Below, piece after piece: positions 1 to 64,000 of a DNA stretch of 64,000 bases. The number at the start of each line of letters is the position of its first letter. Positions within the stretch are counted from its first letter, which is position 1. This DNA comes from Eledone cirrhosa. Its lineage: Eukaryota. The translations under genes were made by a program, and so were the position numbers. Below the pieces are notes generated by a model that saw only the letters and a list, made by a program, of their open reading frames with translations, searched no databases and was not told the origin of the DNA. The stretch covers positions 11,098,001 through 11,162,000 of the forward strand of contig OZ024741.1 in the NCBI GenBank assembly GCA_964016885.1, in the 5' to 3' direction.

Positions 1-1876
1 AACCCACACAGATAGATGGAACGGGTGGACCAGAGCCATACGGACACCCAAAAACCACAACGAACAGAAGAAAATGATTGCACATGCGGTAGGGGCCAGC
101 ATAAAACCAACCCTTAAGGAACATATGTTCAAATTTATTGGAAAAACATATGCCCAAGAGGAAGGAGCAGCCATTGGTGTTAGCATTGCAGGCGACATAG
201 CTAACTTATTCATGGTATGGTGGGAGAGTTGACTTAAACTTAAACTTAAAGAACAATTAGAAGACCCCTTAACCCTGATAATGTACTCCCGCTACGTTGA
301 TGATATAAACATCGTAGTTAAGACACCGCCACTAGAGAACAGTCAGGAACTAGAGAAAAACACAATGCAAAGCATCCAGCAAATAGCTAACTCCATCCAC
401 CAGAGTATTAAAGTTACTATAGACTACCCAAGTAAACACCCCAACCATCGATTACCTGTACTAGACACAGAGCTCTGGTTAGATACCATTAATAACAAAA
501 AACAAATCCTCCATTCCCATTATGCCAAACCCATGACTTCCAAACATCTGATCCACCGAAACTTGGCTGTTTCGGGCCATACCAAAATCAACATACTGAT
601 TGCGGATTTGGTACGGGTGATGAGAAACGTGTCCCGCATGTGCAACCCCAAAGAACTAGAGAGACACATACAACACTTCATCCACCATATGCAGTTCTCT
701 GGTTACAATCAGAGAGATAAAATCAGAGTGTATAGAGGAGCCTGAACCAAATGGGAAAAAATGGTAAATAATGACACAAATGGGACCTGCCCTTTGTATA
801 GGAGCAAATTTTGGAATAGAATAGAAAGAACTAGGAATAAGGCTAATAGAATAAACTCATGGTATGATAGCAATAAATACCAGAGTGTAATGTTCATCGA
901 TACAACCCCTAGAGGTGAATTAGCTTACAAATTTAGAAAGGCCCTAGATAAACATAAACTCAATATTAAGATAGTAGAAAGACCAGGTACCTCCGTAAAA
1001 ACACTTATTAGCAAGACATACCCTTTTCAAAGACCCCCCTGTATAGATAAGAAATGTATAACCTGTAAAATAAGCCCCCATATTAATTGTAAAACTAGAA
1101 ATGTAGTGTATAGCATAAGATGTACTGAAGGACAATGTAGAGACAAAAATATAGTGTACATAGGTGAGACAGCTCGTAGTGTAGGGGAACGGATAAATGA
1201 ACACTGGCGAGACCTTCAAGATAGTAAAGAATCATCTGTACTCTACCAACATGCTAAAATAGAACATAAGGGTAAATTAGAGAACATAGAAATAAAAATA
1301 GAATCTACACACATAAAAGACGCAATGTTTAGACAAATCACAGAGACAATAAACATAAAAGAATTAAAACCAAAATTAAATAGAAAATATGAGTGGAACA
1401 GCAACATCACAACTTACAATTAAGGACAAAATGAAAACACACACACACATAGAACAAACAACCAACCGGTAACATGTAAATAAACAAATAAATAAACGAA
1501 TGTAAACACACACAGACACCCGGATTTGGCGCATGCGCAGACTGAGCACACAACACACACACAGAAACAAAATGGCGTAGGACAGAACAAAGGAGAGGCA
1601 CAAAAACAAAGAAAAGAATCCCCAGTCACTGAAGAGGTCACAGAATGTGTGACGAAAGAACTTTGACAATATATAAACAACTATCTGGTTGTGGAACCAA
1701 CCAACCAACCAGAAATTTATAAATTCCTAAATTTATAAATTTATTATAATAAATTGAAGTGAAAGCAACTGGTGCGTGTGTTTCTTATTGGCAACATGAC
1801 CCTCCCAAAGTATAACAATATCGGTTTCAACACACGATTTCAGATAAAGAATCTTGCTAAACAAATTCAGAAACGA
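1..1876 (+). mobile_element. Penelope-like element family A, 3' portion (RT C-half, CxxC linker, GIY-YIG EN, 3'UTR/pLTR); disrupted
   Basis: YSRYVDD RT motif, LPVLDTELW, CIDKKCITC, VVYSIRC...YIGETAR...RINEH GIY-YIG; in-frame stops near 230 and 743; same family as 58250-60507; ends in (TA)n. Confidence 0.92.
1625..1667 (+). ncRNA. Minimal type I hammerhead ribozyme (family A pLTR)
   Basis: GTCA-CTGAAGA-GGTCACA gaa TGTGTGAC-GAAA-GAAC-TT-TGAC; stem I GTCA/TGAC, very short stem III. Confidence 0.75.
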
Positions 1877-1989
1877 TATATATATATATATATATATATA
1901 TAGGATCGATCGAATTCCGTCAAATCGGACCGAGGAAACGATGTTTTCGTCGGTCTTTCCAATTGCTAATACTATCTATCGGTCGCAAC

Positions 1990-2412
<423 letters not shown>

Positions 2413-2415
2413 CAC

Positions 2416-4560
2416 TTAGAATTTCTAACCTTTCGTCTAACCAAGATGTATTTGATAAAAATGCGACCTTCTATAACGAAGCTCTAGATAGAACTGGCCA
2501 CAAAAATAGATTGGAATATATACCTTCTACTAATAACACTATAAACATACAACCTAATATTACCAACAAACACCAAATGAAAAGTACACACCTAAATGCC
2601 ACTCACACTATACCCCAAAATACCAACATAAAACCAATTTTCTCTAACTCCTCTAATATAAAGTATAGTAACTCTCAAAAACTACTCATCATACAACTCT
2701 AATAAATGTTAATAATAAAACTCCTAATAAACAAGATAAAACACCTAAATCAATAAATCTAACTAAAAATGTGCGTGGTGAGGTCATTAACATTAATCCT
2801 CCTAGTAAACATCACGATGCATCCTATAAAAACAATAAACAACATAGAAACCGTAATAGACGAGTTACTTGGTATAATGCTCCATTTAATTTACAAATTA
2901 AGGATAATATTGCTAAAAAAATGTTTAATATCCTAGAGAAAAACTTCCCGCCAAACCACAAATACCATCAAATCTTAAATAGATCAACAGTTAAATTCTC
3001 ATACTCAACAACCAAAAACATAAAACAAAATATAAGTGCCTATAATGCATATAAATGTAAAAAAAACATAAGTATACCACCAATACATCAAACTAACCAT
3101 AATATCTCCTCAAATACAGAATTAACGAAAGGTTGTAACTGTAGAAACAAAGCAAACTGCCCATTAAAAGGAAATTGTCTTGTTAACAACATAGTTTATA
3201 AATGTAAAGTTAAAACTAAAGATTCTATTTGCTCATATATAGGAGCTACTTCTAACAATTTTAAGGTAAGGTTTAATACCCACAAACATAGTTTTAAAAA
3301 TGCCGCACTGGCTAATACAACATCTCTAGCAGAAAAAATTAATAGTTATAGAAATAAGAATATAGAATATGATATGACCTGGAGTGTGCTCAAAAGAGCC
3401 ACCCCTTATCAAAATAATAAAAATGAATGTAGATTGTGTTCCCAAGAACTATTTGAAATAATGAAATCTAAGGATATCCTATTAAATAAGCGACAGGAAT
3501 TAATTATATCGTGTAATCATAAACTGAGAAAAACATTTAAATATTATAAACCTAATTAATAATATATATTTTAGAAATTAATATATAATTTAATTTAAAT
3601 GTAGTTAACCTATAATTTTAATTTAATTAAAATTCTACTACAGATGAAATTAAAAAATATTGTGTAATCATAAATTGTGAAAAACTTTTAAATATTATTA
3701 ACATAATTAATATATACTTTGGAAATTAATTTATAGATTAATTTTAGTTTCTTTAACCTTTTATTAAAATTCCTTTACAGATGAAATATAACAAAATATC
3801 GTGTAATCAATAACAGAGAAATACTTTTTAATATTATAAACCTAATTAATGTACAATTTAGAAATTAATTTATAAATTAATTTTAATTTAGTTAACCTAT
3901 AATTTTAATTTAGTTAGCTTAAAATTAAAATTCTAATACAGATGGATTGCAGAATATCATGTAATCATAAACTGAGAAAAACTTTTAAATATATACCTAA
4001 TTAATATATTCTTTACAAATAAATATATAGATTAATTTTAATTTTAGTTAACCTATAATTATATTCTACTATAGATAAAATACAAAATTTGCTTTAATTA
4101 TTATAAACCTAATTAACATATACTATAGAAATTAATATATAATTTTTAATTTAGTTAACCTATAATTAATATTCTACTACCGATGAAATACTTGATTTGG
4201 CTTTCCCTATTACTAAATTCATTTCCTAAAATTGATACCATCATGTTAATATTTTTAATTTAGTTATGCTATAATTAATACTCTACTACTGTTTAACTTC
4301 AAAATTCCGCTTTAAATATTATAAACCTAAGTAGTATACACCTTAGAAATTAATATATTAACTATTTTTACTTTAATTAACCTATAATTAATAGTCTACT
4401 TATATTAAAATGCATAATTTTGCCTTCTTTCTTACATTTCCTAATACTGACACTACTATGTAAACACATATTATGATCTAAATGCAGATTAATATTCTAT
4501 GTTCCTTGAAACCTATATTTACTATTTCCCACTAATAATTTTAATCCCCCCCCCCCCTAT
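2416..4560 (+). mobile_element. 5'-truncated AT-rich PLE (Naiad-like): thumb remnant, GIY-YIG EN ORF 2771-3559, repetitive 3'UTR
   Basis: [51 protein letters not shown]...YIGAT, CRLCSQE...LLNKRQELIISCNH; homologous to the ORF at 10071-10904. Confidence 0.85.
3508..4400 (+). repeat. Degenerate ~150-bp tandem repeat starting in the last codons of the EN ORF
   Basis: TATCGTGTAATCATAAACTGAGAAAA-like motif recurs at ~3508, 3658, 3797, 3955; shorter derivatives continue to ~4400. Confidence 0.8.
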
Positions 4561-4564
4561 AATT

Positions 4565-4678
4565 ATTCGTATTTGTAAGCGTGGATGTATGTATGTGTAT
4601 GTAAGTATGTATGTATGTTTGTGTGTTTGTATGTGAGTATAAAAATACATATGTGCGCATGTAAATAAGTGTGTATGA

Positions 4679-4746
<68 letters not shown>

Positions 4747-5568
4747 ATGTATGTATGTGTATGTATATGTATTTGTAGAGATGTGTGTATGTATGTATAT
4801 ATGTGCATAATTGTCTGACTGTGTGTATTTATTTATTTTTTTAATATATATATATATATATGTGTGTATATATATGTGTGTATATATATTTATATGTATG
4901 TATATATGTATATATATATATATGTGTGTATGTATGTCTCTATATTTATGTATGTCTGAGTTGTGTGTGAGTGTGTGGTTGTGTATATATATACATGGGT
5001 ATGTGTGTGTATGTATATATACGTATATGTATGTGTGTGTGTGTATATATATGTGTGTGTATATATATGTGTGTATATATATATGTATATATATGTATAT
5101 ATATATGTATGTGTATGTATGTATGTGTATGTATATGTATTTGTAGAGATGTGTGTATGTATGTATATATGTGCATAATTGTCTGACTGTGTGTATTTAT
5201 TTATTTTTTTAATATATATATATATATGTGTGTATATATATGTGTGTATATATATTTATATGTATGTATATATGTATATATATATATATGTGTGTATGTA
5301 TGTCTCTATATTTATGTATGTCTGAGTTGTGTGTGAGTGTGTGGTTGTGTATATATATACATGGGTATGTGTGTGTATGTATATATACGTATATGTATGT
5401 GTGTGTGTGTATATATATGTGTGTGTATATATATGTGTGTATATATATATGTATATATATGTATATATATATGTATGTGTATGTATGTGTGTATGTGTGT
5501 GTACATATATGTATATATGTGTGTTGTGAGTATGTGTGTATATATATGTGTGTATGTATGTGTATATG

Positions 5569-5602
<34 letters not shown>

Positions 5603-5839
5603 TATCGGTGTGTATTTATATGTATGAGTATATGTTTTACTTGTTTATTTCTTTTAATATATTTCTTTTTATTTCTAAATTTATAGATACATTTTTATAA
5701 ATACGCTGAGTCTGACACCCTCTGTAATTACTTACTCCCTTACCTATTTTTAGTTCTGCATCTAGATGTAAGTGTATGTGGCCGTGTTTATGTGTGCGCC
5801 TCAATATCCATATAGTTATAATAATAATATATACGTATG

Positions 5840-5872
<33 letters not shown>

Positions 5873-6000
5873 TCGTGGGTATGTGTATGTTTATGTGTAT
5901 ATGCGTGTGTGTGTATGAATGTATGTATATGTGTGTATATATGAGTGTATATATGTATGTATACGTATGTGTATTTTGTCTGTGGATTATAAACATACAG
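4565..6000. repeat. Compound (TA/TG/TATG)n tract containing a ~370-bp tandem duplication
   Basis: TTTGTAGAGATGTG...TGCATAATTGTCTGACTG and TCTGAGTTGTG each occur twice, ~368 bp apart. Confidence 0.9.
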
Positions 6001-6433
6001 AGACATTAGCCCTGAATTTTTGTATTTACATACACTTTTTCGACATGCGTATGCATGTGAACATGCATTTTTATGCATATCTGTGAACGAAGTTACTTGC
6101 ATATATACACACACCTAACTGTATTTTCATGATGTATTTTTATGTATTTCACGGGTCTATTTAAAATCTGTTCCCAAACAGACCTGTAATTTTGAATTGT
6201 TGTTATTATCAATAAATATACTTCATTATTTCTGAAGACGGCATATGTATGTGTTGGTATGTATATTCTATTTGATAGTTTGTATAATTTTGTATAATGT
6301 TGTACATAGATCTTTTGAATATGCATGCCAATTCTAACACATATATGTCCTAGAAACGATCGTTAAATAATGAATTTTTTTTGTTTAATATAAGGAACTG
6401 TTTCATTGTTTTATTCATTATTTTTTTTATATT

Positions 6434-6465
<32 letters not shown>

Positions 6466-6473
<8 letters not shown>

Positions 6474-7082
6474 ATACTTTGGGAGGGTCATGTTGCCAAT
6501 AAGAAACACACGCACCAGTTGCTTTCACTTCAGTTTATAAATTTATAAATTTACAAATTTACAAACTTATAAATTTCTGGTTGGTTGGTTGGTTCCACAA
6601 CCAGATAGTTGTTTATATATAGTCATAGTCCTTTCGTCACACACTCTGTGACCTCTTCAACAATAAATAAATAAACAAATAGATAAATGAACACAAACAC
6701 ACACAGACACCTGGATGTGGCGCATGCGCAAACTGAGCACACAACACACACACAGAAACAAAATGGCGTAGAATAGAAGAAAGGAAAGGCACAGAAACAA
6801 AGGAAAGGAATCCCCAGTCACTGAAGAGGTCACAGAGTGTGTGACGAAAGGGCTATAACTATATATAAACAACTATCTGTTTGTGGAACCAACCAACCAA
6901 CCAGAAATTTATAAGTTTGTAAATTTGTAAATTTATAAATTTATAAATATATAATAAACTGAAGTGAAAGCAACTGGTGCGTGTGTTTCTTATTGGCAAC
7001 ATGACCCTCCCAAAGTATAACAATATCGGTTTCAACACACGATTTCAGATAAAGAATCTTGCTAAACAAATTCAGAAACGAA
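6466..7082. mobile_element. Fold-back family A PLE remnant: inverted pLTR (6466-6659, -) joined to 3'UTR + pLTR (6660-7082, +)
   Basis: Right part matches 1480-1876; left part is its reverse complement; TA-rich flanks. Confidence 0.9.
6816..6860 (+). ncRNA. Type I HHR, family A (truncated minus-strand copy at 6621-6659)
   Basis: AGTCA-CTGAAGA-GGTCACA gag TGTGTGAC-GAAA-GGGC-TA-TAACT; the minus copy ends GAAA-GGAC-TA-TGACT, which would complete stem I AGTCA/TGACT. Confidence 0.75.
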
Positions 7083-8476
7083 ATATATATATTTCGCCAC
7101 TACACTTTCGGGCCACATATGGGACCTCAAGGACAACAACATCACCTATGATCTCACTTGGAGATTACTGTCCAGAGCCAATTCTTACACGGGAGGACGC
7201 CGTCCGTGCAATTTATGCTCGGAGGAAACTTTACAAATGCTGTTTTCGACGGACCAACTCCTAAACAAGAAAGATGAACTGGTCACTGCATGTAAACATA
7301 GATTGCGTAGGACTTACCTCGCCCTCACACCCCATAATGACCCGGGGGGGGGGGGGGGGTAGACTAGGGCTATAACACCCCACTTGCCGATTTTGCAATG
7401 GGTAACCCCTGCTTGCCAAGGAAGACGTAAGATCTTCTTTGTATTCTTTTATCGCTTCCTTTATTTCCTTCCCCCCTCTCTCCTTAGTCCTTCTACCCCA
7501 GCTCTTCTCCTTTGTCGGCGTCTTTTCTCGACCACCCGAGGCTGCCCTTTGGCCCCATGTAGCCTTAGTACCCCCACCCCCCTCCCCTAGTCTATGATAG
7601 ATTTGGCGGACTCCGCCCTTTATAGCAGTTGGCTTAGACCCCGGATACTTGCCCCCTTTTTCCGACCGCTCCCACTATTCTCTGTGCCCTCTATATTTCT
7701 TAGTGGCACTTATGCCTTATTTTTTCGTTTCAGTATTTCTTGCTTCGCTTTTCTTCTGGGCGGGGTGGATTCTGAATTTATTTCTCCGTATTCTACCTTT
7801 ATTTCGTACGAACTTTCATGTAGCTTGTTTTAGATCTTTTAGAGTTAGCATTAGTATATATTTTTCTCGGGACTCAGAATTATTATCTCGTACAAGTTCA
7901 CTTTGCTGCACTGGGTCGTTGCTGGCCCGGGATGGAAACCTTTATTGTTTATTTCGTGGTAGTCTCTTTAGTATTTTGGCCCCTTTTGTTGACCTGTCAC
8001 CGTATCATTTACGTACTTATACCTCTTAAAAGGGTCCTTGCCTATCCCGTCCCACCTAGTTCTTTTACTTATTTCGTTATTTCTTTATTTATTTATTTCT
8101 TTACTTCTTTCTTTCTTTCTTTATTTTATTCTAGCCTAACAATAGCCTGAGACCTAGGTCGTAGAATTTAATTTACTTTACTTTTTTCTTTACACTTATT
8201 TGCTTTTCTTCACTCTCAGTATTTTTCCTTCCTATATATTTCTACCCCCCATTGTTCTACCTACCGTTCCGACTCCCCCCCCCCCTCCCCTGTATCTTCT
8301 TTGACCTCATGCCCAGCTGTAGCTGGCACTACCAACGCTTGATTGGGTCTACTCCACCCCTTCCACCCCCTCCCCTCTTTCTCCTACTGGCAGGTTTAGC
8401 CACCATCTCCCCTACTAATTTGCAACCACAGAATTACTACTGATTTTTGACAATCACTTTGACCATATATGGAATT

Positions 8477-8570
8477 ACCCCTTGAGAAGATCGGCTATTT
8501 AAATACCAGGATAAATTTTCATTTAGTCCAGAATTAGCCGTCGAAACGGCTTGAGCTCAGCTGTCGGGGT
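8477..8570 (+). ncRNA. Type I HHR, U3-A8 core variant (family B)
   Basis: ACCCC-TTGAGAA-GATCGGCTA...TAGCCGTC-GAAA-CGGCTTGAGCTCAGCTG-TC-GGGGT; predicted GUC cleavage after 8565. Confidence 0.85.
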
Positions 8571-8755
8571 CTTACTGGTTCCTATTACCCACTCTACTAC
8601 CTCAAGTATTGAGTACTTTGGTGCGTTATGGTCCACCTGGTTCCTTACCACATTTCCTTCGTTATCTAGCTCCTACTCCCGTAGTAGAGCACTTTCCGAC
8701 CCTACCACGCCGTATCCAGACTTTTCCGCTAAGCTCAATTCATTTCACCCGCACC

Positions 8756-10904
8756 ATGCGAAAACACAACATTGACTTCTCTACCAAGAACATCCCAATC
8801 CCACCGAAAAAATTTTACCTTCGGATGCTCACGCAAAAAATCGATCTATTTGCGAAAAGACTTAGATGGAGAACTTTTTTCTATGACAGATATTGCGACA
8901 ACCAAGACTTCGGCACCAAGGAGAGATTCGGATTTATTACCTACAAATCTCCGCCCCTGAACCCCTTGCTCGCACCCTTCGAGAATGACCTCTTCCAACT
9001 GGTCAAGAACATTAAATTTAAACCCAGACACAACCGATTCCTACAAAAACTCCGTAGCAACTTAACAGAGTATGATAACACAAATGACATCATGGTGCAT
9101 TCGGATAAAACTGGGAACCTATACTTTGTCAACCCTGACAGATACCACACACTGATCAGGAGCAGCCTAAACTCCACCTATAAAAAGGCCAACCACTCTT
9201 GCATCGAGGACATAAATCGAGATGGACAACAAATCACCTCCAGCCTCGGGGTCGCCGACCGCACGGAACCTCTAGACCCACGGACACCATACTTCACACT
9301 GAAGGACCATAAATCCGATTTTGACCGTAAACCCTCTATCAGGCTTATTAACCGACATAGGGAGAATCAGCAAAAAAATCCTAGACCGCGTGATACCAAA
9401 AGTCAAGCAACACACCCGACTTAGCCTATGGATCAACACCCAGGAAGTAATCTCCTGGTTCAGCAATATGGAGGATAAACGAGAAACTAAATTCATACAG
9501 TTCGACATAGAGAGCTACTATGCTTCAATCACCTTACCGCTACTTACTGCCGCCTTGGACTTCGCCGAAACACTTGTGCCCATCACCGACCAGGAAAGAA
9601 AAATCATCCTCCACGCCAGGAAGACAGTCTTACTCTTTGACGACTCTAAATGGATAAAAAGAGCTCCCGACTCACCCTTCGACGTCAGCATGGGCGCCAC
9701 GGACTCGGCGGAGGTCACAGACCTTATAGGATTATTCCTAATAGCCAAACTCACTGATATGTTTCCTGCATTCGGTGGTGGATTGTACCGTGATGATGGG
9801 CTCCTTACCCTTAAAGGGTACAACCCCAGTAGTACAGATCGGGTCCGGAAACAATTAATCAGATTCTTCCGCGACTGGGCATTTAAAATAACCCTACAAA
9901 CGTCCCTGACCCGAGTAAACTTCCTGGACGTGACCCTCGACCTCGAAAACGACCTGTACTACCCATACAGGAAACCTAATGACAATCTGCACTACATCCA
10001 CCGCCGATAAAACCATCCTAGGAACATCACAAACAACCTGGTCAAAAACATCTCCCTCCGCATATCCCGTTTGTCAGCTAATGAGCGGATATTCGATGAA
10101 CATGCGCCTTATTACAACCAGGCTCTCAAGCGGAGTGGTTTCCGGGAGGAAATATCCTACTGTTCAGCTCCCATTAGCGGAACCAGCAGGAGACACCGCC
10201 GCTCACGCAATGTAACATGGTTCAATCCTCCCCACAACGCAGAGGTGACAACTCCCATCGGGAAACTATTCTTTAGGCTCATTGAAAAACACTTCCCATT
10301 ACAACACCGCTACCACAACATAATTAACAAAAATACCATCAAACTCTCTTACAGCACTACACCAAACTTCGCACAAAACATCGTCTCCTCTAACAACAAA
10401 AAACTCAACCCCGATGGCAGAAATAACCTAAATAGCAGTGGAGAACCGACCAGGAGGTGTAACTGCCCGGATAGATCTATTTGCCCACTCGACAATAGAT
10501 GCAGAGACCGTAATGTGATCTACCAGTGCAACGTGAGGACGGATACCTCCAATAAAGCCTATATAGGACTTACCGCATGTGACTTCAAGACCCGGCTATA
10601 CCAACATAGACATACCTTCCGAAACCCGGCCCGGCGTCACGCCACTACACTTTCGGGCCACATATGGGACCTCAAGGACAACAACATCACCTATGATCTC
10701 ACTTGGAGATTACTGTCCAGAGCCAATTCTTACACGGGAGGACGCCGTCCGTGCAATTTATGCTCGGAGGAAACTTTACAAATGCTGTTTTCGACGGACC
10801 AACTCCTAAACAAGAAAGATGAACTGGTCACTGCATGTAAACATAGATTGCGTAGGACTTACCTCGCCCTCAAACCCCATAATGACCCGGGGGGGGGGGG
10901 GTAG
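8756..10904 (+). pseudogene. PLE RT-GIY-YIG ORF, copy 1 (frameshift ~9350, TAA at 10008)
   Basis: MRKHNIDFSTKNIPIP, SDKTGNLY, FDIESYYASI, SMGATDSAE, GLYRDDG, FLDVTLDL, CNC..CPL, VIYQC...YIGLT, CNLCSEE...CKH. Confidence 0.93.
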
Positions 10905-12022
10905 ACTAGGGCTATAACTCCCCACTTGCCGATTTTGCAATGGGTAACCCCTGCTTGCCAAGGAAGACGTAAGATCTTCTTTGTATTCTTTTATCGCTTC
11001 CTTTATTTCCTTCCCCCCTCTCTCCTTAGTCCTTCTACCCCAGCTCTTCTCCTTTGTCGGCGTCTTTTCTCGCCCACCCGAGGCTGCCCTTTGGCCCCAT
11101 GTAGCCTTAGTACCCCCCCCCCCCTCCCCTAGTCTATGATAGATTTGGCGGACTCCACCCTTTATAGCAGTTGGCTTAGACCCCGGATACTTGCCCCCTT
11201 TTTCCGACCGCTCCCACTATTCTCTGTGCCCTCTATATTTCTTAGTGGCACTTATGCCTTATTTTTTCGTTTCAGTATTTCTTGCTTCGCTTTTCTTCTG
11301 GGCGGGGTAGATTCTGAATTTATTTCTCCGTATTCTACCTTTATTTCGTACGAACTTTCATGTAGCTTGATTTAGATCTTTTAGAGTTAGCATTAGTATA
11401 TATTTTTCTCGGGACTCAGAATTATTATCTCGTACAAGTTCACTTTGCTGCACTGGGTCGTTGCTGGCCCGGGATGGAAACCTTTATTGTTTATTTCGTG
11501 GTAGTCTCTTTAGTATTTTGGCCCCTTTTGTTGACCCGTCACCGTATCATTTACGTACTTATACCTCTTAAAAGGGTCCTTGCCTATCCCGTCCCACCTA
11601 GTTCTTTTACTTATTTCGTTATTTCTTTATTTATTTATTTCTTTACTTCTTTCTTTCTTTCTTTATTTTATTCTAGCCTAACAATAGCCTGAGACCTAGG
11701 TCGTAGAATTTAATTTACTTTACTTTTTTCTTTACACTTATTTGCTTTTCTTCACTCTCAGTATTTTTCCTTCCTATATATTTCTACCCCCCATTGTTCT
11801 ACCTACCGTTCCGACTTCCTCCCCCTCCCCCTCCCCTGTATCTTCTTTGACCTCATGCCCAGCTGTAGCTGGCACTACCAACGCTTGATTGGGTCTACTC
11901 CACCCCCTCCACCCCCTCCCCTCTTTCTCCTACTGGCAGGTTTAGCCACCATCTCCCCTACTAATTAGCAACCACAGAATTACTACTGATTTTTGACAAT
12001 CACTTTGACCATATATGGAATT

Positions 12023-12116
12023 ACCCCTTGAGAAGATCGGCTATTTAAATACCAGGATAAATTTTCATTTAGTCCAGAATTAGCCGTCGAAACGGCTTGA
12101 GCTCAGCTGTCGGGGT
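12023..12116 (+). ncRNA. Type I HHR, U3-A8 variant (family B, copy 2)
   Basis: Identical to 8477-8570. Confidence 0.85.
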
Positions 12117-12301
12117 CTTACTGGTTCCTATTACCCACTCTACTACCTCAAGTATTGAGTACTTTGGTGCGTTATGGTCCACCTGGTTCCTTACCACATT
12201 TCCTTCGTTATCTAGCTCCTACTCCCGTAGTAGAGCACTTTCCGACCCTACCACGCCGTATCCAGACTTTTCCGCTAAGCTCAATTCATTTCACCCGCAC
12301 C

Positions 12302-14447
12302 ATGCGAAAACACAACATTGACTTCTCTACCAAGAACATCCCAATCCCACCGAAAAAATTTTACCTTCGGATGCTCACGCAAAAAATCGATCTATTTGCG
12401 AAAAGACTTAGATGGAGAACTTTTTTCTATGACAGATATTGCGACAACCAAGACTTCGGCACCAAGGAGAGATTCGGATTTATTACCTACAAATCTCCGC
12501 CCCTGAACCCCTTGCTCGCACCCTTCGAGAATGACCTCTTCCAACTGGTCAAGAACATTAAATTTAAACCCAGACACAACCGATTCCTACAAAAACTCCG
12601 TAGCAACTTAACAGAGTATGATAACACAAATGACATCATGGTGCATTCGGATAAAACTGGGAACCTATACTTTGTCAACCCTGACAGATACCACACACTG
12701 ATCAGGAGCAGCCTAAACTCCACCTATAAAAAGGCCAACCACTCTTGCATCGAGGACATAAATCGAGATGGACAACAAATCACCTCCAGCCTCGGGGTCG
12801 CCGACCGCACGGAACCTCTAGACCCACGGACACCATACTTCACACTGAAGGACCATAAATCCGATTTTGACCGTAAACCCTCTATCAGGCTTATTAACCG
12901 ACATAGGGAGAATCAGCAAAAAAATCCTAGACCGCGTGATACCAAAAGTCAAGCAACACACCCGACTTAGCCTATGGATCAACACCCAGGAAGTAATCTC
13001 CTGGTTCAGCAATATGGAGGATAAACGAGAAACTAAATTCATACAGTTCGACATAGAGAGCTACTATGCTTCAATCACCTTACCGCTACTTACTGCCGCC
13101 TTGGACTTCGCCGAAACACTTGTGCCCATCACCGACCAGGAAAGAAAAATCATCCTCCACGCCAGGAAGACAGTCTTACTCTTTGACGACTCTAAATGGA
13201 TAAAAAGAGCTCCCGACTCACCCTTCGACGTCAGCATGGGCGCCACGGACTCGGCGGAGGTCACAGACCTTATAGGATTATTCCTAATAGCCAAACTCAC
13301 TGATATGTTTCCTGCATTCGGTGGTGGATTGTACCGTGATGATGGGCTCCTTACCCTTAAAGGGTACAACCCCAGTAGTACAGATCGGGTCCGGAAACAA
13401 TTAATCAGATTCTTCCGCGACTGGGCATTTAAAATAACCCTACAAACGTCCCTGACCCGAGTAAACTTCCTGGACGTGACCCTCGACCTCGAAAACGACC
13501 TGTACTACCCATACAGGAAACCTAATGACAATCTGCACTACATCCACCGCCGATAAAACCATCCTAGGAACATCACAAACAACCTGGTCAAAAACATCTC
13601 CCTCCGCATATCCCGTTTGTCAGCTAATGAGCGGATATTCGATGAACATGCGCCTTATTACAACCAGGCTCTCAAGCGGAGTGGTTTCCGGGAGGAAATA
13701 TCCTACTGTTCAGCTCCCATTAGCGGAACCAGCAGGAGACACCGCCGCTCACGCAATGTAACATGGTTCAATCCTCCCCACAACGCAGAGGTGACAACTC
13801 CCATCGGGAAACTATTCTTTAGGCTCATTGAAAAACACTTCCCATTACAACACCGCTACCACAACATAATTAACAAAAATACCATCAAACTCTCTTACAG
13901 CACTACACCAAACTTCGCACAAAACATCGTCTCCTCTAACAACAAAAAACTCAACCCCGATGGCAGAAATAACCTAAATAGCAGTGGAGAACCGACCAGG
14001 AGGTGTAACTGCCCGGATAGATCTATTTGCCCACTCGACAATAGATGCAGAGACCGTAATGTGATCTACCAGTGCAACGTGAGGACGGATACCTCCAATA
14101 AAGCCTATATAGGACTTACCGCATGTGACTTCAAGACCCGGCTATACCAACATAGACATACCTTCCGAAACCCGGCCCGGCGTCACGCCACTACACTTTC
14201 GGGCCACATATGGGACCTCAAGGACAACAACATCACCTATGATCTCACTTGGAGATTACTGTCCAGAGCCAATTCTTACACGGGAGGACGCCGTCCGTGC
14301 AATTTATGCTCGGAGGAAACTTTACAAATGCTGTTTTCGACGGACCAACTCCTAAACAAGAAAGATGAACTGGTCACTGCATGTAAACATAGATTGCGTA
14401 GGACTTACCTCGCCCTCAAACCCCATAATGACCCGGGGGGGGGGTAG
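12302..14447 (+). pseudogene. PLE RT-GIY-YIG ORF, copy 2 with identical lesions
   Basis: Translations match copy 1 except terminal poly-Gly length. Confidence 0.93.
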
Positions 14448-15563
14448 ACTAGGGCTATAACTCCCCACTTGCCGATTTTGCAATGGGTAACCCCTGCTTG
14501 CCAAGGAAGACGTAAGATCTTCTTTGTATTCTTTTATCGCTTCCTTTATTTCCTTCCCCCCTCTCTCCTTAGTCCTTCTACCCCAGCTCTTCTCCTTTGT
14601 CGGCGTCTTTTCTCGCCCACCCGAGGCTGCCCTTTGGCCCCATGTAGCCTTAGTACCCCCCCCCCTCCCCTAGTCTATGATAGATTTGGCGGACTCCACC
14701 CTTTATAGCAGTTGGCTTAGACCCCGGATACTTGCCCCCTTTTTCCGACCGCTCCCACTATTCTCTGTGCCCTCTATATTTCTTAGTGGCACTTATGCCT
14801 TATTTTTTCGTTTCAGTATTTCTTGCTTCGCTTTTCTTCTGGGCGGGGTAGATTCTGAATTTATTTCTCCGTATTCTACCTTTATTTCGTACGAACTTTC
14901 ATGTAGCTTGATTTAGATCTTTTAGAGTTAGCATTAGTATATATTTTTCTCGGGACTCAGAATTATTATCTCGTACAAGTTCACTTTGCTGCACTGGGTC
15001 GTTGCTGGCCCGGGATGGAAACCTTTATTGTTTATTTCGTGGTAGTCTCTTTAGTATTTTGGCCCCTTTTGTTGACCCGTCACCGTATCATTTACGTACT
15101 TATACCTCTTAAAAGGGTCCTTGCCTATCCCGTCCCACCTAGTTCTTTTACTTATTTCGTTATTTCTTTATTTATTTATTTCTTTACTTCTTTCTTTCTT
15201 TCTTTATTTTATTCTAGCCTAACAATAGCCTGAGACCTAGGTCGTAGAATTTAATTTACTTTACTTTTTTCTTTACACTTATTTGCTTTTCTTCACTCTC
15301 AGTATTTTTCCTTCCTATATATTTCTACCCCCCATTGTTCTACCTACCGTTCCGACTTCCTCCCCCTCCCCCTCCCCTGTATCTTCTTTGACCTCATGCC
15401 CAGCTGTAGCTGGCACTACCAACGCTTGATTGGGTCTACTCCACCCCCTCCACCCTCTCCCCTCTTTCTCCTACTGGCAGGTTTAGCCACCATCTCCCCT
15501 ACTAATTAGCAACCACAGAATTACTACTGATTTTTGACAATCACTTTGACCATATATGGAATT

Positions 15564-15657
15564 ACCCCTTGAGAAGATCGGCTATTTAAATACCAGGATA
15601 AATTTTCATTTAGTCCAGAATTAGCCGTCGAAACGGCTTGAGCTCAGCTGTCGGGGT
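15564..15657 (+). ncRNA. Type I HHR, U3-A8 variant (family B, copy 3)
   Basis: Identical to 8477-8570. Confidence 0.85.
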
Positions 15658-15748
15658 CTTACTGGTTCCTATTACCCACTCTACTACCTCAAGTATTGAG
15701 TACTTTGGTGCGTTATGGTCCACCTGGTTCCTTACCACATTTCCTTCG

Positions 15749-15943
<195 letters not shown>

Positions 15944-15958
15944 TATACATATATATAC

Positions 15959-16021
<63 letters not shown>

Positions 16022-16022
<1 letters not shown>

Positions 16023-16130
16023 TTGAAGGCGCATGGCTGAGTGGTTAGAGAATTGGATTCACAATCTTGAGGCTGTGAGTTCGATTCCTGGACCGGGTGA
16101 TGCGTTATGTCCTTGAACAAGAAACTTTAT
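16022..16130 (+). mobile_element. tRNA-derived SINE head
   Basis: Only 2 mismatches to the reverse complement of 2013-2122; A and B boxes present. Confidence 0.8.
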
Positions 16131-16639
16131 TAACAATTTTTAATGAGCACTCATATATTCTAAACCATACATGCGATTTCTTTGAAATTTTTTGCAGAGC
16201 TTCTCTTTGCACAAAACCTCTACATGATCTACAAGGGCTTTCAAAAATCGAAGACATTAAATTGGAGACATTAAAAAAGTTTCGGTTATTTGTGTCAATT
16301 TTCGCGATTAAGTAAGACAGGAGTTATCTTTCGTCAATACAATAGAAACTCATTTTTGATGTTGTCAAAAATGTTGTTTTGGCATTTTGATTATTACAAT
16401 TCGCCTCATTCGGATTTTACTTTACTCTTTGTACTTGAAACAAAAGGTTTTACTGTTGTCAAAACAATTTATACTTAGACTGGATTTCTGTTGTTACATG
16501 GGATAACGGATGACACCGGGCTCACATATTAATTATTTCGCTGGAATAGTGCCTAAGGTTTTCATGTTTACATAAAGTACGTTTTTCTTCTATGTATTCA
16601 AATTTACTTTGTTTAGTTTAATGAGCTACATCAAAAGCT

Positions 16640-16674
16640 ACTTGAACCGTCCAAGGGACGGGTACTTTAGCTAG
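16640..16674 (+). mobile_element. Helitron 3' terminus (5' end not located)
   Basis: CCGTCC-AAG-GGACGG hairpin ~10 nt upstream of CTAG|T. Confidence 0.6.
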
Positions 16675-16690
16675 TATATATTTATATATA

Positions 16691-17518
16691 CTAGCAGCTG
16701 AGCCCGGTTGCACTCGGGGCCACTTTTCATTAACTTAATAATTTGAAAAATATTATTGAAAGTTTATTATAAAGAAGCAGTTTCAGGGAAAAAAATAGAA
16801 ATATGCACTTGGGGCTGGACGGCGTACAATGAGAAGTGAAGCGACGTGAAAAGCGTAGTTTATTAACAGCAGCGAAATAGCAATGTCGATGATATGCAAT
16901 TTGAAAAATACTACTTACTGTTAGTGGTGGTTAACATGTATTAGAATTAAAATAAAAACACGCGTCCCTTCTTCGCAATTTAAGGGTTTTATTTCTTTTG
17001 ATGGAAAACAGTGACCGTACTGCATAATTGATTTCATAAAACGGTACTGTATGATCGTTAAATGTAGAAGAATGATAGTTTATTAACAGCGAAATAGCAA
17101 TGTCGATGATATGCAAGTTTTAAAATGCATATTATGAAGGTTTGTATGATAGTTTACACTTTTTCCTGAAACTGCTTCTTTATAATAAACTTTCAATAAT
17201 ATTTTTCAAATTATTGGTACTGTATGTTAACAGCGAAAGAACGTTGATGAGTTTAAACATGTGTATGAAATTGTAAATAACTCAGCCAAGTATTAGAACA
17301 GGGGGAAATAACTCACCAAACACGATAGTAAATAGACCGTTTGGGGGGCCCTAGGGACCACATTTTTCAAGTTAGAGATTTGAAACCTCGTTTATTTGCT
17401 TCCTTGGCACTTTTTACATAGGTGTGTAAATGTTCATGTCCGTCCGACCACGTCTACTTCCATTTAACCGTGCACATCTGAATTTCAACCACCACCCATT
17501 TCACAAATATATATTAGA
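16691..17518 (-). mobile_element. Non-autonomous Helitron
   Basis: Minus strand begins TCTAATATATATTTGTG and ends with a CCCG...CGGG hairpin + CTGCTAG|T; internal inverted repeat 16737-16793/17160-17216. Confidence 0.7.
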
Positions 17519-17994
17519 CATATATATATATATATGTGTGTGTGTGTGTATATATATATATATGTATGTATACAAGTGGAAGCTTAGTATAATCGAAGCT
17601 TTGGCTGTGGCCAAGCAAAGTCGACCTACAATTAGGAATGAGTAGCAAAGCACTTAATAAGGGTAGGTCCTTAGAGTAATAACATTACGTTTAGATAGCT
17701 TGACAAATTGAAAATTTCGGCAGGCAAAACCCACCCATACAATACCAAGACAACGAAAAAAACTAATAGTTATGGTCGTGTATGTGAGCTGGAGTGTGTA
17801 TAATCACAAGCGCAATTATGCGTATGAATTGGAGGGCGTGTTAGTTGGGCAGAGTGACCGGCGTGCGAGCACACACACTCATCATAGCTAAATAGATAAC
17901 TGACCACTAGATATAAACAGATGATAATAAACACGTATAACTATCCAAACTATGTTATTTATACATTTGACAGATCTAGCGTGTGTGTGATGGA

Positions 17995-18062
<68 letters not shown>

Positions 18063-18064
18063 GA

Positions 18065-18142
<78 letters not shown>

Positions 18143-18213
18143 GAATATATATATATATATGTGTGTGTGGGTGTATTTGTGTGTGTGTGTGTGTGTGTGT
18201 GTGAGGGAATATG

Positions 18214-18247
<34 letters not shown>

Positions 18248-18711
18248 AGGGAATATATATATATTCATTTATTTATTCAATTTAAGCGTCCGTATAGAAC
18301 TAGTAAGCCATGACAGACTCAGGGAAGTATCGAGGAACTCCTTACAGTTAGTAATCAAAAAGAGTTAGTGAGACAATAAAAGGAAAAGAAAAAGAAAAGA
18401 AAAGAAAATGGAAAAAAAACAATAAAAACTAAAATAGAAATAAAAGAAATAGAAAAGGAGAAAACTAAAAATAACAAAAATAACATTCCAAATATTGAAG
18501 GAAGCCAATGAGTGTGTGTGTGTGTGTGGGGGGGGGGGGGTTATACATAAATAAACGAAAAGGAAAATAGGAAACAAGGGAAGCTGTAAAAGAGAAGATT
18601 GTGTTGAATATTTTCCTAGCTTCCATTTATTCCAATATTGGTAGTTTTTTAAAGATTGGTTTAAATATGGCCTCTCTCTCAGACTGATAGTTTCTACAAT
18701 GGAACAAATAA

Positions 18712-18816
18712 TTATTTCTACTTTTGGCACAAGGCCAGCAATTATCCCAGTGTATGACTGGTACTTTATTTTATCGACCTCGTAAGGTGGAAAGGCAAAG
18801 TTAACCTCGACGGAAT
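18712..18816 (-). mobile_element. SINE fragment (OK/OR-like octopus SINE body)
   Basis: GACTGGTACTTTATTTTATCGAC...GAAAGGCAAAGTTAACCTCG shared with 27905-28095, 53632-53780 and the 61-62 kb copies. Confidence 0.75.
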
Positions 18817-21800
18817 GCCAAAGAGTTTCTGGAGAGTCACCACAAGAACATAAAGGTGAATCTCTACGACCTATACTTGGTAGAATGTAGTACAAAGGTA
18901 ATGTCCAGTTCAAAGGTTTATGTCCAGTTCAAAGGTATATGTCCAGTTTAAAGGTATATGTTCAGTTCAAAGGTAATGTCCAGTTCAAAGGTATATGTCT
19001 AGTTCAAAGTAATGTCCAGTTCAATGGTATATGTTCAGTTCAAAGGTAATGTCCAGTTCAAAGGTAATGTCCAGTTCAAAGGTATATGTCCAGTTCAAAG
19101 GTATATGTCCAGTTCAAAGGTAATGTCCAGTTCAAAGGTATATGTCCAGTTCAAAGGTATATGTCCAGTTCAAAGGTAATGTCCAGTTCAAAGGTATATG
19201 TCCAGTTCAAAGGTGATGTCCAGTTCAAAGGTATATGTCCAGTTCAAAGGTATATGTCCAGTTCAAAGGTAATGTCCAGTTCAAAGGTATATGTCCAGTT
19301 CAAAGGTATATGTCCAGTTCAAAGGTAATGTCCAGTTCAAAGGTATATGTCCAGTTCAAAGGTATATGTCCAGTTCAAAGGTAATGTCCAGTTCAATGGT
19401 ATATGTCCAATTCAAAGGTAATATCCAGTTCAAAGGTATATGTCCAGTTCAAAGGTATATGTCCAGTTCAAAGGTAATGTCCAGTTCAAAGGTATATGTC
19501 CAGTTCAAAGGTATATGTCCAGTTCAAATGTAATGTCCAGTTCAAAGGTAATGTCCAGTTCAATGGTATATGTCCAGTTCAAAGGTAATGTCCAGTTCAA
19601 AGGTATATGTCCAGTTCAAAGGTATATGTCCAGTTCAAAGGTAATGTCCAGTTCAAAGGTATATGTCCAGTTCAAAGGTAATGTCCAGTTCAAAGGTAAT
19701 GTCCAGTTTAAAGGTATATGTCCAGTTCAAAGGTATATGTCCAGTTCAAAGGTATATGTCCAGTTCAAAGGTAATGTCCAGTTCAAAGGTATATGTCCAG
19801 TTCAAAGGTAATGTCCAGTTCAAAAGTATATGTCCCGTTCAAAGGTAATGTCCAGTTCAATGGTATATGTCCAGTTCAAAGGTATATGTCCAGTTCAAAG
19901 GTATATGTCCAGTTCAAAGGTATATGTCCAGTTCAAAGGTAATGTCCAGTTCAAAGGTATATGTCCAGTTCAAAGGTATATGTCCAGTTCAAAGGTAATG
20001 TCCAGTTCAAAGGTATATGTCCAGTTCAAAGGTATATGTCCAGTTCAAAGGTAATGTCCAGTTCAATGGTATATGTCCAGTTCAAAGGCATATGTCCAGT
20101 TCAAAGGTAATGTCCAGTTCAATGGTATATGTCCAGTTCAAAGGTAATGTCCAGTTCAAAGGTATATGTCCAGTTCAAAGGTATATGTCCAGTTCAAAGG
20201 TAATGTCCAGTTCAAAGGTATATGTCCAGTTCAAAGGTATATGTCCAGTTCAAAAGTAATGTCCAGTTCAAAAGTGTATGTCCAGTTCAAAGGTATATGT
20301 CCAGTTCAAAAGTGTATGTCCAGTTCAAAGGTAATGTCCAGTTTAAAGGTATATGTCCAGTTCAAAGGTATATGTCCAGTTCAAAGGTATATGTCCAGTT
20401 CAAAGGTAATGTCCAGTTCAATGGTATATGTCCAGTTCAAAGGTAATGTCCAGTTCAAATGTATATGTCCAGTTCAAAGGTATATGTCCAATTCAAAGGT
20501 AATGTCCAGTTCAAATGTATATGTCCAGTTCAAACGTAATGTCCAGTTCAAAGGTATATGTCCAGTTCAAAGGTAATGTCCAGTTCAATGGTATATGTCC
20601 AGTTCAAAGGTAATGTCCAGTTCAAAGGTATATGTCCAGTTCAAAGGTATATGTCCAGTTCAAAGGTATATGTCCAGTTCAAAGGTAATGTCCAGTTCAA
20701 AGGTAATGTCCAGTTCAATGGTATATGTCCAGTTCAAAGGTAATGTCCAGTTCAAAGGTATATGTCCAGTTCAAAGGTATATGTCCAGTTCAAAGGTAAT
20801 GTCCAGTTCAAAGGTATATGTCCAGTTCAAAGGTAATGTCCAGTTCAAAGGTATATGTCCAGTTCAAAGGTAATGTCCAGTTTAAAGGTATATGTCCAGT
20901 TCAAAGGTAATGTCCAGTTCAAAGGTATATGTCCAGTTCAAAGGTAATGTCCAGTTCAATGGTATATGTCCAGTTCAAAGGTAATGTCCAGTTCAAAGGT
21001 ATATGCCCAGTTCAAAGGTATATGTCCAGTTCAAAGGTAATGTCCAGTTCAAAGGTATATGTCTAGTTCAAAGGTATATGTCCAGTTCAAAAGTAATGTC
21101 CAGTTCAAAAGTGTATGTCCAGTTCAAAGGTATATGTCCAGTTCAAAAGTGTATGTCCAGTTCAAAGGTAATGTCCAGTTTAAAGGTATATGTCCAGTTC
21201 AAAGGTATATGTCCAGTTCAAAGGTATATGTCCAGTTCAAAGGTAATGTCCAGTTCAATGGTATATGTCCAGTTCAAAGGTAATGTCCAGTTCAAAGGTA
21301 ATGTCCAGTTCAAAGGTATATGTCCAGTTCAAAGGTATATGTCCAGTTCAAAGGTATATGTCCAGTTCAAAGGTAATGTCCAGTTCAAAGGTATATGTCC
21401 AGTTCAAAGGTATATGTCCAGTTCAAATGTAATGTCCAGTTCAAAGGTAATGTCCAGTTCAATGGTATATGTCCAGTTCAAAGGTAATGTCCAGTTCAAA
21501 GGTATATGTCCAGTTCAAAGGTATATGTCCAGTTCAAAGGTAATGTCCAGTTCAAAGGTATATGTCCAGTTTAAAGGTATATGTCCAGTTCAAAGGTAAT
21601 GTCCAGTTCAAAGGTAATGTCCAGTTTAAAGGTATATGTCCAGTTCAAAGGTATATGTCCAGTTCAAAGGTATATGTCCAGTTCAAAGGTAATGTCCAGT
21701 TCAAAGGTGTATGTCCAGTTCAAAGGTAATGTCCAGTTCAAAAGTATATGTCCCGTTCAAAGGTAATGTCCAGTTCAATGGTATATGTCCAGTTCAAAGG

Positions 21801-24800
21801 TATATGTCCAGTTCAAAGGTATATGTCCAGTTCAAAGGTATATGTCCAGTTCAAAGGTAATGTCCAGTTCAAAGGTATATGTCCAGTTCAAAGGTATATG
21901 TCCAGTTCAAAGGTAATGTCCAGTTCAAAGGTATATGTCCAGTTCAAAGGTATATGTCCAGTTCAAAGGTAATGTCCAGTTCAATGGTATATGTCCAGTT
22001 CAAAGGTATATGTCCAGTTCAAAGGTAATGTCCAGTTCAATGGTATATGTCCAGTTCAAAGGTAATGTCCAGTTCAAAGGTATATGTCCAGTTCAAAGGT
22101 ATATGTCCAGTTCAAAGGTATATGTCCAGTTCAAAGGTATATGTCCAGTTCAAAGGTATATGTCCAGTTCAAAAGTAATGTCCAGTTCAAAAGTGTATGT
22201 CCAGTTCAAAGGTATATGTCCAGTTCAAAAGTGTATGTCCAGTTCAAAGGTAATGTCCAGTTTAAAGGTATATGTCCAGTTCAAAGGTATATGTCCAGTT
22301 CAAAGGTATATGTCCAGTTCAAAGGTAATGTCCAGTTCAATGGTATATGCCCAGTTCAAAGGTAATGTCCAGTTCAAAGGTATATGTCCAGTTCAAAGGT
22401 ATATGTCCAGTTCAAAGGTAATGTCCAGTTCAAAGGTATATGTCCAGTTCAAAGGTATATGTCCAGTTCAAAGGTAATGTCCAGTTCAAAGGTATATGTC
22501 CAGTTCAAAGGTATATGTCCAGTTCAAAAGTAATGTCCAGTTCAAAAGTGTATGTCCAGTTCAAAGGTATATGTCCAGTTCAAAAGTGTATGTCCAGTTC
22601 AAAGGTAATGTCCAGTTTAAAGGTATATGTCCAGTTCAAAGGTATATGTCCAGTTCAAAGGTATATGTCCAGTTCAAAGGTAATGTCCAGTTCAATGGTA
22701 TATGTCCAGTTCAAAGGTAATGTCCAGTTCAAAGGTATATGTCCAGTTCAAAGGTATATGTCCAGTTCAAAGGTAATGTCCAGTTCAAATGTATATGTCC
22801 AGTTCAAACGTAATGTCCAGTTCAAAGGTATATGTCCAGTTCAAAGGTAATGTCCAGTTCAATGGTATATGTCCAGTTCAAAGGTAATGTCCAGTTCAAA
22901 GGTATATGTCCAGTTCAAAGGTATATGTCCAGTTCAAAGGTATATGTCCAGTTCAAAGGTAATGTCCAGTTCAAAGGTAATGTCCAGTTCAATGGTATAT
23001 GTCCAGTTCAAAGGTAATGTCCAGTTCAAAGGTATATGTCCAGTTCAAATGTATATGTCCAGTTCAAAGGTAATGTCCAGTTCAAAGGTATATGTCCAGT
23101 TCAAAGGTAATGTCCAGTTCAAAGGTATATGTCCAGTTCAAAGGTAATGTCCAGTTTAAAGGTATATGTCCAGTTCAAAGGTATATGTCCAATTCAAAGG
23201 TAATGTCCAGTTCAAAGATATATGTCCAGTTCAAAGGTAATGTCCAGTTCAAAGGTATATGCCCAGTTCAAAGGTATATGTCCAGTTCAAAGGTAATGTC
23301 CAGTTCAAAGGTATTTGTCCAGTTCAAAGGTATATGTCCAGTTCAAAAGTAATGTCCAGTTCAAAAGTGTATGTCCAGTTCAAGGGTATATGTCCGGTTC
23401 AAAAGTGTATGTCCAGTTCAAAGGTAATGTCCAGTTTAAAGGTATATGTCCAGTTCAAAGGTATATGTCCAGTTCAAAGGTATATGTCCAGTTCAAAGGT
23501 AATGTCCAGTTCAATGGTATATGTCCAGTTCAAAGGTAATGTCCAGTTCAAAGGTAATGTCCAGTTCAAAGGTATATGTCCAGTTCAAAGGTATATGTCC
23601 AGTTCAAAGGTAATGTCCAGTTCAAAGGTATATGTCCAGTTCAAAGGTATATGTCCAGTTCAAAGGTAATGTCCAGTTCAAAGGTATATGTCCAGTTCAA
23701 AGGTATATGTCCAGTTCAAATGTAATGTCCAGTTCAGAGGTAATGTCCAGTTCAATGGTATATGTCCAGTTCAAAGGTAATGTCCAGTTCAAAGGTATAT
23801 GTCCAGTTCAAAGGTATATGTCCAGTTCAAAGGTAATGTCCAGTTCAAAGGTATATGTCCAGTTTAAAGGTATATGTCCAGTTCAAAGGTAATGTCCAGT
23901 TCAAAGGTAATGTCCAGTTTAAAGGTATATGTCCAGTTCAAAGGTATATGTCCAGTTCAAAGGTATATGTCCAGTTCAAAGGTATATGTCCAGTTCAAAG
24001 GTAATGTCCAGTTCAAAGGTGTATATCCAGTTCAAAGGTAATGTCCAGTTCAAAAGTATATGTCCCGTTCAAAGGTAATGTCCAGTTCAATGGTATATGT
24101 CCAGTTCAAAGGTATATGTCCAGTTCAAAGGTATATGTCCAGTTCAAAGGTATATGTCCAGTTCAAAGGTAATGTCCAGTTCAAAGGTATATGTCCAGTT
24201 CAAAGGTATATGTCCAGTTCAAAGGTAATGTCCAGTTCAAAGGTATATGTCCAGTTTAAAGGTATATGTCCAGTTCAAAGGTAATGTCCAGTTCAAAGGT
24301 AATGTCCAGTTTAAAGGTATATGTCCAGTTCAAAGGTATATGTCCAGTTCAAAGGTATATGTCCAGTTCAAAGGTATATGTCCAGTTCAAAGGTAATGTC
24401 CAGTTCAAAGGTGTATATCCAGTTCAAAGGTAATGTCCAGTTCAAAAGTATATGTCCCGTTCAAAGGTAATGTCCAGTTCAATGGTATATGTCCAGTTCA
24501 AAGGTATATGTCCAGTTCAAAGGTATATGTCCAGTTCAAAGGTATATGTCCAGTTCAAAGGTAATGTCCAGTTCAAAGGTATATGTCCAGTTCAAAGGTA
24601 TATGTCCAGTTCAACGTTAATGTCCAGTTCAAAGGTATATGTCCAGTTCAAAGGTATATGTCCAGTTCAAAGGTAATGTCCAGTTCAATGGTATATGTCC
24701 AGTTCAAAGGTATATGTCCAGTTCAAAGGTAATGTCCAGTTCAATGGTATATGTCCAGTTCAAAGGTAATGTCCAGTTCAAAGGTATATGTCCAGTTCAA

Positions 24801-26990
24801 AGGTATATGTCCAGTTCAAAGGTAATGTCCAGTTCAAAGGTATATGTCCAGTTCAAATGTATATGTCCAGTTCAAAAGTAATGTCCAGTTCAAAAGTGTA
24901 TGTCCAGTTCAAAGGTATATGTCCAGTTCAAAAGTGTATGTCCAGTTCAAAGGTAATGTCCAGTTTAAAGGTATATGTCCAGTTCAAAGGTATATGTCCA
25001 GTTCAAAGGTATATGTCCAGTTCAAAGGTAATGTCCAGTTCAATGGTATATGCCCAGTTCAAAGGTAATGTCCAGTTCAAAGGTATATGTCCAGTTCAAA
25101 GGTATATGTCCAGTTCAAAGGTAATGTCCAGTTCAAATGTATATGTCCAGTTCAAACGTAATGTCCAGTTCAAAGGTATATGTCCAGTTCAAAGGTAATG
25201 TCCAGTTCAATGGTATATGTCCAGTTCAAAGGTAATGTCCAGTTCAAAGGTATATGTCCAGTTCAAAGGTATATGTCCAGTTCAAAGGTATATGTCCAGT
25301 TCAAAGGTAATGTCCAGTTCAAAGGTAATGTCCAGTTCAATGGTATATGTCCAGTTCAAAGGTATATGTCCAGTTCAAAGGTATATGTCCAGTTCAAAGG
25401 TAATGTCCAGTTCAAAGGTATATGTCCAGTTCAAAGGTAATGTCCAGTTCAAAGGTATATGTCCAGTTCAAAGGTAATGTCCAGTTTAAAGGTATATGTC
25501 CAGTTCAAAGGTATATGTCCAGTTCAAAGGTAATGTCCAGTTCAAAGGTATATGTCCAGTTCAAAGGTAATGTCCAGTTCAATGGTATATGTCCAGTTCA
25601 AAGGTAATGTCCAGTTCAAAGGTATATGCCCAGTTCAAAGGTATATGTCCAGTTCAAAGGTAATGTCCAGTTCAAAGGTATATGTCCAGTTCAAAGGTAT
25701 ATGTCCAGTTCAAAAGTAATGTCCAGTTCAAAAGTGTATGTCCAGTTCAAAGGTATATGTCCAGTTCAAAAGTGTATGTCCAGTTCAAAGGTAATGTCCA
25801 GTTTAAAGGTATATGTCCAGTTCAAAGGTATATGTCCAGTTCAAAGGTATATGTCCAGTTCAAAGGTAATGTCCAGTTCAATGGTATATGTCCAGTTCAA
25901 AGGTAATGTCCAGTTCAAAGGTAATGTCCAGTTCAAAGGTATATGTCCAGTTCAAAGGTATATGTCCAGTTCAAAGGTATATGTCCAGTTCAAAGGTAAT
26001 GTCCAGTTCAAAGGTAATGTCCAGTTCAAAGGTAATGTCCAGTTCAAAGGTATATGTCCAGTTCAAAGGTATATGTCCAGTTCAAAGGTATATGTCCAGT
26101 TCAAAGGTATATGTCCAGTTCAAAGGTAATGTCCAGTTCAAAGGTATATGTCCAGTTCAAAGGTATATGTACAGTTCAAAAGTAATGTCCAGTTCAAAAG
26201 TGTATGTCCAGTTCAAAGGTATATGTCCAGTTCAAAAGTGTATGTCCAGTTCAAAAGTAATGTCCAGTTTAAAGGTATATGTCCAGTTCAAAGGTATATG
26301 TCCAGTTGGAAGCCAGCATAGTATATTTTTATTTGCATTACTCTATGATTGATAAGTTTTAAATGTTGTCAAATATGGTTGAGAAAGTGGGGGAACTGAA
26401 ATTTGTGAGCTTATCTCTGGATTTTTCCCAAAATGTTTCCCACCTTTGACTAATTATTTGTTTGCTAAATTATTTTATCTGTGAAAGATATCCAAATCAC
26501 TGTTATTTCTTTATTATTTTCTCAGAAGTAGTTATCTATTTTAACAGAAAGTTCTCAATATCCGTAACCTGGCCCCTTTTTCTTGGCTGAAGCAGTTCTA
26601 GGTTTGATAGACTATCAGTAAATAGAAAACCATTTTCCCAGAGCAATTCCATAGCTGAATCTATGGATAATGTAACTCCCCCCCATTCTTCCTCACATAT
26701 AGTGTAATCCTGATGTAATCTCAAGTTCATATCTCTATAATTATTTTTGAAGGACCAAGTAGCTCCACAGTCCACACCCTTGTCTGAATGTCACCCGTCT
26801 GTGTAGCAGACCCAGCTGTTAAAAGATATTGACTGTTATAGTGTTATGGAGTTCTTTTGCTTCCCCTTTTGTCTTTTTCATCACTATTTTAAACGATTTT
26901 AATAGTTCTATCTATGGAGGAAGTCAAGTATTATGCTGTTTTTTTTTTTGCATTTAAACTGAGCAGTTAGCAATTTGCGTTTCCATGATT
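18817..26990 (-). pseudogene. Decayed I-group (I/Nimb/Loa-like) LINE ORF2 C-terminus (RNase H + zinc knuckle) split by a 7.4-kb satellite
   Basis: Minus strand: VCYTDG*HSDKGVDCGA...FLFTDSLSNL (RNase H), QRWETFWEK, ILCWLPTGH at the right satellite edge, resuming PLYYILPSIGRRDSPLCSCGDSPETLWH at the left edge. Confidence 0.8.
18893..26308. repeat. Satellite of mixed 18/19-bp units TGTCCAGTTCAAAGGTA(T)A, ~400 copies, with ~2.3-kb higher-order structure
   Basis: Direct reading; rare variants CAAACGTAAT (~20531, 22805, 25153) and ATGCCCAG (21003, 23259, 25626) recur at ~2.3-kb spacing. Confidence 0.97.
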
Positions 26991-27001
26991 CTATATATAA
27001 A

Positions 27002-27901
27002 CTAGCAGTAAAGCCCGGCGTTGCTCGGAGTTGTCCAGTAGCTGTGTTAAAGTTACAATGTTAAGTTCCCTTCTTGGCTTAAAAACTGTAGAGTCTACAG
27101 TGTAGACTTTCATGTGGTACTTTTGATTAATATTCCCTCAACCAACTGTATGCCTTATGAAGTTAAGAAAACATAACCATAACCCGAATGTTAAAACAAA
27201 AGAGGATGCTGGGGATAAAAACTGCACTGGTTATCTATTAACAAAAATCGAAAATGTAAACACTGCAACACTTGTCTCAGAGAAAAACATCAGCGTAACC
27301 AAACTATCAGTTATTTTGAAACAAAGAAATTGGATGGACATGAAAAACAAAAAAAAGATGCGTTATCTGTCTGTCGTTTAAAATCATTGCTTCTAAATGA
27401 AAATCTCATAAGGCTTTATTCGAGATCAATGCTTGTTTTACGGTGTATTCAAATAGGCTTATTTTCAAGTAAAAATATTGTATTAAAAGACTTTTTAATG
27501 GAAATGAAGCAAAATGGAAGCTTAATGTTGAAACTTCGAACTCATGAATTTTGCAGGTTAAAATTTTGCTGGTCCGAAAACTCTTCGCGTATTTTTGTAC
27601 TTTTGCACGCGTCGTATATTCGTAACGTAAATAGATAGACAGAATGACGCCATAAAAGGGAAATAACTCGTCTCTCATCTCTATTTATACATTTGAACTG
27701 AAAAATCAATACATTACAAATTCGATTTTTGCACTTGGCGTGGGTCGATTTGAAAATTTTTTTGACCGATGTCTCCGTCGGACCTTCATCTATAAATGCA
27801 GCAATTTCACCAACATGTGAACGTACGGTTTAGGAGATGTGTGCGAACCTTTTAGTAGACAGACAGACAGGCGGACAACCTCAGTTTTATATATATAAAG
27901 A
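27002..27901 (-). mobile_element. Non-autonomous Helitron (Lep1-like architecture)
   Basis: A|TCTTTATATATATAAAAC 5' end, (GTCT)n near the 5' end, CCGAGCAACGCCGG hairpin + CTGCTAG|T 3' end, inserted between A and T. Confidence 0.8.
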
Positions 27902-27904
27902 TAA

Positions 27905-28095
27905 TGGTTTCTAGGCACAAGGCCAACAATTTGGAGGGAGAGGAAAGTCGATTAAATCGACCTCAGTGCGTGACTGGTACTTTATTTTATCGACTCCGTA
28001 AGGATGAAAGGCAAAGCAAAGCTCGACGGGATTTGAACTCAGAACGTAAAAGGCGGTAACTCTATGCCACAAATGTCATTCCACCGCCAAGGATT
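27905..28095 (-). mobile_element. tRNA-derived SINE
   Basis: Reverse complement B box GAGTTCAAATCCC and shared body CTTTGCCTTTCATCC...GTCGATAAAATAAAGTACCAGT. Confidence 0.8.
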
Positions 28096-28138
28096 TAGAT
28101 CGATAGTGTAAAACTGGTTCTATCCTGATGTGTGTGTA

Positions 28139-28192
<54 letters not shown>

Positions 28193-28381
28193 TGTTCTAT
28201 ATATATATATATGTAACATGTTCGCTCTACATCGTTGAATACAATAAATGTATTCTGAGCTTTTCGAATATAAATAATAACATTCGATTCGTTTGCAATT
28301 ACACAAACAAGCCTCAATCTTATAGCCATGTCAGTAGAATGAACACTTCATTCTTGCTTTTGTGTTGGCATATAAACAGAA

Positions 28382-28425
28382 CTACAGACACTAATGTTTC
28401 TGGGTATCACCCTTCATCAGTACAG
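28382..28425 (-). ncRNA. Type I HHR (family C)
   Basis: CTGTA-CTGATGA-AGGG TGATA CCCA-GAAA-CATTAGTG-TC-TGTAG. Confidence 0.75.
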
Positions 28426-28798
28426 CTCACTGTTCACCTGCCAACTGTCAGAGCTAGTGAAAATATATGATATTTTCTAAAATATACAGTGACTGATTGG
28501 CCTGATTTGCATATCAGCAGACTGGCTGATCAGTCAGATCTGCATATTAGTAGATCCACTGATCATCCAGATTTGCATATCAGCAGACTGGCCAATCAGT
28601 TTCCTGTATACGAGCGATAAATGGCCGGCTTTGCCACATTCAAATAAAAATGTTTTGCTCTACATGGCTCAATACAATAAATGTAGTCTGAGTTTTTCGA
28701 ATAATAATAACATTCGATTCGTTTGCAATTATGCAAACAAGCCTCCTTTTTATAGGCATGTCATTAGAATGAACCCTTCATTCTTGCTCTTGTTCATG

Positions 28799-28840
28799 TG
28801 TACTGATGAAGGGTGATACCCTGAAACATTATTGTCTGCA
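28799..28840 (+). ncRNA. Type I HHR (family C)
   Basis: TGTA-CTGATGA-AGGG TGATA CCCT-GAAA-CATTATTG-TC-TGCA. Confidence 0.8.
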
Positions 28841-28973
28841 GTTCTGTTTACATGCCAACACAAGAGCAAGAATGAAGGGTTCATTCTACTGACATGGCTT
28901 TAAAAATGAGGCTTGTTTGCATAATTGCAAACGAATCGAATGTTATTATTATTCGAAAAACTCAGATGACATT

Positions 28974-29032
<59 letters not shown>

Positions 29033-29034
<2 letters not shown>

Positions 29035-29092
29035 TCCCGTTAAGGGTGAAAGCAGCGATTCTTTGCTTAAACTTTAATCTGTTATTTTAATA

Positions 29093-29094
<2 letters not shown>
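29033..29094 (+). mobile_element. Solo pLTR tip of family G (HHR lacking its 5' half) between two (TA)n runs
   Basis: Matches 38097-38159. Confidence 0.8.
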
Positions 29095-29145
<51 letters not shown>

Positions 29146-29549
29146 GTCAATACTCATATTTTTCCATTCCCGTTCAATTTTTCATTATACAATACACGCT
29201 CAGACGGCTTCCATACCTTTGGAATATAACTTAACTACCGGCTCAACCCCGATCTAATCCGCCGTGACCACTCTCTGAACTTTCCACACACCTTCCCACA
29301 CTTGCTCTTTCCTTGCACGCATTACCTTTGTTTGATTTTTTTACTGTACTTGTTTATTTCTGTATATGATTTTTTGCCTGTTTTTACAATTTTATTTCTA
29401 TGATTTTTTTGTCCACGATTGCCTGTGCTTTTACCTTTATGATTTTTTGTCTTTATTTTTCCTGTGTATACTCTCCCTTCCTTACGTTTTTCTGTTTCAT
29501 TTTCCCTTCCCCGTCTCTGCCTATCCTCCGCACTCACTCCTTCGTTCAA

Positions 29550-32386
29550 CCCCACCCCGCTTCACACACCTGCTTTCTCACCCCTCCCCCTGCTTTCACC
29601 CAACGCCCACCATGCCCAGCCTGAGATCCTTTCTCCACCAACTACACACCAGCCTCAAACTTTTCCTCACCCCCCTCCTCCCACCCTGCTATCTCCCCTC
29701 TGCCCTTCAACTCTCCTACCTTCTCTTCGCCAAAACCCGGCACTCCAGCCACATCCATTTCCTCAGCCACTGCCTCCGCCTCCACCTTATCCCCCTCGGC
29801 TTCCGTCTAAACTTCCACACTTCCCCCGCCGCTTCCCCCTCCACGCAACGTATCCTCACCCGATCCTCACGCCTCCTAATGCGCAACTCCATCCGTGACT
29901 CCCGTTTCACCCTCCGCCAACTTGACCACCAACTGACCCCCACCCTCCTCCGCCTTAACTCCACCTGCCACCCCCTCCTCGCCCAAGCCATCCTCTCCTT
30001 CATCCAAAACCTCAACCACGACCTCTTCTCCTTCCTCACCTCCACCAAAGCCCGCAAGCTACACTCACTCCTCCCAACCACCCCTATCACCACCACCCGC
30101 CCATCCCCATGAGCCCACCACTCTCCACCCCTCCCTCGAGCCACACCCCTACCCAATCTCCACCCTCCACCTAACCCCTCACCCCCTACACACCCAAACC
30201 CCACCACTTGTTGTCACCATACCCCCTGACCTCCCCCTCTCCGCACCTGAGCGCTCACTCCTTAGTAGAGGCCTTCGCTTCATACCCCACACTCCGCACA
30301 GCGACGAGTTCCGCACCCGAACGGAAGTCGAGCGATTCGTGCGACGCACGAAGCTACAGGCACATTTCGGCCGAACGCCACCGGCTCCGGACGCCCCAGA
30401 CCCGTTTCTCGCCCTGGGCCGACGACCATCTTCTTGGACGCCGGCCCCAGGGCAATTTAGCACCCTGGACGCGTTCGTCGATGCCAGCCGTAGCGCCGTA
30501 AATCGTTTCGACTTCCGCCACCGTTCCAAACGGAATAATATCTCACGGGGCGAACTCCTCGCTCTCCGCTCCCTCCGTAGCCGAGATGACATCGTCATCA
30601 AACCGGCGGACAAGGGAGGCGCCGTGGTGGTGTGGCGCGCGGACATCTACACGGCCGAAGCCCTCAGGCAAGCTCCGTAACCCCCTCTTCTACCGCCCTC
30701 TACCCTCCGATCCCACACCCCTCTACCAACAACAAGTTTCCTCCACCATCCAACACCTTGTCTCCTCCTCCCTCCCCCCCCACCGCTTCCCACCTCATCG
30801 TCCGCACCCCCCGCACCCCCACCATCTACTTCCTCCCCAAACTCCACAAACCCGACAACCCCGGCCGCCCCATCGTCTCCGCTTGCAACTGCCCCACCGA
30901 ACTCATCTCCGCCTTTCTTGACTCCATCCTCGCCCCCCCTTGTCACCACCCTCCCCTCCCACATCTCCGACACCAACCACGCCTTGCGCCTTTTCGACTC
31001 CTTCAGCTACCCACCCGGCCCACAACCCTTCCTCTTCACCCTAGACATCAAGTCCCTCTATACCGTCATCCCCCACGCCGACGGCCTACGCGCCCTCAAA
31101 CACTACCTCGACCTTCGCCCCTCCCCCATTCCCTCCACCCCACCCTCCTTCGCCTCGCCGAGCTGGTCCTCACCCTCAATTGTTTCTCCTTCTCGGGTGA
31201 GTTTTACCAACAGGTCACGGGGGTAGCCATGGGTACAAGAATGGGCCCAAACTATGCCAACCTTTTTGTTGGCCATGTTGAGGCCCAAATCTTTGCCCAG
31301 TACACCGGCCCCACGCCCGAAATGTACGGTCGTTACATCGACGACTGTATCGGAGCCACGACCCTCACCCGAGAACAGCTCGACTCCTTTCTCTCCTTCT
31401 TCTGCTCCTTCCACCCCTCCCTCCACTTCACTACCTCTATCTCCACCACCCACGTCCACTTCTTAGACATCTCCGTCGCCTTCGACCCCTCCCACCACTC
31501 CCTCGTCACCTCCGACTTCTTCAAACCCACCGACTCCCACTCTTAGCTCGACTTCACCTCTTTCCACCCCACACACACTAAACGCTCTATTCCCTACTCC
31601 CAACTCCTCAGGATCCGCCGCCTCTGTAGCCGAGATGCCGACTTTGAGTCCCAGGCCCTTTCCCTAGTCAGCCATTTCATCCGCAGAGGGTCTCCCCCTC
31701 TCTCGTCCACACCGCTCTCACCCGCGCCCGTGCTGTCCACCGCTCCACCACCCTCGCCCCACGCCACCGCACACCCACCCACCGTCTCCCCTTCCCCATC
31801 ACCTACCACCCCTCCACCGCACCAACCTCTGCCTCTTCCGACGCCTCCAGTCCGACCCCTCCACCTCCCACATCTTCCCAGCCCAACCACTCCCCTCCTT
31901 CAAACGCGCACGCAATTCCGCACCCTCCTCGTCCACAGCTCCCCCCCCCATCCCACGACCCCCCCCCGGTTCCTTCCCCAGTTCTAGGCTCCGCTGCAAC
32001 ACCTGTCCCCACATCACCAACACCACCACCTTCCAGGGTCCCAACGGCCACTCTCTCTCTCTGTCCGGCATGCCTTCCGCTGCACCTCCTCCAACCTAGT
32101 CTATGGACTTCGCTGCATGGAGTGCAGCGCGACTTACGTCGGACAGACTGGACGTCGCCTGGCGGACAGATTTACTGAGCACCTCCGGGATATTCGTCTC
32201 GGTGGTAGTTCCCCCATCTCCCGCCACTTTGGTGCCCCTGGACATTCCGCATGCCATCTCACAGTCTGTGGCCTACTCCAATGCCACGGAACACCCGCCA
32301 ATCTCCTAAGAGTTGAACAACGAACCATCTTCATCTTACAGACCCACACTCCCCCCGGCCTGAACTCACCACCCTTATTCCTTTAG
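29550..32386 (+). pseudogene. Extremely C-rich Neptune-like PLE ORF (RT, CxxC linker, GIY-YIG) with several frameshifts
   Basis: HFLSHCLRLHLIPLGF, IVIKPADKGGAVVVW, LDIKSLYTVIPH, GVAMGTRMGPNYANLF, RYIDD, FLDI, KPTDSH, CNTCPH, LVYGLRCMECSATYVGQTGRRLADRFTEH...PPGLN. Confidence 0.92.
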
Positions 32387-32389
32387 CTT

Positions 32390-33145
32390 TCGACCGCCCC
32401 CCTCCACCCACACATATCCCCCACTAACACCACTAACACACCCCTCCTTTTCACCGCCCACCCCACAACTAACAATACTAACACCTCCACTCCACCCCAC
32501 ATCAGACCACCCTTCCCCAACTAAAATACTTACATCCCTCCCTTCTTCCCCCCCCCCTCCTTATCACACGCACACACCCACCGGCACATATATACACGCG
32601 CTCACACTAAACACACACCCTACTACCACCACTAACCCTCACCCCCACACATCCACCCCACCACCCCGCAACTAACATCACTAACACCCCCTGACCCCAA
32701 GCACACGAACACACACACCCACTTACACCACCCACCCTACACGCAACTAACATCACTAACACCCCTCAACCCTACGCACACGTACACACACACCCTCTTA
32801 CACCACCCACTCTACACACCCTACCACCACTGACCCCCACTCACACCCGCATTCAACCCTTTCTCCACCTCCTGTATACTAACACCCACTAACACCCCCT
32901 TCACCAAACACACACACCAGTACACCACACTCCCTCCATCGACCCCCACACCCTTCTCTCCCCGCTCCACCCACACCCTTTCTCAAACACTCACTCATCC
33001 CACTAACACCTCTACTAATACACACACACCCCCTTCTCACTCCAAATTTCACACCTACCCATCCTCCTTCCCTTACCATTCTATCCTACTGCTGCTATGC
33101 CCTCTGACCACCTCCCCGCACACACAGACACACAACACACACTCA
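32390..33145 (+). repeat. C/A-rich low-complexity 3'UTR of the C-rich PLE
   Basis: Recurring CACTAACACC / ACACACCC motifs. Confidence 0.7.
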
Positions 33146-33146
33146 C

Positions 33147-33920
<774 letters not shown>

Positions 33921-33967
33921 CAATAAAAGATTCCAGGCCATATTTAAGTTGATTCAGATTTATTAAA

Positions 33968-34028
33968 AATCTGATATATATGTTTCGCTGAGGACTATCA
34001 GTTATGATAGCCTGAGCTTTTCAGACGG
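33968..34028 (-). ncRNA. Decayed type I HHR (family D)
   Basis: CTGAAAA-GCTCAGGCTATCA TAAC TGATAGTCCTCAGC-GAAA-CATATATA-TC; C3/A8 mismatch, stem I poor. Confidence 0.5.
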
Positions 34029-34237
34029 TAAAACCTATAAAACAATGGAAGTTCATAAAAAACCTTTAGAGCCAGTTTTAAACTACTCGATATTTAAATT
34101 ACTCGATATTTAGGATAGTAGAGTATGGCTATGTTAGAAAGAGTCTGGGCCCGACGGCTGAGCTCTTGCCGTTTCAACAGCTAGTTCCTGAGTCTGGAAA
34201 TAATGAATAAAAAATCTGTGTATCGAAATATGGCTCA

Positions 34238-34331
<94 letters not shown>

Positions 34332-34334
<3 letters not shown>

Positions 34335-35723
34335 ATGAAATATAAGAATCAAAGAACTGTTCAAAACATTATTGTGCTTACAGCTGTTTCCTCCAAACCG
34401 AGGTTTGGATTCTTCGGAGCAATTTATTAATGAATGGACAGTTATATGACCTCCTTTTCAGCCAAGAGACATACCGATACATATGCAAATATTGTGGGTC
34501 AACACTCATTACATCATTTAGAGTGGCAGTACACACTTCGAGATTACGTTCATATTAAAAGGTACAATCAAAAATCAAAGATACAGGTTAAAACACAACA
34601 TGAAGATAAGCGGTTATATAGTGCAAATGTTATATTTGTGGCAAGCACGTGCGTCTTATTTATATAGTGTGGCAGAGAGTTACGTGTAGTAGGAGCACTT
34701 AGGTAGGTAAACAAGAGTGTTAGGTTGGTTGATCTGGTGGCAAATTCTTTATATGATTGTTATAGCCTGTGTGTGGAGAAATGATATAAGCATTAAAAAT
34801 ATTAAAAGTATTAAAAGTATTGGAGATGCACAGCGAAGGGATGACAAGTACTTCATGTACTTCGACATTTTCATGGTCAGGGGAGTGTATTTTTCGATTA
34901 TATGCCCCTCACATAATCCACGACAATTCGATATTGAGCGTTTGACAATCCAGTTAGAGAATCGTAGTCTGGTGTTCTTTAGTTCAATACAGGAGGCTGT
35001 TACGTTTCGAGAAACGACATTGAATACCAATGTCGTTTCTCGAAACGTAACAGCCTCCTGTATTGAACTAAAGAACACCAGACTACGAATCTCTAACTGG
35101 ATTGTCAAACGCTCAATATCGAATTGTCGTGGATTATGTGAGGGGCATATAATCGAAAAATACACTCCCCTGACCATGAAAATGTCGAAGTACATGAAGT
35201 ACTTGTCATCCCTTCGCTGTGCATCTCCAATACTTTTAATACTTTTAATATTTTTAATGCTTGCACTATTTTTAATGCTTATATCATTTCTCCACACACA
35301 GACTATAACAATCATATAAAGAATTTTCCACCAGATCAACCAACCTAACACTCTTGTTTACCTACCTAAGTGCTCCTACTACACGTAACTCTCTGCCACA
35401 CTATATAAATAAGACGCACGTGCTTGCCACACATATAACATTTGCACTATATAACCGCTTATCTTCATGGTGTATTTTAACCTGTATCTTTGATTTTTTA
35501 TTGTACCTTTTAATATGAACGTAATCTCGAAGTGTGTACTGCCACTCTAAATGCTGTAATGAGTGTTGACCCACAATATTTGCATATGTATCGGTATGTC
35601 TCTTGGCTGAAAAGGAGGTCATATAACTGTCCATTCATTAATAAATTGCTCCGAAGGTTTGGAGGAAACAGCTGTAAGCACAATAGTGTTTTGAACAGTT
35701 CTTTGATTCTTATATTTCATATA
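34332..35723. mobile_element. 1.4-kb near-perfect palindrome: 5'-truncated PLE 3' end plus inverted copy (family E)
   Basis: Arms ~690 bp with 5-nt loop AATAC at 35023-35027; HHR near each outer end; ...RGLCEGHIIEKYTPL resembles a GIY-YIG C-terminus. Confidence 0.85.
34375..34421 (-). ncRNA. Type I HHR, U4C variant (family E); plus-strand partner 35647-35680 has a stem II deletion
   Basis: TGCT-CCGAAGA-ATCCAAAC CTCG GTTTGGAG-GAAA-CAGCTG-TA-AGCA; palindromic stem III ACAGCTGT. Confidence 0.75.
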
Positions 35724-35886
35724 ACTGCTCTGTAAATCATCTGATGTTTTTACATTGAGCTACTTAACTTACTGGTAATAAGGTAGTAATACATTACTGC
35801 CTACCACTATTTAGGGTTTGTATATAAAAAATACATATAACTGCTAAAAGTCTTTGTATTTACATAACCATAAATAGTATAATTAA

Positions 35887-35948
<62 letters not shown>

Positions 35949-36046
35949 CGTCCGAAACATTAAGACCATCTTCCGGCTATATCAAGCGTTAACCTAACAT
36001 ATACCTCCCATATACTCTACCGATTGTTTTGTTATATCTGTTTACC

Positions 36047-36218
<172 letters not shown>

Positions 36219-36250
36219 AGATCAAAAGATGGTTAAAGGAGTTCCATGTA

Positions 36251-36317
36251 TTTTATTATGCGCATTTCAAAAACAAACACCATCATGCAATAATATTTGT
36301 GTTTTCATCAGATAAAA
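36251..36317 (-). ncRNA. Type I HHR (family F)
   Basis: Reverse complement of 36445-36511 with 1 difference. Confidence 0.85.
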
Positions 36318-36444
36318 CTGGAGAACATGATATGAAGGCTAAAAAACACTTGTGGATAGTGCAGTTTTAAATCAACATAACATATGTTGATTTAAAACTG
36401 CACTATCCACAAGTGTTTTTTAGCCTTCATATCATGTTCTCCAG

Positions 36445-36511
36445 TTTTATCTGATGAAAACACAAATATTATTGCATGATGATGTTTGTTTTTGAAATGC
36501 GCATAATAAAA
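36445..36511 (+). ncRNA. Type I HHR (family F)
   Basis: TTTTAT-CTGATGA-AAACACAAATATT...GATGTTTGTTTTT-GAAA-TGCGCA-TA-ATAAAA; palindromic stem III ATGCGCAT. Confidence 0.85.
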
Positions 36512-36637
36512 TACATGGAACTCCTTTAACCATCTTTTGATCTTATATATTATGTATACTCCAGTCCTACAAACTGTAGAGTGCTTCTTATCCGATATCT
36601 GCATTGCTTTATTGTACTACAATAAAACTCACCTCCT

Positions 36638-36718
<81 letters not shown>

Positions 36719-36721
<3 letters not shown>

Positions 36722-36879
36722 CGAAGGAAATGTGGTAAGGAACCAGGTGGACCATAACGCACCAAAGTACTCAATACTTAGGGTAGTAGAGTGGGTAATA
36801 GGAACGAGTAGGACCCCGACGGCTGTCCAGAATTAGCCGTCGAAACGGCTTGAGCTCAACCGTCGGGGTCCTACTCGTT

Positions 36880-36884
<5 letters not shown>
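36719..36884. mobile_element. Fold-back pLTR fragment of family B in (TA)n
   Basis: 36719-36824 is the reverse complement of ~8560-8664; 36825-36884 matches 8526-8585. Confidence 0.9.
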
Positions 36885-36933
<49 letters not shown>

Positions 36934-36938
<5 letters not shown>

Positions 36939-38162
36939 TAAAATAACAGATTAAAGTTTAAGCAAAGAATCGCTGCTTTCACCCTTAACGGGATCTTCTG
37001 AAACTAACAAAGTCAATCTGTAAACGGAAATAAAAGACCATGTTACCTCTGCGCCGCTGTGGCCCTGGAAATACTCTACGCCACAGACCACATCTTAAAC
37101 AAAAAACTGAGGTAATTTCGGCTTGTAAACATAAATTGCACAAAACTTTCCTGTATTACAGCCCCACGTTATACCCTAACGGATAGTACGATCTATACGT
37201 GGATATTTTACGTCTTGATGTGGGAGCTAAGTATATGTTTTGTTTATGCCTTTACTTATTTGCATAGGTAAGTATATTTACCCGTATGTTTTGTGAAGGT
37301 ACGTATACCTTCTCGTACATATATTGATTGTTATGGCGTATAATTTTTTTATATATCCTGGTACATATCGTTCGGCTATGTGTATACTGGAGTTTTGCGT
37401 CTGTGTGAGTATGCAGGTTCGTACATATGTAGGGCGTGTGTATATGTGTACTTCATGTTTTGGTTGACTTACGTCACCGAACATTCGTGTATTTACATGT
37501 AGGTATGTGTGTGCGCTTGTTATATACGTAATTATTTATTTATATACGTCTATATAATTATTTATTTATTAGTATACACGCATACACACACACACATATT
37601 TATATGTGCGTGGTTTTGTTTACCTATGGTAAGTTTTTGCGTGTATGTATTTATTTATTTCTATTACTTCTGTATTGTATTTATTTACTTTGTTCTTAAC
37701 TCTGTAGCGGAGATTCATTCGGTCTCCTAGTTAGAATTTTAGTCTACGACTTCTGCTATACCTTTTACGTGGTTTTGTCTTTGCGTGCTATTGTTCTCCA
37801 CGCTCCACATATGACGTATTATCTTCGTTTTTTTCGTTCATTGCCAGAGAACGTCTCTATGCACCACCTAAGAGAACATTAGTCTACGACCTCTTTTATA
37901 CCATAAACGTGGTTCTGTCTTTGCGCGTAATTGTTTTTCACCGCTCCTATTAATGACATATTATATTCGTTTTTTCCCGTTCTTTGCCAGGGAAAGTTTC
38001 CACGAACCAAAGTATCGTCTTCCTGTCTTCCTCCGGTTGCAACGTTTTTTGAAATATCCAGTTCTGCGTTTACAGATTGACTTTGTTAGTTTCAGAAGAT
38101 CCCGTTAAGGGTGAAAGCAGCGATTCTTTGCTTAAACTTTAATCTGTTATTTTAATAAATAT
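36934..38162 (+). mobile_element. 5'-truncated Naiad-like PLE (family G) with inverted pLTR at its 5' end
   Basis: 37035-37165 translates RPCYLCAAVALEILYATDHILNKK/TEVISACKHKLHKTF (EN C-terminus); 36934-37026 is the reverse complement of 38068-38162. Confidence 0.88.
38088..38138 (+). ncRNA. Type I HHR, U4A variant (family G); minus copy at 36955-37005
   Basis: AGTTT-CAGAAGA-TCCC GTTAA GGGT-GAAA-GCA GCGATTCTT TGC-TT-AAACT. Confidence 0.7.
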
Positions 38163-38258
38163 TTGCTCTACGGTTCTTATATATTTGATATATATTTATC
38201 CTTATCGAGCCCTCTTTGGATTTTAGTCTTCAAATTTATTATTATTACTATATATATA

Positions 38259-38331
<73 letters not shown>

Positions 38332-38439
38332 GGTACCCGACCTCCCATGGGTACATGCTGAAGCATATAAACAATATGCCCCCACTCCCCCCACCGCAAG
38401 GTGGTCGTGGAGGTGCCACGGCAAAAAAGCACCCAGCCC

Positions 38440-38650
38440 ACACTGTAAAGTGGACGTGTAGGCGCCACGAAAAAGCACCCAGCACTCACTGTAAATGAGG
38501 TTGGTGTTAGGAAGGGCATCCAGCTGTAGAAATCAAGCCAGATCAGTTCCTGTATGAGCAAGGCATGGTCAGCCGACCAGACACTGCCCACAACAGGACA
38601 ACCCGTCTAACCCATGCTAGCATGGAAGAACGGACGTAAAACGGTGATGA

Positions 38651-38655
<5 letters not shown>
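38440..38655 (+). mobile_element. SINE 3' portion with (GAT)n tail
   Basis: GGTTGGTGTTAGGAAGGGCATCCAGCTGTAGAAA...AACCCATGCTAGCATGGAA...CGGACGTAAAACGGTGATGATGAT, recalled as typical of octopus SINE tails. Confidence 0.7.
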
Positions 38656-38696
<41 letters not shown>

Positions 38697-39313
38697 CCTT
38701 TTCATTTGGTTATTATGGCTCTAGATAAAATATATCGACCTTGCTTGTTGAGAAACACAAAATTCTAACATATTTTATATGTTTTGATTAATTATTTGTA
38801 TTTAAGGGCACCAAATCTATTAACGTGTTGAGCTCGGTGACTATAATCCCCCGCTCCTATTTCTAGCGGAGTCATCGTCCACGTTGTTGATATCTATTGG
38901 CCTTGGATTTAACGTGATTTCACCATGTGGTTTTCAGCATAACGGTCACGTTGGACATCATTGTGGATATCGGCAGGTATAGAGTCTTATTTACCATCTT
39001 CATTCTATATTTCCCTTAGAATGGTGAGACTAACCTCCGAAGAATACACCAGTCTCCAGTTTAATTATAATCGATAGTTTCTATTGGATGATCGATTATA
39101 TTGATGGAATTTTTCGATGATCAATTACATAGATTGATTTTGAGCTACACTCTCCGGGCATGAATAGAGCTATAAGGTTTCTGTTATGATTTCACCTGTG
39201 TACATATTCTTCTATAGAATATGTATTTGGTATATATGCAATATACCGTGTTTCTTATACGATATAGGGTTCTTTCTCCCAATATATATATACCTATATC
39301 ATTTTCATTTGGT

Positions 39314-39366
<53 letters not shown>

Positions 39367-39484
39367 GTATATATTGAGTATATGTTGGTTGTTTACCGAT
39401 GCCTCAGTATGCAGATTGGAGCACTCGATGAAGTACGCAGGTTGGTTTGTTTACTCCGGAGTAATGTAAAATAAGTAAGTCCAA

Positions 39485-39779
39485 GTTAAATTTGGCTTCG
39501 TTTATTATAAATTATAAATTCTCTGCTATATATATTTCAGTGACAGCTATTATTGGCTGTGGCCTCTTCAGGCAGTTCGAATTAATGTGGAAAAAACAAC
39601 ACACCCAGGAGCTGGAGATATCGATGAATTGACAGAGTGGAACACATTTCAACACCATGTTTACCTGTTTTTTCCACATTAATTCGAACTGCCTGAAGAG
39701 GTCACAGCCAATAATAGCTGTCACTGAAATATATATAGCAGAGAATTTATAATTTATAATAAACGAAGCCAAATTTAAC
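39485..39779. mobile_element. Inverted-repeat HHR mini-element (family H), ~114-bp arms and ~67-bp spacer
   Basis: GTTAAATTTGGCTTCG...CGAAGCCAAATTTAAC. Confidence 0.88.
39689..39741 (+). ncRNA. Type I HHR (family H); minus copy at 39523-39575
   Basis: CTGC-CTGAAGA-GGTCACAGC CAATAATA GCTGTCACT-GAAA-TATATA-TA-GCAG. Confidence 0.85.
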
Positions 39780-40084
39780 ATGTTGGGCTTACTTATTTTA
39801 TATATATATATATAAGATATACACACACACATTCTGTTCACTGTTTACGCGAACCTGAAGTTCGCGAATTCTATTTAACAGTCCTTGAAAAAAGTATTAT
39901 TAAATATGAACTTTGCGCGAATAAGGCGTTATAATGCGTGTGGTTTTTAATTTTTTACTTATCTGAATTTCGGGCTTGAATTACGCGAATTTGGTTCACG
40001 CGCCGCTTTCACGAACATACTGTATGTATATATATATATATATATATATGTGGGGGAGGGGTGATGTGTGTGTGTGTATGTGTG

Positions 40085-40171
<87 letters not shown>

Positions 40172-40196
40172 ATGTATATATATATATATATATATA

Positions 40197-40975
40197 TATG
40201 AAAGACGTAAAATAAGAAAATTTTAAAAATTAAAAATTAACTTACTTACTAAAATTTTCACTCCAACTAATTAGTTTCTGTAATGGGATAAATATAGTTA
40301 CATAATATATATAACTATAGAGAATTCATTACGTCATCAGGTAGTCTATTCTCAGCTAAGTTCCCAAGCAATGCGCGGACACTAGGAACCCATATAAAAA
40401 TAATAATTTAGTAGATGGAAAGAAGCTAGCGTGGACTAAATTCCGGAGCACTGAAAAAATTTCACTGCCTCTGGTCAGTGGCAGATTCGAAAGAATCAAT
40501 CACGTGACACCGAGGTTAATCAGTTAGGAGCGGGGTGGTATTATGACAAGAGCCTACTACTACCATGAAACAGCAGTAAATTTTGGCCAGTTTTGCTCAA
40601 CAAATAATTTGGAGATAAATATAGAGAATTAGTACATCTACCAACATATGTGTACAGATGTACACTCATGCTAGCAAATATATAAGTTATGTCTTAGTAC
40701 CTATGTGGTTCTATGCAGGTGAATGCAGAACAATTATATGAAAGACGTAAAATAAGAAAATTTTAAAAATTAAAAATTAACTTACCAGAAACTAATTAGT
40801 TGGAGTGAAAATTTTAGTAAGTTAATTTTTAATTTTTAAAATTTTCTTATTTTACGTCTTTCATATAATTGTTCTGCATTCACCTGCATAGAACCACATA
40901 GGTACTAAGACATAACATATATTTGCTAGCGCGAGTGTACATCTGTACACATATGTTGGTAGATGTACTAATTCT
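40197..40975. mobile_element. HHR mini-element, family I: minus 540-bp partial tandem plus inverted arm
   Basis: ATGAAAGACGTAAAATAAGAAAATTTT at 40198 and 40738; 40787-40975 is an inverted copy. Confidence 0.82.
40261..40344 (-). ncRNA. Type I HHR (family I) with long stem II
   Basis: CTAC-CTGATGA-CGTAATG...CATTACA-GAAA-CTAATTAG-TT-GGAG; palindromic stem III ACTAATTAGT. Confidence 0.75.
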
Positions 40976-40984
40976 CTCTCTCTC

Positions 40985-41027
<43 letters not shown>

Positions 41028-41032
41028 GTGTT

Positions 41033-41081
<49 letters not shown>

Positions 41082-41373
41082 CAAGTCACGTAGAATCTCC
41101 CTGAGAACTACGTTAAGGATATGCCTGTAGAATGTTCAGTGACTTATATACTACATTTATATAGTAGGCTATTCCGTTGACCGAACGCCTGGGACACTTC
41201 ACAAATTCACAAATTTGTGATTTCTTCAAATATTGGTATTTTCCAATAGTTGCTTCTTCCACAAATGAAACCATAGTAGGTAGATCAATATATAAGTGCG
41301 ATAGACTAAACAATTTTGGTGGCGTCTGTCTGGCTTATACTCCCATAGATAAAGTTTGTTTCACTTTAATTTT

Positions 41374-41478
<105 letters not shown>

Positions 41479-41822
41479 GAGAGAGAGAGTTGTATGGCTG
41501 CAATTAAATGCGTCTGTAGGCGGTATGCCGTTTGAGCACTCGATGTTCGCGCAGAGCAGAGTATATTATTGTGTTTTGATGCATTGCTGATTCCTCGTTA
41601 TCTATTAATTATATATATATATTATATTATATATATATATATATATATTATATATTATATATTATATATATATAATGAATTTAAATATTAATTTTTTCTT
41701 TCCTGCTGAAATGCTCATTTAATTGAAACCAGAATCCATCAATTTTACCCAGAACACATCTATCTATCTATCTATCTATCTATCTCTCTACCTATCTATC
41801 TACCTATCTATCTATCTATTAT

Positions 41823-44800
41823 TCAGACCACAAGTTAGTGAGCTGCATGGTCAACCTTGACAGAACGCATAGACAGGGTTACTGGAAGCTCAACTTGTCC
41901 TTACCGGCAAGTAAGGCTTACAGGGACCGGATTAGCACTTTAGTTAAGGAGCGGTTGACGGGCGCCATCGTCAACAGCAGGTGGTGGGGATCTCTCAAAA
42001 GAGAGATTAGAGTAGTCTCTATAGAATTTAGTAAGGAGTTAGCCTCAAATAGAAATAGGAAGGAAAGGGAGTTGGTAGATAGTGTAGAAGAGGCAATTAG
42101 AAGCGGCGACGTGGCCAGAGTGCTAGCGTCGAGAACGGCCCTGGGCCAGTTCTTCGACGCGAAACACGAAGGCTGCATCGTCCGAAGCAAAATACGTGCT
42201 CTGGGAAACGAGGGGACCAAAGCTGTTAGCTGGGCCGGCGTGACAGAAGCCAAAAGAGGGAGCAGATCCACTATCCGGTCTTTGCGAGACCAGGATGGAC
42301 GGGTGATCCTTGAACCTAAGCAGATGTGCGAGGCTTTTCAAAAGCACTTTGCCGAATTGTTCGGAAGGTGCGGGGAGCCGGTTGGGGAAGTGGACTTCGG
42401 TCCATACCTCGACGGCCTGCCGCGTCTCTCGGACAGGGAGGCGAAGTCCTGCGAGGAGCCGATTTCAGCCGCTGAGATAGAGGACGTGCTGAGCCAATGC
42501 GGCAAACGCAAATCCCCGGGTCTCGATGGTCTTCCATACGAACTATATCTAGCTATGCCGGACTTGTTCCCCGATCTCCTCGAGGCGGTCTACTGCAACT
42601 GGCAACAGAACGGAAGAATTCCCTGTACTGTGACCAAGGGCGTAGTCACGCTAGTGAGGAAGGACGAGAACAAGGTGGACGATATAAATAATTTCAGGCC
42701 CATAACTCTGCTAAATACAGAGTTACAGATTTTGGCCAAGATGCTAGCAAAGAGGTTGGCGCTTGTCGTGGGCAACCTGGTGGGAGATGCGCAGACATGT
42801 GCTATCCCGTCCAGGTTCATCCACGACAACCTCCACCTTATGCGATACATCATAGAGAGGGTTGGGAACGAACCCGGCTTTGGTGGGGCCCTTATCAACT
42901 TGGATCAATCTAAGGCGTTCGATAGGGTCGACCATGGTTACCTGGATGCGGTGCTAGCGGCGGCAGGCTTCGGACCTGTTTTCAGGGGCTGGATCAATGC
43001 CATGCACAGCAGCCGCATCTGCTCTAGGGTCAAGGTGAACGGCTACCTCTCGGAGCCGTTCGAAATCGCGCGGTCCATCCGACAGGGGTGCCCTCTCTCC
43101 TCCCTTCTGTATGTAATGACTCTAGAGCCACTGCTGCGGAAGTTGGAGTTGTTGCAGGGCATCCCGTTGGAACCGGGATTGCGGAAAGCGGTGTCGGCCT
43201 ACGCCGACGACGTAACAGTAATGGTGTCGACGGCCTCGGAAATCGGGGCGATCGGCACCTTACTGGAGGAGTACGAAAGGTTTACAGGGGCTAAGCTGAA
43301 CCGGGACAAGTCAATCGGTCTGCAACTCGGTACGTGCAGGGGCAGATCGATGCCCTCCGATGGCGTCGTCGGGCGCTGGACGGAGGGCCCGGTGAAGTTG
43401 CTCGGGGTCTGGTTCGGACCAGACCTCCAGGTGGAGAAGAACTGGGGTGAGGTAACGAACAGGGTGTTTGCACTGACCCAGAAGTGGGCCGAGTGCAAAC
43501 TGTCCCTGAAAGGTCGGGCGGAGGTGGCGAACACTTATATAGCGTCCGTCATCTACTACCACCTGACCGTGGTGCCTTGCCCAAGGGAAACGCTCGCCAA
43601 AATGGAGCGCGCACTCTTCCAATTCCTTTGGAAGAAGCGGGCTCCTATGGGGAGGAGATCCATTTGCTGTCAACACCCTTCGAAAGGAGGGCTGGGGATG
43701 CCGTGGCTAATGATACCTAAACACGCATTAAGGCTTCTGCACCTCCAGGTATTCCTCTCCGGTCAACCGGTGTGGGCCCCGTTTGTGAGGCGAGCCTTTC
43801 CCAGACTCGTCTCACTCACCGAGCTGCAATCCTGGGTCAAGCAAAGACCGAGAAAACTGGGCGCCTGGCACACCGAGGCGCCCACGGCTCTCTGGCAGGC
43901 GGACCCGGCTGTCAGTGGAGAATCCACCTCGTCATTCTATAGAGGGCTGGTGGTTAGCAGGTGCGACGACGCCCTCGGAGAAGCCCTAGGTATAGAGGAA
44001 GACGAACTGGCCAACCTGTTCGGTAGGAAATTCAGCCCGGGACCCATGGATAACTTCCAGAGGTCCCTGGCCTGGCAGTGCTACAGAAGGGCTCTGCCCG
44101 TTCGAGAAAGGCTCTACAGACACGGGCACCCGCGTAGGGACCCCTCGAAAAAGATCTGTCCCAGATGCGTGTGCGACGAGGAAACCGTTGCACACGCATT
44201 GGTACACTGCTCGGGCATTGCCGATCTGTGGGGCTATGTCGAACAACTGCTATCAAGGGTGGGACCGATCCGGTTGACCACCGAGTCTATTGTAACGATC
44301 AAGCCGCTTCCTCTCTTCAAAAACGAAGGAGAAGCGGTGTTTCTGTGCGTAATAGCCATGGCGAAAGAGGTTGTATGGTGGACGCGTCTGAAAGGACTGA
44401 GGTCAGACACCTTTCTCTCTGGCCAACAACTGGTCCGTTTCTTCCGATATCATTTCGGAAGAAGGGTCAGGATGGAGAGAGAGGTGCTGCACCCCAGCCG
44501 TTTTTATGAAAGATGGGTGAAAGTGGCGAGAATGGCCCTTCTGAATGGGCCTTCACTCTACATCAGACTATAGGTGAGGAAGATGAAAGACCAAGGGAGC
44601 ACCCCTTCTCTGTGCTCCTGAGGAGAAGGTTTTCACACTTTTTTTCGGGGGGGGGGGGGCGACCCCCAAGGCGCCTCCTCTCTATTGAGGATTTTGTTAT
44701 AAATTTTATTTTGTTATATTTTATTTTATTTTTATATTTTGTTATTGCCTCCTCCTTATTGAGGACGCCTTGTTATGTAAACTTCCCCCATTGTACTTGT

Positions 44801-44837
44801 CCCACTTTTTGATGCCCTGGTGGCAAATAAAAAGAAA

Positions 44838-44839
<2 letters not shown>
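41823..44839 (+). mobile_element. Tx1-like (L1 superfamily) LINE, 5'-truncated, inserted in (TATC)n
   Basis: Starts at the EN end SDHKLV..GYWKLN; both flanks (TATC)n; AATAAA at the 3' end. Confidence 0.9.
41838..44573 (+). CDS. Tx1-like ORF2 RT + zf-RVT (open 911 aa, EN truncated)
   Basis: KSPGLDGLP, FRPITLLN, LDQSKAFDRV, IRQGCPLS, YADDV, LLGVWF, GGLGMP, CPRC...ETVAHALVHC. Confidence 0.9.
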   Translation: MSCMVNLDRTHRQGYWKLNLSLPASKAYRDRISTLVKERLTGAIVNSRWWGSLKREIRVVSIEFSKELASNRNRKERELVDSVEEAIRSGDVARVLASRTALGQFFDAKHEGCIVRSKIRALGNEGTKAVSWAGVTEAKRGSRSTIRSLRDQDGRVILEPKQMCEAFQKHFAELFGRCGEPVGEVDFGPYLDGLPRLSDREAKSCEEPISAAEIEDVLSQCGKRKSPGLDGLPYELYLAMPDLFPDLLEAVYCNWQQNGRIPCTVTKGVVTLVRKDENKVDDINNFRPITLLNTELQILAKMLAKRLALVVGNLVGDAQTCAIPSRFIHDNLHLMRYIIERVGNEPGFGGALINLDQSKAFDRVDHGYLDAVLAAAGFGPVFRGWINAMHSSRICSRVKVNGYLSEPFEIARSIRQGCPLSSLLYVMTLEPLLRKLELLQGIPLEPGLRKAVSAYADDVTVMVSTASEIGAIGTLLEEYERFTGAKLNRDKSIGLQLGTCRGRSMPSDGVVGRWTEGPVKLLGVWFGPDLQVEKNWGEVTNRVFALTQKWAECKLSLKGRAEVANTYIASVIYYHLTVVPCPRETLAKMERALFQFLWKKRAPMGRRSICCQHPSKGGLGMPWLMIPKHALRLLHLQVFLSGQPVWAPFVRRAFPRLVSLTELQSWVKQRPRKLGAWHTEAPTALWQADPAVSGESTSSFYRGLVVSRCDDALGEALGIEEDELANLFGRKFSPGPMDNFQRSLAWQCYRRALPVRERLYRHGHPRRDPSKKICPRCVCDEETVAHALVHCSGIADLWGYVEQLLSRVGPIRLTTESIVTIKPLPLFKNEGEAVFLCVIAMAKEVVWWTRLKGLRSDTFLSGQQLVRFFRYHFGRRVRMEREVLHPSRFYERWVKVARMALLNGPSLYIRL

Positions 44840-44893
<54 letters not shown>

Positions 44894-44901
44894 CCTAGCT
44901 A

Positions 44902-46553
44902 GAACCGGGATTGCGGAAAGCGGTGTCGGCCTACGCCGATGACGTAACAGTAATGGTGTCGACGGCCTCGGAAATCAGGGCGATCGGCACCTTACTGGAG
45001 GAGTACGAAAGGTTTACAGGGGCTAAGCTGAACCGGGACAAGTCGATCGGTCTGCAACTCGGCACGTGGAGGGGCAGATCGATGCCCTCCGATGGCGTCG
45101 TCGGGCGCTGGACGGAGGGCCCGGTGAAGTTGCTCAGGGTCTGGTTCGGACCAGACCTCCAGGTGGAGAAGAACTGGGGTGAGGTGACGAACAGGGTGTT
45201 TGCACTGACCCAGAAGTGGGCCGAGTGCAAACTGTCCCTGAAAGGACGGGCGGAGGTGGCGAACACTTATATAGCGTCCGTCATCTACTACCGCCTGACC
45301 GTTGTGCCTTGCCCAAGGGAAACGCTCGCCAAAATGGAGCGCGCACTCTTCCAATTGCTTTGGAAGAAGCGGGCTCCTATGGTGAGGAGATCCATCTGCT
45401 GTCAACACCCTTCGAAAGGAGGGCTGGGGATGCCGTGGCTAATGATACGTAAACACGCATTAAGGCTACGGCACCTTCAGGTATTTCTCTCCGGTCAACC
45501 GGTGTGGGCCCCGTTTGTGAGGCGAGCCTTTCCCAGACTCGTCTCACTCACCGAGCTGCAATCCTGGGTCAAGCAAAGACCGAGAAAACTGGCACACCGA
45601 GTGTGCCCAGGCACTCACGGCTCTCTGGCAGGCGGACCCGGCTGTCAGTGGAGAATCCACCTCGTCATTCTATAGTGGGCTAGTGGTTAGCAGGTGCGAC
45701 GACGCCCTTGGAGAAGCCCTAGGCATGGAGGAAGACGAACTGGCCAACCTGTTCGGTAGGACATTCAGCCCGGGACCCATGGATAACTTCCAGATGTCCC
45801 TGGCCTGGCAATGCTACAGAAGGGCTCTGCCCGTTCGAGAAAAGCTCTACAGACACGGGCGCCCGGGTAGGGACCCATCGAAAAAGATCTGTCCCAGATG
45901 CGTGTGCGACGAGGAAACCGTTGCACACGCATTGGTACACTGCTCGGGCATTGCCGATCTGTGGGGTTATCTCGAACAACTGCTGTCAAGGGTGGGACCA
46001 ATCCGGTTGACCACCGAGTCTATTGTAACGATCTTCAAAAACGAAGGAGAGGCGGTGTTTCTGTGCGTAATAGCCATGGCGAAAGAGGTTGTATGGTGGA
46101 CGCGTCTGAAAGGACTGAGGTCGGGCACTTTTCTCTCTGGCCAACAACTGGTCCGTTTCTTCCGATATCATTTCGGAAGAAGGATCAGGATGGAGAGAGA
46201 GGTGCTGCACCCCAGCCGTTTCTATGAAAGATGGGTGAAAGTGGCGAGAATGGCCCGTGTGAATGGGCCTTCACTCTACATCAGACTATAGGTGAGGAAG
46301 ATGAAAGACCAAGGGAGCACCCCTTCTCTGTGCTCCTGAGGAGAAGGGTTGCACACTTTTTTCGGGGGTGTGTGCGAACCCCCAAGGCGCCTCCTCTCTA
46401 TTGAGGACTTTGTTATAAATTTTATTTTTTGTTATATTTTATTTTATTTTTATATATTGTTATTGCCTCCTCCTTATTGAGGACGCCTTGTTTTGTAAAC
46501 TCTCCCCATTGTACTTGTCCCACTTTTGATGCCCTGGTGGCAAATAAAAGAAA
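44902..46553 (+). mobile_element. Second, more truncated and frameshifted Tx1-like copy in (TATC)n
   Basis: Near-identical to 43170-44839 with small indels. Confidence 0.92.
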
Positions 46554-46569
46554 CATATCTATCTACCTA

Positions 46570-46985
46570 TTGGGGATTTTAATTGTTATTTGTTGTTTTA
46601 TTAATAGTTTTATTTTCATATACCTGTATGTAAACTCCCCATTTGTATTTGTCCCCTTCTTTTGTGCCCTTGTGGCTAATAAATAAATGTATCTATCTAT
46701 CTACCTATCTATCTAAGTTTCGTTTCCTATACAACCAAACACCGCCACAATCTCCATCACCACCATCACCATCATCACCACCATCACCACCATCAACACC
46801 ATCACCACCATCAACACCATCACCACCATCACCACCATCAACACCATCACCACCATCAACACCATCACCATCTTTACATGGACCCACCACACCACATCTA
46901 ACCACACCACTGTCAGTTGTGTACTTGTATCATGTCCTTGTGCCGTCCAAATCATCTTTATGCCCTTGTGGCCAATAAAGAATGT
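46570..46985 (+). mobile_element. Two diverged Tx1-like 3' tails (46570-46690, 46915-46985) flanking a (CCA/TCA)n repeat
   Basis: TGTA.TTGT...TGCCCTTGTGGC.AATAAA matches the tail of the full copies. Confidence 0.6.
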
Positions 46986-46995
46986 ATTATTATTT

Positions 46996-47442
<447 letters not shown>

Positions 47443-47941
47443 ATATGTATGTATGTACTTATATATTTGCTGGTTTCTGGTGGGAATTATTCATTATTTA
47501 TAATTTTGTGCGGGTTTTTCTCCTCCTTGTTGCCGAAAATTGTTAATATATCAAACTTAAAATACATTCACAAATTTACTGTGTTTCCTACAAATTTCCC
47601 TCCTTTTTTTCTGGTGGGGTAGAGGTTTTAGATAAGAGACACATTGCTTTGAAAGACACAAACTCACAAACAAACAAACACACAAACACACAAAACAAAC
47701 AAAACACACAAACAGAAAGCTAAAGAAGCCAAAAGCAAGACGTAAAAGCAGAAAAGATGAGAATGCAACCTTCTAGGATGTGTAATATTTACTAGAGGAC
47801 AGAAATGTTTATCTTTAATCGTTATATTTCTCGTTGCCGTCGTAGTAGATGTTTTCCAAAACACTCTTTTTCCATTTATTTCACTAGAACAAGAAATAAC
47901 AAGCAAAGTTATCAGGTAAGATAATGGTGAAAAATGAGCTT

Positions 47942-48034
<93 letters not shown>

Positions 48035-48035
48035 G

Positions 48036-48070
<35 letters not shown>

Positions 48071-48095
48071 GTGTGTGTCTGTGTGTGTGTGTGTG

Positions 48096-48166
<71 letters not shown>

Positions 48167-48167
48167 G

Positions 48168-48232
<65 letters not shown>

Positions 48233-48420
48233 GTGTGGGTGTGGGTGTGTGTATGTATATGCATATATATATATATATATCTGTATATATATATATACAT
48301 ACATAGATATATATTATGTGAAACAACTTGAAGAGTTTACCAAACCCGCTTAAAATCAGAATAGTTCATTTTCATCTATTTATCTACCTTACTGTTCGGC
48401 TTTTTTCAAAATATAACACA

Positions 48421-48780
48421 AACATGGTGGTGGCTGCCAACTCGTTTTTGAGTACGGCCACTACTTTATATCCATGTAGGAGAACCCCTACCAATGCGCT
48501 GAACAAGTGTGACTTTTTAGTCCAGCCAGCGACTTGAAAACTCTGGTACAAACACTACACTTGTGACAATTATTGACACATAGTGCTGGGCCCATGGTAC
48601 CATGTGACGACAAGTGCAGAGAGATCTCCAGATACAAAGCAATGCCTGTGCCGTGAAGCTTTTATAGTGAGCAAAGGCACTGCACAAAGCCAGTCCCACT
48701 CTCTTAACCAAGATGATTTTTACCAAAAAGAAGAACAATTCAACATCATTGGATACCATCAGGGTTGCAGGTGTTATATC
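48421..48780 (-). mobile_element. 5'-truncated copy of the non-coding element at 52887-53516
   Basis: Reverse complement of 53163-53516. Confidence 0.85.
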
Positions 48781-48869
48781 ATACATACATACATACATAC
48801 ATACATACATACATACATACATACATACATACATACATACATACATTCATACATACATACATACATACA

Positions 48870-51250
48870 AACAGAACAAGAACTAAACACCACCAAAAAT
48901 ACCATCATATATAACTAAAATAGAAAAAAAAAGTGCTGACCTACGAAAAAACATAGGACATGTGGCAATGCTCCTTACATGCAAACAAACGCAAAAAAAC
49001 CTCACTCCTCACCAACAAAGAGTGAAAAATAAAATAGAGACGATGTTTGGTAACAGTAGAACCAGAACTCTCCAATATAAGCTGATCACCCTCAAACAAG
49101 AATTGAGAGCTGTTAGGGGTAGATGAGAGAAAAATGCTTAATAAAAGATTCAGACGAAACCAGACATCAGTCTATAGAGATATGAAGGGCAAAATAATAA
49201 GTGTCACTGAGGCCCCATCCCAGAAAGACATAGATTCCTTTTGGAGAAAAATATGGGGTGAAAAGAAGAATTTCAACCAAGATGCAGTGTGGCTAAGAGA
49301 AATCCGAAAGAACTATTGCTCCTACACTACAACAAAAACATACGAAATAAGTGAGGGTACCCTTGAGACTGTGATAGGAAAACTCCAAGATAAGAAAACA
49401 CCATGAAGAGACATGATTGTCGGCTACTGGTACAAAAGACTAATATTCTATCGGAGGTATCTTACTGACCTCTACCAAGAAGTTCTTAAGGGAGATACAC
49501 TTATACCAGAATGGTTGACATTAGCACAAACGTTACTGGTCCGCAAGAACAAAGACACCCACTTGGCAAAAAATACCGACCCATTGCATGCCAGAACCTG
49601 ATGTATAAGATGTATACAGCCTGCCTGAACCTATTCCTCCAAGATCACTGTGAAAATAATAACATCATCACAGATGAACAAGCAGCTGGAAAGAAAAGGG
49701 TTTGGGGATGTGCTGAACAACTCCTAATCAACAAAACTGCGATGTCGGAGGTGCGACAACTTAGGAGGAATATGACTACAGTCTGGCTGGACTACAAGAA
49801 AGCTTTCGATTCTGTTCCCCACTCTTGGATGATAGAGGCCCTCCAACTTGCTAAAGACACAGACATTATTGTCAGAGCCATAGAGAGGCTGTCTTCTTCT
49901 TGGGCTACTATCCTAAGGTTAAAGACAGAGATGGATGACTCTATTTTCACTGATAAAATAAAATATTGCAGGGGTATATTTCAAGGGGACAGTCTCTCTG
50001 TGGTATTGTTCATCTTGTCATTAAACCCCTTGTCCTTTCTGCTCAAGAAATATGAGGGATACATCATTGGCTCACAGGAGGACAGAAATACGAACCTAAC
50101 CGATAATTTCTTTGTGGATGATCTGAAACTCTATGCCAAGAACATGGATGGGATGAAGAAAATCTTGACCTGGTTACAACGTTCTCAAAGGATATCGGAA
50201 TGGAGTTTGGCCAAGATAAATGCTCATACATGACTGTAAAGCGGGGAAAAACAACAACCCAATCTAGCAACATTGTCATCAATGGTCTAACTGTTTCACC
50301 GATATCTGATGAGGACTGCTACAGATACCTGGGGATAGATGAGAACATATCCTATAAAGGTATCTGTAATAAAGAACGCGTAACCAGGGAATACTACACC
50401 CGATTAAGAAAGATCTGGTCATCGGAACTCTCTGCGCAAAACAAAACAGTGGCTCACAATGTGTTTGCTGTGCCTGTCCTAACACCAACGTTTGGAATAC
50501 TCAATTGGACGATAGACGAAATCCGAGCAGTTGATGTTGGAACTCGAAAAATACTGAACAACACCGGAAACTTCCACATCAACAGTGACATAGACCGCCT
50601 TTACTTGAAACGTAAGCAGGGAGGCAGAGGCCTAACATCAGTCCAGACAACATTTGAATGTCGCATCATTTCTCTCCGACAACATCTACGAACCTCGAAG
50701 CGTAGGAGCCCGCTTCTCGAGCAAGTCTATCTGCATGAAACAGATAAGATCATGAGAGTTGGGAAGGAACTCCTTGAGAGATATTCCCTGTGCGATAATC
50801 AAAAACTCACTCACAGGGATGTCGCTCAGCAGTATCGCAGTGAATCCATGGATCAAAAACTGCATGCCTGTCAGCAAAAAATCATGCATGGATATGTTGC
50901 CAGGAAGCTCCAGAGTGAGAGTAATATAGATAAGGAAAGTAGTCTATCTTGGACCAACAACCGCTATATTGGCTCCCGCTTTGAAGGATACGCTTTTGCA
51001 ATCCAAGAACAGGAGATTAGCACGAAATACCTGATTCACAAAAGAGATAGGCATGCAGGCGAAACACCTAGATGTGATAACAAGTGCAGACTCTGCAGAA
51101 CTAACATCGAGGATATCACGCATGTCATCAGCAGCTGCCCAAAGATGTCATCGCGGTACTATCGACCTATGAGGCAGATGTAGTGGCCAAAACACTGTAC
51201 AATGCAGTTCGTAAAACTGATGGGTTTGAGTATTCTGGCTAGGAGCCATG
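48870..51250 (+). pseudogene. R4/Dong-like non-LTR retrotransposon RT + CCHC knuckle, frameshifted
   Basis: YRPIACQNLMYK, WLDYKKAFDSVPH, GIFQGDSLS, FVDDLKLY, YRYLG, LYLKRKQGGRGL, CRLC...HVISSC; preceded by (TACA)n. Confidence 0.88.
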
Positions 51251-51462
51251 AAATTTTGTAGAGTGGTCCCTCCACGCTCGATACAATATATGCATGTGTA
51301 GATATGGATGTTATTGTATGTGTGGATGTGGATGTTTTGAGTTGTATGTGTGTATGTGTATATGCTTTGTACATATATATATATATATATACATACACAT
51401 ATATATACTTACATATATATGCTTACATACATATATGCCTACATACATACATGCATACATAC

Positions 51463-52222
51463 ATCATCGTGGTACTATCTACCTATGAGGCATGATGTAG
51501 TGGCCAAATACCTGTACAATGCAATCCGTAGAAAAGATAGCCCCCATAATAAACACATTAAAAGTTACAGCAATGTGGAAGACATCCATGTACATAATAT
51601 GAAAGAGTACTGGTGGAATGTTCCAGTAAAAACGCCAATAAAATGCAGGCCTAACAGACCAGATATTATGATATGGGACAGGGAGAAGAAAGCATGCACA
51701 GTAGTGGAAATTAGCTGCCCAGCAGATGCCAATATAATATCAAAGATTAGTGAAAAGGAGAATATTTATGCAGAACTGATGAGAAATCTGCAGATACTCC
51801 ACCCTGATTACACCTTCCGATTTATGCCTGTGATTATTGGGGCACTGGGGTATGTTAGTAACTGCCTCAATACAAATATTGAGAAGCTAGGCTTCACAGG
51901 AATAGAAAGAACACAACTAGTTAGGAAACTACAAGTACAATCCATTAATGGAACAGTATCATTATGTAAAACATTCCAAAAATGTTGCATCTAATAACTG
52001 CATATACACATATACAGATACAAGGCATATACACATGCACACATACAACTCAAAATATACACATCCACACATACAATAACATCCATATCTACACATGCAT
52101 GCATACATACATATATACCTAGTTGATGTTGTGTAAATTCCAATGGGAGAGTCTTGTGTCTATGTTAGAAACCGACTCTCTCTCTATTGGTAAAACTTTG
52201 TGAAATTATAAGACCAGAAGAA
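51463..52222 (+). mobile_element. R4/Dong-like 3' fragment with restriction-like endonuclease and 3'UTR
   Basis: RHDVVAKYL...NRPDIMIWD...VVEISCP...K..Y..L...PVIIGALG; ends ACCAGAAGAA|(CATA)n. Confidence 0.9.
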
Positions 52223-52260
52223 CATACATACATACATATGCATACATACATACATACATA

Positions 52261-52772
52261 GCGAAAAGGAGAATATTTATGCAGAACTAATGAGAAATCT
52301 GCAGATACTCCACCCTGATTACACCTTCAGATTTATGCCTGTGATTATTGGAGCACTGGGATATGTTAGTAACTGCCTCAATACAAATCTTGAGAAGCTA
52401 GGCTTCACAGGAACAGAAAGAACACAACTAGTTAGGAAACTACAAGTACAATCCATTAATGGAACAGTAAAAATATGTAAAACATTCCAAAAATGCTGCA
52501 TCTAATAACTGCATATACACATGTACAGATACAAAGCATGTACAGATACACATGTACAGATACAAAGCATACACATGTACAGATACACATGCACTCATAC
52601 AACTCAAAACATCCACATCTACACATACAATAACATCCATATCTACACATGCATGCATACATATCTACCTAGTTGATGTTGTGTAACTTCCAATGAGAGA
52701 GTCTTGTGTCTATGTTAGAAACCGACTCTCTCTCTATTGGTAAAAATTTGTGAAATTATAAAACCAGAAGAA
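52261..52772 (+). mobile_element. Third R4/Dong-like 3' fragment
   Basis: Matches 51750-52222 with the same 3' end. Confidence 0.9.
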
Positions 52773-52886
52773 TATACATAATAGATACATACATACAGAT
52801 ATACATATATACATATATATATATATAAACATTCATACTTATGTATGTATGTATGTATGTATGTATGTATGTATGTATGTATGTAT

Positions 52887-53516
52887 GTATGTATGTATGT
52901 ATGTATGTCAGGTCACCAGTTGGTGCTACTGCTAACATGTATCCCAGTACAACCTGTCTCATGGTCGGGTCGTTGGCGACTAAACTGGCAACCCCACCAA
53001 GGTTTCTTCGTGAGGAGGGTGACTTTGGACATCCTGCAGGACTAAAAACAAGACCTGTCAAAGAGCAAAGGAGCTCTTAAGAGTCAATGGCCATCCAAAA
53101 TCACCGGGAGAGATGACCCCTTAGCCTTTGTCAAGGCAGAATTCTAGGAGAAGGAAAACTCTGATATAACACCTGCAACCCTGATGGTATCCAATGATGT
53201 TGACGTGTTCTTCTTTTTGGTAAATATCATCTTGGTTAAGAGAGTGGGACTGGCTTTGTGCAGTGCCTTTGCTCACTATAAAAGCTTCACGCCACAGGCA
53301 TTGCTTTATATCTGGAGATCTCTCTGCACTTGTCGTCACATGGTACCATGGGCCCAGCACTGTGTGTCAATAATTGTCACAAGTGTAGTGTTTTTACCAG
53401 AGTTTTCAAGTCGCTGGCTGGACTAAAAAGTCACACTCGTTCAGCGCATCGGTAGGGGTTCTCCTACATGGATATAAAGTAGTGGCCGTACTCGAAAACG
53501 AGTCGGCAGCCACCAT
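52887..53516 (+). mobile_element. ~630-bp non-autonomous RTE-like (bipartite) element in (TATG)n
   Basis: GGCAG...CTAGGAGAAGGAAAACTCTGAT resembles the RTE 5'UTR motif; (TGTA)n tail; no coding capacity. Confidence 0.6.
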
Positions 53517-53631
53517 GTATGTATGTATGTATGTATGTATGTAGGTGAGGGCTGTAGTATAGTTTGTGTGAACCGACATTAGAATGAGAATGATCGCTGC
53601 AAAGTAAAGCTTGATACACACACACACACAC

Positions 53632-53780
53632 GTCGACCCCAGTACTTGACTGGTACTATTTTTATCGACTTAGAATGGATGAAAGGCAAAATTGACCTCG
53701 GCGTGATTTGAAGTCAGAGAGCAGAAAATTAAAATGAATACCGCAAAGCTTCTCCCCGATGTCCTAACCACTCATTCTAC
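53632..53780 (-). mobile_element. tRNA-derived SINE whose 5' head runs into the 25-bp satellite
   Basis: Reverse complement: GGTAGAATGAGTGGTTAGGACATCGGGGAGAAGCTTTGCGGTATT...GACTTCAAATCACGCCGAGGTCAATTTTGCCTTTCATCC. Confidence 0.78.
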
Positions 53781-56738
53781 CCGATGTCCTAACCACTCAT
53801 TCTACCCGATGTCCTAACCACTCATTCTACCCGATGTCCTAACCACTCATTCTACCCGATGTCCTAACCACTCATTCTACCCGATGTCCTAACCACTCAT
53901 TCTACCCGATGTCCTAACCACTCATTCTACCCAATCTCCTAACGACTCATTCTACCCGATGTCCTAACCACTCATTCTACCCGATGTCCTAACCACTCAT
54001 TCTACCCAATCTCCTAACTACTCATTCTACCCGATGTCCTAACCACTCATTCTACCCGATGTCCTAACCACTCATTCTACCCGATGTCCTAACCACTCAT
54101 TCTACCCGATGCCCTAACCACTCATTCTACCCGATCTCCTAACCACTCATTCTACCCGATGTCCTAACCACTCATTCTACCCGATGTCCTAACCACTCAT
54201 TCTACCCGATCTCCTAACCACTCATTCTACCCGATGTCCTAACCACTCATTCTACCCGATCTCCTAACCACTCATTCTACCCGATGTCCTAACCACTCAT
54301 TCTACCCGGTGTCCTAACCACTCATTCTACCCGATCTCCTAACCACTCATTCTACCCGATGTCCTAACCACTCATTCTACCCGATGTCCTAACCACTCAT
54401 TCTACCAGATGTCCTAACCACTCATTCTACCCGATCTCCTAACCACTCATTCTACCCGATGTCCTAACCACTCATTCTACCCGATGTCCTAACCACTCAT
54501 TCTACCAGATGTCCTAACCACTCATTCTACCCGATGTCCTAACCACTCATTCTACCCGATGTCCTAACCACTCATTCTACCCGATTTCCTAACCACTCAT
54601 TCTACCCGATGTCCTAACCACTCATTCTACCCGATGTCCTAACCACTCATTCTACCAGATGTCCTAACCACTCATTCTACCCGATGTCCTAACCACTCAT
54701 TCTACCCGATCTCCTAACCACTCATTCTACCCGATGTCCTAACCACTCATTCTACCAGATGTCCTAACCACTCATTCTACCCGATCTCCTAACCACTCAT
54801 TCTACCCGATGTCCTAACCACTCATTCTACCCGATCCCCTAACCACTCATTCTACCCCATCTCCTAACCACTCATTCTACCCGATGTCCTAACCACTCAT
54901 TCTACCCGATGTCCTAACCACTCATTCTACCCGATCTCCTAACCACTCATTCTACCCGATCTCCTAACCACTCATTCTACCCCATCTCCTAACCACTCAT
55001 TCTACCCGATGTCCTAACCACTCATTCTACCCAATCTCCTAACCACTCATTCTACCCGATGTCCTAACCACTCATTCTACCAGATGTCCTAACCACTCAT
55101 TCTACCCAATCTCCTAACCACTCATTCTACCCGATGTCCTAACCACTCATTCTACCCGATGTCCTAACCACTCATTCTACCCAATCTCCTAACCACTCAT
55201 TCTACCCGATGTCCTAACCACTCATTCTACCCGATGTCCTAACCACTCATTCTACCCAATCTCCTAACCACTCATTCTACCCGATGTCCTAACCACTCAT
55301 TCTACCCGATGTCCTAACCACTCATTCTACCCGATCTCCTAACCACTCATTCTACCCGATGTCCTAACCACTCATTCTACCCCATCTCCTAACCACTCAT
55401 TCTACCCGATGTCCTAACCACTCATTCTACCCAATCTCCTAACCACTCATTCTACCCGATGTCCTAACCACTCATTCTACCAGATGTCCTAACCACTCAT
55501 TCTACCCGATCTCCTAACCACTCATTCTACCCCATCTCCTAACCACTCATTCTACCCGATGTCCTAACCACTCATTCTACCCAATCTCCTAACCACTCAT
55601 TCTACCCGATGTCCTAACCACTCATTCTACCCGATGTCCTAACCACTCATTCTACCAGATGTCCTAACCACTCATTCTACCCAATCTCCTAACCACTCAT
55701 TCTACCCGATGTCCTAACCACTCATTCTACCCGATGTCCTAACCACTCATTCTACCCCATCTCCTAACCACTCATTCTACCCGATGTCCTAACCACTCAT
55801 TCTACCAGATGTCCTAACCACTCATTCTACCAGATGTCCTAACCACTCATTCTACCCGATGTCCTAACCACTCATTCTACCCGATGTCCTAACCACTCAT
55901 TCTACCCAATCTCCTAACCACTCATTCTACCAGATGTCCTAACCACTCATTCTACCTGATGTCCTAACCACTCATTCTACCCGATGTCCTAACCACTCAT
56001 TCTACCCGATGTCTAACGACTCATTCTACCCGATGTCCTAACCACTCATTCTAGCCGATGTCCTAACCACTCATTCTACCCGATGTCCTAACCACTCATT
56101 CTACCCGATATCCTAACCACTCATTCTACCCGATGTCCTAACCACTCATTCTACCCGATGTCTAACGACTCATTCTATCCGATGTCCTAACCACTCATTC
56201 TACCCGATGTCCTAACCACTCATTCTACCCGATGTTCTAACCACTCATTCTACCCGATGTCTAACGCCTCCTTCTACCCGATGTCCTAACCACTCATTCT
56301 ACCCCATCTCCTAACCACTCATTCTACCCGATGTCCTAACCACTCATTCTACCCCATCTCCTAACCACTCATTCTACCCGATGTCCTAACCACTCATTCT
56401 ACCCCATCTCCTAACCACTCATTCTACCCGATGTCCTAACCACTCATTCTACCCCATCTCCTAACCACTCATTCTACCCGATGTCCTAACCACTCATTCT
56501 ACCCGATGTCCTAACCACTTATTCTACCCGATGTCCTAACCACTCATTCTACTCGATGTCCTAACCACTCAATCTACCCGATGTCCTAACCACTCATTCT
56601 ACCCAATCCCTAACCACTCATTCTACCCGATGTCCTAACGCCTCCTTCTACCCGATGTCCTAACCACTTATTCTACCCGATGTCCTGACCACTGATTCTA
56701 CCCGATGTCCTAACCACTCATTCTACCCGATGTCCTAA
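53755..56738. repeat. 25-bp satellite GTCCTAACCACTCATTCTACCCGAT, ~119 copies
   Basis: Direct reading; homogeneous core, more degenerate right end. Confidence 0.97.
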
Positions 56739-56780
56739 TATTTTAATAGGGTTTTAATATTACAAAATAAATTCCCAAAT

Positions 56781-57110
56781 ACGGGCGCGAAATTTAATGA
56801 ACTTGTTCACGTGACAGTCATAATTTCATTTATAACCAATCGAATTACATTTATAAAAAAAAACCTTCGTGAGCCCCTTTGTTTTAAGTAAAAAGAAATT
56901 GAAACAAACTGGCGCGAAAGCTGATATGCTTATTCACGTGACTGCATCAACCAACCAAACTTCACTCATATAGGAAAAAAACAACCTGAGTCCTCCCGCC
57001 TTCTTGTTTGAAGAACTTTGTAACGCGAACTGGCGCGAAATTTATTATACTTATTGACAACCAATCAAATTACTTCTCTAAAAACCTGGAGTTCCGAGCC
57101 ACTTTTTTAC
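56781..57110. repeat. ~125-bp degenerate tandem repeat, also present at 63776-64000
   Basis: GGCGCGAAA...CTT(A/G)TTCACGTGAC at ~56784, 56911, 63785; degenerate units at ~57032 and 63910. Confidence 0.75.
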
Positions 57111-57145
57111 ATATAAAACAAGTAACATTCAAAGACCAACCAGAT

Positions 57146-57975
<830 letters not shown>

Positions 57976-58015
57976 ATTCCACCCTAGAGAATTTGGTCCC
58001 TTACGATTTGAACAC

Positions 58016-58061
<46 letters not shown>

Positions 58062-58249
58062 AATTTACATATACATGTGTATATATTACACATTAAATTA
58101 TATAAAAATATAAAATACTATATGTACACAAACACATATATAAGCATATATACGCACACACAACACTTACACATATATGCCTCTCTCTATATGTATATGG
58201 ATATTCATATATATGTATATATATATAAGACCATAAAACGAGCAGTGAC

Positions 58250-60501
58250 CCTGTCACAGGACCACCAACACGACCAGTCTGTGGAGCTAACATCGCTAGT
58301 AACTACAGACTTTCCTACTTCCTCTCCCTGATCATACGCCCCATCATTGAAATGTCCCCAGATATATGTGACAGCACGGAGGACCTCCTGAGCAGAATCA
58401 GCGAGAGTAACCGATTTAGGGACCTAACAAACTGCATAATAGGTAGTATGGATGTTGTGTCCCTATATCCATCTATTGACGTGGATTTTGCTGTGGAGAA
58501 ATGCGTGGAAATGATCAGTGAGAGCAATGTTGAATTCCGTGGGATTGATACCAGTGAGCTGGGACTCCTACTTAAACTTACCTATAGTAATGATTATCTA
58601 GATACATATGACCTTAGCAACCTGTGCCCCACAAGACCAGCAAGAGGCAGACCACCCACCATTACCTCAATGGCCAAGAAAACCCACACAGATAGATGGA
58701 ACGGGTGGACCAGAGCCATACGGATCCCCGAAAACCACGATGAACTAAAGAAAATGATTGCACATGCGGTGGGGGCCAGTATAAAATTAACCCTTAAGGA
58801 ACATATGTTCAAATTTAATGGAAAAATATATGCCCAAGAGTAGGAAGCAGCCATTGGTGTTAGCATTGCAGGCGACATAGCTAACCTATTCATGGTATGG
58901 TGGGACAATAGACTTAAACTTAAACTTAAAGAACAATTAGAAGACAGCAACCTCTTAACCCTGATAATGTACTCCCGCTACGTTGATGATATAAACATCG
59001 TAGTAAAAACACCCCCACTAGAGAACAGTCAGGAATTAGAGAAAAACACCATGGAAAGCATCCAGCAAATAGCTGACTCCATCCACCAGAGTATTAGAGT
59101 TACTATAGATTACCCACGCAAACACCCCAACCAACGATTACCTGTACTAGACACAGAGCTCTGGTTAGATACCATTAATAACAAAAAACAAATCCTCCAT
59201 TCCCATTGTGCCAAACCCATGACTTCCAAATATCTGATCCACCGAAACTCAGCTCTTTCGGACCATACCAAAATCAACATACTGATTGCGGATTTGGTAC
59301 GGGTGATGAGAAACGTGTCCCGAATGTGCAACCCCAAAGAACTAGAGGGACACATACAACACTTCATCCACCGTATGCAGTTCTCTGGTTACAATCAGAG
59401 AGAGAAAATCAGAGTGTATAGAGGAGCCAGAACCAAATGGGAAAAAATGGTAAATATTGACACAAATGGGACCTGCCCCTTGTACAGGAGCAAATTTTGG
59501 AATAGAATAGAAAGAACTAGGAATAGGGTTAATAGAATAAACTCATGGTATGATAGCAATAAATACCAGAGTGTAATGGTCATCGATACAACCCCTAGAG
59601 GTGAATTAGCTTACAAATTTAGAAGGGCCCTAGATAAACATAAACTCAATATTAAGATAGTAGAAAGACCAGGTACATCCATAAAAACACTTATTAGCAA
59701 TACATACTCTTTTCAAAGACCTCCCTGTATAGATAAGAAATGTATAATCTGTAAACTAAGCCCCCATATTAACTGTAAAACTAGAAATGTAGTGTACAGC
59801 ATAAGATGTACTGAAGGACAATGTAGAGATAAGAATATAATGTACATAGGTGAGACAGCTCGTAGTATAGGGGAACGGATAAATGAACACTGGCGAGACC
59901 TTCAAGATAGTAAAGAATCATCTGTACTCCACCAACATGCTAAAATAGAACATAAGGGTAAATTAGAGAACATAGAAATAAAAATAGAATCTACACACAG
60001 AAAAGACGCAATGTTTAGACAAATCACAGAGGCAATAAACATAAATGAACTCCAACCAAAATTAAATAGAAAACATGAATGGAACAGCAACATCACAACT
60101 TACAATTAAGGACAAAATGAAAACACACACACGCATAGAACAAACAACCAACCAGTAACATGTAAATAAACAAATAAATAAACAAATATAAACACACGCA
60201 GACACCCGGATGTAACACATGTGCAAACTAAGCACACAACACACACACAAAAACAAGATGGCATAGGACAGAACAAAGGAGAGGTACAAAAACAAAGAAA
60301 AGAATCTCCAGTCACTGAAGAGGTCACAGAATGTGTGACGAAAGAAATTTGACAATATATGAACAATCGTCTGGTTGTGGAACCAACCAACCAACCGGAA
60401 ATTTATAAATTCCTAAATTTATAAATTTAATTTATAATAAATTGAAGTGAAAGCAACTGGTGCGTTTGTTTCTTATTGGCAACATGACCCTCCCAAAGCA
60501 T

Positions 60502-60507
<6 letters not shown>
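58250..60507 (+). mobile_element. PLE family A copy (RT + GIY-YIG; stop at 58841; ORF 58892-60109), flanked by TA-rich repeats
   Basis: IGSMDVVSLYPSI, AAIGVSIAGDIANLFM, YSRYVDD, GIY-YIG; close to 1-1818. Confidence 0.93.
60311..60353 (+). ncRNA. Type I HHR, family A (stem III eroded)
   Basis: GTCA-CTGAAGA-GGTCACA gaa TGTGTGAC-GAAA-GAAA-TT-TGAC. Confidence 0.65.
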
Positions 60508-60557
<50 letters not shown>

Positions 60558-60590
60558 CAATTATTGGTATAAATTAAATTGTAACCGCCA

Positions 60591-60639
<49 letters not shown>

Positions 60640-61114
60640 ATCTCCCCCCCCCCCCTCTATCTCTCTCTCATATATATATAACTATGATCGTATTACAACG
60701 AAAACTAACTTGCCACACCATATGTTCTAAAACGGAGACCAACAATGTAGAGTTGATTATATGTAAGACATAAATATAAGAATAAATTTGAATGAATTGA
60801 GTTTGATTGTGTTTGACCGGAAGTTGGTAAGTAGTTGTTTAGAATTAAGGATCGGAAACATTTAGATGTCTTAGAGGAAGTTGAGTTTTACAATATACTG
60901 ACGTCTGAACATTAATGAGAGGTGGGGCAGAAGATGGTGGCCGCCAACGACCAAAGTGAAGAAGACAGACAGAATCAACACTGAACAAAAATCAAGACAT
61001 TGTGAAAACGAACAAATATACTATTGAAAACAACGACAACAACCACAACGACAACAACCACACCACAACGACAATAACGACAACAACGACAACAGCGACA
61101 ATAACAATCTTAAT

Positions 61115-62002
61115 ATTTGTTTCTAATATTGTCTCAAAGCCTTTAAGGGAATGGTAAGACACGTCATCATACCCCCAGTAAGTGACGGTACTTTATTTTA
61201 TTGACTTTGAAAGGATGAAAGGTAAAGTTAACCTTGGTGGGATTTGAACTCAGGATGCTGAAAGTCGTAACTACATACTATAAAGCATTTTTCCCGATGA
61301 TCTACCGACTCTTCCAATCCAGCTTTCTTAATGATTTTTAATTTAGGTATAAGTCTAACAATTTGTTGTCAAGAGAAATCAATTACAACTTCCCAGTACG
61401 TGACTGGTACTTTAATTCATTAACCTTGAAAGGATGAATGACCAATATCATCTCAGTGGGATTTGAATTCAGAACGTAAAGGGCCATAACTAAATGCCGT
61501 TTTATTAATATTCCAGGAAGATAAAATATATCACTATTTATTGTTTCTTGGTTTGGTTCTTTGCTTCTGAGAGAGTCCGGCAAAATTTGGGTAGAGCTGG
61601 TCACGTGACTGAAGATATTCACCCAAGGCTCACCCACAGAGGTATAAATCATTGGATCTCTTACTTTGACAATTCACTGAATTAGAGGGAAGATAACTTC
61701 CAATTAATAATCTGTTAACCAATAAAATGCAATTCATGAAATCATGAATGGATTTTACACGTGTTTCTCTATTATATATACATACAGACATGACATGCGT
61801 ATTGGTGGATGTATTTGTATGTATATATATAATATTAATTGTTTCTATTTTAGGCACAAGGCCAGCAATTACCCAGTACATTATGGTACTTTATTTTATC
61901 GACCCCGTAAGGATGAAAGGCAAAGTTAACCTCGGCGGGATTTGAACTCAGATAATAAAGGGACGTAACCCTATGCTTCAAAGCATGGTGTCCAACTCTC
62001 TA
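61115..62002 (-). mobile_element. Three degraded SINE copies (~61115-61330, 61335-61505, 61838-62002)
   Basis: GGTACTTTATTTTAT...AAGGATGAAAGG.AAAGTTAACC..GG.GGGATTTGAACTCAG repeated. Confidence 0.75.
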
Positions 62003-62010
62003 CATATATA

Positions 62011-62325
62011 ATATTAATAAATGGAAACTATCTTTATAAAACCATATTTATTTTATTATATATATTTCAAGGGTACCAACATTTTTGGTACGCTCTCATC
62101 AGATAAAATACAAAAAGTTGTTTTATAGATAGTGACATATCCAAACTTATCGTTTTAAGTTCTGACAGAACTTAAAACGATATGTTCTTGTTTTGGGATA
62201 TGTCACTATCTATAAAACAACTTTTGTATTTTATCTGATGAGAGTGTACCAAAAATGGTGGTACCCTTAAAATATATATAATAAATAAATATAGTTTTAT
62301 AAAGATAGTTTCCATTTATTAATAT
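62011..62325. mobile_element. 315-bp palindromic HHR mini-element (family L)
   Basis: Centre AAGTTCTG-A-CAGAACTT at 62165; arms ~155 bp. Confidence 0.88.
62051..62108 (-). ncRNA. Type I HHR (family L); plus partner 62229-62285 has GAAA>AAAA
   Basis: TTTTAT-CTGATGA-GAGCGTACCA AAAATGT TGGTACCCTT-GAAA-TATATA-TA-ATAAAA. Confidence 0.85.
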
Positions 62326-62418
62326 TATTGATATTATACTCCAAAAGAAAACTGTAGAGTGCTTCGAATCTGTTATAAATATATTTTTTGAATAACCAAC
62401 AAATTAAATAACTCTTTG

Positions 62419-62461
<43 letters not shown>

Positions 62462-62663
62462 ATATATATATAATATATATATATGTCTGTGCGTGTGTGT
62501 GTGTGTGTGTGTGTCTGATGGTAGATAATATGCTTCCATAGGCGGTATGCCGGTTGAGAATCAGATAGATCCACACAATGATTGCGTCTCGAGCTGTCCG
62601 ACGGCGGAACAATTGTAACACACAATAAATTGAGTTCAGATGCATCACTGATTTTTTGTTTTC

Positions 62664-62739
<76 letters not shown>

Positions 62740-62800
62740 GTGAGGTTTTTTTTACAAAATTAAAAATAACCGAGGTGTTCTACGTGAGTGAAAGTATAAA

Positions 62801-63187
<387 letters not shown>

Positions 63188-63194
63188 ATGTGTA

Positions 63195-63235
<41 letters not shown>

Positions 63236-63717
63236 ATAAAACACAAAACTCTCTATGACAAATCATGTGACTGAAAATCTAAACTATAATAAAGTAAGGA
63301 GTGCGGGTCTGCGTACGGTTTATAATTTTTTATCCCATTAGTAAAATAAGTTGGATTACTTTGAATAAATAATGAATGAATATTACATAATTTATCTACT
63401 AAATTTCGTGGCTATTGATTGAATATATTTTTTTTATTTAAAGTTAACTTCTTTAAAATTTCTGAAATGTCAACATTTCCGGTTGACCATCGCTTAAATA
63501 AACATACTAATTTTATGTCACTAATTTTCTCCTATTGCAGTTTATATATAATATCGTCTTTTTTAATGTATCATGGATTACGTTACTGATTACATAAGAC
63601 AGTGTAACACAGTCTTCGTTCAATTTCTATTTATACTGTCAATTACGATTTTATTTGATGTATCATATCTACATGTATATATACCTGCGTATAATATCAA
63701 TATACACACTACACATG

Positions 63718-63755
63718 CTAGCAGAAAACCACCCGAAGGGTGATTTTTCTGCTAG
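63718..63755. other. Hairpin resembling a doubled Helitron 3' end
   Basis: CTAGCAGAAAA-CCACCC GAA GGGTG-ATTTTTCTGCTAG|T. Confidence 0.45.
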
Positions 63756-64000
63756 TGGTAATAAAGAAACCCCAAACACGAACTGGCGCGAAATTTGATG
63801 TACTTATTCACGTGACAGTCATCAACCAACCAAATTACATTTATAAAAAAAAAACAATTTGAGCCACATTTTTAAAGGCAAATACAATAAAAACTCTGTA
63901 ACGCAAACTGAAGCGAAATATATTATACTTATTCACGTGACAGTCATCAACCAACCTAATTTTTTTTTTTAAACCCAGCAATTCCAGCCACTTTTCCCCC

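What the first reader, a model, noticed from the sequence alone, without database searches (positions are those of the whole stretch)
8477..8570. U3-A8 compensatory core variant HHR in the family B pLTR
Seen: the core reads UUGAGAA instead of CUGANGA, with stem I ACCCC/GGGGT, a long stem II insertion, a near-palindromic stem III and a GUC site ~190 nt upstream of the ORF ATG (8756). Established: C3-G8 is a tertiary Watson-Crick pair and U3-A8 swaps can remain active. Inference: the double change points to selection for function, cleavage would define unit-length RNA ends in the tandem array, and standard descriptors would miss it. The 36825-36870 copy has a different stem III 3' strand (CTCAACCG vs CTCAGCTG) that still pairs.
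Basis: partly seen in the sequence, partly recalled or inferred. Interest (0 to 1): 0.7.

Follow-up and report, generated by a model that had tools for sequence, protein, structure and literature searches.

The report
Jumping-gene ribozyme with fossilised cut ends
This is a known variant of a self-cutting RNA inside a very abundant animal jumping gene; dozens of DNA copies elsewhere in the genome stop exactly at its predicted cut site, so it likely does cut in living cells.

Summary
Real type I hammerhead with a U3-A8 core (8477-8570), in the pseudo-LTR of a young Hydra-clade Penelope-like element. U3-A8 is already published, including in Penelope-like elements (PMC4209133, PMC3088659), and this scan met it before on other DNA (e1-9510204, e1-9582960, e1-9840520). 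The 'compensatory' reading is only partly supported. A8 is nearly fixed (50 G8 among ~5,950 copies), but 1,551 copies carry an unpaired C3·A8, and one such group forms its own amplified clade. The 36825 copy lacks the catalytic half.

Short head-to-head insertions record the 5' ends of the RNA template. Both arms end exactly at G8566, the first base after the predicted cut, at 78 loci, against 0 and 1 at the neighbouring bases. Both arms end at A8525 with an extra untemplated G at 353 loci, which points to a capped start site inside loop II. The transcript's leading ribozyme is therefore likely a half, and only the downstream copy is complete. Cut-site ends also carry the haplotype linked to C3·A8 (15 of 17). 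Cleavage is inferred from DNA; no RNA or in vitro data.

The parts
8477..8570 (+). Type I hammerhead ribozyme with U3-A8 core (copy 1 of 3)
8482..8488 (+). Core U3 U4 G5 A6 G7 A8 A9; position 7 varies (G/A/C/U) between subfamilies, position 8 is almost always A
8523..8528 (+). Initiator-like TTAGTC in loop II; inferred capped transcription start at A8525
   Evidence: TTAGT kept in the sister family
8546..8564 (+). Stem III with conserved central palindrome GAGCTC; can fold alone or pair between two copies
8565..8566 (+). Predicted cleavage site C17|G; cDNA arms end at G8566 genome-wide
8585..8668 (+). 'Tail' between the two recurrent 3' ends (about 8585 and 8665-8668), inferred reverse-transcription start sites
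   Evidence: 71 of 78 inverted arms start at 8585, 89 of 100 forward arms end at 8668
8756..10915 (+). Hydra-clade PLE RT-endonuclease gene, broken here by frameshift and stop; intact 717-719 aa frames exist elsewhere
7095..15755 (+). Head-to-tail array of about 2.4 units (unit about 3,546 bp) between TA runs
12023..12116 (+). Identical hammerhead, copy 2
15564..15657 (+). Identical hammerhead, copy 3
36715..36884 (.). Short head-to-head insertion of the same family (arms about 8558-8668 and 8526-8585); 3' half of the ribozyme only
34096..34187 (-). Decayed 3' half from an older related family (73% identity)

Best explanation
This is a type I hammerhead with a U3-A8 core in the terminal repeat of a Hydra-clade Penelope-like retrotransposon, and it likely cuts its own RNA after C8565 in vivo, on transcripts that likely start at a capped site inside the ribozyme's own loop II. 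Shown: the fold, the element, and two precise classes of copy ends (A8525 plus an extra G; G8566). Inferred: RNA polymerase II starts at A8525, so the transcript's first ribozyme is only a 3' half and the complete ribozyme lies in the next repeat downstream. The element's reverse transcriptase starts at about 8585 and 8668 on both ends of a cut (TA)n target and copies to the template's 5' end. A capped end gives the very abundant short palindromes; a ribozyme-made end gives the rarer 8566 class; an uncut or re-ligated circular template gives full copies and arrays.
For: (1) Cut-site ends: both arms ending exactly at 8566 with >= 2 untemplated filler bases, 78 loci; the same test at 8565 gave 0 and at 8567 gave 1; at 8563, 5 loci, all stem III collapses whose arms run further. 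In the first 100 of 640 short junctions, 21 have both arms at 8566 with filler and 13 are blunt (hand count). The sister family shows such ends more weakly. (2) Capped start: both arms at A8525 with an extra G where the template has T, 353 loci; extra A on both arms in 2 of the first 50 control loci; an untemplated G is read as a copied cap in L1 work (PMC9341517, passages). (3) Selection on structure: position 7 is free while A8 is fixed; one stem II pair changes G-C to A-U in 7 of 22 rows; core, GAAA and stems persist while loop II diverges. (4) Two internal RT start sites and the tail match PMC11167929 (parts 1-2 read). (5) Array units are near-identical within an array (0-4 differences) and differ between arrays and copies (14-57).
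Against: No RNA or in vitro data. The 3-8 pair is not strictly kept: C3·A8 in 1,551 copies and a small U3·G8 subfamily. Most recorded template ends are capped, and every complete copy was copied across the cut site. The blunt junction class can also arise from a 2-base microhomology at C8565-G8566. In the half-ribozyme fold G8566-G8569 are predicted paired (0.72-0.94), so a structural stop cannot be excluded. The fold is lost in a longer context. Only one stem pair covaries cleanly, from one phylogenetic event; the count of double-changed pairs does not beat shuffles (476 of 500). In the Anolis element, RNA-seq showed no ends at the cut site and cleavage was dispensable in vitro (PMC11167929).
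Confidence: 0.75

Rival explanations
1. The ribozyme is inactive or nearly so; ends at 8566 are a reverse-transcriptase stop at the foot of a hairpin or after the G run, or a minor start site at G8567 whose cap G mimics G8566.
For: C3·A8 lineages amplified. G8566-G8569 are predicted paired. Cap-derived G is nearly obligatory at 8525, so a start at 8567 would look the same. PLE hammerheads are slow in vitro (PMC4209133).
Against: The peak is one base wide and falls on the site predicted beforehand (78: 0: 1). A stop at the foot of stem III would be expected nearer 8565 (inference). A start at 8566 would add a fifth G, seen on only 18 of 100 listed arms (hand count). 8567 lies in a GG context with no initiator (sequence). 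The core is conserved against a variable loop.
Confidence: 0.15
2. Cleavage happens mainly in a dimer: a complete ribozyme pairs through the stem III palindrome with a half-ribozyme leader or another transcript and cuts that partner. C3·A8 RNAs would then be cut in trans by U3-A8 relatives.
For: The dimer is predicted about 16 kcal/mol more stable than two monomers, and full plus half also pairs. GAGCTC is conserved across families. Dimer cleavage is the published model for PLE hammerheads (PMC4209133; PMC6765202 section 11 part 2). It explains the cut ends on the C3-linked haplotype.
Against: Stem III here has 5-6 pairs and folds as a monomer (0.74-0.75), unlike minimal PLE hammerheads. No direct evidence. 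This refines the best explanation more than it excludes it.
Confidence: 0.35
3. One reading: the U3-A8 double change is held by strict selection on the 3-8 pair, and cleavage sets the ends of unit-length RNAs.
For: All 26 published Hydra-clade rows have CUGAnGA (found with a canonical descriptor) and 3 of 3 full-length metagenome relatives, which carry one and the same motif, have CUGAGGA, so a double change happened on this lineage. About three quarters of copies, the youngest subfamily and the sister family are U3-A8.
Against: C3·A8 forms a supported clade (99/98) of hundreds of copies (351; 1,551 in all). No double change within the family. The commonest 5' end is capped.
Confidence: 0.2

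Closest known systems
U3-A8 minimal hammerheads in the pLTRs of Cercyon PLEs, Schistosoma mansoni (Cervera and De la Pena 2014, PMC4209133; parts 1-2 of 4 read, supplements not seen)
   Same: Type I hammerhead in a PLE terminal repeat; U3-A8 instead of C3-G8 (about 1,300 hits there); long stem II, short stem I, G10.1-C11.1, palindromic stem III region.
   Different: Here stem III has 5-6 pairs and loop II 37 nt; the host is a Hydra-clade element; there are C3·A8 and U3·G8 subfamilies; genomic copy ends mark the cut site and a capped start inside loop II.
Hydra clade of C-terminal-endonuclease PLEs (Craig et al. 2021, PMC8557442; section 11, passages and supplement part 2 read)
   Same: RWK-type and DKT motifs, CxCX5C linker, single ORF, (TA)n targets, tandem and inverted copies with a tail, hammerhead in the pLTR.
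   Different: All 26 listed Hydra rows have canonical cores. This unit is longer (3.5 kb against generally < 3 kb), reads RWR, and has more than 34,000 ribozyme-half copies.
Natural U3-A8 hammerheads (Perreault et al. 2011, PMC3088659; section 8 and passages read)
   Same: Same core covariation, described as active in vitro.
   Different: The section read mentions no amplified C3·A8 lineage and no retroelement copy-end evidence.
Poseidon PAc of Anolis (Frangieh et al. 2024, PMC11167929; parts 1-2 of 4 read)
   Same: Two internal RT start sites defining the tail; AT-rich targets; hammerhead near the ORF start.
   Different: Canonical core; protein-assisted; no RNA-seq ends found at the cut site. 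Here cut-site ends are seen in DNA.
Penelope of Drosophila virilis, internal promoter (Schostak et al. 2008, PMC2377424; section 14 read)
   Same: TATA-less internal promoter in the pLTR.
   Different: There an intron overlaps helix I (PMC4209133); here the inferred start lies inside loop II and halves the ribozyme.

Membership tests
Type I hammerhead ribozyme | Three stems around the core, open at stem I | tested here: met
Type I hammerhead ribozyme | Core U4 G5 A6 N7, A9, G12 A13 A14, A15.1-U16.1, H17 | tested here: met
   U4, G5, A6, A9, A13, A14, A15.1, U16.1 and C17 invariant, G12 nearly so, in 22 rows. The 5' core letters were fixed by the search patterns; the 3' ones were not.
Type I hammerhead ribozyme | Watson-Crick pair between positions 3 and 8 | tested here: met
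   U3-A8 in this copy; not met by 1,551 C3·A8 family copies
Type I hammerhead ribozyme | Self-cleavage after position 17 | tested here: inconclusive
   Indirect support from cDNA ends at 8566; no assay possible
Type I hammerhead ribozyme | Tertiary contact between stems/loops I and II | not tested
   No model built
Minimal PLE hammerhead (Cervera 2014) | Absent or 1-2 bp stem III, dimer needed | tested here: not met
   5-6 bp stem III folds as a monomer; palindrome still present
Hydra-clade PLE | RWK motif, DKT for DKG, CxCX5C linker, C-terminal GIY-YIG-type domain | tested here: met
   RWR, DKT, CNCPDRSIC and VIY...YIG read against PMC8557442 section 11; Pfam gave no hit
Hydra-clade PLE | Insertion into (TA)n, pLTR, tail, inverted 5'-truncated copies | tested here: met
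Hydra-clade PLE | Placement in an RT phylogeny with named Hydra elements | not tested
   Published sequences were seen in the supplement but not brought into a tree
Non-LTR retrozyme | Short non-coding tandem unit | tested here: not met
   3.5-kb unit with a 717-719 aa ORF in 6 of 10 sampled ORF copies

The most novel reading that the evidence does not exclude
The genome holds a fossil 5'-end map of a Penelope-like RNA. The promoter sits inside the hammerhead, so each transcript begins with a substrate-only half and ends with a full ribozyme. Cleavage at C17 happens in the germline, even for a lineage whose 3-8 core pair is a C·A mismatch, either because that core still works or because ribozymes cut each other through the stem III palindrome. 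The ribozyme would act as a switch between short palindromic insertions and full-length or circular templates.
Probability: 0.4. Interest if true: 0.78.

Novelty: new variant of a known kind. Interest (0 to 1): 0.6.

Why it matters
The core swap itself is ordinary by now. What matters is that the function of hammerheads in Penelope-like elements is described as unclear (PMC8557442), was proposed without in vivo evidence (PMC4209133), and left no RNA-seq trace in the one reconstituted element (PMC11167929). Here tens of thousands of insertions act as a natural 5'-RACE. They give single-base evidence for cutting in vivo, for a start site inside the ribozyme, and for natural U-A, C·A and U·G cores that can be compared at the bench. 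The same junction count can be run on any PLE-rich genome.

Tried and rejected
- DNA search of the own genome gave nothing because common words are skipped; patterns were used instead.
- No RNA holder was listed. Contigs of 4 runs of unrecorded kind repeated the subfamily variation and cannot show ends. The two other-organism runs gave 3 and 4 contigs, mostly identical to the window, and were not used.
- Register shift (CUGAGA without N7, then an extra A): rejected for U3 copies because position 7 takes all four bases. It is not excluded for C3 copies, where G7 stands in 95 of the first 100 (hand count).
- A start at A8521 with a motif-ten-like element: dropped. Ends peak at 8525, 8526 and 8529, and the match misses the bases that PMC1538597 calls important (passages).
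- An intron in loop II: there is an acceptor-like AG but no GT donor in the loop.
- A-to-G editing as the source of the window copy's lesions: not seen; 11 of 19 private changes are single-base deletions and may be assembly errors.
- The older family related to 34096-34187: no recognisable 5' half in 30 of 189 matches read.
- Papers not held: Lunse et al. on PLE hammerhead variants, Hammann 2012, Przybilski and Hammann 2007, Nelson and Uhlenbeck 2008. These may already describe C3·A8 behaviour.
- Literature searches listed no paper on C3·A8 lineages or on PLE copy ends at the cut site; the library is partial and most hits were seen only as listings.

Full report
1. The motif. The sequence at 8477-8570 reads as a type I hammerhead: stem I 8477-8481/8566-8570, core UUGAGAA 8482-8488, stem II 8489-8497/8535-8542 with one bulge and a 37-nt loop, GAAA 8543-8546, stem III, and GUC with C17 at 8565. 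It is the minimum-energy fold of that stretch and survives in 8440-8668, but not in 8400-8760. Its energy is not unusual (z 0.37). A descriptor shaped on it gives 3 hits in the window and 0 in 300 resampled windows. Rfam showed no hammerhead among 150 listed of 155 matches. The three copies are identical and belong to a 2.4-unit array, 7095-15755.

2. The element. The downstream gene carries RWR, DKT and CNCPDRSIC motifs and a C-terminal VIY...YIG domain. Copies insert into (TA)n and form tandem and inverted arrangements. These are the diagnostic features of the Hydra clade of Penelope-like elements (PMC8557442 section 11); no tree with named members was made. The window's gene is broken identically in both units, while 6 of 10 sampled ORF copies are open for 717-719 codons. 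The genome is 3.0 Gb; the organism was not identified.

3. Is U3-A8 new? No. It is reported in nature and as active in vitro (PMC3088659 section 8), and with about 1,300 hits in Schistosoma, found through the Cercyon PLE (PMC4209133). Earlier notes of this scan met it too. Within the Hydra clade, all 26 published rows are canonical (from a canonical descriptor), and 3 full-length metagenome relatives at 36% protein identity, out of 8 loci, carry one identical CUGAGGA motif. A double change therefore happened on this lineage (inference).

4. Is it compensatory? Only in part. The 5'-half pattern has 5,940 matches. 1,609 lack U3, and 1,551 are C3·A8. Only 50 have G8, of which 9 are C3-G8 and most are U3·G8. 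Position 7 takes all four bases by subfamily, which fixes the register for U3 copies and shows that A8 is held. In a tree of 41 rows (102 extracted, 56 with alignable upstream sequence including the window copy, young copies thinned; midpoint root), 15 C3·A8 rows and one G3 row form a clade at 99/98, with longer end branches than the window's subfamily. The second C3 subfamily was not in the tree. A diverged sister family is U3-U7-A8, so U3-A8 is the likelier ancestral state (inference). On 22 hand-picked rows the 3-8 pair is U-A 16, U·G 3, C·A 3, with no double change; one stem II pair changes G-C to A-U in 7 rows; 91% of cells pair. That a C·A mismatch should cripple the core is recalled, not read: the relevant papers were not held.

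5. Most copies are halves. A 25-mer of the 3' half has 34,639 exact matches. Of the first 100 of 20,678 tail-anchored copies (all on one contig), 55 end at 8516-8531 and only 7 reach further upstream; 78 have an inverted arm, 71 of these starting at 8585; 89 forward arms end at 8668. This matches the two internal RT starts and the tail of PMC11167929. The 36715-36884 insertion is of this kind, so it lacks the catalytic 5' half, and its stem III difference is private to one arm.

6. A capped start inside loop II. Arm ends peak at 8525, 8526 and 8529. A G stands before A8525, where the template has T, in 3,045 copies; in 20 of 30 read it does not come from an identified opposite arm. Both arms carry that G at 353 loci. 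The non-G control gave 142 loci, nearly all with C, which one subfamily has natively; A on both arms was seen in 2 of the first 50. An untemplated G is interpreted as a copied cap in L1 insertions (PMC9341517). The site is TTAGTC, TCAGTC in one subfamily (compare TCAKTY, PMC1538597), and TTAGT persists in the sister family's otherwise diverged loop. A polymerase II start at A8525 is inferred.

7. Ends at the cut site. A search for short junctions gave 640 matches; in the first 100, 21 have both arms ending at G8566 with untemplated filler, 13 are blunt and ambiguous, and 13 have one arm there (hand count). Genome-wide, with at least two filler bases, both arms end at 8566 in 78 loci, at 8565 in 0 and at 8567 in 1. 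A fifth G appears on 18 of 100 arms, so this end does not look capped. G8566 is the first base of the predicted 3' product. Among 25 sister-family junctions several end at the equivalent base, less cleanly. A structural stop, or a capped start at 8567, remain possible but would have to coincide with the predicted site.

8. The mismatch lineage. A tail variant at 8659 separates two sister subfamilies that share the CCTACT tail: with C there, 82 of 85 full copies are U3; with T, 93 of the first 100 of 351 are C3. Of 17 junction loci read from the first 30 of 68 matches, 15 carry T, 1 carries C and 1 is unclear, against a baseline of 18 to 3; one of the 17, the unclear one, may end at 8565. RNAs of the C3·A8 lineage therefore seem to have been cut as often as their share predicts. 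Either that core works, or relatives cut them in trans: the stem III palindrome favours dimers (-61.9 against 2 x -22.7 kcal/mol), the published model for PLE hammerheads. The haplotype link is statistical, and other U3 subfamilies with the same tail cannot be fully excluded.

9. Mechanism. Transcripts likely begin at A8525 with a half-ribozyme and run through the gene into a complete ribozyme. The enzyme primes at about 8585 and 8668 from both ends of a (TA)n break. Run-off at the cap gives the common mini-palindromes; run-off at the cut gives the rarer class (2 against 55 of 100); uncut or re-ligated templates give full copies. Arrays whose units share private changes (19 in the window, 12 in a 4.5-unit array) fit rolling-circle copying, but also tandem source elements or later duplication.

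10. Verdict. Observation partly confirmed; interpretation partly supported. The core variant is known. The copy-end evidence for in vivo cleavage, the start site inside the ribozyme and the amplified mismatch lineage were not found in the searches listed, with key papers and the Cervera supplements unseen. New variant of a known kind; interest 0.6.

Noticed in passing
window 1625-1667 (+): Canonical minimal hammerhead (CUGAAGA) downstream of a different, broken PLE-like RT-endonuclease gene at about 200-1420.
   Followed up: no
window 28803 (+), 36451 (+), 36311 (-), 57723 (-), 62102 (-): Further CUGAnGA hammerhead-like candidates from a relaxed descriptor; the pair at 36311/36451 flanks a perfect inverted repeat, like another head-to-head PLE insertion.
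   Followed up: no
G000:C1:91470001-91496000 (L259-L261): A 4.5-unit array with four open ORFs, followed by more than 60 tandem copies of a 55-bp piece of the gene before the inverted arm, as if reverse transcription had slipped repeatedly.
   Followed up: no
L108, L113, L122; three more: A few C3-G8 copies in the C3·A8 background; two share flanking features and may be a small canonical lineage.
   Followed up: partly
L092, L112, L114, L115, L119, L123, L126, L128: Small older subfamily with a U3·G8 wobble core and its own loop II sequence.
   Followed up: partly
window 41847-51183: Non-LTR retrotransposon ORFs with RVT_1 and zf-RVT domains; several satellite arrays at about 19000-25000 and 53600-56500.
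   Followed up: no
window 8756-10915 and 12302-14460: Both units share 19 private changes, 11 of them single-base deletions; real shared lesions or assembly errors.
   Followed up: partly

What the first reader, a model, noticed from the sequence alone, without database searches (positions are those of the whole stretch)
18817..26990. 7.4-kb satellite born from 19 nt of LINE ORF2 coding sequence
Seen: the monomer's reverse complement A-ACT-GGA-CAT-ATA-CCT-TTG encodes TGHIPL. Right of the array the minus strand reads ...ILCWLP-TGH; left of it, PLYYILPSIGRRDSPLCSCGDSPETLWH. Collapsing the array to one 19-mer restores ILCWLPTGHIPLYYILPSIGRRDSPLCSCGDSPETLWH. This fits the recalled LRTGH..LN..L......SP.C.CG...ET..H motif preceding the zinc knuckle of I-group LINEs, and an RNase H remnant (YTDG*, FTDSLS) lies upstream. 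Inference: a traceable, in situ ~400-fold amplification of a TE coding segment into satellite DNA.
Basis: partly seen in the sequence, partly recalled or inferred. Interest (0 to 1): 0.75.

Follow-up and report, generated by a model that had tools for sequence, protein, structure and literature searches.

The report
Satellite grown from LINE coding fragment
A 7.4-kb run of 398 copies of a 19-letter piece of a dead jumping gene's coding end sits exactly where other copies of that gene have one copy; three more copies of the gene elsewhere carry the same run, so it was likely seeded before this copy landed here and likely grew in place afterwards, a clear example of a known way that satellites are born.

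Summary
Window 18889-26307 is 398 tandem 19/18-nt monomers. Its two flanks are contiguous parts of one decayed LINE ORF2 3' end (RNase H, TGH, CX1CX8HX4C). Of 29 other copies of this LINE read across the site, 27 have no tandem duplication: 23 have one monomer, in frame (TGHIPL). The family is an old RT plus RNase-H-type non-LTR element with more than 1000 candidate copies, all broken.

The "in situ 400-fold" reading is only partly right. The same array sits at the same LINE position at three other loci: two on C23 (21 and 23 monomers) and one on C5 (about 750 monomers, 13.7 kb). These copies have different 5' truncation points and unrelated outer flanks, and three keep the family's normal 3' tail. 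All four arrays share a derived 18-nt monomer that 0 of 23 single-monomer copies has.

The array therefore most likely arose once, by slippage between 8-nt direct repeats 19 nt apart. It likely spread on a defective LINE lineage and then grew separately at C2 and C5. Flank phylogeny neither supports nor rejects one origin.

This is a new member of a known kind (TE-derived minisatellite or satellite). Interest is moderate.

The parts
26308..27004 (-). 5'-truncated LINE ORF2 fragment upstream of the array: RNase H-region remnant (..CYTDG*.., ..FLFTDSLS..), ending ..ILCWLP. It has a ~91-nt deletion at about 26489 relative to other copies; this removes the WIPGH..ADELAK stretch.
   Evidence: Paralogues align from about 27002-27005 down to 26308 at 84-87% identity, with the extra ~91 nt at 26489. 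The fragment maps to reference copy positions 1020-1724.
18889..26307 (-). Array of 398 monomers (19 nt AACTGGACATATACCTTTG = (A)ACT GGA CAT ATA CCT TTG = TGHIPL, and an 18-nt derivative AACTGGACATTACCTTTG). It holds long-range internal duplications at lags of about 0.39, 1.9, 2.3 and 4.6 kb.
   Evidence: Searches give the composition. Searches give the internal duplications: the best 1.5-kb partners are 97-98% identical against a median of 95.5% over 100 offsets, and a 24-monomer exact run recurs at a lag of 21 monomers.
18815..18888 (-). Continuation of the LINE ORF2: (L)YYILPSIGRRDSPLCSCGDSPETLWH, the first part of the CX1CX8HX4C motif.
   Evidence: It aligns to other copies immediately after their single monomer.
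18712..18814 (-). 103-nt fragment of a short interspersed repeat inserted in the LINE right after ..ETLWH.
   Evidence: It is absent at this place from the other LINE copies aligned, except L034. It is present elsewhere in L008, L012, L023, L024 and at window about 27960-28072. A full copy lies at the same LINE site in L034. There is no Rfam match.
18254..18711 (-). Rest of the LINE 3' end, down to the family's usual end ..ACGGACGCTTAAATTGAATAAATAAAT.., followed by unrelated sequence.
   Evidence: maps it to reference positions 1799-2248. One search shows the 3' end shared with L002, L008, L009, L023 and the C5 copy.

Best explanation
The array is 398 tandem copies of a 19/18-nt piece of the 3' coding end of a decayed RNase-H-type LINE, lying exactly where other copies of that LINE have one copy. 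The first duplication likely arose by slippage between two 8-nt direct repeats 19 nt apart. The small array was likely carried to at least four loci on a defective LINE lineage by retrotransposition. It likely then grew at this locus by unequal exchange of multi-monomer blocks. Shown: the array's place inside the LINE, single-monomer paralogues, three other arrays at the same LINE position with their own flanks and truncation points, the shared 18-nt monomer, and locus-specific variant make-up. Inferred: the slippage start, one origin, transport by retrotransposition rather than conversion, and unequal exchange as the growth mode. No function is indicated; it most likely behaves as neutral repeated DNA.
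For: (1) Position. Of 29 other copies spanning the site, 23 have one 17-19-nt monomer, 3 a partly deleted one, 1 (L032) lacks exactly 19 nt, and 2 (L023, L024) have arrays.
(2) LINE identity. A paralogue gives RVT_1 (E 4e-14). Database relatives carry PF03372/PF14529, PF00078 and PF00075. The single-monomer copy aligns with P0012 from WxPGH..AD.LAK through TGH to C-x-C-x8-H-x4-C (E 9e-12).
(3) Proto-repeat. The single-copy state reads TTCGAACT..(19 nt)..TTTGAACT. Both gain (arrays) and exact 19-nt loss (L032) exist, as the Haber-Louis model described in PMC3389668 section 3.4 expects.
(4) Other arrays. C23:15889881-15890275 has 21 monomers, C23:17355743-17356178 has 23, and C5:3213563-3227310 has 13,748 nt or about 754 copies. 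Each lies between the same LINE flanks.
(5) Independent insertions. The 5' ends are at reference positions 1020, 1410, 1504 and 1570. Window, C5 and L023 keep the family's 3' end followed by different DNA. The outer 5-kb flanks share only the LINE part and short interspersed repeats.
(6) Shared derived character. The 18-nt CATTAC monomer makes up 144 of 398 (window), 8 of 21, 10 of 23, and 570 of 744 segments (C5). It occurs in 0 of 23 single-monomer copies. The CCATT variant is also shared by the window (26) and the C23 arrays.
(7) Arrays break the ORF. The first in-frame stop comes 27, 45 and 39 codons after the W of WLPTGH in window, L023 and L024. In the C5 copy it falls at the junction itself. 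Carriers therefore could not encode their own CCHC end.
(8) Local growth. Long-range duplications occur within the window array. Homogenisation is locus-specific: 740 of 744 C5 segments end in A, against mostly G in the window.
(9) Genome-wide pattern counts are fully accounted for by these four loci.
Against: Flank phylogeny does not show the four carriers as one group. In the tree of 27 copies by 428 columns only L023+L024 pair (100/99), and all four are together in 5% of 200 bootstrap trees. The tree with them held together is 4.4 log-likelihood units worse (p-AU 0.36: not rejected, not shown). The few shared flank substitutions are patchy. The C at TCTA[C]CAAG is in window, L023 and L024 but not in C5, and it also occurs in single-monomer copy L045. 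The edge monomers of the four arrays differ. Only 4 carriers were found in a family with at least 1143 first-look candidates, so the carrier lineage, if real, was barely active. Target-site duplications were not examined. Array lengths rest on the assembly alone.
Confidence: 0.6

Rival explanations
1. Recurrent local birth: each of the four LINE copies was inserted with one monomer, and the slippage-prone site expanded independently three or four times.
For: The site does slip: an exact 19-nt loss (L032) and small indels in other copies. The flank tree does not unite the carriers. C5's adjacent flank (TTCAATCAAC) looks more like single-monomer copy L002 than like the other carriers. This genome makes many kb-scale arrays of 14-44-nt units.
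Against: The same one-base deletion (CATATAC to CATTAC) would have to arise and spread in at least three arrays. It is the only common length variant in each array and is absent from 0 of 23 single-monomer copies. No copy with 2-5 monomers was found.
Confidence: 0.2
2. One origin, but spread between pre-existing LINE copies by ectopic gene conversion or recombination rather than by retrotransposition.
For: It would explain shared array variants without shared flank substitutions. One shared substitution lies only 9 nt from the array in three carriers.
Against: Conversion between about 90%-identical, short (0.2-0.7 kb) homologies on different chromosomes is expected to be rare (general knowledge, not tested). 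Different 5' truncation points do not discriminate between the two routes.
Confidence: 0.12
3. Assembly artefact: the array or its length is produced by mis-assembly of a short repeat.
For: Length cannot be checked with the data at hand. The contigs of public runs are too short to span it.
Against: Four separate loci show clean junctions to unique flanks. The array has ordered internal variant structure rather than identical units.
Confidence: 0.03
4. A pre-existing satellite that only resembles, or was captured by, the LINE.
For: A 77%-similar 19-nt array on C3 has flanks without LINE similarity.
Against: The 19-mer is in frame inside ORF2 in 23 of 29 copies examined. It aligns with the TGH motif of distant LINE proteins. 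All four arrays of the satellite proper are inside LINE copies.
Confidence: 0.01

Closest known systems
TE-derived minisatellites and satellites, including LINE ORF2-derived ones. Table 1 of the review PMC9659126 lists PROsat (Phodopus) and Pvc20 (harbour seal), both from LINE-1 ORF2, and the chicken HinfI repeat from the CR1 3'UTR plus part of ORF2 (passages read). The abstract of PMC3389668 reports that 7,276 human tandem repeats, 23% of minisatellites and satellites, derive from TEs (read).
   Same: A tandem array whose unit is an internal piece of a transposable element. It is flanked by the rest of the element and expanded by local duplication.
   Different: The unit is very short (19 nt) and comes from a conserved coding motif. 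Copies with 0, 1, about 20, about 400 and about 750 units all survive in one genome. Total amount is small, about 22 kb in the assembly.
Retroelements that carry an internal tandem repeat and spread it: PisTR-A in the 3'UTR of the Ogre retrotransposon (Table 1 of PMC9659126) and the VNTR of human SVA elements (recalled, not looked up).
   Same: Short arrays inside a retroelement would be dispersed by retrotransposition and later amplified at some loci (the 'library of short arrays' idea quoted in PMC9659126 section 2).
   Different: Here the array lies inside ORF2 and destroys its end, so the carrier must have been moved by other elements. Transport by retrotransposition is inferred, not shown.
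Haber and Louis model of minisatellite initiation between short flanking direct repeats (as described in PMC3389668 section 3.4).
   Same: The progenitor has 8-nt direct repeats (TTCGAACT / TTTGAACT) exactly one unit apart. Both gain and exact loss of the unit are seen.
   Different: The repeats are imperfect (1 mismatch in 8). The initiating event itself cannot be observed.

Membership tests
Non-LTR retrotransposon (LINE) with RNase H after RT (I / Tad1-like architecture) | Reverse transcriptase domain | tested here: met
   Paralogue L011 read with X at stops (P0005) matches RVT_1, E 4.2e-14, 53.2 bits against a cut-off of 29.6. The window's own copy is truncated downstream of RT.
Non-LTR retrotransposon (LINE) with RNase H after RT (I / Tad1-like architecture) | RNase H domain downstream of RT | tested here: inconclusive
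   No Pfam RNase_H hit for P0004 or P0005 at E up to 1. The window remnant against P0012 is not significant. P0004 does align to the end of the RNase H region of P0012 (WVPGH..GNERADILAK), a protein with precomputed PF00075. The YTDG / E / TDS spacing is judged from memory of RNase H motifs.
Non-LTR retrotransposon (LINE) with RNase H after RT (I / Tad1-like architecture) | C-terminal Cys/His motif after the (L)RTGH box | tested here: met
   Single-monomer copies read ..L.TGHIPLNYILSRIGRRDSPLCSCGD.PE.LWHYLF.C. This is the same C-x-C-x8-H-x4-C spacing as P0012.
Non-LTR retrotransposon (LINE) with RNase H after RT (I / Tad1-like architecture) | APE-type endonuclease at the N-terminus | not tested
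   No 5' part of this family was recovered; copies seen are 5'-truncated. Database relatives of the RT part carry PF03372/PF14529. The clade (I, LOA, Tad1, Nimb ..) was not resolved.
Non-LTR retrotransposon (LINE) with RNase H after RT (I / Tad1-like architecture) | Variable 5' truncation with a common 3' end | tested here: met
   5' ends lie at reference positions 1020, 1410, 1504 and 1570. The common 3' end ..TTAAATTGAATAAATAAAT.. occurs in 7 of 8 copies examined (the exception is L024, whose hit is weak).
TE-derived tandem repeat | Unit homologous to an internal TE segment, and array flanked by the contiguous remainder of the TE | tested here: met
Satellite DNA in the strict sense (very long arrays, often heterochromatic, high genome share) | Arrays of hundreds of kb or a sizeable genome fraction | tested here: not met
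   Four arrays of 7.4, 13.7, 0.4 and 0.4 kb make about 22 kb of a 3.0-Gb assembly. By unit size it is a minisatellite grown to satellite-like arrays.
Minisatellite started between flanking direct repeats (Haber-Louis) | 5-20-nt direct repeats one unit apart in the progenitor; gain and loss of one unit | tested here: met
   TTCGAACT and TTTGAACT lie 19 nt apart in single-monomer copies. L032 lacks exactly 19 nt. The model is as described in PMC3389668.

The most novel reading that the evidence does not exclude
A defective sub-lineage of an old LINE carried a minisatellite born inside its own ORF2 and dropped it at several chromosomal sites. Two of these then grew independently into 7- and 14-kb arrays, each homogenised for its own variant. 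One genome thus preserves the whole path of satellite birth (0, 1, about 20, about 400 and about 750 units), with the vehicle still attached.
Probability: 0.55. Interest if true: 0.5.

Novelty: new member of a known kind. Interest (0 to 1): 0.38.

Why it matters
Satellites are usually met when their origin is already erased. Here the progenitor sequence, the proto-repeat that allowed the first duplication, small arrays and two large arrays coexist, all still inside recognisable copies of the source element. That makes the seeding-by-transposon model and locus-specific homogenisation directly testable, for example by comparing individuals and sister species. It adds an example to a known phenomenon rather than a new principle.

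Tried and rejected
- Pfam on three read-through frames of L025 gave no family.
- The search for homologous proteins with the RNase H-CCHC piece against longer proteins found none.
The LINE clade was therefore not resolved.
- The first flank tree (25 rows) gave the window a long branch (0.14). After re-alignment with the C5 copy it was 0.057, the family median. I take the long branch as an alignment artefact and drew nothing from it.
- BLAST-type searches of the own genome with array pieces reported only C2, C23 (twice), C3 and C12. They missed the 13.7-kb C5 array.
- An excess of 65 matches appeared in a pattern count (193 reported against 128 counted in the window). It was explained only when a guessed variant pattern found C5.
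- Three hits of the 3'-junction pattern were single-monomer copies with a mutated upstream base, not arrays.
- The C12 20-nt array (68% similar) looks unrelated.
- The search of earlier findings returned nothing.
- Sequencing runs: no RNA holder is listed. The contigs laid on 26250-26900 were short, multi-copy and did not bridge. The very high word depth over the array bins cannot be read as copy number. One loose end there reads like the zero-monomer form.
- Rfam gave no match for the short interspersed repeat in L034.
- Target-site duplications, the second read-laying run and structure prediction were not used.
Full report
**What is there.** Window 18889-26307 is one tandem array of period 19, 398.2 copies, 93% matches. 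Parsed on the minus strand it holds 398 monomers: 253 of 19 nt, 144 of 18 nt and 1 of 17 nt. The main forms are AACTGGACATATACCTTTG (171 of 386 parsed segments) and AACTGGACATTACCTTTG (105 of 386). Next come a CCATT form (26) and rarer ones.

**The flanks are one LINE.** The window is G000:C2:11098001-11162000 in a 3.0-Gb assembly.
- The right flank finds many paralogues at 74-87% identity (70 matches; 40 of 328 candidates scored).
- In these, the window's two flanks align next to each other with a single monomer between them..GCTGGCTTCG AACTGGACATATACCTTTG AACTACATTCTATCAAG...
- I read 29 other copies across the site. 23 have one 17-19-nt monomer, 3 a partly deleted one, 1 (L032) lacks exactly 19 nt, and 2 have arrays.
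- Rows left out of that count: L003-L006 and L026 (duplicates of L002 and L025), L007 and L011 (interrupted before the site), and L013-L022 (the window itself).
- The two array copies were fetched because they hold arrays, so 2 of 29 is not a frequency.
- Compared with its relatives, the window copy also has a ~91-nt deletion at about 26489 and a 103-nt piece of a short interspersed repeat at 18712-18814.
- It runs from about 27004 to the family's normal 3' end at about 18254.

**What kind of LINE.**
- A longer paralogue read with X at stops matches RVT_1 (E 4e-14).
- Its database relatives are 800-1600-residue proteins with endonuclease (PF03372/PF14529), RT and often RNase H domains.
- A single-monomer copy read the same way aligns to the C-terminus of one of these (P0012) over 149 residues, from WVPGH..ADILAK through MRTGH to C-x-C-x8-H-x4-C (E 9e-12).
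- The 19-mer thus encodes the TGHIPL of that box.
- The RNase H call is only partly backed. Pfam gives no RNase_H hit, and the window's own remnant is not significant.
- The family is old: 164 matches from 150 scored of 1143 candidates, most listed rows with internal stops, and no listed open frame longer than 369 residues.

**The satellite elsewhere.** Pattern searches of the whole assembly found the same array at three more places.
- C23:15889881-15890275 has 21 monomers and C23:17355743-17356178 has 23.
- C5:3213563-3227310 spans 13,748 nt, about 754 copies. It came to light only after an unexplained excess in one count was followed up.
- All three lie between the same LINE flanks at the same position.
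- The four carriers start at different points of the LINE: reference positions 1020, 1410, 1504 and 1570.
- Window, C5 and L023 keep the family's 3' end followed by different DNA.
- Their outer 5-kb flanks share nothing but the LINE part and short interspersed repeats. They are separate insertions, not segmental duplicates.
- Counts of four array patterns are fully explained by these loci (53; 55; 78 and 79; and 69 and 45 together with 80).
- A 1.9-kb array of a 77%-similar 19-mer (AACTGGACATTACATATAG) on C3 has flanks without LINE similarity. Its relation is open.

**One origin or several.**
- All four arrays mix the 19-nt unit with the same 18-nt unit, which has lost one base (CATATAC to CATTAC). 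Its share is 144 of 398, 8 of 21, 10 of 23, and 570 of 744 segments.
- None of the 23 single-monomer copies has this deletion.
- It is the only common length variant in each array, and it is not a simple dinucleotide slip. I read it as inherited.
- Each array is otherwise homogenised in its own way. C5 ends its units in A (740 of 744) and has a GG-to-AG form. The C23 arrays are rich in CCATT. The window keeps mostly the ancestral form but holds the other variants at low frequency.
- Against one origin, the flank tree (27 copies, 428 columns) is star-like. Rows L012, L034, L035, L045, L007 and L011 were left out because their blocks were too short. Only L023+L024 pair (100/99).
- All four carriers group in 5% of 200 bootstrap trees. 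Holding them together costs 4.4 log-likelihood units (p-AU 0.36), so one clade is neither shown nor rejected.
- Shared flank substitutions are few and patchy.
- The terminal branches of the carriers equal the family median, so they were inserted during the family's main activity.

**Mechanism, with what is inferred.**
- The single-copy sequence has two 8-nt direct repeats, TTCGAACT and TTTGAACT, exactly 19 nt apart.
- This is the set-up of the Haber-Louis model for gain or loss of the enclosed unit (PMC3389668 section 3.4). Both gain (arrays) and exact loss (L032) are seen.
- I infer that the first duplication arose this way in a source element, and that the 18-nt variant arose in a small array.
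- I further infer that this carrier was copied to new sites by the machinery of intact relatives, because its ORF2 frame hits a stop within the first monomers of the array.
- At C2 and C5 the array then grew. In the window, blocks at lags of about 0.39, 1.9, 2.3 and 4.6 kb are 97-98% identical, against a median of 95.5% over 100 offsets. A 24-monomer run is repeated exactly 21 monomers away. This fits unequal exchange of multi-monomer blocks.
- Both large arrays lie within 3% of a chromosome-scale contig's start (11.1 of 416 Mb; 3.2 of 135 Mb). The C5 array sits among other kb-scale arrays. This is noted, not tested.

**Known or new.**
- Tandem repeats born from transposable elements are well documented. 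23% of human minisatellites and satellites derive from TEs (abstract of PMC3389668).
- ORF2-derived satellites in a hamster and a seal, a CR1-derived chicken repeat and Ogre's PisTR-A are listed in Table 1 of PMC9659126 (passages).
- This case is a new member of that kind. Its value is that all stages, and the vehicle, are preserved together.
- I did not search the literature for this organism, whose name I do not know.

Noticed in passing
window 53750-56738: A second large minisatellite: 25-nt unit TTCTACCCGATGTCCTAACCACTCA, 119.7 copies, 94% matches. Together with arrays seen in fetched loci (14-nt x215 and 26-nt x130 near the C5 array, 20-nt x107 on C12, 44-nt x32 on C23), it suggests that this genome readily builds kb-scale arrays of 14-44-nt units.
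   Followed up: no
window 18712-18814; L034 337-525: The same short interspersed repeat is inserted at the same point of the LINE (before TTATTTGTTCC) in the window copy (3' 103 nt only) and in L034 (full, with a 13-nt duplication). The two LINE copies are not especially alike (87-91%). This may be an insertion hot spot or microhomology with the repeat's 3' end. There is no Rfam match.
   Followed up: partly
L032 (G000:C1:62656028-62656713): A LINE copy that lacks exactly the 19-nt unit (..GGCTTCGAACTGCATTCTAT..), the reciprocal of the first duplication. A contig end in public runs reads the same way.
   Followed up: partly
L048 3160-5100 (G000:C3:199499659-199501598): A 1.9-kb array of 100.7 copies of AACTGGACATTACATATAG. 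It shares its first 13 nt with the 18-nt monomer, including the derived CATTAC. Its flanks have no LINE similarity.
   Followed up: partly
G000:C334 13751-87374 (L002-L006): Five copies of the LINE fragment with identical match values, spaced 17.8-19.1 kb apart on an unplaced contig. This points to a tandem repeat with a unit of about 18 kb.
   Followed up: no
window 30590-32386 (+), and 13557-14447 (+): Consecutive open frames with weak, below-cut-off matches to RVT_1 (E 0.0076) and GIY-YIG (E 0.0057). This is the pairing expected of a Penelope-like element. The 13557-14447 frame has a similar YIG-type string but no Pfam hit.
   Followed up: partly
own-genome searches (against 80): The BLAST-type DNA search of the own genome did not report the 13.7-kb C5 array, although it is about 95% like the query in places. 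Only an exact-pattern search found it. Absence in that search mode is weak evidence for tandem repeats.
   Followed up: yes
L025 and L026 (G000:C1:341.39 and 342.15 Mb): Two near-identical copies of the LINE fragment with the same surrounding sequence lie 754 kb apart, which suggests a recent segmental duplication.
   Followed up: no
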